A DNA stretch of 64,000 nucleotides from assembly GCA_041742235.1 (NCBI GenBank), contig JBGSJA010000019.1, forward strand, positions 902 through 64,901, in the 5' to 3' direction. Shown piece by piece: positions 1 to 64,000 of the stretch. The position numbers and the translations under genes are program-made. The notes below the pieces were generated by a model. It made no database searches, was not told the DNA's origin, and was given only the letters and a program-made list of their open reading frames with translations. The first letter of the stretch is position 1. Every line of letters starts with the position of its first letter. This DNA comes from Salaquimonas sp. Its GTDB lineage: Bacteria > Pseudomonadota > Alphaproteobacteria > Rhizobiales > Rhizobiaceae.

Positions 1-848
1 GCAAAATCGTGACGGATTGCGCCCAGTTCCTGGATGGCGGCGAGTGCCTCCTCGGTGGAGGTCGCATGCCAGAGGCGTTCCGGCGTTTGGAATCCGGCGG
101 CTTTCAACAGTTTCAGAAATCCGGTTCCCGATGTTGTGATGCCTGAAGGGAACTGACCGAATCCATAAAATATGCCGAGCAATCCCCTTGTCGCGACAAT
201 CCGTGAATCCAATTGTTTCAGCGAGCCCGCCGCCGCATTTCGCGGATTCGCAAAGGCCGGGAGCCCCTCCTCGTCTCGTTCTTCATTCAGTCTCTGAAAA
301 ACGGACTTCGGCAGATAAATTTCTCCGCGAATCTCAATCAGTCCGGCAGGCAACATCGGCGCGGATTGCGGGATGGACGGAATGGTTTGAATGTTCGCGG
401 TGACATCATCACCCGTCGTACCGTCACCGCGTGTTGCCGCTCGAATCAGTTTTCCATCCTCATATAGCAGGCTGATTGCCACCCCATCCACCTTCGGCTC
501 AATGGTCAGGGTAAAATATTCTCCAGTTACAATCTTTGTCACACGTGTGACAAAATCTGTAACTTCTGATTCCTTGTACGTGTTGTCCAGGCTCTGCATG
601 CGGACCAAGTGCCGGGCGGGGGCAAAACCTTCGAGGGGCTTTCCACCCACGGTGAGGGTGGGGGAATCCTCATTTTGCAAGTCCGGGAATTGCTCCTCAA
701 TCTCCTTAAGTTCCCGGAGCAGCTCATCAAATTGCTGATCCGTGATTTGGGGTGCCGCGTCCTGGTAGTAGAGATTGTTGTGTTTCTCAATCTCCAGCCG
801 GAGCCAGTTCGCTCTTGCCTGCGGGGATTTTTCGTTTGATCCACTCAT
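1..848 (-). CDS. ligA: NAD-dependent DNA ligase LigA, N-terminal part (gene continues beyond the left edge)
   Basis: Absent from the ORF track because it has no in-window stop. Reverse translation from the ATG (complement of 846-848) reads MSGSNEKSPQARANWLRLEIEKHNNLYYQDAAPQITDQQFDELLRELKEIEEQFPDL ... TLTIEPKVDGVAISLLYEDGKLIRAATRGDGTTGDDVT ... NPRNAAAGSLKQLD. This shows the KxDG adenylation motif and the typical NAD-ligase N-terminus. Confidence 0.85.
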   Translation of the reverse strand, partial: MSGSNEKSPQARANWLRLEIEKHNNLYYQDAAPQITDQQFDELLRELKEIEEQFPDLQNEDSPTLTVGGKPLEGFAPARHLVRMQSLDNTYKESEVTDFVTRVTKIVTGEYFTLTIEPKVDGVAISLLYEDGKLIRAATRGDGTTGDDVTANIQTIPSIPQSAPMLPAGLIEIRGEIYLPKSVFQRLNEERDEEGLPAFANPRNAAAGSLKQLDSRIVATRGLLGIFYGFGQFPSGITTSGTGFLKLLKAAGFQTPERLWHATSTEEALAAIQELGAIRHDF

Positions 849-1257
849 AAAGCCAATACGCAACGATAATGCCGGAAAGTCCTCCGGTCACGTCTGCAAC
901 AAAGTCAAAAATGTCCGCCCCCTGCCTGCCCGGGGTGAAGGTTTGATGCCACTCATCACTGATTCCAATGGCAAGAATCATTCCCAGCGACAGGCCCTTC
1001 ACCACAACCGCCTGCCATCGAAACGTGCAGGCCAGCGCCCAGGTGAACAAAAATCCCCCGGCGGCAAAATAGACAAAATGCAGGATCTTGTCCGCGTGGA
1101 GAAAAGAAAAGGACGCTACTTCACGCGGAGGCAACGAGGAAAGTCCCCAGAGCGCGCCGGCCCACAGGACAAATCCCGTCCAACCGGCCCACCGGCCAAT
1201 CCTCTGAATTTTCTCATGCATCCCGCGATTGAATACACGAGACGCGAGGGAGTCCAA
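787..1257 (-). CDS. VanZ-like membrane protein
   Basis: ORF 787..1257 has a TTG start; an in-frame ATG lies at 1221. It is hydrophobic and multi-helix, with the VanZ-type segment ISDEWHQTFTPGRQGADIFDFVADVTGGL. Its 3' end overlaps the ligA start by 62 nt. Confidence 0.65.
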   Translation of the reverse strand: MDSLASRVFNRGMHEKIQRIGRWAGWTGFVLWAGALWGLSSLPPREVASFSFLHADKILHFVYFAAGGFLFTWALACTFRWQAVVVKGLSLGMILAIGISDEWHQTFTPGRQGADIFDFVADVTGGLSGIIVAYWLYEWIKRKIPAGKSELAPAGD

Positions 1258-1307
1258 GATTCTTCCTCAAAACCGCTGGGATGGCGACAACCAGGTCTGG
1301 AATGTTC

Positions 1308-2390
1308 TCAAATTTCCACTCGGAATTTTTCGTCTGTTTCAACCGACGAGCAAAATGCGGCGAGGAGGCATGCGAGGGCTTCGAGGTCGGCGAGGTCGAT
1401 GACTTCCACCGGGGAGTGCATGTAGCGGTTTGGGAGGCCGAGGGAGATGGTGGGGATTCCGCCGCGTTGGAGGAAGATCGTGTCGGCGTCCGTTCCCGTG
1501 TGTCGGGGGTTGGCTTCCAATTGGACAGGGATTTTGTGTTTCTCGGCAACGGAGAGAAACCGTTCGCAAAGAGAGGGATGGTTCGAACTACCAAAAGAAA
1601 TCACCGGCCCTCCACCGAGTTTCACGTCTCCATGTTTGGTTTTGGAACAGTTTGGAAAATCGGTGGCATGGGTGACATCAATCACGATTGCCATGTCCGG
1701 TCGGATTCGATACCCGACCATGGTAGCGCCATAGAGTCCGTTTTCTTCCTGAATCGTGGAGACGGCGATCACTTGGGCAACCGGCTGGGATTTTTGCAGA
1801 TGCATCAGTCGGAGCGCTTCTGCTGCGGCCCATGTGCCGATGCGATTGTCACAGCCGCGTGCAGCAATTTTCCCGGATCCCATTTCCCAGACTCCGGCTG
1901 CGATAGTGGCCGGGTCACCAACCCGAACGCGTTTGAGTGCCTCCTCCTTGTTTTTGGCGCCAATATCGATGAAGAGTTCATGAAATTCCGGCGTCTTTTT
2001 CCGGTCCTCCGGTTCCTGCAAATGAATGGCCAGATGACCGATGACCCCTTGGATCGGTCCATGACCTGAACTCACAATCACGCGCTGACCCCGCAGCAAA
2101 CCGCGATCCACGCCCCCGATGCCCTTAAAAAACAAAAAGCCCTCATCGGAGATGTAGGAAATCATGAGCCCGAGTTCGTCCCCGTGTCCCGCCAACAGAA
2201 TTTTGGGTTTTCCCCCGGGGTTTCGGGTCGCGAAGACATTGCCGTAGGGGTCACTTTCGACCTTTTCGGAGAAAGGTGCCACATAGTCGCTCCAGACTCT
2301 CTGACCCCTCCGCTCAAACCCTGATGGGGTGGGGGTTTCCAGCAGTTCTTTCAAGAAGGAATACGACTCGGGAGGCAGGCCATGAAACAT
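1308..2390 (-). CDS. M42 family metallopeptidase (FrvX/YsdC-type aminopeptidase, often annotated endoglucanase)
   Basis: 360-aa ORF. Motifs: LLETPTPSGFE, ILLAGHGDELGLMISYISDEGFLFFKGIGGVD, ARGCDNRIG, IQEENGLYGA and DVTHATD. These match the M42 metal-ligand pattern. Confidence 0.8.
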   Translation of the reverse strand: MFHGLPPESYSFLKELLETPTPSGFERRGQRVWSDYVAPFSEKVESDPYGNVFATRNPGGKPKILLAGHGDELGLMISYISDEGFLFFKGIGGVDRGLLRGQRVIVSSGHGPIQGVIGHLAIHLQEPEDRKKTPEFHELFIDIGAKNKEEALKRVRVGDPATIAAGVWEMGSGKIAARGCDNRIGTWAAAEALRLMHLQKSQPVAQVIAVSTIQEENGLYGATMVGYRIRPDMAIVIDVTHATDFPNCSKTKHGDVKLGGGPVISFGSSNHPSLCERFLSVAEKHKIPVQLEANPRHTGTDADTIFLQRGGIPTISLGLPNRYMHSPVEVIDLADLEALACLLAAFCSSVETDEKFRVEI

Positions 2391-2513
2391 AACACCACGT
2401 TACACCCCGTGGGCCGCGTGTGCAATGTCGGATGAGGTCATTGGGTCGAACGATTCCTGTGTTTTCTATCTTCCGCGCTGGACAAAGTGCCTTTGGCCAC
2501 GCTTGATTTCTTC

Positions 2514-3362
2514 ATGAACACATTTGAAGGACAAGTTGCCATCGTGACGGGAGCAGGCCGGGGAATCGGAGAAGCCATCGCCAAACGTTTTGTCGAACTC
2601 GGAGCCAGGGTGGCGGTTGTGAGCCGCACGGAATCGAATTCTGTGAAAGTGGCTGAGTCATTGAATGCAATCCGTCCGGACAGCGCGAAGCCTTACGCCG
2701 TGGACGTGGCCGATTTTGATGCGGTGCAAAAAGCGGGTGAGCAAATTCTTGCGGACTTCGGGCGATGTGACGTGCTGGTGAACAATGCCGGCATCACCGG
2801 TTTCGAGCAAGGCGTCGTAGCCCACGATCCCGAAAACGCTGAACTGGAAGATTGGCGCGCCGTTCACGCCACGAACCTTGATGGCACCTTCCTGGGTTGC
2901 AAGCACGCGATCCGTGCGATGCGGCGCACAGGCAAGGGGTCGATCATCAACATTTCGTCGCGCTCGGGCGTTGTCGGGATACCGGGAGCCGCCGCATACG
3001 CGTCTTCCAAGGCGGCCATACGCAACCACACGAAGACCGTCGCACTTTATTGCGCGGAACAGGGTCTGGAAGTCAGATGCAATTCAATCCAACCGGCGGC
3101 CATATTGACGCCGATGTGGGAACCCTTGCTGGGCGAAGGGCCAGACCGTAAGGCGCGAATGGCAGCGTTTGTCGCGGATACGCCGCTGCGCCGGTTTGGC
3201 CAGCCCGTGGAGGTTGCCGCCATTGCGGTGCTGCTGGCATCCGATGAGGCCCCGTACATGACCGGAACGGAGATCAACATCGATGGCGGAATACTCGCCG
3301 GGTCGGTGGCAGTGTCCGGATCGACGGCAGGGTCCGCCGATCTTGCCCAGACGACCAAATGA
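2514..3362 (+). CDS. SDR family oxidoreductase
   Basis: The ATG at 2514 gives [23 protein letters not shown] (TGxxxGxG). Further motifs are [20 protein letters not shown] (YxxxK) and a NIDGG tail. The ORF-track start at 2487 is an upstream GTG. The 5' half is visibly lower in GC than the 3' half. Confidence 0.85.
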
Positions 3363-3480
3363 GCGCTGGAACCTGGACTTTCTCCGCAACGCCTTCACCG
3401 ACAGCCGAGAATTCGACGCGCGGCTCAGCAGGAAAAGGACGACATTGTTAGTGAGGAAAGCGCAACAAATCTCGGGCTTT

Positions 3481-3984
3481 TCAGCTCCGCCAATGCGAGT
3501 TCTGTTCGTGGCGGGCGATGATCTGGGCCAGGCCGGCAAACTCGTCGCGGATAAACCGCTTGAAGCGCAGCACCGTCGGGCGCTTCTCTTCGCCCGTCAA
3601 GGTGAGCATTCCCAGATTGCGCTTCGGGTGGCCGATCCGGATCGAGAGCGCCGAGACGAGGTTCTGCCGGCGCAGCATGAACACTACCGACAGCGGCAGG
3701 ATGGTAAGGCTGTCCGACTGCGACAGGATGTTGACGATCGATGCGAGCGAGCCGCCCGAGAAGGCGACCTTGAAATCGGAGACACCGATCGAGTTCAGCA
3801 CCAGGCGCAAGTCTTGGTAGAGCGTGCTGTTGGCGGGCGGGGCGATCCAGGAATAGTTGGCGATCTCCAGGCGCAGCGAGGATTTCTGCGCCAGCGGGTG
3901 GGTGACGCCGCAAACGACCACGTTGCGGCCGGGCAATATCTGCTCGAGCGGGCGGGCTGACTGACGGTGCTCGTCGAGCGGCAT
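3481..3984 (-). pseudogene. LysR-family regulator remnant (C-terminal substrate-binding half only)
   Basis: The translation matches only the distal part of a LysR effector domain (VVVCGVTHPLAQKSS ... SGGSLASIVNILSQSDSLTILPLSVV ...). There is no winged-helix N-terminus. Only 143 nt separate it from the next gene, whereas about 400 nt would be needed. The first Met is probably fortuitous. Confidence 0.65.
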
Positions 3985-4127
3985 GGCAAAAGCGGCGTTC
4001 TGCCTGGGCGCACGTGGATCAAGAAATGCGTCCTACGCTTATCCAGAAAACCGGCAGCAGGCGAATTCAGAACTCGCAGGCCACTTTGACAGTGTCGATC
4101 CGCCCTGCCCGGCAGGCCATGATCGCA

Positions 4128-5033
4128 TTATGGCCTCGCCCGAAGACGGTTCACCAACAAATCATCCCGCAGGATCTTTTCCTCAAGTGCGTTTAGTTCA
4201 CCAACGTCCCATGTGGCGCTCAGGTAGCGACCCTTGGCCCAGTCCGCCCTACCCGAACTCAACCAGACGGCAAATCCGGCGGCGAGCGCCGGATCATCGA
4301 CCAGATAGGCGTGCATCGCCTCGGGCATGCTTCGCCCCAGTTCGGTCGAAACGCCGCCCGGATGCAGCGCAAAGCACTTTATCCCCTCGTCGCCATGATC
4401 GACCTGGACGAATTCGCACAATCGGTTGATCGCGTGTTTCGAGGTCTGATAGTCCGAGGCACCTGGCATCAGCAATTGCGCGCCGATCGAGGACAACAGC
4501 AGCAGATGGCCGCCGCTTCTCCCTTCGGCCGCGCGGTTCTTGGCCGATTGGATCAGCGGAGGAATGGTGAACCGGATCACATGATAGGCGCCCTTGACGT
4601 TAACCTCCCAATTCCGCCACCACCCGGCCGGATCGGAGAGACCGATCTTGGTCCAGGGTCCGAGGTAGCCGGCATTCGCATCGGCCACATCGATGGCGCC
4701 AAACCGTATCAGGCAATCCGCGACCGCGGCCTCGACATCGGCGGCAATCGTCACGTCGCAAGCCTTTATGGCACAGAGCGTGTCGGGGTTGGCGGCAAGG
4801 ACAAGGTCCCGTGTCTCTTCCAAATGTTCCTTGGACCTGGCCACAAGATACACCGTCCGCGCGCCCGCCTCGGCAAAGGCGATGGCGGTGGCCTGGCCAA
4901 TTCCGCGCGAAGCGCCCGTAATGAACACGACCTTGCCCGCAGCGCTGCCTGCGAGCGCTCCATTTGGGTTGATCGCATCGTAGACGTCGTGATGTGCCGT
5001 CAATTCAAGAAACTGGGTCTGGATCGAGGTCAT
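4128..5033 (-). CDS. SDR family oxidoreductase
   Basis: The longest ORF reaches 5243, but the fold begins at MTSIQTQF (ATG is the complement of 5031-5033). Motifs: GKVVFITGASRGIGQA (TGxxxGxG) and LSSIGA ... YQTSKHA (YxxxK). Confidence 0.8.
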   Translation of the reverse strand: MTSIQTQFLELTAHHDVYDAINPNGALAGSAAGKVVFITGASRGIGQATAIAFAEAGARTVYLVARSKEHLEETRDLVLAANPDTLCAIKACDVTIAADVEAAVADCLIRFGAIDVADANAGYLGPWTKIGLSDPAGWWRNWEVNVKGAYHVIRFTIPPLIQSAKNRAAEGRSGGHLLLLSSIGAQLLMPGASDYQTSKHAINRLCEFVQVDHGDEGIKCFALHPGGVSTELGRSMPEAMHAYLVDDPALAAGFAVWLSSGRADWAKGRYLSATWDVGELNALEEKILRDDLLVNRLRARP

Positions 5034-5198
5034 GCGGTTCTTCCCGTGGTCCGAGTGTTGATCTCCACTCCCAATAGCGGTCCAAGCTCGACGCTGCCTG
5101 CCATAAACTGCGAAAATCCTGCCAATTCCTGCAAAAGCTCGTAGGAACGGGTGCATCGGTCGCAATGCGCTGCTACCAATTCTTTCAAGGAGTTGCCC

Positions 5199-6161
5199 AT
5201 GGACCTTGTGCGCCTGATCGATCAAGCCAACCGCTACTTTCAAGAAAGCTCGCGGGATGGACGGATGCTACCCGGTCTGACCGTGCTTCGAAGAGAGGCA
5301 GTGAGCGGCATTGAGGCGGTCGTCTACGAACCGGTGATCTGCCTGATCCTGCAAGGCCGCAAGGAATCCTGGATCGGCAACCTGTTCGCAGATGTTGGGC
5401 CGGGCGATGCCTTGCTGGTCAGCCACGACTTGCCTGTACAATCCAGGATCACCTGCGCGAGCACACATGAGCCCTACCTTGCAGTTATCCTCAAGCTCGA
5501 TCTGGGGATAGTCCGTGGACTTTATGAACAACTGGCCGATGTTCCCATGCCTGGACCGGGTGGCCGGTCCTTGGCGGCGGGGCCGGCGGAACCGGAATGG
5601 CTTGATGTGCTCGAGCGGTACCTGGACCTCATGGACAGACCTCTGGATGCAAAGGTGCTGGGACCATCGGTTCTTCGCGAGGTCCACTATCGCCTGTTGC
5701 TGTCGACGGTCGGAAGGATGCTGCGTGGTCTGCTCGTTGCGGACAGCCACGCCAGCCGGGTTGCCAAGGCCCTTGTCCAACTCCGCCGTGACTTCCGGTC
5801 GCCGTTGAGCCTTCCGGAACTTGCCAAGGCTGCCGGCATGAGCGTCACTTCCTTCCACCAGCATTTCAAAGGCGTAACCGGCACGACGCCGCTTCAGTAT
5901 CAAAAGGACCTCCGGCTGATCGCTTCCCGCACTCTGCTGGCAGAACGCAGAGTATCCGTGTCCGAAGCCGCCTATGCAGTTGGCTATGAAAGCCCGACCC
6001 ATTTCAGCCGCGACTACAGGCGAAAATTCGGTTTGCCGCCCGGCAAGGACGCAAACAGATTCAGCCTTGCGATTCAAAGGGCCGAGATCATGATCCCGGG
6101 TTGGTCAAACGGCGCAGCGACATTGTTTTCGGGCAATGACGACGACAGCAGGTTTCCCTGA
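5199..6161 (+). CDS. AraC family transcriptional regulator (AraC_N-type effector domain)
   Basis: ATG at 5199 with AAGGAG 6 nt upstream. The C-terminus has the double HTH LPELAKAAGMSVTSFHQHFKGVTGTTPLQYQKDLRL ... VSEAAYAVGYESPTHFSRDYRRKFGLPP. It is divergent from the SDR ending at 5033. Confidence 0.8.
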   Translation: MDLVRLIDQANRYFQESSRDGRMLPGLTVLRREAVSGIEAVVYEPVICLILQGRKESWIGNLFADVGPGDALLVSHDLPVQSRITCASTHEPYLAVILKLDLGIVRGLYEQLADVPMPGPGGRSLAAGPAEPEWLDVLERYLDLMDRPLDAKVLGPSVLREVHYRLLLSTVGRMLRGLLVADSHASRVAKALVQLRRDFRSPLSLPELAKAAGMSVTSFHQHFKGVTGTTPLQYQKDLRLIASRTLLAERRVSVSEAAYAVGYESPTHFSRDYRRKFGLPPGKDANRFSLAIQRAEIMIPGWSNGAATLFSGNDDDSRFP

Positions 6162-6224
6162 CGACCGAGGGCTTGTCCCGAGCAAATCTCGTTCAGGCCG
6201 CCAATCTTCAGTTCTCGATCACAT

Positions 6225-6431
6225 CTATTTCGCCGCTTTTTCCAGTTCCTCTTGTGACAAGGCGCCGCTGCCATCGCCATCTGCCGCGGCAAACTGTTCC
6301 TTGTCCCAGTTCACGCCTGCTGCAATGAGTTCATCCAGGTTCAACTGGCCGTCGCCATTGGCGTCGATCTTCGGGAAATCGGCCGCAACGATTGCAATAA
6401 CCGAAAACATGAGTGCGAGCTTCATCTTCAT
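6225..6431 (-). CDS. small secreted EF-hand calcium-binding protein (68 aa)
   Basis: This is the tail of ORF 6225..7307. MKMKLALMFSVIAIVAA is a signal peptide, followed by two DxDxDG loops (DANGDGQLNLDE and DGDGSGALSQEE). GGAGAGGAAA lies directly upstream of the ATG (complement of 6429-6431). Confidence 0.7.
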   Translation of the reverse strand: MKMKLALMFSVIAIVAADFPKIDANGDGQLNLDELIAAGVNWDKEQFAAADGDGSGALSQEELEKAAK

Positions 6432-6472
6432 TTTCCTCTCCTGTTCGCCAGCATGATGCCCAGGCCATTGCG

Positions 6473-7327
6473 TCAGAACGTGGTATCGCCGACCGACACG
6501 GTGCAACCGCTGGTGGCTGGTGAAAACCCGGAAACGGCATTGTCGATACAGCCGATCTGCATCGAGAAACCGAGATCGGCGATGCCGGCATTTCCTGTCG
6601 GGTTGTTCATCAGGTGATTGTTGGAAATTCCGGCACGGGTGACCGAATAAAACGAGATGCCATTCGTCTGCGCGGCGTTCTTGATATTGTAGACCGTGTT
6701 GCCGCGCACCGACACGGTCTGGCTGAACCCGACGCCTATCCCGTATGCGGCTGCCGTCTCGGCAATCGAGGAAACCAGATTGCCCTCGATCACGGAGTTT
6801 TCCCCATAGACGAGGGTTATGCCGGTCGCCTCGCTGTCGAGGTCGCCGGGACCGACATTGGTGATGTGATTGTCGCGGATGACGCTGTCTGCACCAACCA
6901 CGAAAATGCCCCGGTAGTTGCTGGCATTGGCGCTGATGTTCTCGACAGTCGACCGCTGCGCCAACAGCCCACCGAGAAGAACGGCACTGGCAAATCCGTC
7001 CACGCGACCATTTCGGACGGTTACGTCCTTGCGGTGGAACGATACAACGCCGTTCATCCGGTTCGCGGGCCCTGCAAGGCTGTTCGACAAGGTGAAGCCG
7101 TTGAGATCGACCGTCACATTGTCGGCCTCGATTTCGATCGCGCCCGCAAGGTAGGCAGGCGCCGGATCGGTGGTGTTCACGAGGTTCTGCTTCAGGCAAT
7201 AGATCCCGGGCGCAGTAATCGTGAAGGGAACGCTGGTGATCTCGGTGCAGATCGTGATTTCCGCCCGCGCCGGCAGCGCAAGCAGCAGCGAGGCAAGCAA
7301 TCCACAAGCAAGGGCGATTTTGGGCAT
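6473..7327 (-). CDS. secreted right-handed parallel beta-helix repeat protein
   Basis: Start at MPKIALACGLLASLLLALPARA (signal peptide; ATG is the complement of 7325-7327). It continues with about 22-residue repeats rich in N/G/V/I (VRNGRV, IRDNHITNV, IEGNLV, VRGNTVYNI, ISNNHL), typical of the pectate-lyase/NosD-like beta helix. Confidence 0.6.
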   Translation of the reverse strand: MPKIALACGLLASLLLALPARAEITICTEITSVPFTITAPGIYCLKQNLVNTTDPAPAYLAGAIEIEADNVTVDLNGFTLSNSLAGPANRMNGVVSFHRKDVTVRNGRVDGFASAVLLGGLLAQRSTVENISANASNYRGIFVVGADSVIRDNHITNVGPGDLDSEATGITLVYGENSVIEGNLVSSIAETAAAYGIGVGFSQTVSVRGNTVYNIKNAAQTNGISFYSVTRAGISNNHLMNNPTGNAGIADLGFSMQIGCIDNAVSGFSPATSGCTVSVGDTTF

Positions 7328-7471
7328 GGCTCGATCCTCAAGGTTTCGGTTCAGCCAGCCCGCAGCGAGATTAACACAAAATCTGGCAGCACGATAATCA
7401 CCTGTGCCGGCATGGGTAACGAGGCACACTGCGGACTGTCACGGACCGGCGCAGCAAGGCGATGCCTCCAG

Positions 7472-7488
7472 ATTAGAAAACTTCCAAA
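7472..7488. promoter_or_regulatory. candidate iron-control element (Irr box)
   Basis: ATTAGAA-AAC-TTCCAAA matches 12 of 14 half-site positions of the rhizobial ICE as I remember it (TTTAGAA-N3-TTCTAAA). It lies about 120 nt upstream of the imelysin remnant ATG at 7609. Confidence 0.3.
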
Positions 7489-7608
7489 CAACTGATTACC
7501 TTGGCGTTTTGCGATTGACGCAAACCCGCCTGCCGTCTCTATGTCGGGTATTCCGATTGATCCGGCCCTTGAAGCCGGTTGAATGGAGCATGGTCATGAG
7601 CGGACACG

Positions 7609-8190
7609 ATGCATCCCAGATGCAGCGCTATTTCGCGCGCGCACCTGAAAGACTGGTTCTCGACGGTTGCAGGACTTGGCATTGCGGTGGCGCAAACCAA
7701 GGCACGACCGCGCAACTGGCGCTCCGCTCCTTCTATGGCGAGATGATGGATTGGCGCGCCGCCGTGGTGACGGCCGATGCCATGGCTGGGCGGAGGTTTT
7801 CCGGTTCGGCAATCACGTCGTGGATGCCTGGGAGGGGCGTGTCAATGCGTGGCCGCTCGACGAAGGCCTGATCGACTACGTCGATGCGCGCTACGGCACG
7901 GAAAGCGACGACAATCCGCTGTTCACGGCCAATGTCATTGCCAACGCACAGATCGAGGTGGACGGCAAGGCTCTGGATGCCTCCGACATCACGCCGGCGC
8001 CTCTTTCGGGAATGCTCAGCGAGGCCGGCGGTATCGAGGCCAGTGTCGCCACAGGTTACCACGCCATCGAATTCCTGCTGTGGGGCCAGGATTTGAACGG
8101 CACCGGGCCCGGCGCCGGAAACCGGCCGCATACCGACTTTGATCCGGCGAACTGCACCGGCGGCAATTGCGATCGCCGCGCCAAGTTGCC
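7609..8190 (+). pseudogene. imelysin (peptidase M75, IrpA-like) remnant with frameshifts and truncation
   Basis: Three different reading frames are needed. From ATG 7609, a signal-peptide-like MHPRCSAISRAHLKDWFSTVAGLGIAVAQTKA runs into a stop at 7744-7746. A second frame gives LALRSFYGEMMDWRAAVV. The frame of ORF 7667..8230 holds the conserved core EVFRFGNHVVDAWEGRVNAWPLDEGLIDYVD ... VATGYHAIEFLLWGQDLNGTGPGAGNRPHTDF ... [10 protein letters not shown]. Homology stops near 8187, well before a normal C-terminus. Confidence 0.65.
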
Positions 8191-8193
8191 GGA

Positions 8194-8343
8194 GACTATG
8201 TTTCAATGCAGATATTCGAGGAATTGCTGAAGGACGAGAAAGGTCACACCGATTTCCTCGAGACGCAGCTTAATCTCATTGACCAGATCGGCATCCAGAA
8301 CTACGGCCAGCTCAACGCGGCATCGGCCGATGAGGCAGGGTAG
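8194..8343 (+). pseudogene. bfr: bacterioferritin C-terminal remnant (about 50 codons)
   Basis: Below the ORF-track size cut-off. The frame ending at TAG 8341-8343 reads [49 protein letters not shown]. This parallels the E. coli Bfr tail [39 protein letters not shown]. The first three helices are absent. Confidence 0.7.
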
Positions 8344-8361
8344 CCGTCATGCCAAGGCAGG

Positions 8362-9035
8362 GTGAGCACTTCCACGGTCCAAATGGTGATGACGCGCACG
8401 ATCGAGGATGTCGTAAGGCCGGGTTATTCCAGGTTTGCGGGCGCCGCGAGCGATCTGATCCTTATCGCTGCAGCTACGCGCTAGCCATTGCCCGCAACCT
8501 CGAAACAATCGGCGAGGAGCTTTCCGCAAGCTGGGCTGACGGCGGGGATGCTTCCGGCAAATGGGTGGTGGGCCGCAATTCGGAGGCCGCCGCCGCGACG
8601 CTCAATGAACTGCTCTCGACAATGATCCACGGGCTCGAGGCCGTGCGCGACTTGCGGCTGAGAGGCTTCCTTGACGTTGCCAACGGCAAGGACCGCCCGA
8701 GGCAGGCGATCTTCTGGCGCTCCGGCCAAACCGTTGCGTCGATCCGCGGCGACATCGCCGGGCTGGCGCGGATGTTCGAGGAATCGGCAATGATCGCGCT
8801 ACTGCCGGAAGGCGTGACGAGCATAGCCGACTCGATCCGCTTCGAATTCAAAAAGATCGACGGCCTTCTGACAGGACTTGATGCGCCGGTCGCCCAACTC
8901 GTTGCGGACAAGGATGCGCGCGACAAGCTGGTCCTCGCGGACCTGCTTATCAAAGGCCTGGTGGAACGCTTCGACACGCAATACGCGCCCGCAGCGGGTC
9001 TGAGCGCAGGATTTTCATTCTCCGATGGCGATTGA
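8362..9035 (+). pseudogene. second imelysin-like gene remnant (short N-terminal piece plus C-terminal half, different frames)
   Basis: One frame (8362/8383 to TAG 8482-8484) gives MVMTRTIEDVVRPGYSRFAGAASDLILIAAATR. The frame of ORF 8349..9035 then gives CSYALAIARNLETIGEELSASWADGG ... GLEAVRDLRLRGFL ... FSFSDGD. Together they make up far less than a normal imelysin-like protein, and there is no signal peptide. Confidence 0.55.
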
Positions 9036-10111
9036 GACCGAACTTTGCCGCAGGGCATTATTGCGTGGCGCCGGCGCCGGCCTGCTGTCCTTGCTGGCGC
9101 CGGAAGCTGCAAGGGCGATGGAGCGATCGCAAGCCGTGCTTGCTTCCGCAGCAAGGAAACAAGACGGGACGCATTGCGTTTTCGTCCTGACGGAAGCCGG
9201 GGAAACGGTTTGGGAAGCGCCATTGCCCGGCCGCGGTCACGGTTTCGCAATTCACCCGCAGACCGGCAGGTTGGTCGCGTTCGCGCGGCGCCCGGGCAGT
9301 TTCGCTGTGGCCTTCCAGGGCCGGGAAGCGGAGCTGCTGGCATTGGCGACTCCGGCAGGCCGGCATTTTTGGGCATGGCCTGTTTTCAGCCGACGGCAGA
9401 TTGCTTCTGACGACGGAAAACGATTTCGAATCCGAGCGGGGAGTTCTGGGAATATGGGACGCAACCGACGGATATCGCCGGATAGCTGAATTCGAAACAT
9501 CCAGGCTGGATCCCCATGACATGGTCCTGATGCCGGACGGACGCACGCTGTGCGTTGCCAATGGCGGCATCCTCACCCATCCGGAGAGCGGCAGGGCCAA
9601 GCTCAATCTCGATTCGATGAAGCCGTCGATAGTCCTCATCGACATCAACGACGGCAGCCTGATAGCCCGGTTCGAGCCCCCTCCCACACTGTCCCGCCTG
9701 TCGCTGCGCCACCTCGCGGTTGGCAAGGACGCGAAGGTCTGGTTCGGCGCCCAGTGGGAAGGCAATGACATGGATACGCCGCCGCTCATTGGACATGCGG
9801 GTCCTGACCGCGGGCTGGTATTTGCCCCGCTCAATGAACAGACGCTTTCGAAACTCGGAAACTATGTTGGCTCGGTTGCCGCCAACGGCGACGGCAGCCA
9901 AATCGCCTTCACCTCGCCTTTCGGCGGTCATGCTGTCATCGTGGATGCGACAACGGGAAAAGTCGCCAGCGTGATCGAGCAGAAAAAGATCTGCGGCGTG
10001 ACCGGAAGAATGTCCGGCTTTGTTTTCTCCTCGGAACTGGGACAAATGTCTGGCCGCCAGTTCCCGGTTGCGTGGGACAATCATATGCAGCATTTGCGCA
10101 CTGGCGCGTAG
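9025..10111 (+). pseudogene. DUF1513 family protein, interrupted by a +1 frameshift at a T5 run
   Basis: ORF 9025..9489 starts with a Tat-like leader (MAIETELCRRALLRGAGAGLLSLLAPEAARA) and reads correctly up to PAGRHF. The conserved continuation GHGLFSADGRLLLTTENDFESERGVLGIWDA ... LMPDGRTLCVANGGILTHP lies in the frame of ORF 9401..10111. The switch sits at cattttt ggg (T run 9366-9370). Confidence 0.75.
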
Positions 10112-10212
10112 CACCGGTCCAGGCCGATACTCTTGAAAACGTAACCAGTGCGGGAACGCTTCGGACCTGCGTCAGCGCGAAGAATTTGGCCACAGCGCTT
10201 GCTTCGAAGTCA

Positions 10213-10779
10213 TCATGACGAAGCCGAGCGAAAAATTGCGAGATCGTTCCAGACCATCTGGCCGGTCAGCCTGCCTTCGGCGACTTCGAACCGGTCGATG
10301 AAGCGCACTGATGAAAAAGGCGTGCCGTCCGGCCATTCCCCGGCAAGCGTGCCGAAGCAATAGACTGCAATGCCGTTTTCGCTGAAGCACTCGTCAAAAC
10401 TCTCATAGGTCTTGCGCACGAAGCGGTAGCGGCCCCGGCTCCATTCGACCAGATCCTCGAGCTTCGTGAAACGCACATTGCCGGGGAATGTCATCTCGAA
10501 GCCTTCTGCAAGAAAGTCACGCGCGGCAGGAAGATCGCGCGCTTCCATGGCAGCAAGATAGGCCCGGACGATCTCCGCGGGCGCAGGCAGCGGAATACCT
10601 GGCGTCCGCGACTTTCTTCCGCGCATGTAGCCCGTCGGCTTGACCTCCACGATCTCCACGGCGATGCCGTCGAGAGGGGCGGCTATTGCCGACCGTACGG
10701 CATCCGTCAGGCGCGTCGCAATGCGTGTCCTTGTTGCATCGTCATATCCCTCGATGAGCGTGACCCTGACAATCGGCAT
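10213..10779 (-). CDS. tautomerase (4-OT family) fused to an NTF2/SnoaL-like domain
   Basis: Start at MPIVRVTLIEGYDDATRTRIATRLTDAV (Pro-1 tautomerase signature; ATG is the complement of 10777-10779, with GGAGGAAAAGC upstream). The C-terminal 120 residues read EIVRAYLAAMEARDLPAARDFLAEGFEMTFPG ... IDRFEVAEGRLTGQMVWND, an NTF2-like pattern. Confidence 0.65.
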   Translation of the reverse strand: MPIVRVTLIEGYDDATRTRIATRLTDAVRSAIAAPLDGIAVEIVEVKPTGYMRGRKSRTPGIPLPAPAEIVRAYLAAMEARDLPAARDFLAEGFEMTFPGNVRFTKLEDLVEWSRGRYRFVRKTYESFDECFSENGIAVYCFGTLAGEWPDGTPFSSVRFIDRFEVAEGRLTGQMVWNDLAIFRSASS

Positions 10780-10832
10780 GCTTTTCCTCCGTTTTCCACA
10801 AGGCCGGCCCGGCAAGCCGGACCTGTGCATTG

Positions 10833-10856
10833 TTGACATAATGATATATTGACATA
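10833..10856. promoter_or_regulatory. AT-rich patch with TTGACATA direct repeat (candidate divergent promoter/operator)
   Basis: TTGACATA occurs at 10833-10840 and 10849-10856. This is the only AT-rich stretch of the 108-nt intergenic region between the tautomerase fusion and the HutC-type regulator. Confidence 0.3.
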
Positions 10857-10887
10857 CCATTACACAAGCAGATAGCCGGGAACGTCA

Positions 10888-11772
10888 ATGGTCGGGACAG
10901 GTCAAGGGGCGACGCTGGGAATGTCGAACGGTGCAAGGCCGGGCGGCCAGCACTTGCGGCCAGATCCCAACAACCGCGTTCCGCTCTACCACCAGATCTT
11001 CCTCATCCTGCGCAACCGCATCTATGGCGGAACGCTGGCCCCGGGCGATATCGTCCCGGGCGAGCAGGAACTCTGCGCTGAATTTGGCGTATCGCGCATA
11101 ACCGCGAAGCGCGCGCTCAACGAAATGGCGGATGCCGGCCTGGTAGTCCGCGAGCGGGGCCGGGGAACAAGGGTGGTGAGCCGGCCGCCGCCGCCGGCCG
11201 TGACTTCATCCATCGAAGGCTGGCTGGAAAACATTTCCCTGATGGGACTGACGACCGAGGCCCGGGTGCTTGAATTCGCCTATGTCCCCGCCAGCGAGGA
11301 CATCGCCGCGGCACTGGGCACGGAGCAGGGAACACAGGTCCAGCGGGCAGTGCGGGTTCGCATGCTCGACGGGGAGCCGATGTCCTATCTCGTCACCTAT
11401 GTACCCAGCGACATCGGGCTGAGCTTTGGCCGCGAGGACCTCAACGCCAAGCCGCTGCTGCATCTGCTGGAAATGGCTGGCGTCAAGGTCGCCTCGGCGC
11501 GCCAGACGATCTCCGCCACGATTGCGGAAGCAGATGTCGCCAATGCCCTCTCCATCCATCCCGGCGCGCCGTTGATCGAGGTCCGGCGCATCGTCAGCGA
11601 CACTTCCGGCCGGCCGGTCGAATACATCCGCGTTCTATACCGGCCTGACCTTTATCGTTTCGAGATGTCCATGCGGCGCGTGCGCGGCAAGGAAGGCATG
11701 CAATGGACGGCACAGGCGTCATCTCCGGTCCCCGCCGGCGACGGCGAAGGAAAGCCACACGGGGAACGATAA
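10888..11772 (+). CDS. GntR family transcriptional regulator, HutC subfamily (UTRA effector domain)
   Basis: wHTH: PLYHQIFLILRNRIYGGTLAPGDIVPGEQELCAEFGVSRITAKRALNEMADAGLVVRERGRGTRV. The C-terminus is UTRA-like (YLVTYVPSDIG ... IEVRRIVSDTSGRPVEYIRVLYRPDLYRFEM). An alternative ATG lies at 10921. Confidence 0.8.
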   Translation: MVGTGQGATLGMSNGARPGGQHLRPDPNNRVPLYHQIFLILRNRIYGGTLAPGDIVPGEQELCAEFGVSRITAKRALNEMADAGLVVRERGRGTRVVSRPPPPAVTSSIEGWLENISLMGLTTEARVLEFAYVPASEDIAAALGTEQGTQVQRAVRVRMLDGEPMSYLVTYVPSDIGLSFGREDLNAKPLLHLLEMAGVKVASARQTISATIAEADVANALSIHPGAPLIEVRRIVSDTSGRPVEYIRVLYRPDLYRFEMSMRRVRGKEGMQWTAQASSPVPAGDGEGKPHGER

Positions 11773-11805
11773 TCAAGCCACTGACAAATCGACAGGAGGA
11801 CTAGC

Positions 11806-13050
11806 ATGGCAGACAAGTTCGCAGGAAAGGGATCAAGGGCCGTGATGCGGCGTCGCGATTTCCTGGCGGCCGGTGCAACGGCCATAGGCGTGGGCGTGAT
11901 GGGTTTTCCCGCAGTACTGAGGGCGCAGCCCGCAGCGGTAAAGATCGGCCTCATTCATCCGGTCTCCGGCTTTATCGCCTTTTCGGGCACGCAGTGCCGC
12001 GCGGGGGCCGAGATGGCCATCGCCGACATCAATGCCGCCGGCGGCATCAAGTCGATGGGCGGCGCCATGCTGGAGGCGATGCTGGCCGACAGCCAGGGCA
12101 AGCCGGATGTCGGCGCAGCCGAGGTGGGCAAGATGGTCGAGGCTGGCGCACACGGCATCGTGGCCGGTTATTCGTCAGCCATTTCGCTGGCGACATCGCA
12201 GGAAGCGGCCAAGACCAACACGCCCCATGTGGTGGATGTCGGGGTTTCCGACCAGATCGTCCAGCGCGGCCTTGCAAACACGTTCCGCTTCTCGCCGGGC
12301 TACGGCAAGACCGCAGAAATGGCGGTAACCAACCTCGACACGATCAACAAGGCAGCCGGCTCGCCCGCCAAGACCGCGATGATCATCCATGAGGAATCGC
12401 TGTTTGGCACGGGCACAGCGGAACTGTTGAACAAGAAGCTGCCGGAGATCGGCATCCAGGTCGTCGAAACCATCAAGCACGCCAATCCGACGCGCGACTT
12501 CACCAACATCGCGCTCCAGATCAAGTCGAAGAAGCCGGACCTGATCATTCCGGCCAACTACTACAACGAATATGTGCTGCTCGCCCGCACGCTGCGCCAG
12601 CAGCAGATCGAGGCGCAGGGCATCTATTCGGTGCTCGGCGGCGCGGCTTCCAGCTACCAGTTCGTCAAGGAGTTCCCGGAAGCGGCCGAACTCATCATGG
12701 ACTGCAACCACTGGTACAATCCGAAGTCGGAGCTTGCGTTGAACCGCCGCAAGGCCGCCGAGGCAAAGGGCCTTGTCTATACCTACGAAGTCTTCCTCGC
12801 CTACAATGCGGTAGCGCTGCTCGCCGACGCGATCGAACGGGCGGGATCGGTGGAAAAGGACGCGGTGAATGCCGCACTCGCCAGCTCGACCTGGGACCAG
12901 CATGGCATGCCCTACGGCCCCACCAAGATGGTGAACGGCCAGAACGAAGGCGCGCAGCCGGTCAACACGCAGGTCCAGAAGGGCGTGATCGAGGTGATCT
13001 TCCCGAAGGAATTCGCTTCCGCCGAAGCGATCTTCCCGGCGAAGATGTAG
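11806..13050 (+). CDS. ABC transporter substrate-binding protein (LivJ/K-like, Peripla_BP_6) with Tat-type signal
   Basis: The leader is MRRRDFLAAGATAIGVGVMGFPAVLRAQP. It continues with VKIGLIHPVSGFIAFSGTQCRAGAEMAIADINAAGGI, typical of branched-chain amino acid/amide binding proteins. Confidence 0.85.
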   Translation: MADKFAGKGSRAVMRRRDFLAAGATAIGVGVMGFPAVLRAQPAAVKIGLIHPVSGFIAFSGTQCRAGAEMAIADINAAGGIKSMGGAMLEAMLADSQGKPDVGAAEVGKMVEAGAHGIVAGYSSAISLATSQEAAKTNTPHVVDVGVSDQIVQRGLANTFRFSPGYGKTAEMAVTNLDTINKAAGSPAKTAMIIHEESLFGTGTAELLNKKLPEIGIQVVETIKHANPTRDFTNIALQIKSKKPDLIIPANYYNEYVLLARTLRQQQIEAQGIYSVLGGAASSYQFVKEFPEAAELIMDCNHWYNPKSELALNRRKAAEAKGLVYTYEVFLAYNAVALLADAIERAGSVEKDAVNAALASSTWDQHGMPYGPTKMVNGQNEGAQPVNTQVQKGVIEVIFPKEFASAEAIFPAKM

Positions 13051-13062
13051 TTCGCGCAACCC

Positions 13063-13087
13063 ACGGCCGGGCCTTGCGCCCGGCCGT
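13063..13087 (+). terminator. intra-operon GC stem-loop after the binding-protein gene (attenuator or mRNA stabiliser)
   Basis: ACGGCCGGGC-cttgc-GCCCGGCCGT forms a perfect 10-bp stem with a 5-nt loop. It begins 12 nt after the TAG stop and is followed by CCTGTTTCTCT. Confidence 0.55.
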
Positions 13088-13113
13088 CCTGTTTCTCTGA
13101 GCCACAGGCCGCC

Positions 13114-13986
13114 ATGCCCGACCTAGCGATCATCGTTCCATCCGTGCTCAACGGCCTGACGACAGGGGCGTTGTATGCGCTGATCGCGCTCGGCCTGACG
13201 CTGATCTACGGCGTGCTGCACATCATCAATTTCGCACATGGCGCATTGCTGATGCTTGGCCTTTACGCAGTGTATTTCCTAAAGGTGCGCCTCGGCATCG
13301 ACCCATACGTCTCGCTGTTGATCGTCCCGCCGGCCATGTTCGTGTTCGGCTATGCCCTGCAGCGCGGAATAATCGCGCGCGCCAGCCACGGCCGCGACGA
13401 GAACATACTCCTCGTCACGCTCGGCCTATCCATCGTGATGGAGAATCTGGCGCTGTTTTTCTTCAAGTCCGACACGCGCATTGTCGAGACGCCCTATTCC
13501 TTCGAGACGATCGAGATATTCGGGGCGTTCCTGCCGGTGCCCAAGGTCGTGGCCTTCGCAGGCGCATTGGTGACCGCGACGCTTCTTTGGCTGCTGATGA
13601 CACGTACCGACCTTGGCCGCGCCATCCGCGCACTTGCCAAGGAACGTACCGGCGCCAAGCTGGTCGGCATCGACGCCGACCACGTTTTCGGCGTCAGTTT
13701 CGGGCTGGGCATTGCCTGCCTCGGCGTTGCCGCCTGCCTGCTGCTGCCAAGCTATTACGTGAGCCCGCAAGTCGGCAGCGGCTTCGTGCTGATCGCCTTC
13801 ACCATCGTCGTACTCGGCGGCATGGGTTCCTTCGTCGGCGCCATGATCGGGGGCCTGATCATCGGCGTGGTCGAGGCGCTTGGCGGGCTCTTCCTCGGCG
13901 AGAGCCTGGGACAGATCGGCATATTCCTGATCTTCATCCTCGTCCTGATCCTGAGGCCAACCGGCCTTCTCGGCCACAAGGCTTGA
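13114..13986 (+). CDS. branched-chain amino acid-type ABC permease (LivH-like)
   Basis: LNGLTTGALYALIALGLTLIYGVLHIINFAHGALLMLGLY plus eight or so hydrophobic segments. Confidence 0.9.
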   Translation: MPDLAIIVPSVLNGLTTGALYALIALGLTLIYGVLHIINFAHGALLMLGLYAVYFLKVRLGIDPYVSLLIVPPAMFVFGYALQRGIIARASHGRDENILLVTLGLSIVMENLALFFFKSDTRIVETPYSFETIEIFGAFLPVPKVVAFAGALVTATLLWLLMTRTDLGRAIRALAKERTGAKLVGIDADHVFGVSFGLGIACLGVAACLLLPSYYVSPQVGSGFVLIAFTIVVLGGMGSFVGAMIGGLIIGVVEALGGLFLGESLGQIGIFLIFILVLILRPTGLLGHKA

Positions 13987-13990
13987 TGCA

Positions 13991-14980
13991 ATGCGCCAGC
14001 TTGCAATCCTTCTCGCCGTTTTCGGGGCAATCGCACTGGCGCCCCTGGCGCTGTCCTCCGACGCCAGCCTCAACATCGTCATCATGACACTCTACGCGGC
14101 GCTTCTGGGCCAGGCATGGAACATCCTTGGCGGCTATGGCGGGCAGGTTTCCTTCGGCCACGCCGCCTATTTCGGAACGGGGGCCTATGCGGTCGCCATT
14201 CTCCAGGTCCAGTTCGGCGTAAATCCCTGGATCGGCATGATCGCAGGCGCGCTTGCAGCAAGCGCGGTCGCTGCATTCATTGGGTTCTCGTCCTTCCGCT
14301 ATGGCCTTCGCGGTTCGTATTTCGCGCTGGTTACGCTCGCATTCGCGGAGGTGCTGCGAATCCTTTCGAACTCGGTCGGCTTTACCGGCGCGGGCGTCGG
14401 CATCCTCGTGCCGCTGGACCGCAGCGCCGTCAATTTCCAGTTCGCAGACCGCGCCGGCTTCTTCTGGGTCATCTGGACGATGTGCCTTTCCTGCTTCATC
14501 GCGGTCTGGGCGATGGCCAATTCGCGCTTTGGTGCACAGCTTACGGCGGTCCGCGACAATGAGGACGCAGCACGCGCACTTGGCGTCAACGCCTTCGCGG
14601 TAAAGATGCAAGCGATCGTACTGTCTGGCTTCTTCAGCGGATTGGCCGGTGTTTTCTACACCCAGTATTTCCTCTATCTCGATCCGCAAATCGCCTATGG
14701 CGCGGCCATTTCGGTGGAGAGCCTGCTGGTTCCGATCATCGGCGGCATGGGAACGCTGTTCGGCCCGCTGCTGGGGGCGGCGGCGTTGCACGCGCTCTCG
14801 GAAGTTACGCGCGAAATCATTGGCGACGTGCCGGGCATCAGCCTGGTCCTGTACGGCGTTCTGCTCGTGGTCATGGTGCTGTTCATGCCGCGCGGACTTG
14901 CCAGCGTTGCGCATCTGCGCCGCCGAAAGCCCGCGGCCGCCCAGCCCGCCGCCGATGCACCGGAGGCCGGGCATGCTTGA
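13991..14980 (+). CDS. branched-chain amino acid-type ABC permease (LivM-like)
   Basis: LLGQAWNILGGYGGQVSFGHAAYFGTGAYAVA. It starts 4 nt after the LivH-like stop. Confidence 0.9.
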   Translation: MRQLAILLAVFGAIALAPLALSSDASLNIVIMTLYAALLGQAWNILGGYGGQVSFGHAAYFGTGAYAVAILQVQFGVNPWIGMIAGALAASAVAAFIGFSSFRYGLRGSYFALVTLAFAEVLRILSNSVGFTGAGVGILVPLDRSAVNFQFADRAGFFWVIWTMCLSCFIAVWAMANSRFGAQLTAVRDNEDAARALGVNAFAVKMQAIVLSGFFSGLAGVFYTQYFLYLDPQIAYGAAISVESLLVPIIGGMGTLFGPLLGAAALHALSEVTREIIGDVPGISLVLYGVLLVVMVLFMPRGLASVAHLRRRKPAAAQPAADAPEAGHA

Positions 14981-15719
14981 AATCAGCGGCATCACCAAGA
15001 GTTTCGGCGGCGTGCAGGCTTCGCGCAACGTCACGATGAACGTGCCCCAAGGCGGCATCACGTCGCTGATCGGGCCGAACGGCGCCGGCAAGACGACGCT
15101 GTTCGCGCTCATTACCGGCTTCCACAGACCGGACGCAGGCTTCGTCCGGTTCCTCGGCGAAGACATTACCGGCCTTGCCCCGGAGAAGATCGCCGCGCGC
15201 GGCATGGTCCGGACTTTCCAGATCGTCCAACCCTTCGCCGGCCAGACGGTCCGCGAAAACATCGCCGTCGGAGCGCATCTGCGCCTTCGCCGGCGCGCCG
15301 ATGCACTCGAAAAAGCCGAGATGGTCGCCCGCCAGGTCGGCCTGGCGGAACGGCTGGACAGCGACGCGGCGGCGCTTACCGTCGCGGGTCGCAAGCGCCT
15401 CGAAGTTGCCCGCGCGCTTGCCACGGACCCGAAGCTGATCCTGTTCGACGAGGTGTTGGCCGGCCTCAACCCGTCGGAAATACGCGACGTCATTCCGGTC
15501 ATCCGCGCCGTCGCCGAAACCGGCGTGACCATCCTGCTCATCGAGCATGTCATGCAGGCGGTCATGAGCCTGTCGAGCCATGCCTGGGTGCTGAACCAGG
15601 GCGAGATCATCGCGCAGGGCCCTCCCCGCGAAATCGTGGCGAACCCCGCCGTTGTCGAGGCCTATCTCGGCAAGGGCATGGCGGAGCGAATGGCGAGGCG
15701 GGAGGCTAGTCATGCTTGA
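14973..15719 (+). CDS. ABC transporter ATP-binding protein (LivG-like)
   Basis: ATG at 14973 with GGAGG 7 nt upstream; it overlaps the permease stop. Motifs: MLEISGITKSFGGVQA, Walker A GPNGAGKTT, and the LivG-type C-terminal NPAVVEAYLG. Confidence 0.9.
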   Translation: MLEISGITKSFGGVQASRNVTMNVPQGGITSLIGPNGAGKTTLFALITGFHRPDAGFVRFLGEDITGLAPEKIAARGMVRTFQIVQPFAGQTVRENIAVGAHLRLRRRADALEKAEMVARQVGLAERLDSDAAALTVAGRKRLEVARALATDPKLILFDEVLAGLNPSEIRDVIPVIRAVAETGVTILLIEHVMQAVMSLSSHAWVLNQGEIIAQGPPREIVANPAVVEAYLGKGMAERMARREASHA

Positions 15720-16431
15720 GGCCGCCATGCTTGAGGTCAGCGGATTGCGCGGCGGTTACGGCCCGGTCGAGATCCTGCGCGGCATCGACATCGAAATTAG
15801 CCGCGGGGACATTGTCGCCCTGCTCGGCTCCAATGGCGTTGGCAAGACCACCTTCGCCACCATCGTGTCCGGGCTCCGGCGTCCATGGGGCGGAACGGTG
15901 CGGTTCCAGAGCCGCGACATCACACGCCTGCCGGCGCAGGCGATTGTCGACAGCGGCCTCATCCAGGTTCCGGAGGGACGGCACATCTTCCCGAATCTCA
16001 GCGTCCGCGAAAATCTCCTGCTCGGAGCGTACCGGCGCGGGCGGGCCAACCGGTCCGCCAACCTTGAGCGCATCACAGATATCTTTCCGCGCCTTCGCGA
16101 ACGCTTCGAACAAAGGGCCGGAACCCTTTCGGGCGGCGAGCAACAGATGCTCGCAATCGGACGCGGCATGATGGCCGAGCCTGAAATCCTCATCCTCGAC
16201 GAGCCGTCAATCGGCCTGTCGCCGCTGCTGGTCGAGGAAATGTTCGCGCTCATCAAACGGCTGAACGAAGAGGGGCTGACGATCCTTCTTGTCGAGCAGA
16301 ACGTGCTGCAATCGCTGGAAATCGCGACCCGCGCCTTTGTCATGGAAAATGGCGAGATCAGGCTCTCGGGACGCCCGTCCGAAATGATGGACGATCCCGA
16401 ACTCCAGCGCTCCTATCTGGGGCTCGCGTGA
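15712..16431 (+). CDS. ABC transporter ATP-binding protein (LivF-like)
   Basis: ATG at 15712 overlaps the LivG-like stop. Motifs: [44 protein letters not shown] and the tail SYLG. Confidence 0.9.
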   Translation: MLEAAMLEVSGLRGGYGPVEILRGIDIEISRGDIVALLGSNGVGKTTFATIVSGLRRPWGGTVRFQSRDITRLPAQAIVDSGLIQVPEGRHIFPNLSVRENLLLGAYRRGRANRSANLERITDIFPRLRERFEQRAGTLSGGEQQMLAIGRGMMAEPEILILDEPSIGLSPLLVEEMFALIKRLNEEGLTILLVEQNVLQSLEIATRAFVMENGEIRLSGRPSEMMDDPELQRSYLGLA

Positions 16432-17705
16432 TGGCCTCGACCCTTGCGGAAAAGATCATCGCACGCGCCGCCGGCCGCGATGAAGTGCGGCCGGGCGAAG
16501 TGGTCACGGTCAAGGTGGACCTCGCCATGATCCACGATTCGGGCGGCCCGCGCCGGGTGGAGCCGATACTGCGGGAGCTTGGCGCTCCCCTGTTCGATTC
16601 CTCGAGGGTGGTGTTGATCTCCGATCATTTCGTGCCGGGAGACACCGATGAGGGCGCACGGATCCTCGAAATGACGCGGGCCTGGGCAAAGGAGCGCAAG
16701 GTCGCTTTCCATGACGGCGAAGGCATCTGCCACGTCGTGCTGCCGGAACGCGGGCATCTGAGACCCGGCATGATGGTCGTCGGCGGGGACAGCCATTCGC
16801 CGACGGGGGGCGCATTTGGAGCCTACATGTTCGGCATTGGCGCAACGGAAATGGCGGGTGTTCTGGCCACCGGCGAGATCTGGCTGAAGGTGCCCGATAC
16901 CATTCTGATCGAATGGACCAACACGCTATCGCCGGGCGTGGTCGCCAAGGACATGATGCTGGCATTGTGCGGGCGGCTGGGAATGGATGGCGGCCGCTAC
17001 CAGGCCGTCGAGTATTCGGGTACGGCGGTCAGCGCCCTTTCCATGCAGGAGCGCATGACGCTTTCCAACATGGCCGCCGAACTGGGCGCGCAGGCGGGAC
17101 TGATAGCGCCCGACGAAACCACGCAGCGATGGCTTGAGAGCATCGGCGGCGGTGCCGGCGAGTGGCGCGGTCTCGCAACCGATCCCGGCGCCAGGCTCGG
17201 CGCGCACCATGTGTTCGATGCGGCACTACTGGAGCCGCAGGTGGCAGCGCCCCACTCGCCCGCCAATGCCGCCTCTGTCGGACAGGCAGCTGCAACGCCG
17301 GTGGATATCGCCTATATCGGCGCCTGCACGGGGGCGAAATACGAGGACCTGAAGGCGGCAGCCGGCATTCTAGCGGGCCGGAAACTTGCAGGTGGCGTGG
17401 AACTTCTCGTTGCCCCGGCGAGCCGGCGAGACCAGGACCGTGCCGAGGCTGAAGGCATCATGCGGGTGTTCGAGGATGCCGGAGCGCGCATCCTGCCCAA
17501 TGCCTGCGGCATCTGCGCCGGCTATGGCAGCGACAGGCTTGGCGAGAACGTCACTTGCATCTCCTCCACCGCGCGCAACTTCAAGGGCCGCATGGGCGCA
17601 GCGAGCTCGAAGGTATGGCTCGCCTCCCCGCTCACGGTCGCTGCTTCCGCTATCGCCGGGCACATCGCCGATCCGCGTGAATTCCTTGCGGAGGCCAGTT
17701 CATGA
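16431..17705 (+). CDS. aconitase-superfamily hydro-lyase large subunit (LeuC/HacA-like, short form)
   Basis: MASTLAEKIIARAAGRDEVRPGEVVTVKVDLAMIHDSGG, GGDSHSPTGGAFGA, IGACTGAKYEDL and PNACGICAGYG (Fe-S cysteine ligands). TGATG overlap with the preceding gene. Confidence 0.8.
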   Translation: MASTLAEKIIARAAGRDEVRPGEVVTVKVDLAMIHDSGGPRRVEPILRELGAPLFDSSRVVLISDHFVPGDTDEGARILEMTRAWAKERKVAFHDGEGICHVVLPERGHLRPGMMVVGGDSHSPTGGAFGAYMFGIGATEMAGVLATGEIWLKVPDTILIEWTNTLSPGVVAKDMMLALCGRLGMDGGRYQAVEYSGTAVSALSMQERMTLSNMAAELGAQAGLIAPDETTQRWLESIGGGAGEWRGLATDPGARLGAHHVFDAALLEPQVAAPHSPANAASVGQAAATPVDIAYIGACTGAKYEDLKAAAGILAGRKLAGGVELLVAPASRRDQDRAEAEGIMRVFEDAGARILPNACGICAGYGSDRLGENVTCISSTARNFKGRMGAASSKVWLASPLTVAASAIAGHIADPREFLAEASS

Positions 17706-18205
17706 CCGGGCGCATCTTTCTTTTCGGCGACGACATCGATACCGACCAGCTTGCGCCCGGCCAGTATATGAAGGGAGGTATCGCCGAACTCGCGGCGCAC
17801 TGCCTCGAAAGCGTGCGCCCGGATTTTCCTGCCGGCGTGCGGAAGGGCGATATCCTCGTCGCCGGGCGCAATTTCGGCATGGGTTCCTCGCGCGAGCAGG
17901 CAGCGGAAGCCCTGCGCCATCTGGGCGTTTCCGCCGTCATCGCCCGCTCCTTCGCCGGCATCTTCTACCGCAACGCCATCAATTTGGGATTGCCCGCGCT
18001 GGTCGCGCCGGACACCACCGGAATTGAGGACGGCGATACCGCGGATCTCGACCTGGGCGCCGGGCGCCTACACCTGATCAAGAAGAACCGGAGCATCGAA
18101 CTCGAGCCGCTTCCGGAAAACCTGCGGAAGATGCTCGAGGATGGCGGCCTTGTCCCGCATCTCAAGAAGCGCTTCGCTGCCGGGATGGAGAAACCTACGC
18201 CGTGA
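17702..18205 (+). CDS. aconitase-superfamily hydro-lyase small subunit (LeuD-like)
   Basis: FGDDIDTDQLAPGQYMK, LVAGRNFGMGSSREQAAEAL and IARSFAGIFYRNAINLGLP. ATGA overlap with the large subunit. Confidence 0.8.
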   Translation: MTGRIFLFGDDIDTDQLAPGQYMKGGIAELAAHCLESVRPDFPAGVRKGDILVAGRNFGMGSSREQAAEALRHLGVSAVIARSFAGIFYRNAINLGLPALVAPDTTGIEDGDTADLDLGAGRLHLIKKNRSIELEPLPENLRKMLEDGGLVPHLKKRFAAGMEKPTP

Positions 18206-19068
18206 GCTTGAAACAGAGACTGCACGATCCTTCAATCCTGCTTGCGCCGGGCGTCTACGATGCCCTGACCGGACTGATCGCCCAGAAGGCCGGCGCCGAA
18301 GCCGTGTACCTTTCCGGCGCATCGATCGCCTATTCGCGGTTCGGCCGCCCCGACATCGGGCTCGTGTCGATGAGCGAGGTTGCCGATACGGTTGCAGCGC
18401 TGCGGGACCGGATCGAACTGCCCGTCATCGTCGATGCCGACAACGGTTTCGGCAACGCGCTCAACGTGCAGCGCACGGTGCGCGTTTTCGAGCGGATGGG
18501 GGCCAACGCGCTTCAACTCGAGGACCAGACTATGCCCAAGCGCTGCGGGCATCTCGACGGAAAATCGCTGATTTCCACTACTGAAATGGCGGGAAAGATT
18601 CGCGCCGCCTGCGATGCACGCACTTCCGCAGAGACGCTCGTCATAGGCCGCACCGACGCAATCGCAGTGGAAGGATTTGCCGCCGCCATCGACCGCGCCG
18701 AAGCCTATCTGGAAGCCGGCGCGGACGTGCTCTTCATCGAGGCGCCACAGTCGATGGACGAAATCTCGCGACTGGTTGATAATTTTCGCGGCCGCGTGCC
18801 GCTGATGGCAAACATGGTCGAGGGCGGCAAGACGCCGATCCTCGGAGCGGCCGATCTGGAGGCGACAGGCTTCAGCCTCGTCATTTTTCCCGGCGGTGTC
18901 GTCCGCGCATTGGCGGCTACTGCCCGCGACTACTACGCCAACCTGATCGGCACGGGCTCGAACGAAGCATTTCGAAACCGCATGTTCGACTTCAACGGGC
19001 TGAACGAACTGATCGGCACGCCCGAAATGTTGCGGCAAGGCGCCATCTACGAGGGAGACGCAAACTGA
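18202..19068 (+). CDS. isocitrate lyase/PEP mutase superfamily enzyme (PrpB / carboxyvinyl-carboxyphosphonate phosphorylmutase-like)
   Basis: LLAPGVYDALTGLIAQKAGAEAVYLSGASIAYS, VDADNGFGNALNVQRTVRVFERMGANALQLEDQTMPKRCGHLDGK and ADVLFIEAP. GTGA overlap upstream. Confidence 0.8.
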   Translation: MSLKQRLHDPSILLAPGVYDALTGLIAQKAGAEAVYLSGASIAYSRFGRPDIGLVSMSEVADTVAALRDRIELPVIVDADNGFGNALNVQRTVRVFERMGANALQLEDQTMPKRCGHLDGKSLISTTEMAGKIRAACDARTSAETLVIGRTDAIAVEGFAAAIDRAEAYLEAGADVLFIEAPQSMDEISRLVDNFRGRVPLMANMVEGGKTPILGAADLEATGFSLVIFPGGVVRALAATARDYYANLIGTGSNEAFRNRMFDFNGLNELIGTPEMLRQGAIYEGDAN

Positions 19069-20798
19069 TGACGCTCGATCCGGTCACGCTGGCAATCATG
19101 AAGGGCCGTCTGGAGCAAATCGCAGACGAAATGGACGCGACCCTCTTCCGCTCGGCCTTCAACCCGATCATTGCCGAGGCGCACGACGCTTCGCACGGCA
19201 TTTACGAAGCCGGTACCGGCGACACGCTGGTGCAGGGCAAGTCGGGATTGCCGATCTTTGTTGGCGTGATGGCGTTTGCGGTGAAAGCCGTCATCGACAA
19301 GGCGGCGAGACAAGGTGGCATCAACGAAGGCGACGTGTGGATCTTCAACGATCCATACGACGGCGGCACGCACCTTTCGGATTTCCGTTTGGTGAAGCCG
19401 GTATTCGTTGACGGCGCGGTTTTCTGCTTCCTGGCGTCGGTCGGCCACTGGCACGATGTTGGCGGCAATGTGCCAGGAAACTATAATCCCGTCGCGCGGG
19501 AGTGTTTTCAGGAAGGAATGCTCATCCCGCCGGTCAAGCTCTACGACAAGGGCGAGTTCCGGCAGGACATAGTCGACATCCTTTCGGCCAATTCGCGGCT
19601 GCCGCTTTCGCTCTACGGCGACCTCAATGGCCAGATCAACGCGCTGGAACTGGGCGAGCGGCGCATGCATGCGCTGATCGCCGAATACGGCGCCGCCACG
19701 GTCGCGGCGTGCCTTGCAGAACTCAAATCGCGTGCGGCCCAAATGATGCGCGCCCAGATCGCGCGCCTGCCGCCGGGCACAGTCTCGGCCGAGGATTTTC
19801 TCGACAATGACGGCATTGTCGACCAACCCCTGAAGATCGCGCTGGACCTGACGATCGACAACGGCCGCATGGTGATCGACTTCACCCGCTCCTCGCCCGC
19901 TTGCGCCGGGCCGGTGAACATCTCGCGCGCCACCACCATTGCCGCCTGCTATGTGGCGCTGAAGCACATATTCGGCGAGGTGCCGGCCAATGCCGGGGTG
20001 CTGGAGCCGGTGGAGTTCAAGATCGCGGAAGATTCGCTGCTTTCGGTGCGCGCGCCCAAGCCCGTCGGCGGCTATACCGAAACCATTCTCCGATTGATCG
20101 ACGTGATCTTCCAGGCGATGGCTAAGATCGCGCCGCAGGAGGCGATGGCCTGCGCCTACGGCACGATCAACGCGCTTTCCCTGGCCGGCTACCGGGCAAA
20201 CGGCCAGCGCTGGGTGATGTTTTCCTTCTTCGGAGGCGGCCATGGCGGCCATGCCAATGGCGACGGGCTGAACCACGGAAATGCGCCGATCTCGACTGCC
20301 ACCATACCACCTCTCGAAATCCTGGAAGCTGCCTATCCGGTGCGCTTCACACAATGGGCGCTGCGCCCCGATTCCGGCGGTGCGGGCAGGCATCGCGGCG
20401 GCCTTGGCGCAATCTACGAGATCGAGTTGCTGGAAAAGGAGGCGGACGTCTTCCTGTTTGGCGAACGCGGGCGATTTGCCCCGCCCGGAATCCTTGGCGG
20501 GCTTTGCGCAGCGGCTAACCGCTTCACCTATCAGCAGGCGGATGGCGGGCATGAGCCGCCAATGGCGTCCAAGATGGTCGGCATCCATATCGAACGCGGC
20601 CAGCGGCTGCGCCTCGAAACGCCCGGCGGCGGCGGATATGGCGATCCGCTGGAGCGTGACCCGCAGCAGGTCCGGCGCGACGTGATGCTGGGTCTCGTCT
20701 CGCCGGCGAAAGCGTTGGAGGACTATGGCGTGGCGGTTTCGGGAAGCGGCGCGCTGGATGAGGCGGCGACCAGGGCAAAGCGGGGGCAGACAGCGTGA
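19068..20798 (+). CDS. hyuB: hydantoinase B/oxoprolinase family protein
   Basis: MTLDPVTLAIMKGRLEQIADEMDATLFRSAFNPIIAEAHDASHGIY, NDPYDGGTHLSDF and GGGGYGDPLERDPQQVRRDV. Confidence 0.85.
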   Translation: MTLDPVTLAIMKGRLEQIADEMDATLFRSAFNPIIAEAHDASHGIYEAGTGDTLVQGKSGLPIFVGVMAFAVKAVIDKAARQGGINEGDVWIFNDPYDGGTHLSDFRLVKPVFVDGAVFCFLASVGHWHDVGGNVPGNYNPVARECFQEGMLIPPVKLYDKGEFRQDIVDILSANSRLPLSLYGDLNGQINALELGERRMHALIAEYGAATVAACLAELKSRAAQMMRAQIARLPPGTVSAEDFLDNDGIVDQPLKIALDLTIDNGRMVIDFTRSSPACAGPVNISRATTIAACYVALKHIFGEVPANAGVLEPVEFKIAEDSLLSVRAPKPVGGYTETILRLIDVIFQAMAKIAPQEAMACAYGTINALSLAGYRANGQRWVMFSFFGGGHGGHANGDGLNHGNAPISTATIPPLEILEAAYPVRFTQWALRPDSGGAGRHRGGLGAIYEIELLEKEADVFLFGERGRFAPPGILGGLCAAANRFTYQQADGGHEPPMASKMVGIHIERGQRLRLETPGGGGYGDPLERDPQQVRRDVMLGLVSPAKALEDYGVAVSGSGALDEAATRAKRGQTA

Positions 20799-22864
20799 CG
20801 AAACCAGCCTATGCCATCGGCGTCGATGTCGGCGGAACCTTCACGGACGTCTTCATACTGGACGAGGCCACGGGGACGATCGCCACTGCCAAAGTGCCCT
20901 CGACACGTGGCGACCAGTCCAGGGGGTTCGTCGAAGGTATCTCGGGAAGTGTCGCTGACTTTGGCGACATTCGTACCGTGGTTCACGGTACGACGGTTGG
21001 AACGAACGCCCTGCTTGAACGCAAGGGCGCGCGCACCGGCATCATCACCACCGAAGGTTTCCGCGATGTTCTGGAGATGCGCCGCCGCGACAGGCCGACG
21101 ACATGGGGACTGAAAGGCTCTTTCACGCCGGTGGTTGACCGCCGTGACCGCGTCGAGGTTAGCGAGCGCGTCCTTGCCGACGGAACGGTGATGGAGGCGG
21201 TCGATCTCGACGCCGTGCGCAGCCGCGCCAGGGCATTGCTTGAAAGCGGCTGCCAGTCCGCCTGCGTCTTCTTCATCAACGGCTATGCCAATTCGGCAAA
21301 CGAGGCGCTGGCGGTCGAGGCAGTCCGCTCGGTCTGGCCGAACCCCTACGTCACCGCCGCGACGGAGATCCTGCCGGAAATCCGCGAATTCGAACGGCTC
21401 TCCACCGCGACGCTGAACGCCTATCTCCAGCCGGTCGTCTCCTCCTATCTGGAAAGGCTGGAGAGGAGCCTTGCCGACCGCGGTTTCAAAGGCGACATCC
21501 TCATCGTCCAGTCGAATGGCGGCGTGATGTCCGTCGATACTGCCAAGCGTTATCCGGTGCGCACGGCGCTTTCTGGCCCCGCGGCAGGCGTGATCGCCGC
21601 GACCGCGATTGCGCAGGCGGCGGGATTCGCCAACATCATCACCTGCGACATGGGCGGAACCTCCTTCGACGTTTCACTGGTTGCGGGCGGCCAGGCGGCG
21701 CTGGCGGCGCAAACCTCGATCGATTTCGGACTTGTTGTGCGCACGCCGATGATCGAGATCACGACGATCGGCGCCGGCGGCGGCTCGATAGCGTGGGTCG
21801 ACAGCAGCGGCCTGCTGCAGGTGGGGCCCGAATCGGCCGGGTCCGACCCTGGCCCGGCCTGCTATGGCCTTGGCAACGCCCGGCCAACGGTTACCGACGC
21901 GAATGTCGTTCTCGGCCGCATCAATGCCGAACGGCCGATCGGCGGCAAGCTGGCGCGCCTCGATGTCCAAGCGGCAAGGGCTGCGATCGAGGCCGAGATC
22001 GCCTCTCCGCTCGGTCTGGGCATCGAGGATGCAGCCGAAGCGATCTTGAAGCTCGCGACGGCCAAGATGGCCGGCGCCATCCGCCTTGTCTCGATTGAAA
22101 AGGGACACGATCCGGCAAGGTTCGCAGCGATGCCTTTTGGCGGCGGCGGCGGGCTGCATACCGGCGCTTTGATCAAGGAGGTCGGCCTGGGTTCGGCGCT
22201 GGTGCCCCGGTTTCCCGGCGTCACCTCCGCGCTCGGCTGCGTGGTGGCAGACATGCGGCATGACCGTGTGCAGACGGTGAACCGCCTGCTTGACCAGATC
22301 GATGCGGCGGCGCTGGGAGAGGAAATGGCTGCGGTTGCGCGCAATACCTCAAAATTGCTGGCCGAATCCGGCGTTGCATTCGAACGCATCGACGAGCTCT
22401 ACGAATTCGACATGCTTTATGTCGGCCAGACCCACACGGTGACGGTGAAAGTGGAAATGCCGCAAGGCGGCCTCACACGCGAGGCTATCGCAGCGCGCTT
22501 CGACGCCGCCTATCTTGAAGCTTACGGGCGGCTTCTGGAGAACATACCGCGACGCGTGATGAACTACCGCATCGCCGTGATCGGCAGGCGGCGCAAACTC
22601 GACATGACCGTGTTCGCCCCGGTGGATGGCAGGCCGGCACGCGATTGCCTGATCGGGACGCGGCGCATATTCGCCGATGGCCGGTTCATGGATGCCGGCG
22701 TCTACGAACGTCTGGCGCTGGAGAGCGGCGCGCAGATCGAAGGCCCTGCCCTGCTGGAACAGCCCGACACGACAATCTTCGTCGATCCCGGCCTCGTTGC
22801 GCGGGTTGATGCGTTCGGAAACCTCGTCATCCGTTCTGCCGGAGGCGCCAGTGGAGGCAAGTGA
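20795..22864 (+). CDS. hyuA: hydantoinase/oxoprolinase family protein (A subunit)
   Basis: YAIGVDVGGTFTDVFILDE, HGTTVGTNALLERKGARTGIITTEGFRDVLEMRR and TCDMGGTSFDVSL. GTGA overlap with hyuB. Confidence 0.85.
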   Translation: MTKPAYAIGVDVGGTFTDVFILDEATGTIATAKVPSTRGDQSRGFVEGISGSVADFGDIRTVVHGTTVGTNALLERKGARTGIITTEGFRDVLEMRRRDRPTTWGLKGSFTPVVDRRDRVEVSERVLADGTVMEAVDLDAVRSRARALLESGCQSACVFFINGYANSANEALAVEAVRSVWPNPYVTAATEILPEIREFERLSTATLNAYLQPVVSSYLERLERSLADRGFKGDILIVQSNGGVMSVDTAKRYPVRTALSGPAAGVIAATAIAQAAGFANIITCDMGGTSFDVSLVAGGQAALAAQTSIDFGLVVRTPMIEITTIGAGGGSIAWVDSSGLLQVGPESAGSDPGPACYGLGNARPTVTDANVVLGRINAERPIGGKLARLDVQAARAAIEAEIASPLGLGIEDAAEAILKLATAKMAGAIRLVSIEKGHDPARFAAMPFGGGGGLHTGALIKEVGLGSALVPRFPGVTSALGCVVADMRHDRVQTVNRLLDQIDAAALGEEMAAVARNTSKLLAESGVAFERIDELYEFDMLYVGQTHTVTVKVEMPQGGLTREAIAARFDAAYLEAYGRLLENIPRRVMNYRIAVIGRRRKLDMTVFAPVDGRPARDCLIGTRRIFADGRFMDAGVYERLALESGAQIEGPALLEQPDTTIFVDPGLVARVDAFGNLVIRSAGGASGGK

Positions 22865-23465
22865 ATTCAATCCGCGCCGCACCGCGCTCGTCATCATCGA
22901 CTTGCAGAACGACTTCCTCCACCCGGATGGCGCCTACGCCCGTGGCGGCCAGGCGAATGAAGACATCGCGGCCTTGCCCGCGCGCGTCCTGCCGGTGGCG
23001 AAAGCGGTCCGGGCAGCCGGCGGGGCAGTCGTGTCAACGCTGTTCACGCTGGTGCCTGGCCGCGACGGCGAGCCGATGATCTCACCGCACCTGCGAAAGC
23101 TGCGCCCCTTCCTGCGCAAGGGCGATTTTACGCCGGGAGGCTGGGGCCATGCGCTCGTGGACGAGTTGCAGCCGGCGGACTTCACCGTCGAGAAGGTGGC
23201 CTATTCGGCTTTCTACATGACGCGCCTTGAATGGGTGCTGCGCAAGGCGGGCATCGACACGCTGCTTGTCTGCGGGATCGTGACGAACGGCGGCGTCGCC
23301 TCAACGGTCCGCGATGCGCATGTGCGCGACTTCAAGGTTACCGTCCTGTCGGACGGTTGCGCGGCGTTTTCCAGCGAGGTGCATTTGCGCGCCATCGGCG
23401 ACCTCTCGACCGTGGCGCAAACCATCCCCTGCGCAGGCGCGCTCGAGATGTTCGAGGGTTCGTGA
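22851..23465 (+). CDS. isochorismatase-family cysteine hydrolase
   Basis: I call the GTG at 22851 as start (GGAGG 5 nt upstream; it overlaps the hyuA stop). Motifs: RTALVIIDLQNDFLHPDGAY (Asp), EKVAYSAF (Lys region) and CGIVTNGGVASTVRDA. The nucleophile position reads TNGGV, so the Cys is not obvious from the sequence. Confidence 0.7.
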   Translation: MEASEFNPRRTALVIIDLQNDFLHPDGAYARGGQANEDIAALPARVLPVAKAVRAAGGAVVSTLFTLVPGRDGEPMISPHLRKLRPFLRKGDFTPGGWGHALVDELQPADFTVEKVAYSAFYMTRLEWVLRKAGIDTLLVCGIVTNGGVASTVRDAHVRDFKVTVLSDGCAAFSSEVHLRAIGDLSTVAQTIPCAGALEMFEGS

Positions 23466-24865
23466 TGGGACGTGTGTTGCGGCAGGCCGCGCCGAGGGTC
23501 GATGCTGCCGCGGATGTGGTGGTCATTGGCGCCGGCGCTTGCGGCCTGGTCGCGGCGTTGCGCGCCAAGGCGAACGGCGCAGAGGTCATCGTGCTCGAAC
23601 GGGACGCCTCGCCTTCGGGTTCCACCTCGATGTCTTCCGGCTTTGTTCCCGCTCCCGGAACGCTCGCCCAGGCGAAAGCCGGAATAGCGGACGACAGTCC
23701 ACACATTTTCCTCGCCGACATTCTTGCCAAGTCGAAAGGGAAATCGGATCCGTTCCTCGCTGATCTTGCAAGCCGCACCATCGGTCCCGCGGTCGACTGG
23801 CTGGCCCGCCACTGCGGCATCGAGTGGATAGTGCTGGACGATTTTCTCTATCCCGGCCATTCGCGCTACCGCATGCATGCGGTGCATGAAAAAACCGGAG
23901 CGGCGTTGCACGCGAAACTGCTTGCAGCAGCGCAGGCGGCAGACATTCCCGTCGTCACCGAAGCGCGCGCAGAGCGGCTTTTCATTGACGGCGAAGACCG
24001 GATCGGCGCCGTGGAAATCGTAAGGCCGGGCGGCATCGAGTTCATCGGCTGTGGCAGCCTCGTCCTTTCCTGCAACGGTTATGGCGGGAATCGCGAACTG
24101 GTGCGGCGCTACATTCCCGAGATCGCGGAAGGTTTGTACTACGGCCATGCGGGCAATACCGGCGACGCCGTGCAATGGGGCGGGGAACTTGGCGCGCAAT
24201 TGCGTCATCTGTCCGGCTATCAGGGCCACGGATCGCTCGCCCATCCGCACGGCATCCTGATCAGCTGGGCCTTGATGACGCGCGGCGGAATGCAGGTCAA
24301 TGTCGAGGGCAGGCGCTTTTCCGATGAAAGCGGCGGGTATTCCGAGCAGGCGGTAAAGGTCCTTGCCCAGCCGCAGAAAATTGCCTGGAACATCTACGGC
24401 GATGCGATCCACCAATTCGCCCTGTCCTTTCCCGATTACCGCGACGCGCTCGCCGCGGGAGCGGTGCGCACCGCGCCCGATCTCGCCTCGCTGTGTGCAG
24501 CGACCGGGCTGCCGGCGGACGGGCTTGCCCAAACGCTCGATGAAACCGCGCGGCTGCGGGCAGGCGTAGGCGCGGATTCCTTTGGCCGCGATTTCACAAA
24601 CCTCCCGCCACTGACGCCGCCCTATTGTGCGGTCAAGGTGACCGGAGCGCTGTTTCACACGCAAGGCGGTCTCGTGATCGATGAACACGCGCGTGTCGTC
24701 CGGCGGGACGGCACTGCTTTCCCCAATCTTCACGCGGCGGGCGGCGCGGCCTGCGGCGTTTCAGGTCCCGATGTAAGCGGCTACCTCTCCGGCAATGGCC
24801 TGCTTACGGCAATCGCATTCGGCTACATTGCCGGCTGCAACGCCGCTTCCCCTGCAAGGGATTGA
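23465..24865 (+). CDS. FAD-dependent oxidoreductase (FAD_binding_2, fumarate reductase/KstD-like flavoprotein)
   Basis: ATG at 23465 overlaps the preceding TGA. Motifs: ADVVVIGAGACGLVAALRAKANGAEVIVLERD (GxGxxG), GALFHTQGGLVIDEHARV and PNLHAAGGAACGVSG. Confidence 0.8.
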   Translation: MGRVLRQAAPRVDAAADVVVIGAGACGLVAALRAKANGAEVIVLERDASPSGSTSMSSGFVPAPGTLAQAKAGIADDSPHIFLADILAKSKGKSDPFLADLASRTIGPAVDWLARHCGIEWIVLDDFLYPGHSRYRMHAVHEKTGAALHAKLLAAAQAADIPVVTEARAERLFIDGEDRIGAVEIVRPGGIEFIGCGSLVLSCNGYGGNRELVRRYIPEIAEGLYYGHAGNTGDAVQWGGELGAQLRHLSGYQGHGSLAHPHGILISWALMTRGGMQVNVEGRRFSDESGGYSEQAVKVLAQPQKIAWNIYGDAIHQFALSFPDYRDALAAGAVRTAPDLASLCAATGLPADGLAQTLDETARLRAGVGADSFGRDFTNLPPLTPPYCAVKVTGALFHTQGGLVIDEHARVVRRDGTAFPNLHAAGGAACGVSGPDVSGYLSGNGLLTAIAFGYIAGCNAASPARD

Positions 24866-24908
24866 CATGCGGTCAACGCAATTGGCATTGCCGAACGCAT
24901 TCCTGGAC

Positions 24909-24931
24909 AAAAAAGCGGTAGCCGCCGCCGC
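24909..24931 (-). terminator. possible Rho-independent terminator of the hdeA-like gene
   Basis: On the minus strand, a short GC hairpin (GCGG-cta-CCGC inside GCGGCGGCGGCTACCGC) is followed by TTTTTT (complement of A run 24909-24914). It lies about 30 nt after the stop. The stem is short. Confidence 0.3.
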
Positions 24932-24957
24932 ATGCAGGCTCCCGTCCTGATGGCCTG

Positions 24958-25266
24958 CTATCGCTTTTCGTTGAAAGCCTTCATCAAGGTTTCAGCGGGA
25001 TTATCAATGCAGTAGTCCATGATCGCATTGGTCGCGGCGAGGAATTCGGGGCCATTGAAGATGGCGTTGCCTTCCTGGCCACTTTTGTAGCCATGGAAAA
25101 AAATCATTGTGAATTCCTGTTCTTCATCATCCATCTTCAGCATGGTGCGGCAGTCGATCGTCTGAATGTCAAGCACGGCGCTTTCCTGATCCTGCGCGGC
25201 GGCTTCCAATCCGGGCAACAAGAGAACCAGTGACGCGGCAAAGACGGTTTGATTCAATTTCCTCAT
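24958..25266 (-). CDS. HdeA/HdeB-family periplasmic acid-stress chaperone-like protein
   Basis: Signal peptide MRKLNQTVFAASLVLLLPGLEAAAQ. The mature part is about 80 residues and acidic, with two Cys (IDCRTMLKMDDEE ... MDYCIDNP), as in HdeA. Confidence 0.55.
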   Translation of the reverse strand: MRKLNQTVFAASLVLLLPGLEAAAQDQESAVLDIQTIDCRTMLKMDDEEQEFTMIFFHGYKSGQEGNAIFNGPEFLAATNAIMDYCIDNPAETLMKAFNEKR

Positions 25267-25293
25267 GGCTTTTCCCCGTGTTTTCCCGATTGA

Positions 25294-25644
25294 TCAAAAG
25301 CGGATTATCCCGCGCATGCATTCATTGTAGAGCACGTCGAAGCTTACGCCCCGCTGCACGCCCCGGGTGACCGCTCCGGTGGTCGCACCGATCCGGGCGC
25401 CCCTGCGCGCACCCCGGCCGCCATTGACTATTCCTCCCACCACTGCTCCGCCGGCGCCTCCGCGAACCGCCCCTCCGATGGCGCCGCCCCGGGAATTTCG
25501 AAGGGAGACTTCGCGGGCATAGGCGCGGCAATAGGCATCCCGGCTTTGGGCGTGGGTTTCGGTCGGGAGCATGACCGTGGCAGCAAACCCCCACACCATG
25601 GATATGCCCAAAATGGGCAAGGTAATCGTTTTGAAGCCTCTCAT
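25294..25644 (-). CDS. glycine-zipper family small membrane/periplasmic protein
   Basis: Start at MRGFKTITLPILGISMVWGFAATVM (ATG is the complement of 25642-25644). Core: GGAIGGAVRGGAGGAVVGGIVNGGRGARRGARIGATTGA. Confidence 0.5.
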   Translation of the reverse strand: MRGFKTITLPILGISMVWGFAATVMLPTETHAQSRDAYCRAYAREVSLRNSRGGAIGGAVRGGAGGAVVGGIVNGGRGARRGARIGATTGAVTRGVQRGVSFDVLYNECMRGIIRF

Positions 25645-25921
25645 GTTCACCACCCGGGGTTTTTTCGGCCGCGTTCGGTATTTCAGATTAAGTTGACAGA
25701 ATTCAGACAAGACAACTGCTGCGAATGTAACGGCCTGGAAGATGGGAAAAATCGTTGAGTTGCAATAGCGCGATATTGCGACACGCAAGGTGGATGGAGG
25801 CAGGAGATCGCCTCACCCAGTTGACAGCCGGCCGCTTGGCATTGCCGTGACCATCAGCCGTACCAAGGATCTGTCTGGCAATTGCACTGACCCATCATGC
25901 CGCTGCGCTTTACTTTCAGCT

Positions 25922-27448
25922 CTATGGAACCATGATCAGTGCGCCGGTCGTGCGGCCGGATTCAAGCTCATGTTGCGCATCGGCGGCCTGCGCAAGCTTG
26001 AACACCGTCGGCGCTTCGATCCGGAGGCGCCCCTCCGCGATTGCCGCGAACAAGCGGCCGGATTGAAGCTCGATCAACGCGCGGGTTCCGGTATAGTGGC
26101 CGTAGTTGGGACGCGACAGCGTCACCGAACGCGAAGCAAGTGCGCCAATGTCCCTGGCTCCGATTGGCCCGGAGGCTTGCCCGTAACTTGCGAGATGGCC
26201 CCGCAACGCCAACGCCGCGATCGAATGGTCGAAACTGTCGGCCCCGATGGCATCGTAGATCACCTCCGCTCCGCGGCTGCCCGTCAGATCCATCACCGCG
26301 TCCACGAATTCCGGTCCGCGGCCGATGATGACCTCGTGTGCGCCCAATTCACGCGCGCGAGACGCCTTTTCGTGGTTGGAGACGGTCGCAATGACATTGG
26401 CCCCCAACGAGGCTGCCCATTGTGTCAGAAGTGATCCCACGCCGCCGGCCGCGGCATGGATGACCGCCGTGTCTCCCGGCTTGACAGGGTAGACGTCGTG
26501 CAAGAGAAACGCTGCCGTGACTCCCTTGAGCAGGCCTGCCGCAGCCAGTTGGTCCGGCATGCCGGCGGGCAAGCCGATCACCAATTCGGCGGACATGGTT
26601 CGCAGGCCGGCATAGGCGCCGGGCGGCGCACATGCATAGGCAACGGCCTGCCCGACCCGCAGATGGGTCACGCCCGGACCAATATCCGTGACAACGCCGG
26701 CGGCTTCCATGCCAGGCACACCGGGCGGGCGCACGAGATCGAAATAGCCGGTGCGGCAATAGATATCGATGAAATTTACGCCGATCGCGGTCTGGCGGAT
26801 CTGAACCTCGCCGTCACGGGGCCGCGGCACTTCGATCTCGACCGGCTTCAGCACCTCTGGTCCGCCATGCCTTTCCATGACGATTGCCATGGTTCGCCCT
26901 TCCGCGAGCGACGTGGAGACAGCAGGTGCAGCGACCGGTGCCGGTTGCCAGGGAAGCGTTTTCCTTGCGTCCCGGTCCGCTTGATGGACTTCTCCCCGTG
27001 GCGCGGCGCCTCGATTGACCAGCCTGGCTTCAAGGGCGCGCATGCCGGCACGGTAGATCCCTTGGGCGACGAGGCGCGCCAGTTCGTCCTGCCGTTCGGG
27101 TGGCGTGTCAAAGCGCGATTCCCAGATCCAGAAGGTCTGGCCGCCATCGGTAACGGGTTTCAGCTGGATTTTCGCCACATATCCGAACAGCGGCATGGGC
27201 GCCTCAAGCAGGCAATAGGAAAGCACATGCTTGCGATCGTCGAGGACCAGCAATTGTTCGCGCAGGAAACCGCCTTCCTTCAATGAAAAGGCGCGTACCG
27301 CTCCGACTTCGTCGCCGGAAAGTCCTCCCTCGATCCGGCTGTGTGCGATTGCCGGATGCCATTCATGGTGGCTGTTGAACTCACGCAGGATGCGCCAAAC
27401 TACATCTAGTGGCGCGTCGATGACGGCGGTTTCGCGAATGCGCACCAT
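25922..27448 (-). CDS. fusion of an SRPBCC (START/polyketide-cyclase-like) domain and a quinone oxidoreductase (MDR/Qor)
   Basis: N-terminus: MVRIRETAVIDAPLDVVWRILREFNSHHEWHPAI ... FWIWESRFD. After a linker of about 40 residues comes MAIVMERHGGPEVLKPVEIEVPRPRDGEVQIRQTAIGVNFIDIY ... AAAGGVGSLLTQWA (NAD(P)-binding motif). It is one uninterrupted 508-aa ORF. Confidence 0.8.
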   Translation of the reverse strand: MVRIRETAVIDAPLDVVWRILREFNSHHEWHPAIAHSRIEGGLSGDEVGAVRAFSLKEGGFLREQLLVLDDRKHVLSYCLLEAPMPLFGYVAKIQLKPVTDGGQTFWIWESRFDTPPERQDELARLVAQGIYRAGMRALEARLVNRGAAPRGEVHQADRDARKTLPWQPAPVAAPAVSTSLAEGRTMAIVMERHGGPEVLKPVEIEVPRPRDGEVQIRQTAIGVNFIDIYCRTGYFDLVRPPGVPGMEAAGVVTDIGPGVTHLRVGQAVAYACAPPGAYAGLRTMSAELVIGLPAGMPDQLAAAGLLKGVTAAFLLHDVYPVKPGDTAVIHAAAGGVGSLLTQWAASLGANVIATVSNHEKASRARELGAHEVIIGRGPEFVDAVMDLTGSRGAEVIYDAIGADSFDHSIAALALRGHLASYGQASGPIGARDIGALASRSVTLSRPNYGHYTGTRALIELQSGRLFAAIAEGRLRIEAPTVFKLAQAADAQHELESGRTTGALIMVP

Positions 27449-27894
27449 CAGGCCGCGCGGCCTGCCATTTGCTGCTTCAGCATGGAAAATGCCGCCTGGA
27501 AAACGCCGGCCCCGATGTTTCGTACAAGTTCAGCCTCGCGTTCCGCCGCACAATCGAAATCGGCGGTCCACTCGGCAAACGTCTGGTTGCCGTCTGTGAT
27601 GGGTGTCAGCGCCAATGTCGCAACATAGTTCTCTACACCCATCGGACTTTCGAGAATGGCGTAGGTGCAACTCATCTCGTAGTCCGAAAGCGCCAGCAAT
27701 TGCTCGCGAATGCGTCCTCCGTCGCGCAAAGTGAAATTTCGGATGCAGCCGACCTTGTCGGCAGGCTGCATCTGTTCGATACGGCTGTCGGCCACGAACG
27801 GCGTCCAGCGCGGCAGGCCGTTGAAGTCGCGGACCAGGTCCCAAACCGCCGAGGCAGGAGCCGCAATGACCGCTGATACATAGACATGCGCCAT
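27448..27894 (-). CDS. SRPBCC family protein
   Basis: MAHVYVSAVIAAPASAVWDLVRDFNGLPRWTPFVADS ... FAEWTADFD. It is a paralogue of the N-terminal domain of the next gene. Its stop overlaps that gene's ATG (ATGA). Confidence 0.75.
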   Translation of the reverse strand: MAHVYVSAVIAAPASAVWDLVRDFNGLPRWTPFVADSRIEQMQPADKVGCIRNFTLRDGGRIREQLLALSDYEMSCTYAILESPMGVENYVATLALTPITDGNQTFAEWTADFDCAAEREAELVRNIGAGVFQAAFSMLKQQMAGRAA

Positions 27895-27904
27895 CCGCTT
27901 GCCC

Positions 27905-30097
27905 TCACCGGTCGCGATCATCGTCGATGTCGCCGGCCTTTCCGTTTTTCTTGCCTTCGCTGCGCTGGACGAGCGACGCCATGTCCTTGGCGTCCCGCAG
28001 CACGTCGGTCATGCGTCCGATAGAGCCGCCCTCTATGCCGATCTCTTTCATGAGGCTGTCGATCATCGGCGCCTGGACGCGGTAGCGCAGTGCCGAGTCA
28101 ATTACCTCGTCGGTGACGTTCTTGCGCTGGCCGTCTCCTCCCCCGTTCATGCCATCCACATGAAGGATCTTGATGCCCTCGATCTTCTCCATCGGCCGAA
28201 CGCTTTCACGCACGATGCCTTCAAGGCGTTCAAGCAGCTTGTCGCGAGTGCGCGCCACACGCGCGTCCTGCGACAGCGCATTCTCAGATTCGTTGAGCGC
28301 GCGCTGGCCCTCGGCATCGACCCTGTAGCGTTCGCTGGCGGCAAATGCGGCGACCTTTTCCGCCTCCGCTTGCGCCAGCGCTGCGATCTTCTTCGCCTCC
28401 GCCAGGCTCTTTGCCGCCTTCATTTCAGCGTCGGCCTTGGCAGTCAGGCGAAGGCCCGCCGTCTCCGCTTCGCGTTGCGCCGATATGATCTCCGTGAGCT
28501 TGCGCCGCTCCGCGATTTCCCGCTCCCGTGTGGTAAGGGCTTGCTCTTCCGCTTCGATCGCCTTGGCGCGAACCGCGGCTGCCGCCGACATTGCCGCCGA
28601 GCGCTCCTGTGACTTCTTGGCAAGCTCGATCGCCTTGTCCATCTCGGCGATCTCGAGTTGACGGTCGCGGTTGATTCCCGCCGCCCGGATTTCGCGCTCG
28701 TTCACGATGCGCGCCTCGGCAACCGCACGCTCGGTGGTAATGCGCGCCCGCTCCACTTCCTCCTGCATGGCCAGTTCGGCCTCCTCGAAGGCCTGCCTCT
28801 TGGCGATCTGCAATGCATCAAGCGTCTTTTCGCGTTCCAGCCGAACGGCGTCGAGCGCCCTTTCCTGGGCTATCCGCTCCGCCTCCGTCAGCTGTGCTTG
28901 TACGATGTCGTTGCGCTGCTTTTCGGCTTCCGCCCTTGCCAGTTCGGCAGTCTTCTCGGCGACTGCTATCTGATGCTCGAGCATATGTATCTCGATGGCC
29001 TTCTCGCGCCCGATCTCCAGCCGGCGGGCTTCGACCTCGCGCTGTATCCGCGCCTTCTCCAGTTCCAATTCGAGGGCAATCACCTCGCGCTCCGTCTTCT
29101 CGCGGGCCTTCAGTTCGACCTCGTCGATCGACCGGCGGCGCGCAACCTCGCGGCGCTGCGCATCTTCCTCGGTCTTGATCCGTTCCTCGGTAATGGCGCG
29201 CTGCTGGGCAAGGCGTGATTTCTCCACCGCCTCTTGCGCTGCAAGTTGCGCCTGCTCGGATTCCTGCTCGCGCTGGGCCCTCTCCGAAGCCAATTCCATG
29301 CGTTGCTCAGCACGGCGGATTTCCAGTTCACGCTCCTGCTGAAGCCTTGCATATTCCTGGTCGCGGTCGATCTGGTAGACCTGCTTCTGGGCGGCAAGGT
29401 TCTGGTTCCGGATCTCGACCAGGGTACGCTGCTCGATCTCGTTTCGCATCTTCCGGCGCGATTCGATCGACTCGGTGATCTGCGTCAGGCCTTCAGCGTC
29501 AAAGGCATTGGAGGGATCGAAATATTCAAGCCCGGTCTGGTCGAGATCGACGACCGCGACGGACTCCAGTTCCAGGCCGTTCTTCGCCAGCGATTCAGCC
29601 GCGAGCGAGCGAACTGCTTCGGCAAACTCTCCGCGTTGTTCATGCATCTCCTCGAGCGCCATGCGCGCTGCAATGGTGCGCATGGCAGCGGCGAACTTGC
29701 CCTCCAGCAGTTCACGCAGGCCATCTTGCTGCAAGGTGCGCCGGCCAAGCGTTTGTGCCGCAGAGGCCACCGCATCGCGCCCGGCGCCGACGCGAACGAA
29801 AAACTCGGCCTCGATGTCGACGCGCATGCGATTGCGCGTGATCAGCGCCTGTTCGTTCATGCGCTTCACGTCGATGCGGATGACATTCATGTTTACGGGC
29901 GTGATCTCGTGCAGGACGGGGATGACGAAGGCACCGCCATTCACCACGACCTTCTCTCCAAGGAACCCGGTACGAACGAACGCGATATCCTTGGTTGATC
30001 GCCGGTAGAGCCATCGCAGGATGTAGACCGCGGCGACGATCGCGATCACCAGCAATATCAGCCAGAGCAATGCTGCTCCCAGTAATTCGCCCGACAT
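27905..30097 (-). CDS. flotillin / SPFH (band 7) family protein with very long coiled coil (730 aa)
   Basis: Start MSGELLGAALLWLILLVIAIVAAVYIL (TM helix; GGGAGGAAGAT precedes the ATG, complement of 30095-30097). The SPFH core is AFVRTGFLGEKVVVNGGAFVIPVLHEI ... RMRVDIEAEFFVRV. It is followed by about 400 residues of E/A/R/Q-rich heptad-like sequence. Confidence 0.85.
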   Translation of the reverse strand: MSGELLGAALLWLILLVIAIVAAVYILRWLYRRSTKDIAFVRTGFLGEKVVVNGGAFVIPVLHEITPVNMNVIRIDVKRMNEQALITRNRMRVDIEAEFFVRVGAGRDAVASAAQTLGRRTLQQDGLRELLEGKFAAAMRTIAARMALEEMHEQRGEFAEAVRSLAAESLAKNGLELESVAVVDLDQTGLEYFDPSNAFDAEGLTQITESIESRRKMRNEIEQRTLVEIRNQNLAAQKQVYQIDRDQEYARLQQERELEIRRAEQRMELASERAQREQESEQAQLAAQEAVEKSRLAQQRAITEERIKTEEDAQRREVARRRSIDEVELKAREKTEREVIALELELEKARIQREVEARRLEIGREKAIEIHMLEHQIAVAEKTAELARAEAEKQRNDIVQAQLTEAERIAQERALDAVRLEREKTLDALQIAKRQAFEEAELAMQEEVERARITTERAVAEARIVNEREIRAAGINRDRQLEIAEMDKAIELAKKSQERSAAMSAAAAVRAKAIEAEEQALTTREREIAERRKLTEIISAQREAETAGLRLTAKADAEMKAAKSLAEAKKIAALAQAEAEKVAAFAASERYRVDAEGQRALNESENALSQDARVARTRDKLLERLEGIVRESVRPMEKIEGIKILHVDGMNGGGDGQRKNVTDEVIDSALRYRVQAPMIDSLMKEIGIEGGSIGRMTDVLRDAKDMASLVQRSEGKKNGKAGDIDDDRDR

Positions 30098-30138
30098 ATC
30101 TTCCTCCCTGTATTCCCTCGGCGACGGGGTGCGAGCCC

Positions 30139-30969
30139 CTAGAACGTCACCTGCTTGAATTTCCGCGTCTGTTCGACCAACGCCACTTCCGTTGGCAGCC
30201 TTTCCATCGAGGAAGCGCCATAGAAGCCGTGGCAATTGCTCGTCCGGTTGAGCACGTAGCTTGCATCCTCCGGCGACGAGACCGGGCCGCCATGCACCAG
30301 TACGAGCACATCCTTGTTGACCTTGAGCGCCGCTTCCGCCCAGCGATCGACCAGTGCGGGACAGTCTTCAAGCTTCAGCGCCGTTTCCGCGCCGATGGAG
30401 CCACCGGTCGTCAGGCCGAGATGACAAACGACGATATCGGCGCCGGCTTTCGTCATCGCCGCGCTTTCGTCCTCGTTGAAGACATAAGGGGTGGTCAGCA
30501 TGTCCATTGAATGGGCAAGCGCGATCAGGTCGATCTCCAGCCCGTAGGACATCCCCGTCTCCTCCAGATTTGTCCGGAAGGTGCCATCGATCAGGCCCAC
30601 CGTGGGGAAATTCTGGATACCGGAAAAACCGATCTCCTTCACCTGGCGCAAGAATGGTTCGAACATGCAGAACGGATCGGTTCCGTTCACCCCGGCAAGC
30701 ACCGGTGTCTTGCGAACGACAGGCAATATCTCGCGCGCCATTTCCATGACGATGTCGTTGGCATTGCCATAGGCGAGAAGGCCCGAGAGCGACCCGCGGC
30801 CCGCCATGCGGTACCGGCCGGAATTGTAGATGACGATCAGGTCTATGCCGCCTTGCTCTTCGCACTTGGCGGACAGGCCGGTTCCCGCTCCGCCGCCGAC
30901 GATCGGAACCCTGTCGCGCTTCATTTGCCGGAACCACTCGACGATTTGCTTGCGTTCGAACCTTGGCAT
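30139..30969 (-). CDS. phosphoenolpyruvate hydrolase-like TIM-barrel protein (partner of UPF0261; Tm-1 C-terminal domain homologue)
   Basis: [49 protein letters not shown] ... [15 protein letters not shown] ... [10 protein letters not shown] ... VLVHGGP. Its ATG shares one base with the upstream stop (TGATG). Confidence 0.7.
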
Positions 30970-33188
30970 CAGGCGCTCCTCCTTAAGGGCTTGCAGACGG
31001 AATTGAACGCGGCGACCAGTGCCGACGAGAACAGGTCGTCATTGATGTTGGCATTGATCCGAATGATGCGCCGCCGGGCGGTCTGGCGGACCGTGGCCTC
31101 AAGCGCGTCGAACAAGGCCTTGTCGGCGCCAGGATCGTGGAAAGGTCCGCCCGACCGGTCAAGAATGGATACGCCACCTTCCGGAATGAGGAAGATGGAC
31201 GGGCCATCCATGCTGTTCATTCGCCGTCCGATCCACTCGCCAAAGGCGCGGTTCTCATCAGCTGTCGTTCGCATCAGCGTGACGGACGGGTTGTGGATGA
31301 CGAATTTCCGTGAGGCGAAACGATCCGGCACGCTGTCGCGGGGGCCGAAATTGACCATGTCCAGCGCACCGGCCGAGCCGACCCACGGAATTCCGGTTTC
31401 GATTGCTGCGCCAAACCGGTTCTCGTCGGCGGGAAACACCCCCCCTACCAACATGTCGGCGATCTCTGTCGTGGTGATGTCGAGAAAGCCGGCGAGCAGT
31501 CCCGAGTGTCCAAGCGCTTCCATGGCCCTGCCGCCGGTGCCGGTCGCGTGAAACACGAGACAGTCGAAATCGCCTTCGAGTGCGCGTGAAACCGCCTGGA
31601 CGCACGGCGTGGTGACGCCGAACATCGTGAGGCCGACTGCCGGTTTCGATGCGGCGCGCCTGGACGCCATCTCGGCGCCGGTGGGAAGCTGCGCGATCAT
31701 GCCGGCGAGCGCATGCGCCGCGTTTGCCAGTACGCGCTCCGTGATCTGGTTGAGACCTTGCACGTCAGCCACCGAATGGAACATGTTGATATCGGTGGCG
31801 CCGACATAGGCGCGTGTGTCGCCCGCCGCGACCGTGGAAACCATGACCTTCGGAATTCCAACAGGCAGTTCGCGCATACCGGCGGTGGCGATGGATGTTC
31901 CGCCCGATCCACCGGCGGAGATCACGCCGCCAACATCCCGCTCTTGGGCCATGAACCTTGCGAAGGCCTGCGCCATCGCTGCAACCGCGCGACCCCTGTC
32001 ATCGCCAAACACAGCCATGGTTCCGCCCGGATGCATCGCGGCGACCTGCATCGGCGTGACGTCGCACCGCGACGGTTTGCCGGAGGTCGACAGGTCAACT
32101 GTCTTGACGCGCAAGCCGACCTTCTTCAGGCAGGCCGCGACATAGCCCAGTTCCTGACCTTTGGTGTCGAACGTGCCGGCAACGATTGCCGTGCGGCCGA
32201 TACGCTCGGCATAGGGAATTGCGAAAACCTTCGAGGAAGGCTCTTGCGGCTTTTGCGCCTCCGCCACGACATCGCGAAGGCTGCTCGCAGGCAAACCCCA
32301 CCGGTTGGGGAGTGAATTGAGCGTGCGGAAATTTTGCGTTGCGTTCCCTTCGTTCCGGTTCTCTTGCCCGCGCTCGACCCTGTACACTTGTGCAAAGAGT
32401 TCGCCGGGGCTCGTTTGCGGTCCCGGGTCGGGCGGCGCCAGGTCATCCGCGTGACGTCCGACACCCAAAAGGCGCTGCTGCAGGTCGCGATCGCCCGCCA
32501 GCACGGAAGCTTCCATGACCTGGTTGATGCGGCCATTGACCATGATCGCGACCGTGTCGGAAACCGCGGTGGCGACGCCGATGTTCTGTTCGATCACAAG
32601 GATCGCCATCTCGCCTTCCGCAGCAAGCGTCACCATCATCTTCTCGACCTGGTCCACGATCACGGGAGCAAGCCCTTCGGTCGGTTCGTCCATCACCAGC
32701 AGCCGCGGATTGGCAAGCAATGCGCGCGAAATCGACAGCATCTGCTGCTCGCCGCCGGAGAGCTGCGACCCGCCATTGTTGCGCCGGTCCGCCAGTCGCG
32801 GAAACGTTTCGTAGATGCGCTCGCGCGTCCATGACGCCTCCGCGGGGTTTGACTCGGCCAGGCGCAAGTGTTCGTCCACGGTGAGGCTCGGCCAAACGCG
32901 CCTGCCCTGCGGAACATAGGCGACGCCCGCATGATGGATGCGGTGCGGTTCCATCTTCGAGATTTCCTGGCCATGCACACGGATACTGCCGGAGCGGGCG
33001 GACTTGAGACCGGTAATCGTGTTGCACAATGTGGTCTTGCCCATGCCGTTGCGGCCCACGACGCTCATCACTCCGTGATCAAGCGTCAGCGAAACGCCCT
33101 GAACCACATGCGCCTCGCCATAGTAGACATGGAGGTTCTGGATCGCGAGGGCGGCCTTTGCAGCAGGTGCGGCGCGGATCTCAGCCAT
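30969..33188 (-). CDS. LivF-type ABC ATPase fused to a UPF0261 (Tm-1-like ATP-binding) domain (739 aa)
   Basis: Start MAEIRAAP (ATG is the complement of 33186-33188, GGAGG upstream, 8-nt overlap with the LivG-like gene). The ABC part is complete: [38 protein letters not shown] and LVIEQN. A linker of about 85 residues follows. Then comes [24 protein letters not shown] ... [33 protein letters not shown] ... [11 protein letters not shown] ... ITTTEI, the UPF0261 pattern. There is no stop or frame change between the domains. Confidence 0.8.
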
Positions 33189-33966
33189 GCCTGCCTCCAA
33201 GGTATATTTCCTGCACCTGCGGATCTCTTTCGATCTCCTCCGGCGTGCCTTCCTTGAACACCTTGCCATTGTGCATCATCGACACGAGTTCGCTGACCCG
33301 CAGGGCAACGTCGAGGTCATGCTCGATGATGATGTAGCCGATATGCGCCGGAAGCGCGTTGAGGATCGCAACAAGATCGCGGCGCTCCGTCGGGGACAGG
33401 CCCGCGGCGGGTTCATCGAACAGGATGAACCTTGGCGCCCCAGCGAGGGCCAATGCGATTTCCAGCTGGCGCTGCTGCCCGTGGGAGAGCGTCCCGACCG
33501 GCATTTCCGCCTCACGATCCAGATGCACCACATGGATGATCGACTCGGCCTGCGCCATGGCGCCATCGCCGGCGCCCGGACGCAGAAGCGAAAAGCGCCG
33601 GTTCGACACGCCCCGGCACGCCAAATAGACCGATTGCCGAATGGTCAGGCTCGTGAACAACTGCGAGATCTGATAGGTCCGTCGCAGGCCGCGGCGGATG
33701 CGCTCGTGTGGCGGCAACGACGTTATGTCCTCGCCGAAGAACCGGATCCTGCCCGAACTCGGCTGGAAGTCCCCCGTGATCGCATTGAACAGCGTCGTCT
33801 TGCCGGCTCCATTGGAGCCGAGGACGGCGCGTCTTTCGCCCGCGCCGATCCTCATGTTGATGTCGGCAAGCGCAACCAATGCCCCGAAGTTCCGGCCCAC
33901 GCCTTCAAGCTCCAGCGCGTTTGCGCCAGCTCCCCGAAGTCTTGATGCTGCAACCGATACGGACAT
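33181..33966 (-). CDS. ABC transporter ATP-binding protein (LivG-like)
   Basis: LELEGVGRNFGALVALADINM, GSNGAGKTT, LSHGQQRQLEIALAL, FILFDEPAAGLSP and EIYLGG. Confidence 0.85.
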   Translation of the reverse strand: MSVSVAASRLRGAGANALELEGVGRNFGALVALADINMRIGAGERRAVLGSNGAGKTTLFNAITGDFQPSSGRIRFFGEDITSLPPHERIRRGLRRTYQISQLFTSLTIRQSVYLACRGVSNRRFSLLRPGAGDGAMAQAESIIHVVHLDREAEMPVGTLSHGQQRQLEIALALAGAPRFILFDEPAAGLSPTERRDLVAILNALPAHIGYIIIEHDLDVALRVSELVSMMHNGKVFKEGTPEEIERDPQVQEIYLGGRHG

Positions 33967-33987
33967 TGGAAGCGCTCTCTGCCTGCC

Positions 33988-35232
33988 TTACTCGCAGCTC
34001 GGGTTTTCGCGGCTTACCGCGCCAAGTGCCCGGAACTCGGCTTCGTCGATGCCGAGCGTCTGGTTCACCTGCGGCGTTACCTTGATGAGCTTGTTCAGCA
34101 GGACGCCGCCCTCGCCTTCAGTGACTTCCGTCAGGAAGATGTCGGCGATCGCGTTGCGGTTGCTGTCGAGCGACACCTTGCCGGTCGGTGAGTCGAACGA
34201 CACCTTTGCAAGTGTCTCGCGGTATTTCGCAGGGTCGGAAAGATCGCCGCCAACGGTCTCGAGCGCCAGCAGCGCAGCCTTCATGTTGACGTAGTAGGCA
34301 TGGGCAAACAGGGAGGGCGAGGGGAAGGCGCCCTTCTGCTTGCTGTAGGCTTCCGTGAACGCCTTCCACTCGGCCGCATCGTTTGTATCGGCGGTCGGCC
34401 CGGCTGAAGGGGTTCCGATCAAGACGTCGCGGAGCTTGCCCTTCGAGGTCAGAACCGTCTGGTCAACGGTAATCGACCCGCCAACCAGCGGCGCCTGCCC
34501 GCCGGCCTGCTGATACTGCGTGAGAAAGTTGACGGCGTCGGCGCCGCCAAGCGCCACGTAGATGGCATCGACATCATCGGGTATGGCTGCGATGACCGAA
34601 GAGAAGTCCTTGTTGCCGATCGGCACCCACGATTTCGAAGGCACCTTGCCGCCGGCCTTGCAGAACTCCGCCATGAACCCGAACACTTGGGTGTAGGGAA
34701 AGGAATAGTCTTCGGCCACGACCGCAACCGTCTTGTAGCCCTTGTCGTTGAATGCGTAAGTGCCAAGGCCCGCCATCCATTGCGCGCCATCGGTGGAGAA
34801 GCGGAAGAAGTTTTCTGCCGGATCGCGGAAGGTCGTATCCTGCGCCGCGGAAGAACCGTTGACAAAGGTCACGTCCGGTTGGGTCTTTGCATATTCCTTC
34901 ACCGCGATGCCTTCATCGCCGGACAGCGGACCGACAAGAATCTTCACGCCGTCCTGCTCGACCAGCTTGCGCGCAGCGCGCACCGCGCTGTCGGGCGACG
35001 CGTCGGAAGAGCCCTTGACGATCTCGATTTTCTTGCCGCCCGCCATGGATTTGAATTCTTCCAAGGCAGTCATCGCGCCGCGTTCGGCATCCTCTCCAAG
35101 GACCGTGAAGGCGCCTTCAAACGTGGCCAGCAGGCCGACCTTGACCGTGTCTTCCTGCGCAAGGCCAAGGCCTGGCGCCGCCATGCCTGCCACGACGCCC
35201 AGCGCAATGAACGTTCTTCTGGTAATGCTCAT
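33988..35232 (-). CDS. ABC transporter substrate-binding protein (LivJ/K-like, Peripla_BP_6)
   Basis: Start MSITRRTFIALGVVAGMAAPGLGLAQ (GGGAGGATGAA precedes the ATG, complement of 35230-35232). It continues with VKVGLLATFEGAFTVLGEDAERGAMTALEE. Confidence 0.85.
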   Translation of the reverse strand: MSITRRTFIALGVVAGMAAPGLGLAQEDTVKVGLLATFEGAFTVLGEDAERGAMTALEEFKSMAGGKKIEIVKGSSDASPDSAVRAARKLVEQDGVKILVGPLSGDEGIAVKEYAKTQPDVTFVNGSSAAQDTTFRDPAENFFRFSTDGAQWMAGLGTYAFNDKGYKTVAVVAEDYSFPYTQVFGFMAEFCKAGGKVPSKSWVPIGNKDFSSVIAAIPDDVDAIYVALGGADAVNFLTQYQQAGGQAPLVGGSITVDQTVLTSKGKLRDVLIGTPSAGPTADTNDAAEWKAFTEAYSKQKGAFPSPSLFAHAYYVNMKAALLALETVGGDLSDPAKYRETLAKVSFDSPTGKVSLDSNRNAIADIFLTEVTEGEGGVLLNKLIKVTPQVNQTLGIDEAEFRALGAVSRENPSCE

Positions 35233-35257
35233 TTCATCCTCCCGTTGAACCATCACT

Positions 35258-36304
35258 TCAAAGCCCGGCGCCCTGCGACCCCGAGTTCCATCCATCCCGG
35301 GATGTTCGCGGCCTGAACCGGTCCCAAAGCCCGAGAATTCCGTCCGGCGACACAAAAACGATCACCAGGAAAAACAATCCGATCAAAGTATTGAAGCGCT
35401 GCGCGCCCACCAGATCGATTGCGAAGGTCTGGATGATCACGACAACTGCCGCGCCGATGAACGGTCCGATCGGATGGCGTTGCCCGCCGATGACCGCGAT
35501 GATGAGAATGTTGATGGCCGGCCCGACAGCAATCGTGCCCGGGGAGATGCGGCCGTTGAACCAGACCAGAAGCACGCCTGCAGCGCCCGCGATCAGTCCC
35601 GTAAGCCACCAGGCGAAGACCTTGTGGGCGGTGACATCATACCCGATCGCGCGCATGCGCCGCGGATTGTCGCGGATCGCCTGCAGCGTGAGCCCGAATG
35701 TCGACTTCCCACCATAAAGGACGGCGAAATAGGCCACGGCGGCATTCGCGAGGCAAAGATAGTAAAATGGCACCGGATCGCGCCAATAGACACCAAGGAC
35801 TTCGGGCGCGCGCAGCCCGGTGTAACCTGGAAAGCCGTTGAACAGGGCGTAGTTCTGCTGCGTGAAGTAGAAACAGGCAGTGGCGATCGCCAAGGTGATC
35901 ATGATCGTGTAGATGCCTTCGGTGCGCACGGCGATCCAGCCGAAGACAGCCGACAGCAGTGAAGCGATCAGGATCGCCAGCGGCGTCACGATCCACCAGG
36001 GCCAGTCAAAGCCGTATACGCCCGAATTGTTCTGGCCGAAGATGGCAACCACATAGCCGGCAGCCCCGGCGATCGTCACCTGGGCCAAGCTGACCATGCC
36101 GCCATATCCGGCAAGGACCATCAATGACAGGGCGATCATTCCGAGGATCAGCGAGTAGCCGCCAATCTGCGTGAGGAAGAAATCGGATGCGACCGCCGGA
36201 TAGGCCAGCAACAACAAGCCAAGGATGGCGTGCGCGGGGGTGAAAAACTCACCGGCGCGCGCCGTTGCTCCGGCAGAAACAGATTCGGCCGCACCAACGC
36301 TCAT
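35258..36304 (-). CDS. ABC permease (LivM-like)
   Basis: FFLTQIGGYSLILGMIALSLMVLAGYGGMVSLAQVTIAGAAGY; multi-pass hydrophobic profile. Confidence 0.85.
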   Translation of the reverse strand: MSVGAAESVSAGATARAGEFFTPAHAILGLLLLAYPAVASDFFLTQIGGYSLILGMIALSLMVLAGYGGMVSLAQVTIAGAAGYVVAIFGQNNSGVYGFDWPWWIVTPLAILIASLLSAVFGWIAVRTEGIYTIMITLAIATACFYFTQQNYALFNGFPGYTGLRAPEVLGVYWRDPVPFYYLCLANAAVAYFAVLYGGKSTFGLTLQAIRDNPRRMRAIGYDVTAHKVFAWWLTGLIAGAAGVLLVWFNGRISPGTIAVGPAINILIIAVIGGQRHPIGPFIGAAVVVIIQTFAIDLVGAQRFNTLIGLFFLVIVFVSPDGILGLWDRFRPRTSRDGWNSGSQGAGL

Positions 36305-37353
36305 GCCGGCCTGCCCATCAGGCCCTGCGGCCTGAGGCTGAGCGTCACGACCAGTATCACGAAGGTCAGAACCACTCCGTAGGTGGGAAAGTAAACAAGC
36401 CCGATCTGTTCGGCGAGCCCGATAATCAGCGCGCCGATGGCTGCTCCCGTCACCGATCCCATGCCGCCGACGATCACCACGACGAGGGAGGCAAGCAGGT
36501 AGCGTACGTCTTCGCCGGGCGCGACCGAAAGCGCCGAGCCGCCAACAACTCCGGCAAGGCCGGCCAGCCCCGCGCCCATGGCGAAAACCACGGCGAATAC
36601 CAGATGCACGTTCTTGCCGGTTGCGGCCAGCATGTCGCGATCATCGACGCCGGCGCGGATCATCATTCCGATGCGGGTCCGGTTCAACATCAGCCACAGG
36701 CCAATGCCTATCGCGATGGCAAGTACCAACACCATCAACCGGTAGAAGGGGTAGGTCAGGTAGACCGCCGCCCCGTTCGAGCGGAATGCGGTGATGAATG
36801 GCAGCTTGATCGAGCCGTCGAGCCAGTCGGGTAGAATGAACTGGTAGGTGGTCCCGCCCCAGGCGGCGAGCATCAGGTCCGCGCCAACGATCGAGATGCC
36901 GATGGTCACCAGCGTCTGTCGCAGGTCGTCGCCTTCCAGCCGCCGGAATACCAGGACCTGCATGATCAGTCCCACCAGCGCAAGGACTACGAATCCCGCG
37001 GCTGCGCCAAGCAGCCAGTAGCCGGTGCGCGTGCCGACTTCGTAGCCCACATAAGCCCCCAGCAGGTAAAGTGTGCCGTGGGCGAGATTGACGTTGCGCA
37101 TCAGCCCGAAGACGAGCGTGAAGCCGCTGGCGACCAGGAAATAAAGCCCGGCCAGGGTCAGGCCGTTGAGTACCGCGCTCAGAAATGCCTTTTTGGAAAT
37201 CAGGATCGCATTCAGCCAGTCCGGCCACTGGGCGAAAAACAACCAGGCCAGAACCACCACCGCGAGCAGCCACAATACCAGCCGGCCCGGCCGGGCCGGG
37301 CCGGCGCCGCCTTGTGCCAGGGGATCGTGGCCCGGGGTTGCGCTCTCGCTCAT
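36301..37353 (-). CDS. ABC permease (LivH-like) with N-terminal extension
   Basis: LNGLTLAGLYFLVASGFTLVFGLMRNVNLAHGTLYLLGAYVGY, preceded by an extra segment of about 50 residues containing one hydrophobic helix. Confidence 0.85.
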   Translation of the reverse strand: MSESATPGHDPLAQGGAGPARPGRLVLWLLAVVVLAWLFFAQWPDWLNAILISKKAFLSAVLNGLTLAGLYFLVASGFTLVFGLMRNVNLAHGTLYLLGAYVGYEVGTRTGYWLLGAAAGFVVLALVGLIMQVLVFRRLEGDDLRQTLVTIGISIVGADLMLAAWGGTTYQFILPDWLDGSIKLPFITAFRSNGAAVYLTYPFYRLMVLVLAIAIGIGLWLMLNRTRIGMMIRAGVDDRDMLAATGKNVHLVFAVVFAMGAGLAGLAGVVGGSALSVAPGEDVRYLLASLVVVIVGGMGSVTGAAIGALIIGLAEQIGLVYFPTYGVVLTFVILVVTLSLRPQGLMGRPA

Positions 37354-37357
37354 GGCT

Positions 37358-38668
37358 TCAGGCGATCAGCCGGCGGCGGGCTTCGTTCATCCGCGGCGCC
37401 TTGTGGAACTTGCCGTCCTTCATGATCGCCAGCAGCCGGTTCCTGTCCTGCAGGATTCGGACGTCCGCCAGCGGGTCGCCATCGACAAGCAGGAGGTCGG
37501 CGAAATAGCCCTCCTTCACCATGCCAAGTTCATTCTCCATGCCCATGATCTGGCCGCCATATTTCGTGGCCGCCTGGATCGCTTCCATGGGCGTGAAACC
37601 CAGCATCTCGACGAAGGTCTGGATGTCCTTCGCATTGGTTCCCTGGGGCGTCCATGCAAAGCCGTAATCGCCGCCGATGCAGATGCGGATTCCGCGCCGG
37701 TGCATCTTCTTCATGGTGTCCACGCACATTTCCAGCTCCCGTTCGTACAGAAGCGTGATCGGCGAACCGGGCTTGATTCCCCACTGCTCGGCGTGGCGCG
37801 CGGTGTTGATCAGCCAGGCGATGCCGGGCGCAACGAAATGCCGGTCCTTTGCCGCTTCAAGCATGTCGAGCGCCTCCTCGTCGCAGAAAGAGGCATGGTA
37901 GATGTTGCGGATGCCGTGGCGCACGCATTGCTTTACGGAATTGGCCGAGCGGGCATGGGCGGATACCACCTTGTTCCGGCACTTCGCCTCCTTGACGGCA
38001 ATCGCCACTTCTTCTTCCGACATGGGCGTTTCTTCCGCGCCCATGCCGGTGATTTCCTCGCCCGACAGGTTGAGCTTGATCGAATCCACGCCGTACTTGA
38101 TCAAGGTACGCACGACGCGCCGCACTTCCTCCGGTCCGGAGACGACAATGCCCAGGTTGAGGCCCTCATGCGGGATATGCGAAGGTGCGCTGTCGCCGAG
38201 GCCCCCGACAGTCGTGATCTCTGGTCCTGCCGCCAGATAACGTGGGCCGGGGAACCTGCCCTCGTTGATGAACCGCTTGGCAACGACATCAAGCCGGGCC
38301 TTCGCGGCCGCCGCGCCCCTGCCCGCGGTGAAGCCGGCATCGAGCACCAGCTTGGCCATCTCCATCGTGACCAGCATGTGCTCTTCCAGTTCCATCATCT
38401 GGATTGGCTCGATGCCGGGAGCATTGTTCCAGGAAAGATGCAGATGGGCGTCGATCATTCCGGGCATGAGCGTTGCGCCCATGCCGTCGATCACCGTCGC
38501 GCCGCCGCCATAGGAAGGTGCGGAAAAGCGGGAGGAACCGCGGGTGATCGACTTGATACGGTTGCCCTGCACCAGCACCTCGCCGCTGAAGGGCGCCTCG
38601 CCGCTCGCGTCGAGCACGCGCACATTCGTGAACAGGACCGGGCCGTTGCCGTTCATGTCGTCAGCCAT
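37358..38668 (-). CDS. amidohydrolase-superfamily metal-dependent hydrolase
   Basis: Start MADDMNGNGPVLFTNVRVLDASGE (AAGGAGG upstream; ATG is the complement of 38666-38668). Motifs: LMPGMIDAHLHL (HxH), SAHARS and the tail FADLLLVDGDPLADVRIL. Confidence 0.8.
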   Translation of the reverse strand: MADDMNGNGPVLFTNVRVLDASGEAPFSGEVLVQGNRIKSITRGSSRFSAPSYGGGATVIDGMGATLMPGMIDAHLHLSWNNAPGIEPIQMMELEEHMLVTMEMAKLVLDAGFTAGRGAAAAKARLDVVAKRFINEGRFPGPRYLAAGPEITTVGGLGDSAPSHIPHEGLNLGIVVSGPEEVRRVVRTLIKYGVDSIKLNLSGEEITGMGAEETPMSEEEVAIAVKEAKCRNKVVSAHARSANSVKQCVRHGIRNIYHASFCDEEALDMLEAAKDRHFVAPGIAWLINTARHAEQWGIKPGSPITLLYERELEMCVDTMKKMHRRGIRICIGGDYGFAWTPQGTNAKDIQTFVEMLGFTPMEAIQAATKYGGQIMGMENELGMVKEGYFADLLLVDGDPLADVRILQDRNRLLAIMKDGKFHKAPRMNEARRRLIA

Positions 38669-38721
38669 GGGAATTCCTCCTTGTTTTTTGCGCCGCCGCT
38701 GCAAGGCGCGCGGTTCAAACT

Positions 38722-39495
38722 TCAGCCTTCCCGCAGGAAGGCGCTGATCAGGCTTCTGCATTCGGCGGGCTTTTCCACGGTTGCCCAGTGCCCGCATTGC
38801 GAAAGGATCCTTGCCCGCCCCTGCGGCAGTTCATCCGCGAGGGCCGTGGCGATCGTTGGCGGCGAGATGGCATCCTCATCGCCCGTGACGACAAGCGTGC
38901 GCGCCCTGACAAGCGACGCATCCGCCCGATTTGCGCCTGCCAGGGCTTCGCACAACTTCGCGAAGCCTTCGGCATCCTGGCGCATGTGGCTTTCCCTGAC
39001 GAAGGCCAAAGCGGCAGGGGATGTTTCGACCGATCCCGCCGCGAGTCCGGCAGCCGCGACCTGGTCGGCAATGACTGCCATGCCCTCCCGCCGCGCAAGT
39101 CCCGCTCGTGCCCGCAGGCGCTCGCGGGCCGGTTCGGCAGGCTCCACGATCGGCCCGAAAAGGATGAGGCTCGAAACGAATTCCGGCTTGTGCATGGCCA
39201 GATGCTGGGCAAGCAAGGTCCCGAAGGAATGGGCAATGAGTTGAACGGATCGCACGCCGAGTTCGCTGATCAGCGCCCCGAGCGAGGCGACGATGAAGGC
39301 GATGTCGATGCTGCCCGCCGGCGTGCGCGAACGCCCCGATCCCGGCAGGTCCGGGCGAATGATGCGCATGCCGCCAAGCGAGGGGACCAATGGCTGCCAA
39401 CTGTTCGAAGTGCCGCCAAGACCGTGGAGGAGCAGGGCGCACTCGCCTTGACCCTCATCCTCCACCACCATTCCCGCGATTGTCCGGCTGGTCAC
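38722..39495 (-). CDS. alpha/beta hydrolase (enol-lactonase-like)
   Basis: LLLHGLGGTSNSWQPL, nucleophile elbow LIAHSFGT and the C-terminal CGHWATVEKP. Confidence 0.8.
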   Translation of the reverse strand: MTSRTIAGMVVEDEGQGECALLLHGLGGTSNSWQPLVPSLGGMRIIRPDLPGSGRSRTPAGSIDIAFIVASLGALISELGVRSVQLIAHSFGTLLAQHLAMHKPEFVSSLILFGPIVEPAEPARERLRARAGLARREGMAVIADQVAAAGLAAGSVETSPAALAFVRESHMRQDAEGFAKLCEALAGANRADASLVRARTLVVTGDEDAISPPTIATALADELPQGRARILSQCGHWATVEKPAECRSLISAFLREG

Positions 39496-40367
39496 GATGC
39501 GCGCTCCAGGAACCGGTTTTCCAAGGTGCCGATGCCGGCGATCTCGACGCGCACCACGTCGCCGTGACGCAGGTATTTCGGCGGCTTGAAGCCGATGCCG
39601 ACGCCGGCCGGCGTTCCCGTCGCGATGATGTCGCCTGGATGCAGCGTCACGCCCGCGGAAATCGTCTCGATGATCTTCGGGATCGTGAAGATCAGGTCGG
39701 CCGTGTTCGCCTTCTGGCGCAGTTCACCATTGACATAGCAACAGACCTCCATGTCATGAACCGACACCTCATCGGCGGTAACCGCGTATGGCCCCATGGG
39801 GCAGAATGTATCTTGCGACTTGGCGACCAGCCACTGGCTGTAGCGCCCTTGCAGGTCGCGCGCTGTAACGTCGTTTATAATAGTATATCCCCAGACGTGC
39901 TCCATCGCGTCTGCCGCACGAATTCCCCGGCCGGCCTTTCCGATGACAACCGCCAGTTCCGCTTCATAGTCCACCGCTGCCGATACGGAAGAATCCAGCA
40001 TGACCGCGCAGCCATGCGCGACGACGGATTCGGGTACCTTGGAAAAGACGATCGGTTCTTTCGGCACCTCGCCGGCCGCGGCGCTGGAGTCGAAACCGCT
40101 TTGTGAGAATTCGCGGGCGTGCTCCCGGTAATTCTTGCCAACGCAGAAGATGTTTCGGCGCGGCCTCGGAAACGGAGCCTCCAGTTGCACCTCGTCAAGC
40201 GCCACGGATGCAAGCCGATCGATTGATGCCAGGTCCTGGCCGATCAGCGCCGCCACGCCCGACTCGGCCTCTTGGCCCGAAAGCGCGAGCGGCTCAAGTC
40301 CGGTGCCGTCGGGGCGCACGATTCCCACGCGGCGTTCTCCGCCAACGCGAAATGTTGCAAACTTCAC
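39492..40367 (-). CDS. fumarylacetoacetate hydrolase (FAH) family protein
   Basis: The ORF track starts at 40382, but GGGAGGAG sits 4 nt before the GTG at 40367. That start gives the family-typical N-terminus (M)KFATFRVGGERRVGIV. Motifs: IFCVGKNYREHA, VDYEAELAVVIGK, NDVTARDLQ and HPGDIIATGTPAGVG. Confidence 0.8.
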   Translation of the reverse strand: MKFATFRVGGERRVGIVRPDGTGLEPLALSGQEAESGVAALIGQDLASIDRLASVALDEVQLEAPFPRPRRNIFCVGKNYREHAREFSQSGFDSSAAAGEVPKEPIVFSKVPESVVAHGCAVMLDSSVSAAVDYEAELAVVIGKAGRGIRAADAMEHVWGYTIINDVTARDLQGRYSQWLVAKSQDTFCPMGPYAVTADEVSVHDMEVCCYVNGELRQKANTADLIFTIPKIIETISAGVTLHPGDIIATGTPAGVGIGFKPPKYLRHGDVVRVEIAGIGTLENRFLERAS

Positions 40368-40393
40368 GGAGCTCCTCCCCATGAATTTAAATG

Positions 40394-40412
40394 AACCAAT
40401 AAGCTATTGGTT
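40394..40412. promoter_or_regulatory. candidate FadR/GntR operator (perfect inverted repeat)
   Basis: AACCAAT-aagct-ATTGGTT lies in the AT-rich 100-nt divergent region between the FAH-led operon and the FadR-type regulator. A further ATTGG repeat occurs at 40429-40439. Confidence 0.4.
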
Positions 40413-40468
40413 TATGTATTAAATATGGTATTGGAAATTGGAACAGCTCGCAAGAGTCGTTTTTGAAA

Positions 40469-41230
40469 ATGGTTTCCGCAAATGATTGGCTTGAGGAAAG
40501 CGCAGTGAACTTACCGCTTGAGGGAACCAATTCAACATCGGTTCACATTCGTCAGCGAGGCGCGCCCAGCAAGGCTGCCCTTCTGGAACTGGACTTGCTC
40601 CGGCGCCTTGAAAACAAGGAATGGAGCGACGGCGAACCGCTTCCCGACGAAAGAAGCATCGCAGCCAAATACGCAGTGGCACGAAACACGGTTCGCAAGG
40701 CATTGGCGCGCCTTGAAGCAAGCGGACTGCTGAGACGGGAGGTCGGCCGCGGCACATTCGCGGTTCCGCAGCCTGAAGAGGCGGTGGCCAGGATATTGGC
40801 GCGTTTCACCAATGCAAGCCCTGCGGACATCTTGAACCTGCGCCTGTTCATCGAGCCGCACGCGGCGGCAGCCGCCGCCCGCAGTCTTTCCGAAAACGAG
40901 TACGCGGCAATTTCGGCCGCCGCCGCAAAGGCGGAACAGGCGAACGAACTGGACGAATACGAATATTGGGACAATGAATTTCACCGGCAGATCAACAACG
41001 CAGCCGGCAATCGTTTCCTCTCCGATTTCTTCGCGCTGCTGACCATCATTCGATATACGCCGACGATGATGGAAATCCGCCGCCAATGGTTCAGCGAGGC
41101 GCGCCGCAACGCCTACAACGAAGAGCATCGTGAGATTCTGGAGGCCCTGCGCAACTGGGACAGCGATCGCGCGTCCGCTGCAATGCGCCACCATCTGCTT
41201 TCGCGGCGGCGAAACTATTTCGGCCAATAG
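40469..41230 (+). CDS. GntR family transcriptional regulator, FadR subfamily (FCD domain)
   Basis: wHTH LPDERSIAAKYAVARNTVRKALARLEASGLLRREVGRGTFAV. The FCD domain is ILNLRLFIEPHAAAAAA ... EHREILEALRNWDSDRASAAMRHHL. The first ATG is at 40469; the ORF track uses the TTG at 40463. Confidence 0.8.
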   Translation: MVSANDWLEESAVNLPLEGTNSTSVHIRQRGAPSKAALLELDLLRRLENKEWSDGEPLPDERSIAAKYAVARNTVRKALARLEASGLLRREVGRGTFAVPQPEEAVARILARFTNASPADILNLRLFIEPHAAAAAARSLSENEYAAISAAAAKAEQANELDEYEYWDNEFHRQINNAAGNRFLSDFFALLTIIRYTPTMMEIRRQWFSEARRNAYNEEHREILEALRNWDSDRASAAMRHHLLSRRRNYFGQ

Positions 41231-41240
41231 GATAACCGCC

Positions 41241-41741
41241 ATGCCCCCTTCACGCATTGTCCAGCACATCGCCTCGGCCGCGGGAACCGGCGACCCTGCT
41301 GCATTGCTGCGCCGCCTGATGGATGCGGGGCCGACCGACATCCTCGCGGTGCGGATGATCATTGAGCCGCAGGCGGCGGCAGCCGCGGTTTCAAACGGAA
41401 GCGGCGCCGACATCCAGGCCATTCGCGAGGCGCACGAAAACGCGACTGCACAGGAATCGCTCGCGGGATTCGAGCACTGGGACGCCATGCTGCACCGTTG
41501 CATCTTCTCCGCCACCCGCAACGAGTTGCTGATCAGCCTGCAGGACATATTGGCGGCCATCCGCACCAGGCCCGCCTGGTCGCGCATCAAGAATACGGTC
41601 ATCTCGCCGGATGTGCGGATGAAGTACTGCCGCGAACATGCGGCCATCGTGGAGGCCATCGCGGCCCGCAATGCACAATCCGCGCACGACGCGATGAAAC
41701 ATCACCTTCGCAGCGTGACACTCGACATGTTCCCCCAGTAG
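41241..41741 (+). CDS. stand-alone FCD (GntR C-terminal) domain protein without DNA-binding domain
   Basis: The ATG at 41241 lies 10 nt after the regulator stop. ILAVRMIIEPQAAAAAV ... FHRCIF ... CREHAAIVEAIAARNAQSAHDAMKHHL parallels the FCD domain of the upstream gene. There is no room upstream for a wHTH. Confidence 0.65.
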   Translation: MPPSRIVQHIASAAGTGDPAALLRRLMDAGPTDILAVRMIIEPQAAAAAVSNGSGADIQAIREAHENATAQESLAGFEHWDAMLHRCIFSATRNELLISLQDILAAIRTRPAWSRIKNTVISPDVRMKYCREHAAIVEAIAARNAQSAHDAMKHHLRSVTLDMFPQ

Positions 41742-41883
41742 TTGGTTTCTTGTCCAGTGTCAGATGCGAGGCTTCGCGTTCCCCTGGCAAAGGCGTGAGT
41801 TTCGGGGCTGCTTTCCCGGCTGTCGGCATGCAAATTGCTAAGCTACCGTCATGGCGCGGACGCCAGGTGCGGAGAACAAGTAC

Positions 41884-42840
41884 ATGAACGAGATTCCTGT
41901 CATCGACATCGGCGGGCTTTATTCCGGCGGCCCGGGCGAGCGAAAGCGCATCGCGCGCGAAATCGGTGCGGCCTGCCGCGGGACCGGTTTCTTCTACATA
42001 AGCGGGCACGGGGTTGCTCCCGCCTTGATGTCGGACGTGTTTCGCGCGTCCGCCGGCTTTTTTTCCCTGCCGGAAGACACAAAACGGCAGGCGCTCTTTT
42101 CAAGTGCAACGGGAAATCGCGGCTTCATCCCCATGAAGGGGGAAGCGCTCGATCCGACAAAACCGGCTGACCTCAAGGAGGCATTCAACATCGGCCTCGA
42201 ACTTGCACCGGACGATCCCGATATCCTAGCCGGCGCGCGGTTCAGGGCGCTCAATCTTTGGCCATCCCTGCCCGGTTTTCGGGCAACCATGCTCGATTAT
42301 TTCAATGCGGCATGGCGCACGGGATTGCTGCTGCATGAAGCATTTGCCGAAGATCTGGGGCTTGAGCGAACCTATTTCGCCGGCCATCTCGACCGTCCGC
42401 TGGCAACCTTGCGGCTGCTGCACTATCCAAGCCGCCCGCATCAGGTCGAGGCGGGACAGATGGGGGCTGGCGAGCATACCGACTATGGCTGCGTCACACT
42501 CTTGGCGACCGACGACGCAGGCGGCCTGGAGGTGCGCACGCGCGAAGGCGAGTGGCTGGCTGCACCGCATGTGCCGGGCGCGTTCGTTTGCAATATCGGC
42601 GACTGCCTGATGCGCTGGACCAACGACATCTACGTCTCGACGCCGCACCGCGTGGTCAACCCCGCCGGGCGCGAACGCTATTCCGTCGCCTTTTTCCTCG
42701 ATCCCAATCCCGACGCCGTCATTTCCTGCCTGCCTGGGTGCGCCACAGATGAACGGCCGGCGAAATACGCTCCGATCCGCGGCGATGACTACCTGCAAGG
42801 CAAGCTCGACGCCACCTATGCGGCAAGCGGCCTTGCCTGA
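41884..42840 (+). CDS. 2-oxoglutarate/Fe(II)-dependent oxygenase (isopenicillin N synthase family)
   Basis: MNEIPVIDIGGLYSG, GAGEHTDYGCVTLLATD (HxD) and STPHRVVNPAGRERYSVAFF (His and RxS). Confidence 0.8.
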   Translation: MNEIPVIDIGGLYSGGPGERKRIAREIGAACRGTGFFYISGHGVAPALMSDVFRASAGFFSLPEDTKRQALFSSATGNRGFIPMKGEALDPTKPADLKEAFNIGLELAPDDPDILAGARFRALNLWPSLPGFRATMLDYFNAAWRTGLLLHEAFAEDLGLERTYFAGHLDRPLATLRLLHYPSRPHQVEAGQMGAGEHTDYGCVTLLATDDAGGLEVRTREGEWLAAPHVPGAFVCNIGDCLMRWTNDIYVSTPHRVVNPAGRERYSVAFFLDPNPDAVISCLPGCATDERPAKYAPIRGDDYLQGKLDATYAASGLA

Positions 42841-42879
42841 TTGCAATGCTGCGTTGCAACACGATTGTATGCAATAGCT

Positions 42880-42897
42880 ATATTTCCGATGAAATAT
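42880..42897. promoter_or_regulatory. AT-rich inverted repeat, candidate operator
   Basis: ATATTTC-cgat-GAAATAT (7-bp arms) lies in the 275-nt leader upstream of the BMP-type binding-protein gene. Confidence 0.3.
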
Positions 42898-43115
42898 TAA
42901 GCGTCTGTTAACCCATGCCTAATTGTAAGGCACATTCGCTGTCTGAGCCGCCCGGCGCAGGTTTTAAATAACGTCGTGATTTCAACGACATGCTTCCAAG
43001 TATGGTGGCAACTTCATCTGGCATGCCGATTGCAACCCTGCTCCCGAGTGGCTGCGGTTCCCTTGGAGGCGGCCAGTCCGGAGATTGATCAGGCTATTCG
43101 AACAGGAGTTGGAAC

Positions 43116-44231
43116 ATGCCAAACGCAGGAATTAGCAGACGCAGGCTGCTCAAGGCGGGCGCCGCCGGGTTTGCCGCCGCGACATTGCCCATCGGTATGA
43201 TCGGACGCGCGCTCGCAGCGGACGAAGTGGTGCTTGGCGCCGTTTATGTCGGCCCGCGCGATGATTTCGGCTGGAACCAGGCCCACGCCGTCGCCATGGA
43301 AATCCTCAAGGGCGTAGCGAACGTCAAGGTGCTCGAGGAAGAGAACGTCCCCGAGACCGACGCCTGCGCAAAGTCGATGGAGTCGATGATCAACCTCGAC
43401 GGCGCCAACCTGATCCTCGGCACTTCTTTCGGCTACTTCGATCCGTTCATGGTGGATCTTGCGAAGAAGTACCCGGACGTACAGTTCCGCCATGCCGCGC
43501 CCTTGTGGAGCAAGGACAAGCACCCGATGAACCTGGGTGGCTATTTCTGCTATCTCAACCAGGCGCATTTCGTGAACGGCGTTGCCGCAGGCCTCAGCAC
43601 GACCAGCGGCAAGATCGGCTTTGTAGCGGCCAAGCCCATACCGACCGTGCTTTCCAACATCAACTCTGTGCTGCTCGGCGCACGCTCGGTACGTCCAGAC
43701 GCCGAGGTGCAGGTGATCTTCACCGGAGACTGGTCGATGCCGGTCCGCGAGGCGGAAGCGGCAAACGCGCTCGTCGATGCCGGCTGCGATGTGCTGACCT
43801 GCCATGTCGACGGACCAAAGGTGGTGATCGAGACTGCAGAGGGGCGCGGCGTCAAGAGCTGCGGACACAACGCCTCGCAGGCGCCGCTCGCGCCCAAGGG
43901 CTTCATTACCGGCGCAGAGTACAAGTGGGAGACCATCTACAAGATGTTCGCCGACATGCTGGCCAAGGGCGAAGCGTTGCCAAACGTCGTTGTCGGCGGA
44001 TACGACAACGACATGGTCCAGAACACCGCCTACGGGGCGGGAGCCACGCCGGAAGCCATCAAGGCTGCCGACGCGGCCATTGCCGGCCTGAAGGCAAAGA
44101 AGCCGATCTATGTCGGTCCGCTCAAGGACAACACCGGCAAGGTCGTGCTGGAAGCAACCTACGACAACTACGACCCTGTTCTGGACGGCATGAATTTCCT
44201 TCTCGAAGGCGTCAAGGGTTCGATCACCTGA
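43116..44231 (+). CDS. BMP family (basic membrane protein / PnrA-like) ABC substrate-binding protein with Tat-type signal
   Basis: AGGAG lies 7 nt before the ATG. Leader MPNAGISRRRLLKAGAAGFAAATLP. It continues with VLGAVYVGPRDDFGWNQAHAVAME ... GTSFGYFDP ... IGFVAAKPIP. Confidence 0.85.
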   Translation: MPNAGISRRRLLKAGAAGFAAATLPIGMIGRALAADEVVLGAVYVGPRDDFGWNQAHAVAMEILKGVANVKVLEEENVPETDACAKSMESMINLDGANLILGTSFGYFDPFMVDLAKKYPDVQFRHAAPLWSKDKHPMNLGGYFCYLNQAHFVNGVAAGLSTTSGKIGFVAAKPIPTVLSNINSVLLGARSVRPDAEVQVIFTGDWSMPVREAEAANALVDAGCDVLTCHVDGPKVVIETAEGRGVKSCGHNASQAPLAPKGFITGAEYKWETIYKMFADMLAKGEALPNVVVGGYDNDMVQNTAYGAGATPEAIKAADAAIAGLKAKKPIYVGPLKDNTGKVVLEATYDNYDPVLDGMNFLLEGVKGSIT

Positions 44232-44245
44232 AAACCGCTGCCATC

Positions 44246-44270
44246 GCGGGGCCGCCCGGCGCGGCCCCGC
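44246..44270 (+). terminator. intra-operon GC stem-loop after the binding-protein gene
   Basis: GCGGGGCCGC-ccggc-GCGGCCCCGC forms a perfect 10-bp stem with a 5-nt loop, 14 nt after the TGA stop. The architecture matches the hairpin at 13063, but the sequence differs. Confidence 0.55.
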
Positions 44271-44301
44271 ACTCTTCCAAATCCGGTTGCACTGATTGCT
44301 C

Positions 44302-45408
44302 ATGGCAAACGCTGAGATATCGGCCCCAATCCTCCCCGCCGACACTGCCCGCCTGAAGGCAGTTGCGGAGGCGATCTTCATCCCGGCTGCAGCGCTGGTG
44401 ATTTCGGCAATCCTCTTTTCGCTGTTCCTGTTGGCGCTCGGGAAAAGCCCGATCCAGTATTTCGAGCTGGTATGGCGCGGCGGTTTCGGCACATCCTTTT
44501 CCTTCCAGAACACGCTGCAGCGGGCTGCTCCGCTGATCCTGTGCGGACTTGCCTTCGCCATTCCTGCCGTCATCGGCCTGACCATGATCGGGGCGGAAGG
44601 CTCGCTCGTGCTTGGCGGCTTCGCCGCAGCGGCCCTTGCCGTTCCGCTGGTCTCGGCCGGGGCGCCAGTTGCACTGACAATGGTGCTGATGATCTTGGCC
44701 GCCATGGCAGCAGGCGCAGCCTGGAACGCGTTGGCCGGCTGGCTTCGCCACGCCCGCGGGGTCAACGAGACGATTTCCACGCTGCTGCTGACCTACATCG
44801 CAATCGCGATCATGAACTTTTTCGTCGAAGGATTGCTGCGCGATCCCGCTTCCGCCAACAAGCCGTCTACAATGCCGATCGGAAAGGACTACATGGTCGG
44901 GCCCCTGCCCGGCATGGACGTCCATTGGGGCCTCGCCGCCGGCATAGTCTTGGCGATCCTTCTGCAAATCCTGATGTCGCGCACCACGTTCGGCTTTGCC
45001 GCACGACTGACCGGCGGCAATCCGCGCGCCGCGCTTGCGCAGGGCCTGCCGGTCGGTGCGCTTATAGTGGCATGCGCCGCCATCGCCGGCGCCTGCGCGG
45101 GCCTGGCAGGATACTTCGAGGTCGCGGCGATCCACGGCCAGGCAAATGCCTCGCTGGTTGCCGGCTATGGTTTCACGGGCATCCTCGTGTCGTTCCTCGC
45201 CCGCCACAAACCCGTCATCATCGTGCCGGTCGCGATCATGTTCGGCGCGATCGAGGCATCGGGCGGGCTGGTCCAACGGCGTATGGACATGCCGGACGCG
45301 ACGGCGCTAGTGCTGCAGGGGATCATCTTCATCGTGCTTCTGGCCAGCGAGACCATGCATGGGCGCCTTGCCATCTTCCAGCCAAAAGCGGAGGTCGAGC
45401 GCACATGA
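44302..45408 (+). CDS. ABC transporter permease (BMP/nucleoside-type, YufP-like)
   Basis: The first ATG is at 44302; the ORF-track TTG is at 44296. Multi-pass profile with GAEGSLVLGGFAAAALAV ... TLLLTYIAIAIMNFFVEG ... VAGYGFTGILVSFLA. Confidence 0.85.
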   Translation: MANAEISAPILPADTARLKAVAEAIFIPAAALVISAILFSLFLLALGKSPIQYFELVWRGGFGTSFSFQNTLQRAAPLILCGLAFAIPAVIGLTMIGAEGSLVLGGFAAAALAVPLVSAGAPVALTMVLMILAAMAAGAAWNALAGWLRHARGVNETISTLLLTYIAIAIMNFFVEGLLRDPASANKPSTMPIGKDYMVGPLPGMDVHWGLAAGIVLAILLQILMSRTTFGFAARLTGGNPRAALAQGLPVGALIVACAAIAGACAGLAGYFEVAAIHGQANASLVAGYGFTGILVSFLARHKPVIIVPVAIMFGAIEASGGLVQRRMDMPDATALVLQGIIFIVLLASETMHGRLAIFQPKAEVERT

Positions 45409-46325
45409 GTGGTGACGAGCTTGTCGCAATTCTCATCGCCATCCTCGGCGGCGCCATCCGTGTCTCGACGCCGTTCATGTTCGTGGCGCTTGGCGAGACG
45501 CTGACCGAGAAATCCGGCCGCATCAATCTCGGCCTTGAAGGCAATCTCGTCCTGGGCGCCATGGTTGCCTACGGCGTTTCCTACGAAACCGGTTCGCCCT
45601 GGCTTGGCGTGCTAGCCGCCGGGTTTTCCGGCGTGATGCTAGGGCTGATGCATGGCGTCATCTGCAGCCTGCCGCGGGTCAACGACATCGCTGTCGGTCT
45701 TGCCATGATGTCACTCGGCGTCGGTCTCGCCTTCTTTTTCGGCAAGCCGTACATCCAACCCTCCGCTCCCAGGCTTCAATCGCTGCCGCTCGGCGAATGG
45801 GCATCCACCCCCGCGCTGCGGCAGGCGCTGGAGATCAATCCACTCTTCTTCGCCGGCATCCTTGCCGCCGGCATCATGTGGTGGGCTTTCGCCAACACCC
45901 GGGCCGGCCTTGTCGTTCGCATGACCGGAGACTCCGAACCCGCCGCCCGGGCCATGGGCGTCAATCCGATCATGGTCCGCGTGATTGCGACGGCCATGGG
46001 CGGTTTCCTTGCCGGCGTTGGCGGCGCGTTCCTCTCGCTCTCGTACCCGGGAAGCTGGAATGAAGGCCTTTCCTCCGGCCAGGGCTTGATGGCCGTTGCA
46101 CTTGTCATCTTCGCGCGCTGGAATCCGCTGCGCTGCATTCTCGCCGCACTGCTTTTCGGCGCGGCCGGCGCCATCGGGCCTGCGCTCCAGTCGGTCGGCA
46201 TCAGCCAGGGCTATTACTTCTTCAACGCCGCCCCCTACATCCTCACGCTTTTCATCATGATCACCTCGGCACGTTCGTCTTCCTCCGCGCGCGAGGCGCC
46301 GGGCGAACTGTCAATCGTCAAGTAG
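45405..46325 (+). CDS. ABC transporter permease (YufQ-like)
   Basis: The ATG at 45405 overlaps the preceding TGA (ATGA). [35 protein letters not shown]. The ORF-track entry 44472..46325 is an out-of-frame 5' extension. Confidence 0.85.
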
Positions 46326-46333
46326 GAGCCTCG

Positions 46334-47044
46334 ATGAACGCGATCGCCCACGAGACAAAAACCGGTCCAGTAAGGGCGGACCCCTATTCCTGGCCGTTTG
46401 ACGGAGACTTGCGGGCGCGCAACACTGCGCTCGTCATCATCGACATGCAGACGGATTTTTGCGGCAAGGGCGGCTATGTCGACAGCATGGGCTACGATAT
46501 ATCGCTGACCCGCGCGCCGATCGCGCCCATCATGTCCGTTCTGGCGGCGATGCGGAGCCTCGGGTTCCACATCATCCACACCCGCGAGGGGCACAGGCCC
46601 GACCTATCCGACCTGCCAGCCAACAAGCGCTGGCGCTCGCAGCGCATCGGCGCGGGCATTGGCGATCCGGGGCCGTGCGGGCGGATCCTCGTGCGCGGCG
46701 AGCCGGGCTGGGAAATCATCCCCGAACTCTCCCCCCTTCCCGGCGAACCGGTTATCGACAAGCCGGGCAAGGGATCGTTCTGCGCAACCGATCTCGATAT
46801 GCTCCTGCATACACTCGGCGTGCGCAACCTCGTCCTAGCTGGCATCACCACCGATGTCTGCGTCCACACAACCATGCGCGAGGCAAACGACCGCGGCTTC
46901 GAGTGCCTGCTGCTGGAGGATTGCTGCGGGGCGACAAAGCTGGAGAACCATCTTGCCGCAATCGACATGGTCAAGATGCAGGGCGGCGTGTTCGGTGCGG
47001 TTGCGACCAGCGCCGCATTCCTCAAGGCATTGGAGGCGGCGTGA
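46334..47044 (+). CDS. isochorismatase-like cysteine hydrolase, biuret-hydrolase (BiuH)-like
   Basis: AGGAG upstream. [41 protein letters not shown] (Asp), [14 protein letters not shown] (Lys) and [28 protein letters not shown] (Cys) make a complete D-K-C triad. The resemblance to BiuH is from memory. Confidence 0.75.
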
Positions 47045-48594
47045 TGGATGCACTTGTCGCGCACGCCAAGCAGACAGGAGAATTGCGTGGCCTGTCGCTG
47101 CAGACGGTCGGAATGGGCAAGTCTTTCGGCAGGTTGACGGCGCTGGCCGACGTTTCCATCCGCATCGAGGCAGGCGAGTTCCATGCCCTTCTGGGTGAAA
47201 ACGGCGCGGGCAAGTCGACGCTCGTCAAATGCATCATGGGCTTCTACCAGCCGACTGCAGGCCAGTTGATGGTCAACGGCAAGCAGGTCGGGATCCATTC
47301 GCCGGCAGACGCGCAATCCGCGGGGATCGGCATGGTCTACCAACATTTCACCGTGGTGCCCTGCCTGACGGCCGCGGAAAACATGGTGATATCCCGTGCC
47401 GGGGTACCCGCAATCATCGACTGGAAGAAGGAGAAACACGCGCTCGAGGAATTCATGGCGCGCATGCCCTTCACGGTGCCTCTGGACATGCAGGTCTCGG
47501 CGCTTTCAGCCGGCGAGAAGCAGAAACTGGAGATCCTGCGACAGCTTTATCTCGACCAGCGCTTTCTCATCCTCGACGAACCGACATCGGTGCTGACGCC
47601 CGGCGAAGCCGATGAAATCCTCGGCTTGCTCCACGAGATGGCGCGATCGGGCGAAATCACGGTGCTGATGATCACGCACAAATTCCGCGAAGTGACGGCC
47701 TTTGCCGACAAGGTGACGGTGCTGCGCCGCGGCAAGGTGGCCGGAGGCGGCGCCGTGGGAGAGCTTTCCACAGCGGAAATGTCGCGCCTGATGATCGGCG
47801 AAACCGAAGTGCGCAAAAGCGCGGCACGGGCAGTTGCTCCCAATGCCAGCGAGACGCGGCTCGAACTTGCCGCGCTTTACATCGACGATCCCGACGGATC
47901 CCCGGTGGTGGAAGCGTTGGATCTCAAGATCAAGGCCGGTGAGATCGTCGGCATAGCAGGCGTGTCGGGCAACGGCCAAAGCGCGCTTTTGGAGGGGATT
48001 TCGGGACAAAGACCGATCCGCGACGGGCGCATTTTCATCCACGGCAAGCCGTTCGAGGCAACCCGCCGCGATTATGACCGCTTCAAGGTATTCGGCCTGC
48101 CGGAGGAACCGCTGAAGAACGCGGCGGTGAGGCGCATGAGTGTTGCCGAAAACATTGCCTTTCGCAGTTTCGACAAGCCGCCCGCCGCGAGCATGGGATG
48201 GTGGCTGAAACCGGCCTCCATGCGGATGCGGGCAGCGGGGCTGATCGAGCGGTACCGCGTCAAGACGCCATCGACGGAAACGCCCATCGAGAACCTATCC
48301 GGCGGCAACGTGCAGCGCACCATACTTGCGCGTGAACTTTCCGGCGAGGTCGAGGTGCTGATCGTCGCCAACCCGTGCTTCGGGCTCGACTTCGCATCGG
48401 TGGCCGAAATCCGCGCGCAGATCATCGACCAGCGCAACCGCGGCGCGGCAGTGCTGCTGATATCGGAGGATTTGGACGAGATACTGGAACTTTCCGACCG
48501 GGTCGCTGTCATGTCGGGCGGGCGCATCACCTATGTCGCGCCGGTCGCGGAAGCGGACCGCAACACCATCGGCAAATACATGGCGGGGCACTGA
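47044..48594 (+). CDS. ABC transporter ATP-binding protein with duplicated nucleotide-binding domains
   Basis: NBD1: [36 protein letters not shown]2: [34 protein letters not shown]. Its start overlaps the hydrolase stop. Confidence 0.85.
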
Positions 48595-49268
48595 TGATCA
48601 CTGTCGCCGCAGAGCCGTATCCGTACACCATGCCTCACGATGCCACGGCGCTGGTCGTCATCGACATGCAACGCGACTTCGTCGAACCGGGCGGCTTTGG
48701 CGCAGCGCTCGGGAACGACGTTTCGCGCCTGACAGCCATCGTTCCGGTGGTGGCCGGGCTTCTTTCACTTTTCAGGGCTCGCAGCTGGCCCGTCATCCAC
48801 ACCCGCGAGGCGCACCGCCCGGACCTTTCCGACTGCCCGCCGTCGAAGATCGCCCGCGGCAGTGCATCGCCGCGCATCGGCGAGGAGGGTCCGATGGGAA
48901 GGCTGCTGGTGTCGGGCGAACCGGGCAACCAGATTGTCGGCGATCTCGCGCCATTGCCGGGCGAAACGGTCGTGGACAAGCCCGGCAAGGGCATGTTCTG
49001 GGCGACGGGCCTGCACGAGAAATTGCAGGCCGACGGCATCACACACCTCGTCTTTGCCGGGGTCACGACCGAGGTCTGCGTCCAGACTTCGATGCGCGAG
49101 GCCAATGATCGCGGATATGAATGCCTGCTGATCACAGACGCAACCGAAAGCTATTTTCCCGAGTTCAAGGCATCGACGATCAGGATGATCACGGCGCAGG
49201 GCGGAATCGTCGGCTGGGCCGCGCCTCTTTCCAATCTGAAGACCGCACTGACGGATAGCGGCGCATGA
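48594..49268 (+). CDS. isochorismatase-like cysteine hydrolase (second paralogue)
   Basis: The ATG at 48594 overlaps the ATPase [37 protein letters not shown] and [27 protein letters not shown] give the D-K-C triad. Confidence 0.8.
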
Positions 49269-49453
49269 GCGAGGAACCGTTCGACCCGAAAAAACTGATC
49301 GACGCGATGGCCCCGTTCCTGGGACTGGAAGTCGCCGCCGAATACAGGCCGGGCGTCGCCGCCCACCTGTCTGCGGCCCACCGGATCGCGCAGGACGTTC
49401 TGGCCGCGCAAATCGACGACGATGCCGAACAAGCGCCGGTCTTCCGCCCGTGA
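49265..49453 (+). CDS. AtzG-like small protein (DUF4089)
   Basis: 62 aa: [66 protein letters not shown] overlap upstream and GTGA overlap with the amidase downstream. Size, position and the C-terminal APVF motif fit the AtzG/GatC-like partner of AtzE. Confidence 0.6.
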
Positions 49454-50847
49454 CCGATCCATCCTTACTCACGGCGGCGGAAATTGCGGCAGGCGTTCGG
49501 GGCCGCAAGTTCAGCGCCGCCGATGTAACGGCGCATGCGCTTGGCCGGATAGCCAAACTCGATCCCTTGCTCAACGCATTCACGGCGGTCACGGCGGAGC
49601 GCGCGATCGCCAAGGCAGCCGCGGTGGATGCTGTGATCGCCGCAGGCAAGGACCCAGGACCGTTGGCCGGCGTGCCCTTCGCGGCGAAGAACCTTTTCGA
49701 CATCGAGGGCGTTGTCACGCTGGCCGGTTCGAAGATCAACCGCGACAACAACCCGGCAAGTAAGGATTCAACGCTGGTAGCCCGGATGGAGGCGGCGGGC
49801 GCGATCCTCACGGGGGCATTGAACATGGGCGAATATGCCTACGACTTCACCGGTGAGAACGTCCACTACGGACCATCGCGCAATCCGCATTCGCCCGAAC
49901 ACATGTCCGGGGGGTCGTCCGGCGGATGCGGCACCGCGGTGGCCGCAGGCATGGTTGCGCTGGCGCTGGGCTCCGACACCAATGGCTCCATCCGTGTGCC
50001 GTCCTCGCTTTGCGGATTGTTCGGCCTCAAACCGACCTATGGACGGCTGCCCCGAACCGGCACATTTCCCTTTGTTGACAGCCTCGATCATCTCGGCCCG
50101 TTCGCTCGCCGCACACAGGACCTCGCGCTTTGCCTCGACGCGATGTCCGGCGCGGACGCGGCTGACCCAACATGCTCGCCGGAGCATTTCGCGCCCGTGA
50201 CCCCTTTGCTGAAAACCGGCATTGACGGGCTGAGCATCGCGAAGGCCGGAGGCTATTTCTCGACTGGCGGCCATGCGGAGGCGTTCGAGGCGGTTGACCG
50301 CATTGCGGCGGCGCTCGATGTGTCCGGCACGGTCGCAATCGACGCGAAGGCCGCGCGCGGGGCGGCCTACCTCATCACCATGGCCGAGGGGGCATCCTTG
50401 CACCTTGAGCGTCTGCGCCGACGCCATGCGGACTTCGATCCGGACGTGCGCGACCGCCTGATTGCGGGGGCAATGATCCCGGGAGCGTGGGTGGCAAAGG
50501 CGCAGAAACTGCGCCGCGTCTTTCGCCGGCAAATGCTGGACATCTTCGAAGAAGTCGATGCGCTGATCGCGCCGGCAACGCCCTGCCGCGCGCCGCGTAT
50601 CGGGCAAAGGCTGATGACGATCGACGGCGTGGGAATGCCCGTGCGGCCCAATCTTGGCCTTTTCACCCAGCCCGTTTCATTTATCGGATTTCCGGTGGTC
50701 AGCGTTCCGGTCTGGACCGGGGGCGAACAATTGCCGATCGGCGTCCAGATCATTGCGGCCCCCTGGCGCGAGGACATCGCGCTTCGCATCGCCCATCATC
50801 TCGAGGCCGCCGGCGTGGTCCGGGCTCCGACAGCAAGGGAAGCATGA
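49450..50847 (+). CDS. amidase-signature enzyme, AtzE (1-carboxybiuret hydrolase)-like
   Basis: GTG start. GVPFAAKNLFDIEGVVTLAGSK, MSGGSSGGCGTAVAAG and GSDTNGSIRVPSSLCG give the Ser-cisSer-Lys signature. It sits directly between the AtzG-like and AtzH-like genes. Confidence 0.75.
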   Translation: MTDPSLLTAAEIAAGVRGRKFSAADVTAHALGRIAKLDPLLNAFTAVTAERAIAKAAAVDAVIAAGKDPGPLAGVPFAAKNLFDIEGVVTLAGSKINRDNNPASKDSTLVARMEAAGAILTGALNMGEYAYDFTGENVHYGPSRNPHSPEHMSGGSSGGCGTAVAAGMVALALGSDTNGSIRVPSSLCGLFGLKPTYGRLPRTGTFPFVDSLDHLGPFARRTQDLALCLDAMSGADAADPTCSPEHFAPVTPLLKTGIDGLSIAKAGGYFSTGGHAEAFEAVDRIAAALDVSGTVAIDAKAARGAAYLITMAEGASLHLERLRRRHADFDPDVRDRLIAGAMIPGAWVAKAQKLRRVFRRQMLDIFEEVDALIAPATPCRAPRIGQRLMTIDGVGMPVRPNLGLFTQPVSFIGFPVVSVPVWTGGEQLPIGVQIIAAPWREDIALRIAHHLEAAGVVRAPTAREA

Positions 50848-50848
50848 C

Positions 50849-51619
50849 GTGGAACAAAAGGGCCGCTGGGCGGGGCGCAACAACGACAAGGACAATGTCC
50901 GCGACGCGGTCTGGGGCGCGCTGGAAAATGGCGGCATGGCGCTGGGGCCGGTGTGGAGCCACATTCCCAACTTCATCGGCGCCGACATGGCCGCCTGGCG
51001 CCTTGCGCAAACCGATGCCTGGAAGCGCGCTCGCACGGTAAAATGCAACCCCGATCCGCCGCAAGTTCCGGTTCGCCTGCGGGCACTGTACGAAGGCAAG
51101 ATCCTCTATGCGCCGGTGCCCTATCTCACGAAGGATTTTCCGTATCTTCGGATCGATCCGGAACGGCTGAAGACAAATGGCATCTCCTTCGAGCTGGCGG
51201 CGACATCGGAAGGATACATGACGCATGGTGAACGGATCGAATTCGAGGAAGTCGAACCGCTCGATTTCTGCGTCGTTGGCTCGGTCGCGGTGAGCCGCGA
51301 AGGTGGCCGCACCGGCAAGGGCGCAGGCTTTGCCGACCTTGAGACGGGCATTTTCCGGGAACTTGGAATCATCACCGCAGCGACCCCGATGGCGACGACC
51401 ATCCACTCCTCGCAGCTCGTCGACAATTCGCGCGTGTTCATGATGAAGCACGATTCCCCGCTCGATTTCATCGCCACGGAAGCGGAGCTGATCGTCACCG
51501 GAAACAGTGCGCCGCGCCCGCGCGGGGTAGCGTGGGAATTCGTGGAGGCCGACCAGTTTGAGAGCATCCCTTTCCTGAAAGCATTGCGCGAACGGATGCT
51601 GCAGCGCGGGGATGGCTGA
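50849..51619 (+). CDS. 5-formyltetrahydrofolate cyclo-ligase family protein
   Basis: The frame of ORF 50654..51619 has no ATG before the conserved part. I call the GTG at 50849, 1 nt after the amidase stop, giving (M)EQKGRWAGRNNDKDNVRDAVWGALE. Further motifs: KCNPDPPQVPVR ... FCVVGSVAVSREGGRTGKGAGFADLE ... HDSPLDFI. The start call is uncertain. Confidence 0.6.
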   Translation: MEQKGRWAGRNNDKDNVRDAVWGALENGGMALGPVWSHIPNFIGADMAAWRLAQTDAWKRARTVKCNPDPPQVPVRLRALYEGKILYAPVPYLTKDFPYLRIDPERLKTNGISFELAATSEGYMTHGERIEFEEVEPLDFCVVGSVAVSREGGRTGKGAGFADLETGIFRELGIITAATPMATTIHSSQLVDNSRVFMMKHDSPLDFIATEAELIVTGNSAPRPRGVAWEFVEADQFESIPFLKALRERMLQRGDG

Positions 51620-52019
51620 CATGGTCGTCAACGATCCGCAGGTTCACGCAGAAGTCTGCGCCGTGTTCGAGCGCTACGAAAAGGCGCTGGTATCAAACGA
51701 CATCGCCGTGCTCGACGAACTGTTCTGGCAGGACGAGCGTGTGCTGCGATACGGCATCGGCGAGAACCTTTACGGTGTCGGCGAGATCCTCGCCTTCCGA
51801 AAGGCGCGGCCATCGGCAGGGCTGGCTCGGGATTTGTCGAAGACGGTGATCACCACTTTCGGCGCCGACTTCGCCACGGCATCGACGCTGTTTCATCGCA
51901 TCAATGCGCCGGGAAAGGTCGGCCGGCAGATGCAGACCTGGGTGCGCATGGCCGGCATCTGGAAGGTGGTCGCGGCGCATGTGAGCATCATCGACGCGCC
52001 GGACGCTGGCGCGCCATAG
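51612..52019 (+). CDS. AtzH-like / HpxZ-like NTF2-fold protein (DUF3225)
   Basis: VFERYEKALVSNDIAVLDELFWQDERVLRYGIGENLYGVGEILAFRKAR ... GRQMQTWVRMAGIWKVVAAHVS. It overlaps the preceding stop by 8 nt; an alternative ATG lies at 51621. Confidence 0.65.
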   Translation: MADMVVNDPQVHAEVCAVFERYEKALVSNDIAVLDELFWQDERVLRYGIGENLYGVGEILAFRKARPSAGLARDLSKTVITTFGADFATASTLFHRINAPGKVGRQMQTWVRMAGIWKVVAAHVSIIDAPDAGAP

Positions 52020-52041
52020 GCACCCTTGCTATTGGAACCCG

Positions 52042-52716
52042 ATGCAAACCTCCGCCGAAGCCATACGCCATGAACTGGCGCGCCGGATCGTAACCCGCCG
52101 GATAGAACCGGGAAGCGTGCTCGACGAAACGCAGCTTGCCGCCGAATTCTCCGTCTCGCGCACGCCGGTGCGCGAAGCGCTGCGCAAGCTTGCGACGCTT
52201 GGCCTGGTCGAACACCGCGCCCATCGCAGGACCACCGTGAGCAAGCCCGATCCGCAAATGCTTGCCGGAATGTTCGCGGTGATGGCGCATCTGGAAATGC
52301 TGTGTGCCGGCTTGAGCGCGGTGAAGATGGGTCCGGCGGAGCGCAACCGGCTTGAACAGATGCATGAGCGGATGGGGGCATTGGTTCGCGCCGGCGACGC
52401 GGAAAGCTACGCAATCGCCAACGAAGCTTTTCACTCGGCCATCTACGAGGGCACGAAGAACGCCTATCTGGCTGAGATCACGACCAACACGCGTCTGCGC
52501 CTGCAGGCGTTCCGGCGGGCGCAATTTGCCGCGATGGGGCGCATAGCATCATCGCATTGCGAGCACGGCATGATCGTGGATGCCATTTTGCGCGGTGAGC
52601 GCGACATCGCGCAATCGGCCATGCTTGCCCATATCGGCCATGTCGAGGATGCGTGGCAGCATGTTTCCGCAATGCCTCACGCCGAAGCCGAGACAAAGGC
52701 CCGCCAGGACTTGTAG
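52042..52716 (+). CDS. GntR family transcriptional regulator, FadR subfamily (FCD domain)
   Basis: LDETQLAAEFSVSRTPVREALRKLATLGLVEHRAHRRTTV, followed by the FCD pattern (MAHLEMLCAGLSA ... ANEAFHSAIYEG ... CEHGMIVDAIL). Confidence 0.8.
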   Translation: MQTSAEAIRHELARRIVTRRIEPGSVLDETQLAAEFSVSRTPVREALRKLATLGLVEHRAHRRTTVSKPDPQMLAGMFAVMAHLEMLCAGLSAVKMGPAERNRLEQMHERMGALVRAGDAESYAIANEAFHSAIYEGTKNAYLAEITTNTRLRLQAFRRAQFAAMGRIASSHCEHGMIVDAILRGERDIAQSAMLAHIGHVEDAWQHVSAMPHAEAETKARQDL

Positions 52717-54422
52717 CTCGAAATGTCGCGCGCGCCTTGGATGGCTTGCGCCTCGACAAGAAAGCCCTGGACGGCCGTTCCGTTCTTCAGTCGCAACGTG
52801 CCGATGCCAAGCGGCGCCGGTATGCCCGCAACGAAACTGCCGTAAGCTTCCCGCGACATCGACCAGACCTCGACCGCGATTTCCTCGCCCGTGCCTTCGG
52901 GAACTCGCAACAGTCCCGGCTTGGGCGGCACGGTTCCCGCCAGGGCGTAAAGCCGGTAATCGGCAGTCGTTGAAGTTGCTTCGACGAAATTCGCGTTCCG
53001 GCTGGTCAGCTCATGGTTGAGCGGCATGCCAGACAAATGCGCGCCGACGACAGCGAGCCGGATTTCCTGCCCTGGAACGGTAGGTTCAGAAGCGATGCCG
53101 GTTTCGACAAGGCTCGCCAGGCCCGCAAGCATTGCGTCCGACCCCGCCTTGCCAATGAGTGTAAGCGACGACGGAAGCCCGTCTGCGCGCATTCCGGCCG
53201 GAACCGAGAAAGCCGCAAGGTCGAGCAGGTTCACGAAATTGGTGTATGTCCCGAGGTTGGAATTGAGCCGCACCGGATCGGCCAGAACTTCTTCTACTGT
53301 GTAGACCGTCGGGATGGACGGCACCGCCAGCATGTCGATCGAACTCAACACGGGTTCGACGGCGCGGCGCAGCGCGGCGAGCCGGTACAGCGCGTCGAAT
53401 GTATCCACCGAGTTGAATTTGGAGGCGCCGGAAATGATAGCGCGTGTCACCGGGTGCAGCGCATCGGGGTTCCGTTCGATGATGCCTCGAACGGCATGAT
53501 AACGCTCGGCCACCCATGGCCCCTCGTAAAGCAGGCGGGCAACATCGAAGAACGGCGTGAAGTCGATTTCGCGGATGCTGCCACCGATTGTGGCCAGCCG
53601 TTCCAGATCCGCCTCATATGCCTTTTCGGCGATAGCATCTCCAAAGAACTGCCGGTCGGCATTGCGTGGAACACCGATACGGAGCATTGGCGGCGCGGCT
53701 GCGATGCCCGCGGGCGGCAATCTGCGGGACATGAAATCGGCGGCGTCGTATCCGGCGGCGACCGCAGCGACTTCGGCGGCATCGGCGGCGTTTGCTGCAA
53801 ACACCGATATCGTGTCGAGCGTCCGGCAGGCGGGCACGACGCCTGTGGCGGAGAGCAGTCCAAGGCTGGGCTTCAAGCCGGCAATGCCGTTGAGCGCCGC
53901 CGGCACGCGTCCGGAACCTGCCGTATCCGTGCCGAGCGAAAACGCGGCGATGCCTGCGCCGACCGCCACTGCCGAACCCGAACTTGAGCCGCCGGGCACG
54001 AGGTCCGGCCGCAGAGTGTTCTTCGGAACGCCGTAGGGCGAGCGTACGCCGACAAGGCCGGTGGCAAACTGGTCGAGATTGGTCTTGCCGATGACGATCG
54101 CGCCGGCCGCCTCCAGCAGCCCCACGACATGCGCCGAAACTGTCGGTACATAGGCGAATTCGGGGCAAGCGGCCGTTGTCGGCATGCCGGCAACATCGAT
54201 ATTGTCCTTGACGGCGAATGGCAGGCCGAAAAGCGGCTTGCCCGCTGCGTCCTCCCTTTCGTGTTTTAGCGCGGCCTTGAGCGCGTCATCGCGGTCGCGC
54301 AATGTGATGAAAATCGCATCATCGCCATGCGAGGCGATCCTTGCATAGGTGGTTTCGATTGCCTCGACGGGCGACATGGCCCGCCATGTTTGAAAAGATC
54401 TGGCTTTCGGATTTCTGGACAT
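52677..54422 (-). CDS. allophanate hydrolase (AtzF-like: amidase domain plus C-terminal allophanate-hydrolase domain)
   Basis: GLPFAVKDNIDVAGMPTTAACP, GGSSSGSAVAV and the C-terminal LRLKNGTAVQGFLVEAQAIQGARDISSYKSWRAF. An alternative start lies at 54377 (MSPVEAIE). The 3' end overlaps the convergent regulator gene by 40 nt. Confidence 0.8.
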   Translation of the reverse strand: MSRNPKARSFQTWRAMSPVEAIETTYARIASHGDDAIFITLRDRDDALKAALKHEREDAAGKPLFGLPFAVKDNIDVAGMPTTAACPEFAYVPTVSAHVVGLLEAAGAIVIGKTNLDQFATGLVGVRSPYGVPKNTLRPDLVPGGSSSGSAVAVGAGIAAFSLGTDTAGSGRVPAALNGIAGLKPSLGLLSATGVVPACRTLDTISVFAANAADAAEVAAVAAGYDAADFMSRRLPPAGIAAAPPMLRIGVPRNADRQFFGDAIAEKAYEADLERLATIGGSIREIDFTPFFDVARLLYEGPWVAERYHAVRGIIERNPDALHPVTRAIISGASKFNSVDTFDALYRLAALRRAVEPVLSSIDMLAVPSIPTVYTVEEVLADPVRLNSNLGTYTNFVNLLDLAAFSVPAGMRADGLPSSLTLIGKAGSDAMLAGLASLVETGIASEPTVPGQEIRLAVVGAHLSGMPLNHELTSRNANFVEATSTTADYRLYALAGTVPPKPGLLRVPEGTGEEIAVEVWSMSREAYGSFVAGIPAPLGIGTLRLKNGTAVQGFLVEAQAIQGARDISSYKSWRAFVSASA

Positions 54423-54648
54423 TCGATTGCAGCCTGTTTTTTGGGCAAATTGCCGGCATTGGCATCTCGCGGGGCACTATTCGCCCCATGCCACCCAATG
54501 AAGCAAGAGTTCGGCCAGTTTGACCGCAATCACCGCAGGTTTCGGCTGACGGCAGTTTTCGAGTGCAAACGGCCCGGACAATCATGCTGCGACGCAAAAA
54601 CGTCATGCATCTCGGCTAGCGTAAGGGAGTTCACCCGCAAGGCCGGAT

Positions 54649-55413
54649 ATGTTCTCCCTTGGCAAGAAAAGAGCGTTGGTCGTCGGTATCGCCAACGAAA
54701 ACTCGATTGCGTGCGGTTGCGCCCGCGCCTTCAGGGCGCAGGGTGCGGAACTTGCGGTTACCTACCTCAACGACAAGGCCGAACCCCATGTCAAGCCCGT
54801 TGCCGAGGACCTTGGCGCGAGCATGTTCATGCCGCTCGACGTAAGCAGGGATGGCGAAATCGAAGCGGTGTTTTCGCAGATCGGCCGGCAATGGGGAAGC
54901 CTGGACATCTTGCTGCATTCGATTGCCTATGCGCCGCGTGAGGACTTGCACGGGCGGGTCATCGACTGCTCGGCGTCCGGTTTTGCCATGGCCATGGACA
55001 TCTCGGTCCATTCGTTCTTGCGGATGATCCGCCTGGCCGAGCCATTGATGACCTCCGGCGGCACCTGCCTCGCAGTTTCATTCTTCGGCTCGTCGCGCGT
55101 GGTCTCCAACTACAACATGATGGGCCCGGTGAAGGCAGCGCTCGAAAGCGCCGTCAGGTACGCAGCCGCCGAACTCGGCGGGAAGGGCATCACCGTCCAT
55201 GCCCTCTCCCCCGGTCCGCTGCGCACTCGGGCGGCTTCCGGCATTTCCCATTTCGACGAGATGCTCGACGCGGCGGCCCGGCGTGCGCCGACGCACCAGC
55301 TTGCGACGATCGAGGATGTCGGCGCCTTCGCTGCATTCCTCGCTTCCAACGAAGCGCGAAACGTCACGGGTGGTGTTCACGAAATCGATGGCGGTTATTC
55401 CATCACAGCTTGA
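54649..55413 (+). CDS. fabI: enoyl-[acyl-carrier-protein] reductase (NADH), FabI-type
   Basis: LGKKRALVVGIANENSIACGCARAF, LLHSIAYAP, YNMMGPVKAALES (Y-x6-K) and ALSPGPLRTRAASG. Confidence 0.8.
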   Translation: MFSLGKKRALVVGIANENSIACGCARAFRAQGAELAVTYLNDKAEPHVKPVAEDLGASMFMPLDVSRDGEIEAVFSQIGRQWGSLDILLHSIAYAPREDLHGRVIDCSASGFAMAMDISVHSFLRMIRLAEPLMTSGGTCLAVSFFGSSRVVSNYNMMGPVKAALESAVRYAAAELGGKGITVHALSPGPLRTRAASGISHFDEMLDAAARRAPTHQLATIEDVGAFAAFLASNEARNVTGGVHEIDGGYSITA

Positions 55414-55422
55414 GGACAGACC

Positions 55423-57912
55423 ATGGCCAGCATTTTCGACTTGCTAGAACCTTCCCGCCAGAAAAACCTGCCCTATGCCGAGACGGATGTTCTGGGGAAG
55501 GTTCGCCACGCGCTGATGGATGCACAGCGCGAAGTGAACGACATTGCGCACAGCCACGGCATCCAGACGGCGGCCCTCCTCGCCCACAGCCGGCGCATCG
55601 TCGACAGTCATTCGGGCCGGGGCGGCAATACGCTCGAAATTGCCAACAAGGTTCTGGATGAACTTCGCTCCACGCAACAGGAAGGCAGGCTTGGCGAAGC
55701 CTGGCTTGAATACCTGACGGATGCAGGCGAGCGTTTCGTGCTGACGATGGACACCTTGCGCAAGCGCGGCGACATCTTCCTCGAACATGAACAGGCCGGG
55801 TGCCCGCCGGTGCTCGTCTATGAGTACGAAAAGGTCATGGATGGAGCGGACCTTCCTTTTCCTTCCAACTACGAGTTGCTGCGGATCTTGCCCCCGGCGG
55901 GGATCGAAGTGAAGGACTGGAAGCGGCCCTATATGATCATCGACCCGCGCGCAGGGCACGGGCCGGGGATCGGTGGTTTCAAGTCCGACAGCCAGGTCGG
56001 CGTCGCCCTTCGTGACGGGCACCCGGTTTATTTCGTTTCTTTTCGCCGCGAGCCGGAACCCGGTCAGTATCTGGCCTATGTAACCCGCACCCAGTCAGCC
56101 TTCGTGCGCGAAGTGATGCGCCGTCACCCCGAATCGCCAAAGCCAGTCATAACCGGCAATTGCCAGGGCGGGTGGGCAACGCTGCTGCTGGCTGCGATGA
56201 ACCCCGATCTCACCGGGCCGGTGGTCATCAACGGCGCTCCGGTAGCCACATGGGCGGGCGAGGTGGGCCTCTACCCGATGCGCTACAATGGCGGGGTCGT
56301 CGGCGGAACGTGGATACCGATGGCGCTCTCCGATGTCGGCGGCGGAATCTTCGACGGGGCGCACCTGGTGCAGAATTTCGAGCTGCTCAATCCCTCGCGA
56401 ACCCTGTTCCACAAATACACCGACCTCTTCAGGGACATCGACAAGGGCGATGAACGCTTCCTCGAATTCGAGAGATGGTGGGGCGGCTTTTTCCTGATGA
56501 GCGAACCCGAGATCAAATGGATCGTCGAGCAACTTTTCGTCGGCAATCGCCTGGTCAAGAACGAGGCCCGGATCGAACCGGGCCGGCCGGTCGACCTGAA
56601 GGCAATCCGAGCGCCCATCATTGTGTTCGCCTCGCATGGCGACAACATCACCCCGCCCCAGCAGGCGCTCAACTGGATCGCTGAAACCTATTCGGACGTC
56701 AACGAGATCAAGATCCGCGGCCAGCGCATCATCTACATGGTGCACAACGAGGTTGGCCATCTGGGCATTTTCGTATCCTCGCAAATCGCCAACAAGGAAC
56801 ATGCCGAGGTAGCATCGACGCTCAAGACGATCGAGGCGCTGGCGCCCGGGCTGTACGAGATGCGCATCGATGATGTTGCCGGTGACGGGATGCACCGGCG
56901 CTTCACCGTTGGTTTCACCGAGCGTACGCTGGACGACATTCGCGCGCTCGACGACGACCACCACGACGAGCGGCCTTTCGCGGCGGTGGCAAGGGCCTCG
57001 GAAATGCAGGCGCAGGCCTATGACTTGTTCGTCCGGCCGTTCGTCAAGGCCGCGGTTACCGACACTACTGCAGAGCTGAGCCGTGCCATGCACCCGCAAA
57101 GGCTGACCCGCGCCCTCATGTCGTCGCGCAGTCCGCTCGTTCGCGGCCTCGAGGAGCGCGCCGGGCAGGTTCGGGCGGAACGCAAGCCCGCCGCCCCGGA
57201 CAATCCCTTCCTGGCGGCAGAGGCCCTGTGGGTGGAGATGGCCGGGCAGGCGATCGATCTGTGGCGCGATCAACGGGACATGATGACGGAACTGATGTTC
57301 CACGGTGTCTGGGGACAGCCATGGATGCGCGCCTTCGGCCGCTCGCACGATGCGCGGCGCACGCTGAAGAACGCCCATGAATTGAGGGCCCTGCCGGAAG
57401 TAAGCGCGGCGCTTTTCAACATCGAGCGCGGCGGCTTCATCGAAGCCGTCATCCGCATGCTGATCCTGCTTGCCGAGAACCGCGGCACAGTGCGCCGCGA
57501 CCGCCTCGAAAGGGCAAGCCGCGTGCTGACACAGGACGAACCGTTCAAGTCGCTGACAGCGGAGCGGCGCGCCATGATCATCCATGAACAGACCCTCATC
57601 GCGACCTACGAACCCGACGCCGCGATCGACACCCTGCCGGTCCTCCTCAAGACTGCGGAGGAACGCGACCTCGCGGCGCGCATCGTCCAGTACATTCCGG
57701 GCGCGATCGGCGAAATGACGCCGAAGACCCTCGAGATGCTGCAGCGGTTTCACAAGGTTCTCGATCTGCCACCGGTTACCGCCGACATTCTTTCCGATCC
57801 ACTTTCCGCAGGCGTGCAAGCGGCACCAATGGCGGCTGACCCCGCATTGGCTGGCGGTGGGAACGGGCGTGCAAGGCGCAAGACTGCATCGCAAGAGGCG
57901 GCCGGCGAATGA
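55423..57912 (+). CDS. DUF3141 family protein with PHA-synthase-like alpha/beta-hydrolase core (829 aa)
   Basis: GAGGA lies 6 nt before the ATG. The lipase-box-like GNCQGGWATLLLAA (G-x-C-x-G-G as in PhaC), FASHGDNITPPQQALNW and HNEVGHLGIFVS suggest a Cys-Asp-His triad. It has a long helical C-terminal extension. Confidence 0.65.
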   Translation: MASIFDLLEPSRQKNLPYAETDVLGKVRHALMDAQREVNDIAHSHGIQTAALLAHSRRIVDSHSGRGGNTLEIANKVLDELRSTQQEGRLGEAWLEYLTDAGERFVLTMDTLRKRGDIFLEHEQAGCPPVLVYEYEKVMDGADLPFPSNYELLRILPPAGIEVKDWKRPYMIIDPRAGHGPGIGGFKSDSQVGVALRDGHPVYFVSFRREPEPGQYLAYVTRTQSAFVREVMRRHPESPKPVITGNCQGGWATLLLAAMNPDLTGPVVINGAPVATWAGEVGLYPMRYNGGVVGGTWIPMALSDVGGGIFDGAHLVQNFELLNPSRTLFHKYTDLFRDIDKGDERFLEFERWWGGFFLMSEPEIKWIVEQLFVGNRLVKNEARIEPGRPVDLKAIRAPIIVFASHGDNITPPQQALNWIAETYSDVNEIKIRGQRIIYMVHNEVGHLGIFVSSQIANKEHAEVASTLKTIEALAPGLYEMRIDDVAGDGMHRRFTVGFTERTLDDIRALDDDHHDERPFAAVARASEMQAQAYDLFVRPFVKAAVTDTTAELSRAMHPQRLTRALMSSRSPLVRGLEERAGQVRAERKPAAPDNPFLAAEALWVEMAGQAIDLWRDQRDMMTELMFHGVWGQPWMRAFGRSHDARRTLKNAHELRALPEVSAALFNIERGGFIEAVIRMLILLAENRGTVRRDRLERASRVLTQDEPFKSLTAERRAMIIHEQTLIATYEPDAAIDTLPVLLKTAEERDLAARIVQYIPGAIGEMTPKTLEMLQRFHKVLDLPPVTADILSDPLSAGVQAAPMAADPALAGGGNGRARRKTASQEAAGE

Positions 57913-59300
57913 GGCTCGAGAACCGAACCCTTGAGGAAATGAACCCGGGCGATACGGCGGAACTTCGCCGACTTGTCACGGCCGATGACCTCTATGTATT
58001 TGCTGTCGCGTCGGGCAACTTCAATCCGATGCACCTGCCCGGCATCGATGGCGACGGCGACGGCAAGGCCGACGGGGTCGCACCGGGAATGTTCGTTGGT
58101 TCGTTCATTTCGGCGGTGCTCGGAACGATGCTGCCGGGACCGGGAACCCTCTACCGCTCGCAGAAATTCGATTTCCACGAGAGGGCCCATGCCGGCGACG
58201 AGCTGGTGTCGCGCGTCGTGGTAAAGGAAAAGGCCAAGGACGGAACGGTCACGCTGGTGACCGAGGTGCGCAGGGTTGCCGACGATGCCTTGATCGTTTC
58301 GGGAAAGGCCAAGGTGCAGGCGCCGCCGCGAAAATTCATTGCCGAAGACATCGAGGTGCCGGGACTTGTCGTCCAGCGGCACCGCCATTTCGACGCGCTG
58401 CTGGAAAAGGCCAAGCCGCTTCCGGCCATCGTGACGGCGGTGGTCTGTCCGCAGGAAGCAAACTCGCTGGGCGGTGCGGTTCTCGCGGCCAAGGAAAGCA
58501 TCATCACGCCGATCCTGATCGGTGACAGCGAAAAAATCGCCGCCGCGGCAAGCGAAATCGGAGCCGACATTTCCGGTTTCGAGATCATCGACGTCAAGGA
58601 TGCCGATGGCGCAGCACGGATGGCATGTGCGCTGGTCAACCAGGGCAAGGCCTCGGCAGTGATGAAAGGGCATATCCATACCGATGAACTGCTCAAACCG
58701 ATGCTTGAACGCGAAACCGGCCTGCGTGCCGGACGCCGCTTCACCCATGTCTTCGTCATGGACGTGCCGGGCATGCCCCATCCCATCATGGTAACGGATG
58801 CGGCAATCAACATCGCCCCGGACCTGTCGACGAAGGTCGACATCATCCAGAACGCCATCGACCTCGCGCTTTCGCTTGGCATCGAGGCTCCGCGCGTCGG
58901 TGTCCTGTCGGCCGTCGAAACGGTCAATCCCGCCATACAGTCCTCCATCGATGCGGCGCTTTTGTCCAAGATGGCGGAACGCGGCCAGATCAAGGGCGGT
59001 TTCGTCGACGGGCCGCTGGCGATGGACAACGCGGTCGATCTTGCCGCGGCGCGCACGAAAGGCATCCGCTCGGAAGTTGCTGGCCAGGCCAATATTCTCG
59101 TCGTTCCCGGTATCGACGCGGGCAACATGCTGGCCAAGCAACTGTCCTTCATCAGCCACGCCGAAGGGGCCGGCCTGGTGCTCGGCGCCAAGGTTCCGGT
59201 CATCCTCAACTCGCGTTCGGACAGTTCCATGTCGAGATTGGCTTCCTGTGCCGTCGCAGCGATCCACCATTTTCATTCGACCGGCCGGGACAGGAAATGA
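57909..59300 (+). CDS. MaoC-like hot-dog domain fused to phosphate acetyl/butyryl-transferase (PTA_PTB)
   Basis: ATGA overlap upstream. N-terminus: LYVFAVASGNFNPMH ... GDELVSRVVVKEK. From about residue 150: AIVTAVVCPQEANSLGGAVLAAKESIITPILIGD ... AVMKGHIHTDELL ... VTDAAINIAPD ... ANILVVPGIDAGNMLAK, the PTA/PTB pattern. Confidence 0.8.
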   Translation: MRLENRTLEEMNPGDTAELRRLVTADDLYVFAVASGNFNPMHLPGIDGDGDGKADGVAPGMFVGSFISAVLGTMLPGPGTLYRSQKFDFHERAHAGDELVSRVVVKEKAKDGTVTLVTEVRRVADDALIVSGKAKVQAPPRKFIAEDIEVPGLVVQRHRHFDALLEKAKPLPAIVTAVVCPQEANSLGGAVLAAKESIITPILIGDSEKIAAAASEIGADISGFEIIDVKDADGAARMACALVNQGKASAVMKGHIHTDELLKPMLERETGLRAGRRFTHVFVMDVPGMPHPIMVTDAAINIAPDLSTKVDIIQNAIDLALSLGIEAPRVGVLSAVETVNPAIQSSIDAALLSKMAERGQIKGGFVDGPLAMDNAVDLAAARTKGIRSEVAGQANILVVPGIDAGNMLAKQLSFISHAEGAGLVLGAKVPVILNSRSDSSMSRLASCAVAAIHHFHSTGRDRK

Positions 59301-60484
59301 GCCGCAATATTCTCACCCTCAATGCGGGCTCGTCATCGCTGAAGTTCGCGCTGTTCCCCAACGAGGGCGACGCGCCACTGGCCACCGGAATTGTGGACCG
59401 CATCGGCGCTGATGCAAGCCTGCGTATCGTGGATGCCCAAGGCATGGAACTTCCAAAGCGCGGCCATGGCGATTTCGCCGATCACGCACGCGCCCTCGCC
59501 TCCGCACTTGGAATACTGCAGTCGGAATTTGCCGGCATGGAAGTTGAAGCGGTCGGGCATCGCGTGGTTCATGGCGGTCCGGACTTCTCCGCTCCGGTAG
59601 CGCTGGACGATAAGGTGATGAAACGGCTCGAACAATTCTCGCCGCTCGCGCCCCTTCACCAGCCGCACAATCTCGCCGGTATCCGGGCGGCGATGGCGGC
59701 CTTTCCGGAGGCGGCCCAAATCGCCTGTTTCGACACGGCGTTTCACCGCAACCAGCCATTCGTGAACGATACGTTCGCATTGCCGCGCGAGTGGTACGAA
59801 AAGGGCGTGCGCCGGTACGGCTTCCACGGGATCAGCTATGAATACATGGCAGGCGCACTGGCGCAGACCGCGCCGCTGCTTTACGCCGGCCGGATCGTGG
59901 TCGCGCATCTGGGCAATGGCGCTTCCATGTGCGCAATGTCGAACGGGCGCTCGGTCGCCTCGTCCATGGGTTTTTCAGCGCTTGACGGCCTGCCCATGGG
60001 AACGCGGTGCGGGCAACTCGATCCGGGCGTCATCCTCTATCTTCTGGAACAGGAGAAACTGGAGCCGGCGGAGATTTCGGACCTCCTGTACAAGCGATCG
60101 GGCCTGCTCGGCATTTCCGGCCTGTCGCACGACATGCGCACACTAGAGGCCTCCGAAGACCCCGCCGCCAAGGATGCTATCGACTATTTCGTTTTCCGTA
60201 TCCAGCGCGAACTGGGCGCCATGGCCGCGGCTCTTGGCGGCTTGGACGCACTCGTCTTTTGTGGCGGGATCGGCGAGAACTCGCGCCTCGTTCGCGCACG
60301 GGTCTGCGAGCGGCTTGAATGGATGGGCATCGAGATAGATCACGGCAGGAACGCGGCCAACGACCCTGTGATCAGCAGCGAACTTGCGCGCGTAAAGGTT
60401 CTGGTGATTCCGACCAACGAAGAACTCGTGATCGCAAGGGCAGCACGCATGCTGTCCGGCGGGCGTGAGAGGAACGCGGCGTGA
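59297..60484 (+). CDS. ackA: acetate (short-chain acyl) kinase
   Basis: ILTLNAGSSSLKFALF, AVGHRVVHGG, YGFHGISYEY, VAHLGNGASMCA and FCGGIGENS. ATGA overlap upstream. Confidence 0.9.
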   Translation: MSRNILTLNAGSSSLKFALFPNEGDAPLATGIVDRIGADASLRIVDAQGMELPKRGHGDFADHARALASALGILQSEFAGMEVEAVGHRVVHGGPDFSAPVALDDKVMKRLEQFSPLAPLHQPHNLAGIRAAMAAFPEAAQIACFDTAFHRNQPFVNDTFALPREWYEKGVRRYGFHGISYEYMAGALAQTAPLLYAGRIVVAHLGNGASMCAMSNGRSVASSMGFSALDGLPMGTRCGQLDPGVILYLLEQEKLEPAEISDLLYKRSGLLGISGLSHDMRTLEASEDPAAKDAIDYFVFRIQRELGAMAAALGGLDALVFCGGIGENSRLVRARVCERLEWMGIEIDHGRNAANDPVISSELARVKVLVIPTNEELVIARAARMLSGGRERNAA

Positions 60485-60595
60485 CATCGGCCTTGAAGGC
60501 AGAGGCGGCGGCCGCGATGATCCCGGACGAACCAGCGGTCGCGGGATGGCCGATGTACCGAAAACAGAAATGAACTGGCAGGGCAGGTGGAAGTC

Positions 60596-61378
60596 ATGGG
60601 TGCAAGCAAGGTAGCGGTCGTCACCGGATCAACCAGCGGCATTGGGCTCGCCGTTGCGCGCGCGCTGGCGGGCGCCGGCCATGCCGTCGTCCTCAACGGC
60701 CTTGGCGATCCTTCCGAGGTCGAAGGATTGCGCGCTGACATCGAAAGGCAATCTGGAAGCGAGATCGCCTTTCACAATGCGGACATGTCGAAACCCGACC
60801 AGATCGGGAATCTGGTGGAATTCACCAATGCCCGTTTTGGCGCGATTGACATCGTGGTCAACAATGCCGGCATCCAGACCGTTGCGCCGATCGAGGAATT
60901 CCCCGTCGACCGCTACGACCTGATTCTCGCGATCAACATGTCATCGGCCTGGCACATGACGCGCCTCACCATGGCCGGGATGAAGCAGCGCAAATGGGGG
61001 CGCTATATCAACATTGCCTCGGCCCACGCACTGGTGGCTTCGCCCTTCAAGTCGGCCTATGTCATGTCAAAGCACGCGGTTCTCGGATTGACGAAAACCG
61101 TGGCGCTCGAAGGCGCGGAATTCGGCGTTACGGCGAACGCCATATGCCCGGGTTACGTTCTTACCCCGCTGGTCGAGAAACAGATACCCGAGACCGCGAA
61201 GGCGCGAGGCATCAGCGAAGAGGAAGTGATCCGCGACGTGCTTCTTGCGGCCCAGCCCACGCGCCAGTTTGTCGGCGCCGACCAGATCGGCGCGCTGGCA
61301 ACGTTCCTGTGCTCGCCTGCGGCATCCCAGATCACAGGTACCGCCATTCCGGTCGATGGCGGCTGGACTGCGCATTGA
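60596..61378 (+). CDS. bdhA: 3-hydroxybutyrate dehydrogenase
   Basis: ATG at 60596 with AGGTGGA 4 nt upstream. KVAVVTGSTSGIGLAVARAL, NNAGIQ, NIASAHALVASPFKSAYVMSKHAVLGLTK, ICPGYVLTPLVEKQI and VDGGWTAH. Confidence 0.85.
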   Translation: MGASKVAVVTGSTSGIGLAVARALAGAGHAVVLNGLGDPSEVEGLRADIERQSGSEIAFHNADMSKPDQIGNLVEFTNARFGAIDIVVNNAGIQTVAPIEEFPVDRYDLILAINMSSAWHMTRLTMAGMKQRKWGRYINIASAHALVASPFKSAYVMSKHAVLGLTKTVALEGAEFGVTANAICPGYVLTPLVEKQIPETAKARGISEEEVIRDVLLAAQPTRQFVGADQIGALATFLCSPAASQITGTAIPVDGGWTAH

Positions 61379-61752
61379 GGTGTCCTGCGCCACGCGGTAA
61401 CCGGCGGCGACTACGAAACGCGGACCGTTTTCGCCATGACGCCCAGATCGGCACATTGGCGGGCGATGACCTTGGTCTCAGCTGATATGATGCAATCGCA
61501 TTCCACTATTTCCTGATATGCTCATCTCATGCTGGTACCCCTGCGGCATCCAGTCCATGTGTTCTGTCATGCGCACGTGGTATCGGATTGTCTCGGGCGT
61601 CTTGAATGGATGATTGCCCGACACTGTTTCGCGCGATGCCATTTCACAGGCACTCGGGCAACAGGCGCCGACATGAACATTTTCGAGGCTTTGATGCCGA
61701 CCAGGAAGCGAAGGGTGAGAACCCGCCCATTGTTCCGGTCAAGACTGGCTAG

Positions 61753-63954
<2,202 letters not shown>

Positions 63955-64000
63955 AACAGAAGACGGCCATTCCGCCCTGCGCGGGGTGGCCTGCCACTTT

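What the first reader, a model, noticed from the sequence alone, without database searches (positions are those of the whole stretch)
54649..61378. fabI / DUF3141 (PhaC-like Cys-Asp-His) / MaoC-PTA / ackA / bdhA cluster: candidate route from polyhydroxybutyrate to ATP
Seen:
- fabI and the DUF3141 gene are 9 nt apart. DUF3141 to MaoC-PTA and MaoC-PTA to ackA are ATGA overlaps. bdhA follows after 111 nt.
- The 829-aa DUF3141 protein carries GNCQGG (the G-x-C-x-G-G lipase-box variant of PHA synthases).
- It also has HGDNITPP and VGHLGIF segments that resemble the Asp and His regions of PhaC.

Known:
- PTA/PTB enzymes and acetate/butyrate kinases convert acyl-CoA to acyl phosphate and then to acid plus ATP.
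- BdhA oxidises 3-hydroxybutyrate.
- Thiolytic release of 3-hydroxybutyryl-CoA from PHB has been reported in Ralstonia.
- As I recall, Sinorhizobium meliloti has a PhoB-controlled orfA-pta-ackA-fabI operon.

Inference:
- The DUF3141 protein may act as a PhaC-like acyl-transfer enzyme that releases (R)-3-hydroxyacyl-CoA from polymer or oligomers.
- Substrate-level phosphorylation would follow (3HB-CoA to 3HB-phosphate to 3HB plus ATP), then BdhA.
- The FabI-like reductase is a possible electron sink towards butyryl units.
- The biochemical role of DUF3141 is, to my knowledge, unassigned.
Basis: partly seen in the sequence, partly recalled or inferred. Interest (0 to 1): 0.7.

Follow-up and report, generated by a model that had tools for sequence, protein, structure and literature searches.

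The report
PhaC-like enzyme operon tied to PHB
This is a real five-gene operon, widespread in bacteria, in which an uncharacterised relative of the bioplastic (PHB) synthase sits with ATP-yielding acyl-phosphate enzymes behind a binding site for the PHB-sensing regulator, so it is a strong but untested candidate for a route that turns stored PHB into energy.

Summary
fabI, DUF3141, MaoC-PTA, ackA and bdhA lie at 54649-61378 with the stated spacings and motifs.

- **PhaC relationship.** DUF3141 is a remote PhaC homologue (hhalign 96.7%; the 13 best Foldseek hits are all PhaC). Cys247, Asp407 and His446 are kept in about 38 of 40 diverse relatives.
- **Regulation.** A perfect PhaR box (54585-54596) precedes fabI. 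Its core recurs in orthologous promoters: 17 of 30 loci against about 3 expected.
- **Published support.** The pta-ackA operon of Bradyrhizobium is derepressed in a phaR mutant. The S. meliloti orfA-pta-ackA-fabI operon has a DUF3141 gene as orfA.
- **Neighbours in 80 genomes.** FabI (46), AckA (39), MaoC-PTA (38), ScoAB (about 17) and BdhA-like (10) recur. Phasin and PhaC also appear.

So the PHB link is well supported, but the chemistry is not shown. My best reading is a granule-bound, CoA-dependent PHB-cleaving transacylase that feeds a PTB-type transacylase and kinase. ATP is probably made from acetyl- or butyryl-CoA, not directly from 3HB-CoA.

Points against the direct route:
- The kinase pocket is acetate-like.
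- An oxo-ester bond cannot pay for ATP.
- The MaoC catalytic Asp is Asn here.
- No Pho box was found.

Verdict: a known operon type of unassigned function. Interest is moderately high.

The parts
54585..54599 (.). PhaR (AniA/PhbF)-type operator, TGCTGCGACGCAAAA. The palindromic core is TGCGACGCA. The minus-strand 12-mer TGCGTCGCAGCA (54585-54596) matches TGCRNYGCASMA perfectly. It lies about 50-60 nt upstream of the fabI ATG.
   Evidence: - It is one of only three perfect matches in the 64 kb.
- It fits the S. meliloti core YGCRNYGCR (PMC12542648) and the B. diazoefficiens consensus (PMC6201568).
- The core TGCN3GCA occurs within 200 nt upstream of fabI in 17 of 30 orthologous loci, against about 10% expected (binomial 4.5e-10).
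- Binding was not tested.
54649..55413 (+). fabI: enoyl-ACP/CoA reductase of the PRK07533 subfamily (254 aa). It has the FabI-type Tyr-x6-Lys spacing (YNMMGPVK).
   Evidence: - NF005717: 422 bits against a cut-off of 337. PF13561: E 4.8e-82.
- Best PDB matches are all FabI.
- It is the most frequent neighbour of DUF3141, in 46 of 80 loci.
- Its substrate (ACP or CoA ester) was not tested.
55423..57912 (+). DUF3141 protein (829 aa).
- N-terminal helical hairpin: aa 19-124.
- PhaC-like alpha/beta-hydrolase core: aa about 135-510.
- All-helical C-terminal region: aa 513-780.
- Disordered tail: aa 802-829.
   Evidence: - PF11339: 754 bits.
- AF2 model: pLDDT 91.6.
- The 13 best Foldseek PDB hits are all PhaC.
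- hhalign against a class I PhaC: 96.7%, E 3.8e-10.
- TIGR01836 (class III PhaC): only 40 bits against a cut-off of 365.
56155..56172 (+). GNCQGG nucleophile elbow. Cys247 is the codon at 56161-56163.
   Evidence: - It sits between strand 242-246 and helix 248-259 in the model.
- It aligns with GFCVGG of C. necator PhaC and IGYCIGG of Psychrobacter PhaC.
- Cys is present in 38 of 40 diverse relatives.
56635..56658 (+). HGDNITPP. Asp407 is the codon at 56641-56643, the putative catalytic acid or base.
   Evidence: - It follows strand 399-404.
- It aligns with the catalytic-Asp motifs of PhaC, SREDHIVP and LQDHIA.
- The column is invariant in the 82-sequence alignment.
56752..56772 (+). VGHLGIF. 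His446 is the codon at 56758-56760, the putative catalytic His.
   Evidence: - It follows strand 435-441.
- His is present in 39 of 40 relatives.
- It lies inside the stretch matched by the class III PhaC model, aa 190-459.
- No residue-level alignment to the PhaC His was obtained.
57909..58373 (+). MaoC / PhaJ-like hot-dog domain of the fusion protein (aa 1-155). The hydratase motif reads SGNFNPMH: the catalytic Asp is replaced by Asn37 (58017-58019) and His42 is kept.
   Evidence: - PF01575: 29 bits.
- Best PDB matches are (R)-specific enoyl-CoA hydratases 5cpg and 1iq6. In those alignments the catalytic Asp aligns with Asn37.
- Most alphaproteobacterial orthologues have Asn; several also lose the His. 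Chromatiaceae, some betaproteobacteria and Ruegeria keep Asp and His.
58374..59300 (+). Phosphotransacylase domain of the PTB (phosphate butyryltransferase) type.
   Evidence: - PF01515. NF008852: 419 bits.
- Best PDB match is phosphate butyryltransferase 7vg9 (225 bits), against 56 bits for classical Pta 1td9.
- Substrate range was not tested.
59297..60484 (+). Acetate/propionate-family kinase (395 aa).
   Evidence: - PF00871: 398 bits. TIGR00016: 389 bits.
- Pocket compared with M. thermophila AckA: Val93, Leu122 and Phe179 are kept. Pro232 is Ala in 39 of 39 operon-linked kinases.
60596..61378 (+). bdhA: (R)-3-hydroxybutyrate dehydrogenase. The ATG is at 60596; the ORF opens at GTG 60587.
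   Evidence: - TIGR01963 PHB_DH: 350 bits against a cut-off of 307.
- In the closest relatives (L002, L004) scoA and scoB lie between ackA and bdhA.

Best explanation
This is a PhaR-controlled operon for using stored poly-3-hydroxybutyrate (PHB).

**Shown**
- The five genes form one compact unit.
- DUF3141 is a cytoplasmic, PhaC-derived alpha/beta-hydrolase with a conserved Cys-Asp-His set.
- A PhaR-type operator sits in the promoter, here and in orthologous promoters.
- The same partners recur across proteobacteria.

**Inferred**
1. When PHB granules titrate PhaR off the operator, the operon is expressed and DUF3141 goes to the granule.
2. Cys247 attacks the polyester and forms a 3-hydroxybutyryl-S-enzyme, which is the PhaC reaction run backwards.
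3. CoA resolves that intermediate to (R)-3-hydroxybutyryl-CoA. The ester-bond energy is kept as a thioester instead of being lost to hydrolysis.
4. The resident PHB-cycle enzymes (PhaB, PhaA) convert part of this to acetyl-CoA.
5. Where a hydratase is active, another part goes by way of crotonyl-CoA and the FabI-type reductase to butyryl-CoA. That step re-oxidises NADH.
6. The PTB-type transacylase and the kinase then make ATP from the acyl-CoAs.
7. BdhA, and ScoAB in relatives, handle free 3-hydroxybutyrate and acetoacetate.

The net effect is ATP by substrate-level phosphorylation from PHB when respiration or growth is limited.
For: - **PhaC homology and triad conservation.**
  - hhalign 96.7%.
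  - The 13 best Foldseek hits are all PhaC, E 3e-9 to 3e-7.
  - Cys, Asp and His are present in about 38-39 of 40 relatives at 29-63% identity.
  - They follow the canonical strands in a model of pLDDT 91.6.
- **PhaR control.**
  - A perfect 12-mer lies at 54585-54596.
  - The core is enriched in orthologous promoters: 17 of 30 against about 10% expected, and 36 of 76 against 21.5%.
  - B. diazoefficiens blr3456-blr3459 (pta, ackA) rises 7.2-fold in a phaR mutant (PMC10888616).
- **Genomic partners in 80 loci.**
  - FabI 46, AckA 39, MaoC-PTA 38, ScoA/ScoB 16-17, BdhA-like 10. Orders vary, and the loci span alpha-, beta- and gammaproteobacteria.
  - Psychrobacter has phaB-like, phasin, PhaC and then DUF3141.
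  - Phasin lies next to DUF3141 in S. americanum and in a distant clade.
  - Distant clades again show PTA, AckA, an SDR and CoA transferases.
- **Granule location.** PhbX of P. extremaustralis is 93.5 kDa, lies downstream of phbF-phbP and is on PHB granules. It did not restore PHA synthesis in a synthase-negative host (PMC4041789).
- **Precedent for thiolysis.** The Cys-type depolymerase PhaZa1 cleaves PHB thiolytically, as reviewed in PMC7147478.
- **C4 substrates.** The transacylase is of the PTB type.
- **Open physiological question.** Anaerobic PHB fermentation has been proposed for Methylocystis, but no route is known. Methylocystis loci L026 and L079 carry the cluster.
Against: - No enzyme assay exists for any DUF3141 protein. 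The direction and the acceptor are inference.
- The MaoC hydratase domain lacks its catalytic Asp in this organism, so the crotonyl-CoA branch needs another hydratase here.
- The kinase pocket looks acetate/propionate-like. That fits acetyl-phosphate but not obviously C4 acyl phosphates.
- Roseibium and Labrenzia carry only fabI-DUF3141, without pta-ackA nearby. About a third of the loci show none of the partners.
- PhaR regulons also include synthesis-phase genes such as phasins, so PhaR control does not fix the direction.
- PhbX was not proven by sequence to be a DUF3141 protein (one search did not retrieve it).
- S. meliloti induces the operon under phosphate starvation. A phosphate-consuming step is awkward under that condition.
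Confidence: 0.4

Rival explanations
1. **Phosphorolytic PHB depolymerase.** The 3-hydroxybutyryl-S-Cys247 intermediate is resolved by phosphate, as in GAPDH, and gives 3-hydroxybutyryl phosphate directly. The kinase then makes ATP from it. The transacylase optionally converts it to the CoA ester.
For: - Some loci have AckA next to DUF3141 but no PTA: L022, L040, L055.
- In R. capsulatus SP18, DUF3141 and AckA lie in one 1287-aa reading frame and PTA is missing.
- Loci with PTA only also exist (L006, L036; P0149). This model explains those too.
- A PHO4 phosphate transporter lies next to the cluster in L023 and L032.
Against: - No alpha/beta-hydrolase phosphorolase is known to me.
- An oxo-ester is energetically far below an acyl phosphate (standard free energies).
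- The usual gene order is DUF3141-PTA-AckA, with translational coupling.
- The R. capsulatus arrangement looks like a deletion. Its linker has out-of-frame-like composition.
- The kinase pocket is acetate-like.
Confidence: 0.1
2. **Synthesis direction.** DUF3141 is an unconventional PHA synthase or chain-transfer enzyme. AckA and PTA activate acetate or C4 acids to CoA esters. [quoted passage not shown] This is the reading given for Burkholderia 'group D PhaC' clusters in PMC8231600.
For: - The nearest structures are synthases, and the PhaC Trp (W425) region aligns with ERWWGG.
- The fused PhaJ-like domain is a monomer-supplying enzyme type.
- PhaR derepression coincides with granule formation.
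- DUF3141 lies next to phaC and phasin in Psychrobacter and Pseudomonas.
Against: - PhbX did not restore PHA synthesis in P. putida GPp104 (PMC4041789).
- There is no PhaC_N domain, and the score is far below the PhaC family cut-offs.
- The MaoC catalytic Asp is lost in most alphaproteobacteria, and the domain is absent in S. meliloti.
- A FabI reductase and the catabolic BdhA and ScoAB have no role in synthesis.
- Genomes with DUF3141 next to a canonical PhaC would not need a second synthase.
Confidence: 0.15
3. **Hydrolase.** DUF3141 is a granule-associated hydrolytic depolymerase, oligomer hydrolase or acyl-thioesterase that releases free 3-hydroxybutyrate. BdhA and ScoAB then take over. 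Pta-AckA-FabI are co-regulated acetate and redox overflow enzymes with no direct substrate link.
For: - BdhA and ScoAB follow in the extended operons.
- DUF3141 has an HG-type motif (DPRAGHGPGIGG) where PhaC has INKYYILDL. That resembles hydrolase oxyanion-hole motifs; this is inference.
- The B. diazoefficiens authors read pta-ackA as acetyl-CoA overflow.
Against: - The nucleophile is a conserved Cys rather than Ser, as in the transacylating PhaC and PhaZa1 enzymes.
- ATGA translational coupling to the transacylase, and its recurrence in distant clades, argue for a direct link.
Confidence: 0.15
4. **Not PHB-related.** The operon is a phosphate-stress or acetyl-phosphate signalling module, as first described in S. 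meliloti. OrfA/DUF3141 acts on some other ester or lipid.
For: - PhoB-dependent induction in S. meliloti (Summers 1999, as cited in PMC8231600).
- A PHO4 transporter is a neighbour in two loci.
- A FabI partner could point to lipid metabolism.
Against: - There is no Pho box here.
- The PhaR box is conserved.
- Phasin and PhaC are neighbours, and PhbX is on granules.
- Phosphate limitation is itself a PHB-accumulating condition.
Confidence: 0.05

Closest known systems
Sinorhizobium meliloti orfA-pta-ackA-fabI operon (Summers, Denton and McDermott 1999; PhoB-controlled)
   Same: - It has the same four gene families.
- In S. meliloti plasmid CP050559.1 the order is DUF3141, phosphate acetyltransferase, acetate/propionate kinase, fabI. 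OrfA is therefore a DUF3141 protein, 41% identical to the window protein.
   Different: - The gene order differs: here fabI comes first.
- The S. meliloti transacylase (318 aa) has no MaoC domain.
- The window adds bdhA.
- No Pho box was found here, whereas a PhaR box is present.
- A strict PhaR core was not seen near the S. meliloti orfA start.
PHA synthases PhaC, classes I-IV (5hz2, 5t6o, 5xav, 9knj)
   Same: - It has an alpha/beta-hydrolase core with a cap region, the G-x-C-x-G-G box, and Asp and His after the canonical strands.
- The conserved Trp region is shared.
- PhaCs are the best structural matches.
   Different: - Sequence identity is only 14-18%.
- There is no PhaC_N domain.
- It has an extra N-terminal helical hairpin and a C-terminal helical region of about 300 aa.
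- It has a DPRAGHGPGIGG motif instead of INKYYILDL.
- It scores far below the PhaC family cut-offs.
- The probable member PhbX lacks synthase activity in vivo.
Intracellular PHB depolymerase PhaZa1 of Ralstonia eutropha (Cys-Asp-His; thiolytic cleavage to 3HB-CoA; Uchino et al. 2007)
   Same: - It is a cysteine-based alpha/beta-hydrolase acting on native granules.
- It provides the precedent that a PhaC-like active site can release 3-hydroxybutyryl-CoA with CoA (reviewed in PMC7147478).
- Depolymerase genes are PhaR targets (PMC6201568, PMC12542648).
   Different: - There is no match to PHB_depo_C or to PhaZ models.
- The architecture and size differ.
- PhaZa1 is not encoded together with pta-ackA.
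Clostridial Ptb-Buk (phosphate butyryltransferase and butyrate kinase)
   Same: - It is an acyl-CoA to acyl phosphate to acid plus ATP route for C4 units.
- The transacylase domain here is closest to a solved phosphate butyryltransferase, 7vg9.
- From my own knowledge, Ptb-Buk accepts 3-hydroxybutyryl-CoA in engineered pathways. PMC2921503 and PMC3430982 mention 3-hydroxybutyryl phosphate.
   Different: - The kinase is of the acetate/propionate family, not Buk (TIGR02707: 50 bits).
- The transacylase is fused to a PhaJ-like hot-dog domain.
PhbX of Pseudomonas extremaustralis (phbF-phbP-phbX; Catone et al. 2014)
   Same: - It is about 93 kDa, has an alpha/beta-hydrolase domain and is annotated as a PHA synthase.
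- It lies next to the PhaR-type regulator and a phasin.
- It matches the 'DUF3141 next to phaR and phaP' pattern reported for Pseudomonas islands.
   Different: - Identity with DUF3141 is inferred from size, context and annotation, not from sequence.
- It has no pta-ackA-fabI partners in that cluster, although some P. aeruginosa islands do have them.

Membership tests
DUF3141 (Pfam PF11339) | Score above the Pfam gathering threshold over most of the model | tested here: met
   754 bits against a cut-off of 29.7; model positions 1-559 of 582 matched.
PHA synthase PhaC | Lipase-box variant G-x-C-x-G-G with a catalytic Cys at the nucleophile elbow | tested here: met
   GNCQGG aligns with GFCVGG and IGYCIGG. 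It sits in a strand-Cys-helix arrangement in the model. Cys is present in 38 of 40 relatives.
PHA synthase PhaC | Catalytic Asp and His completing the Cys-Asp-His triad | tested here: met
   Asp407 aligns with the PhaC catalytic-Asp motif. His446 follows the next core strand and lies inside the class III PhaC model match. Both are at least 95% conserved.
PHA synthase PhaC | PhaC_N domain (PF07167), or membership by the curated class I/III models | tested here: not met
   No PF07167 hit. TIGR01836: 40 bits against 365. TIGR01838: 19.5 bits against 623.
PHA synthase PhaC | Polymerises (R)-3-hydroxyacyl-CoA, or complements a synthase-negative strain | not testable with these tools
   There is only indirect evidence: PhbX, a probable family member, failed to complement P. 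putida GPp104 (PMC4041789).
Intracellular PHB depolymerase (PhaZa1 type) | PHB_depo_C domain or PhaZ family models | tested here: not met
   No such hit in Pfam or NCBIfam at E <= 0.001. The Bacillus PhaZ structures (8ynv) rank below all PhaC hits in Foldseek.
(R)-specific enoyl-CoA hydratase (MaoC/PhaJ) | Hot-dog fold with the hydratase-2 motif, including the catalytic Asp and His | tested here: not met
   The fold and family match (PF01575; 5cpg and 1iq6). However, the catalytic Asp aligns with Asn37; the His is present.
Phosphotransacylase plus acyl kinase (Pta-AckA / Ptb-Buk type substrate-level phosphorylation) | A PTA_PTB domain and an acetokinase-family kinase encoded together | tested here: met
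   PF01515 and PF00871 are present with an ATGA overlap. The transacylase is PTB-like. The kinase is AckA-like with an acetate-type pocket. Substrate specificity was not tested.
PhaR (AniA/PhbF) regulon | Operator matching TGCRNYGCASMA / YGCRNYGCR in the promoter | tested here: met
   A perfect 12-mer lies at 54585-54596 on the minus strand. The core is conserved in orthologous promoters. Binding and regulation in this organism were not tested. Regulation is shown for the Bradyrhizobium pta-ackA operon (PMC10888616).
PhoB regulon (as for the S. meliloti operon) | A Pho box (two CTGTCAT-like repeats 11 bp apart) in the promoter | tested here: not met
   No match with 3 or fewer mismatches upstream of fabI. 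The only nearby match lies at the fabI/DUF3141 junction on the minus strand, and the total count equals chance.

The most novel reading that the evidence does not exclude
DUF3141 proteins are the missing enzyme of an anaerobic or energy-limited 'PHB fermentation'. They cleave the polymer without losing the bond energy, either to CoA or, most radically, to phosphate to give 3-hydroxybutyryl phosphate directly. Together with the hydratase, the FabI-type reductase, the PTB-type transacylase and the kinase, they would dismutate 3-hydroxybutyryl units to acetate plus butyrate, yielding about three ATP per two monomers. This would let strict respirers survive anoxia on their storage polymer.
Probability: 0.25. 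Interest if true: 0.85.

Novelty: new variant of a known kind. Interest (0 to 1): 0.62.

Why it matters
PHB is one of the most common bacterial carbon and energy stores, yet how cells extract energy from it is still debated. It is unclear whether cleavage in vivo is hydrolytic or thiolytic, and whether PHB can support ATP synthesis without respiration.

DUF3141 is a very large family. The search found 3200 representative clusters, and more than 8000 90%-identity clusters were capped in a single search. It is conserved at about 70% identity across classes and has no assigned function.

Showing that it is a PhaC-derived, PhaR-controlled enzyme wired to a substrate-level phosphorylation module would have several consequences:
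- It would add a new enzyme class to the PHB cycle.
- It would explain a 25-year-old orphan operon in rhizobia.
- It would bear on bacteroid and microoxic physiology, and on starvation and anoxia survival.
- It would be relevant to engineering PHB turnover or 3-hydroxyacid production.

Tried and rejected
1. **Pho box.** A search upstream of fabI found none; the total count equals chance. A crude scan of the S. meliloti orfA upstream region also found nothing.
2. **FNR/FixK box.** The window has TTGACCGCAATCAC at 54520-54533, and S. meliloti has a similar TTGACGCAGATCAC. Perfect TTGA-N6-TCAA boxes occur in 6 of 79 loci against 0.76 expected. The window variant is not conserved, at 3 of 76, which equals chance. 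It is treated as unproven.
3. **C-terminal 288 aa.** It was modelled separately at pLDDT 91. Foldseek gave only a weak match to 2h5n (PG1108), at E 0.04. Pfam finds nothing there, and one relative has a faint TerB hit. No function could be inferred.
4. **Identity of PhbX.** A homology search from a gammaproteobacterial DUF3141 did not retrieve named Pseudomonas or Azotobacter proteins.
5. **Supplements of the S. meliloti PhaR study.** They list only the chromosomal fabI1 and fabI2, with nothing on ackA or pta.
6. **Organism of origin.** It is not recoverable from the look-ups.
7. **PhaC or phasin within 10 kb of the 80 closest loci.** They are present only in Psychrobacter, so direct linkage to phaC is clade-specific.
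8. **Triad geometry.** It could not be measured because the model coordinates are not exposed.

Full report
**1. Observation**

- fabI 54649-55413.
- DUF3141 55423-57912.
- MaoC-PTA 57909-59300.
- ackA 59297-60484.
- bdhA 60596 (ATG; the ORF opens at GTG 60587) to 61378.

The junctions are as described. fabI and DUF3141 are 9 nt apart, there are two ATGA overlaps, and 111 nt precede bdhA.

Family assignments are unambiguous:
- FabI: NF005717, 422 bits.
- DUF3141: PF11339, 754 bits.
- 'Bifunctional enoyl-CoA hydratase/phosphate acetyltransferase': NF006045, 614 bits.
- Acetokinase: PF00871, 398 bits.
- PHB_DH: TIGR01963, 350 bits.

GNCQGG, HGDNITPP and VGHLGIF are present at aa 245, 405 and 444.

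The flanks are unrelated. Upstream lies a biuret/allophanate-type nitrogen cluster, ending with allophanate hydrolase on the other strand. Downstream lies katG.

**2. DUF3141 is a remote PhaC homologue with a conserved triad**

*Sequence level.*
- phmmer against PDB gives only marginal PhaC hits (5hz2, E 0.037). It already aligns GNCQGG with GFCVGG and GDNITP with the catalytic-Asp motif.
- The class III PhaC model matches aa 190-459 at E 1.8e-10, but at 40 bits against a cut-off of 365.
- A profile of 40 diverse relatives (29-63% identity) aligns to a class I PhaC from Psychrobacter with hhalign probability 96.7%, E 3.8e-10. The alignment again pairs Cys with Cys and Asp with Asp, and covers the cap region.

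*Structure level.*
- An AlphaFold2 model built on 82 sequences has pLDDT 91.6.
- Its 13 best Foldseek PDB matches are all PhaC (9knl/9knj, 5xav, 5hz2, 5t6o, 6k3c), at E 3e-9 to 3e-7 and TM 0.44-0.61 on the target.
- Cys247, Asp407 and His446 each follow a core strand, as in canonical alpha/beta hydrolases.

*Conservation.*
- Cys is present in 38 of 40 relatives, Asp in about 38 of 40, and His in 39 of 40. One clearly degenerate lineage has lost all three.

*Differences from PhaC.*
- There is no PhaC_N domain.
- There is an N-terminal helical hairpin (aa 19-124).
- There is an all-helical C-terminal region of about 300 aa with no informative match.
- A family-specific DPRAGHGPGIGG motif replaces the PhaC INKYYILDL.

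The family is huge: 3200 representatives at E <= 1e-3. Sources annotate it only as a DUF3141 or alpha/beta hydrolase.

**3. Context across genomes**

I fetched 80 loci from one genome per species, called ORFs and clustered them. The recurrent neighbours of DUF3141 are:
- FabI, 46 loci.
- AckA, 39 loci.
- MaoC-PTA, 38 loci.
- The two subunits of a 3-oxoacid CoA transferase, 16-17 loci (PF01144).
- A BdhA-like SDR, 10 loci.

Gene orders differ between lineages:
- fabI-DUF-pta-ackA in Rhodobacterales and this window.
- pta-ackA-DUF-fabI in Bradyrhizobium and Methylocystis.
- pta-ackA-fabI-DUF in Chromatiaceae.

The differing orders argue for functional linkage rather than inherited synteny.

Other points from the loci:
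- The closest relatives (L002, L004) have fabI-DUF3141-maoC/pta-ackA-scoA-scoB-bdhA. The window looks like that operon without scoAB.
- Roseibium and Labrenzia keep only fabI-DUF3141.
- Psychrobacter has phaB-like, phasin, PhaC and then DUF3141. This matches a Pseudomonas survey in which DUF3141 always accompanies class I phaC, phaR and phaP, sometimes with eutD, ackA and fabI.
- More distant clades (35-47% identity) again show phasin, PTA without MaoC, SDR-DUF-MaoC/PTA-AckA, or CoA-transferase neighbours. One showed nothing relevant.
- In S. meliloti the plasmid operon is DUF3141, phosphate acetyltransferase (318 aa, no MaoC), kinase, fabI. This is the PhoB-controlled orfA-pta-ackA-fabI operon of Summers et al. 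1999, as cited in PMC8231600. OrfA is therefore a DUF3141 protein.
- In S. americanum a phasin gene lies next to a DUF3141 gene that is 62% identical.

**4. Regulation**

About 50-60 nt upstream of fabI lies TGCTGCGACGCAAAA.
- Its minus-strand 12-mer TGCGTCGCAGCA is a perfect match to the footprint-derived B. diazoefficiens PhaR consensus TGCRNYGCASMA (PMC6201568). It is one of three perfect matches in 64 kb.
- It also fits the S. meliloti core YGCRNYGCR (PMC12542648).

A single site proves little, but the core is conserved:
- TGCN3GCA lies within 200 nt of the fabI start in 17 of 30 orthologous loci, against about 10% expected (p about 5e-10).
- It lies near the first operon gene in 36 of 76 loci, against 21.5% expected (p about 5e-7). 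These include beta- and gammaproteobacterial loci.

Experimentally, the B. diazoefficiens operon blr3456-blr3459 contains pta (blr3457) and ackA (blr3458). In Bradyrhizobium loci L032 and L045, DUF3141 follows ackA. This operon is up 7.2-fold in a phaR mutant, at both the RNA and protein level (PMC10888616).

No Pho box was found. An FNR-like box is not conserved.

**5. Other published evidence**

PhbX of P. extremaustralis (PMC4041789):
- It is 93.5 kDa, annotated as a PHA synthase, and lies downstream of the PhaR-type phbF and the phasin phbP.
- It was identified on PHB granules.
- It did not confer PHA synthesis on a synthase-negative P. putida.
- By size, annotation and context it is very probably a DUF3141 protein. 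I could not confirm this by sequence.

Thiolytic cleavage of native granules to 3HB-CoA by the Cys-type depolymerase PhaZa1 is documented, and whether hydrolysis or thiolysis operates in vivo is stated to be open (PMC7147478).

Anaerobic PHB fermentation was proposed for Methylocystis parvus, but a genome-scale model found no route. Methylocystis loci L026 and L079 carry the cluster.

**6. The partner enzymes**

- **Transacylase.** The domain is of the PTB type. The best solved relative is phosphate butyryltransferase 7vg9 at 225 bits, against 56 bits for classical Pta. C4 acyl-CoAs are therefore plausible substrates.
- **Kinase.** It is AckA-like, not Buk-like. Of the four residues lining the acetate pocket of M. 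thermophila AckA, Val93, Leu122 and Phe179 are kept. Val is present in 33 of 39 orthologues. Pro232 is Ala in 39 of 39 operon-linked kinases. The identity of those four residues is from my memory of Ingram-Smith et al. 2005. This points to small acyl groups, with perhaps a slightly enlarged pocket.
- **MaoC domain.** It is PhaJ-like, but its catalytic Asp is Asn37 here and in most alphaproteobacteria. Some lineages also lose the His, and S. meliloti lacks the domain. Chromatiaceae, some betaproteobacteria and Ruegeria keep Asp and His. The hydratase is therefore probably ancestral to the module and inactive or repurposed in this organism.
- **FabI.** It is a genuine FabI with Tyr-x6-Lys, and it belongs to a distinct subfamily.

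**7. Mechanism**

*Shown.*
- DUF3141 has a PhaC-derived fold with a conserved triad.
- A PhaR operator is present.
- The partners are conserved across proteobacteria.

*Inferred.*
- DUF3141 acts on the granule and forms an acyl-S-Cys247 intermediate, which it passes to CoA. The product is (R)-3HB-CoA.
It is disfavoured as a net energy gain. Standard free energies of hydrolysis are about -20 kJ/mol for an oxo-ester, -31 for a thioester and -43 for an acyl phosphate. ATP synthesis costs at least 30 kJ/mol.
- A thermodynamically sound scheme that uses every enzyme of the cluster is a dismutation:
  - One 3HB-CoA goes through PhaB and PhaA to two acetyl-CoA.
  - One goes through a hydratase and the FabI-type reductase to butyryl-CoA, which consumes the NADH.
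  - All three acyl-CoAs yield ATP through the transacylase and kinase.
- BdhA and ScoAB interconvert free 3HB, acetoacetate and acetoacetyl-CoA.

*Rivals.*
- Phosphorolysis is suggested by loci with AckA only and by the R. capsulatus DUF3141-AckA single reading frame.
- A synthase role is the published guess for Burkholderia clusters, but it is weakened by PhbX, the decay of MaoC and the catabolic partners.
- A plain hydrolase is the third.
- A role unrelated to PHB is the fourth.

**8. Novelty and verdict**

The operon type has been seen before: in S. meliloti in 1999, and in the Burkholderia and Pseudomonas surveys. The PhaC resemblance of DUF3141 has also been noted.

To my knowledge and within the searchable library, no function has been assigned. 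Nobody has connected OrfA/DUF3141, PhbX, the PhaR box and the ScoAB/BdhA extension into one picture.

I rate it a new variant of a known kind (PHB mobilisation or PhaC-family enzymes). The PHB link is well supported. The biochemical mechanism is open and directly testable.

Noticed in passing
window 44472-54422: A nitrogen-scavenging cluster that looks like biuret/cyanuric-acid/allophanate catabolism. It contains an ABC transporter, an isochorismatase-family protein, an amidase, an AtzH-like protein, a GntR/FCD regulator and allophanate hydrolase. It is unrelated to the finding.
   Followed up: partly
window 61762-63954; L013, L014, L021, L060: katG follows bdhA in the window. In Roseibium and Labrenzia, a LysR regulator plus katG lie immediately upstream of fabI-DUF3141. 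The FabI/KatG neighbourhood recurs in 7 loci.
   Followed up: no
window 42847-42858 (-) and 48311-48322 (+): These are the only two other perfect matches to the PhaR consensus TGCRNYGCASMA in the window. The first lies in an intergenic gap ahead of the ABC-transporter genes.
   Followed up: no
L007 10001-13864 (Rhodobacter capsulatus SP18): DUF3141 and AckA lie in one uninterrupted 1287-aa reading frame, joined by a low-complexity linker. The transacylase gene is missing. It is either a deletion artefact or a natural fusion that bypasses PTA.
   Followed up: partly
window 58017-58019 (Asn37 of MaoC-PTA); orthologues in L002-L081: The catalytic Asp of the PhaJ-like hydratase motif is Asn in most alphaproteobacterial copies. 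The His is also lost in Bradyrhizobium and Methylocystis. Both residues are intact in Chromatiaceae, some betaproteobacteria and Ruegeria. The domain is absent in S. meliloti.
   Followed up: yes
window 59297-60484 (AckA aa 228) and 38 orthologues: The residue equivalent to Pro232 of the M. thermophila acetate-kinase pocket is Ala in all 39 operon-linked kinases. This is a clade signature of unknown consequence.
   Followed up: partly
L023 4877-6532; L032: A PHO4-family phosphate transporter lies directly next to the cluster in two unrelated alphaproteobacteria. This echoes the phosphate link of the S. meliloti operon.
   Followed up: no
L006, L007, L008, L040, L047 (after scoB); L067, L071: A small alpha/beta hydrolase of about 275 aa follows scoB in five loci. 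An Abhydrolase_3 esterase follows DUF3141 in two Chromatiaceae. These could be oligomer or ester hydrolases of the same pathway.
   Followed up: no
L011, L039, L048, L058, L063, L081: Perfect FNR/FixK-type boxes (TTGA-N6-TCAA) lie upstream of the operon in 6 of 79 loci, against 0.76 expected. This hints at oxygen control in some lineages. The window has only an imperfect TTGACCGCAATCAC at 54520-54533.
   Followed up: partly
contig of P0158; L048 12457-17709: In one distant clade a hemerythrin gene lies between DUF3141 and the CoA-transferase genes. In Moraxella lincolnii, DUF3141 is followed by dfp (CoA biosynthesis) and two acyl-CoA synthetases.
   Followed up: no
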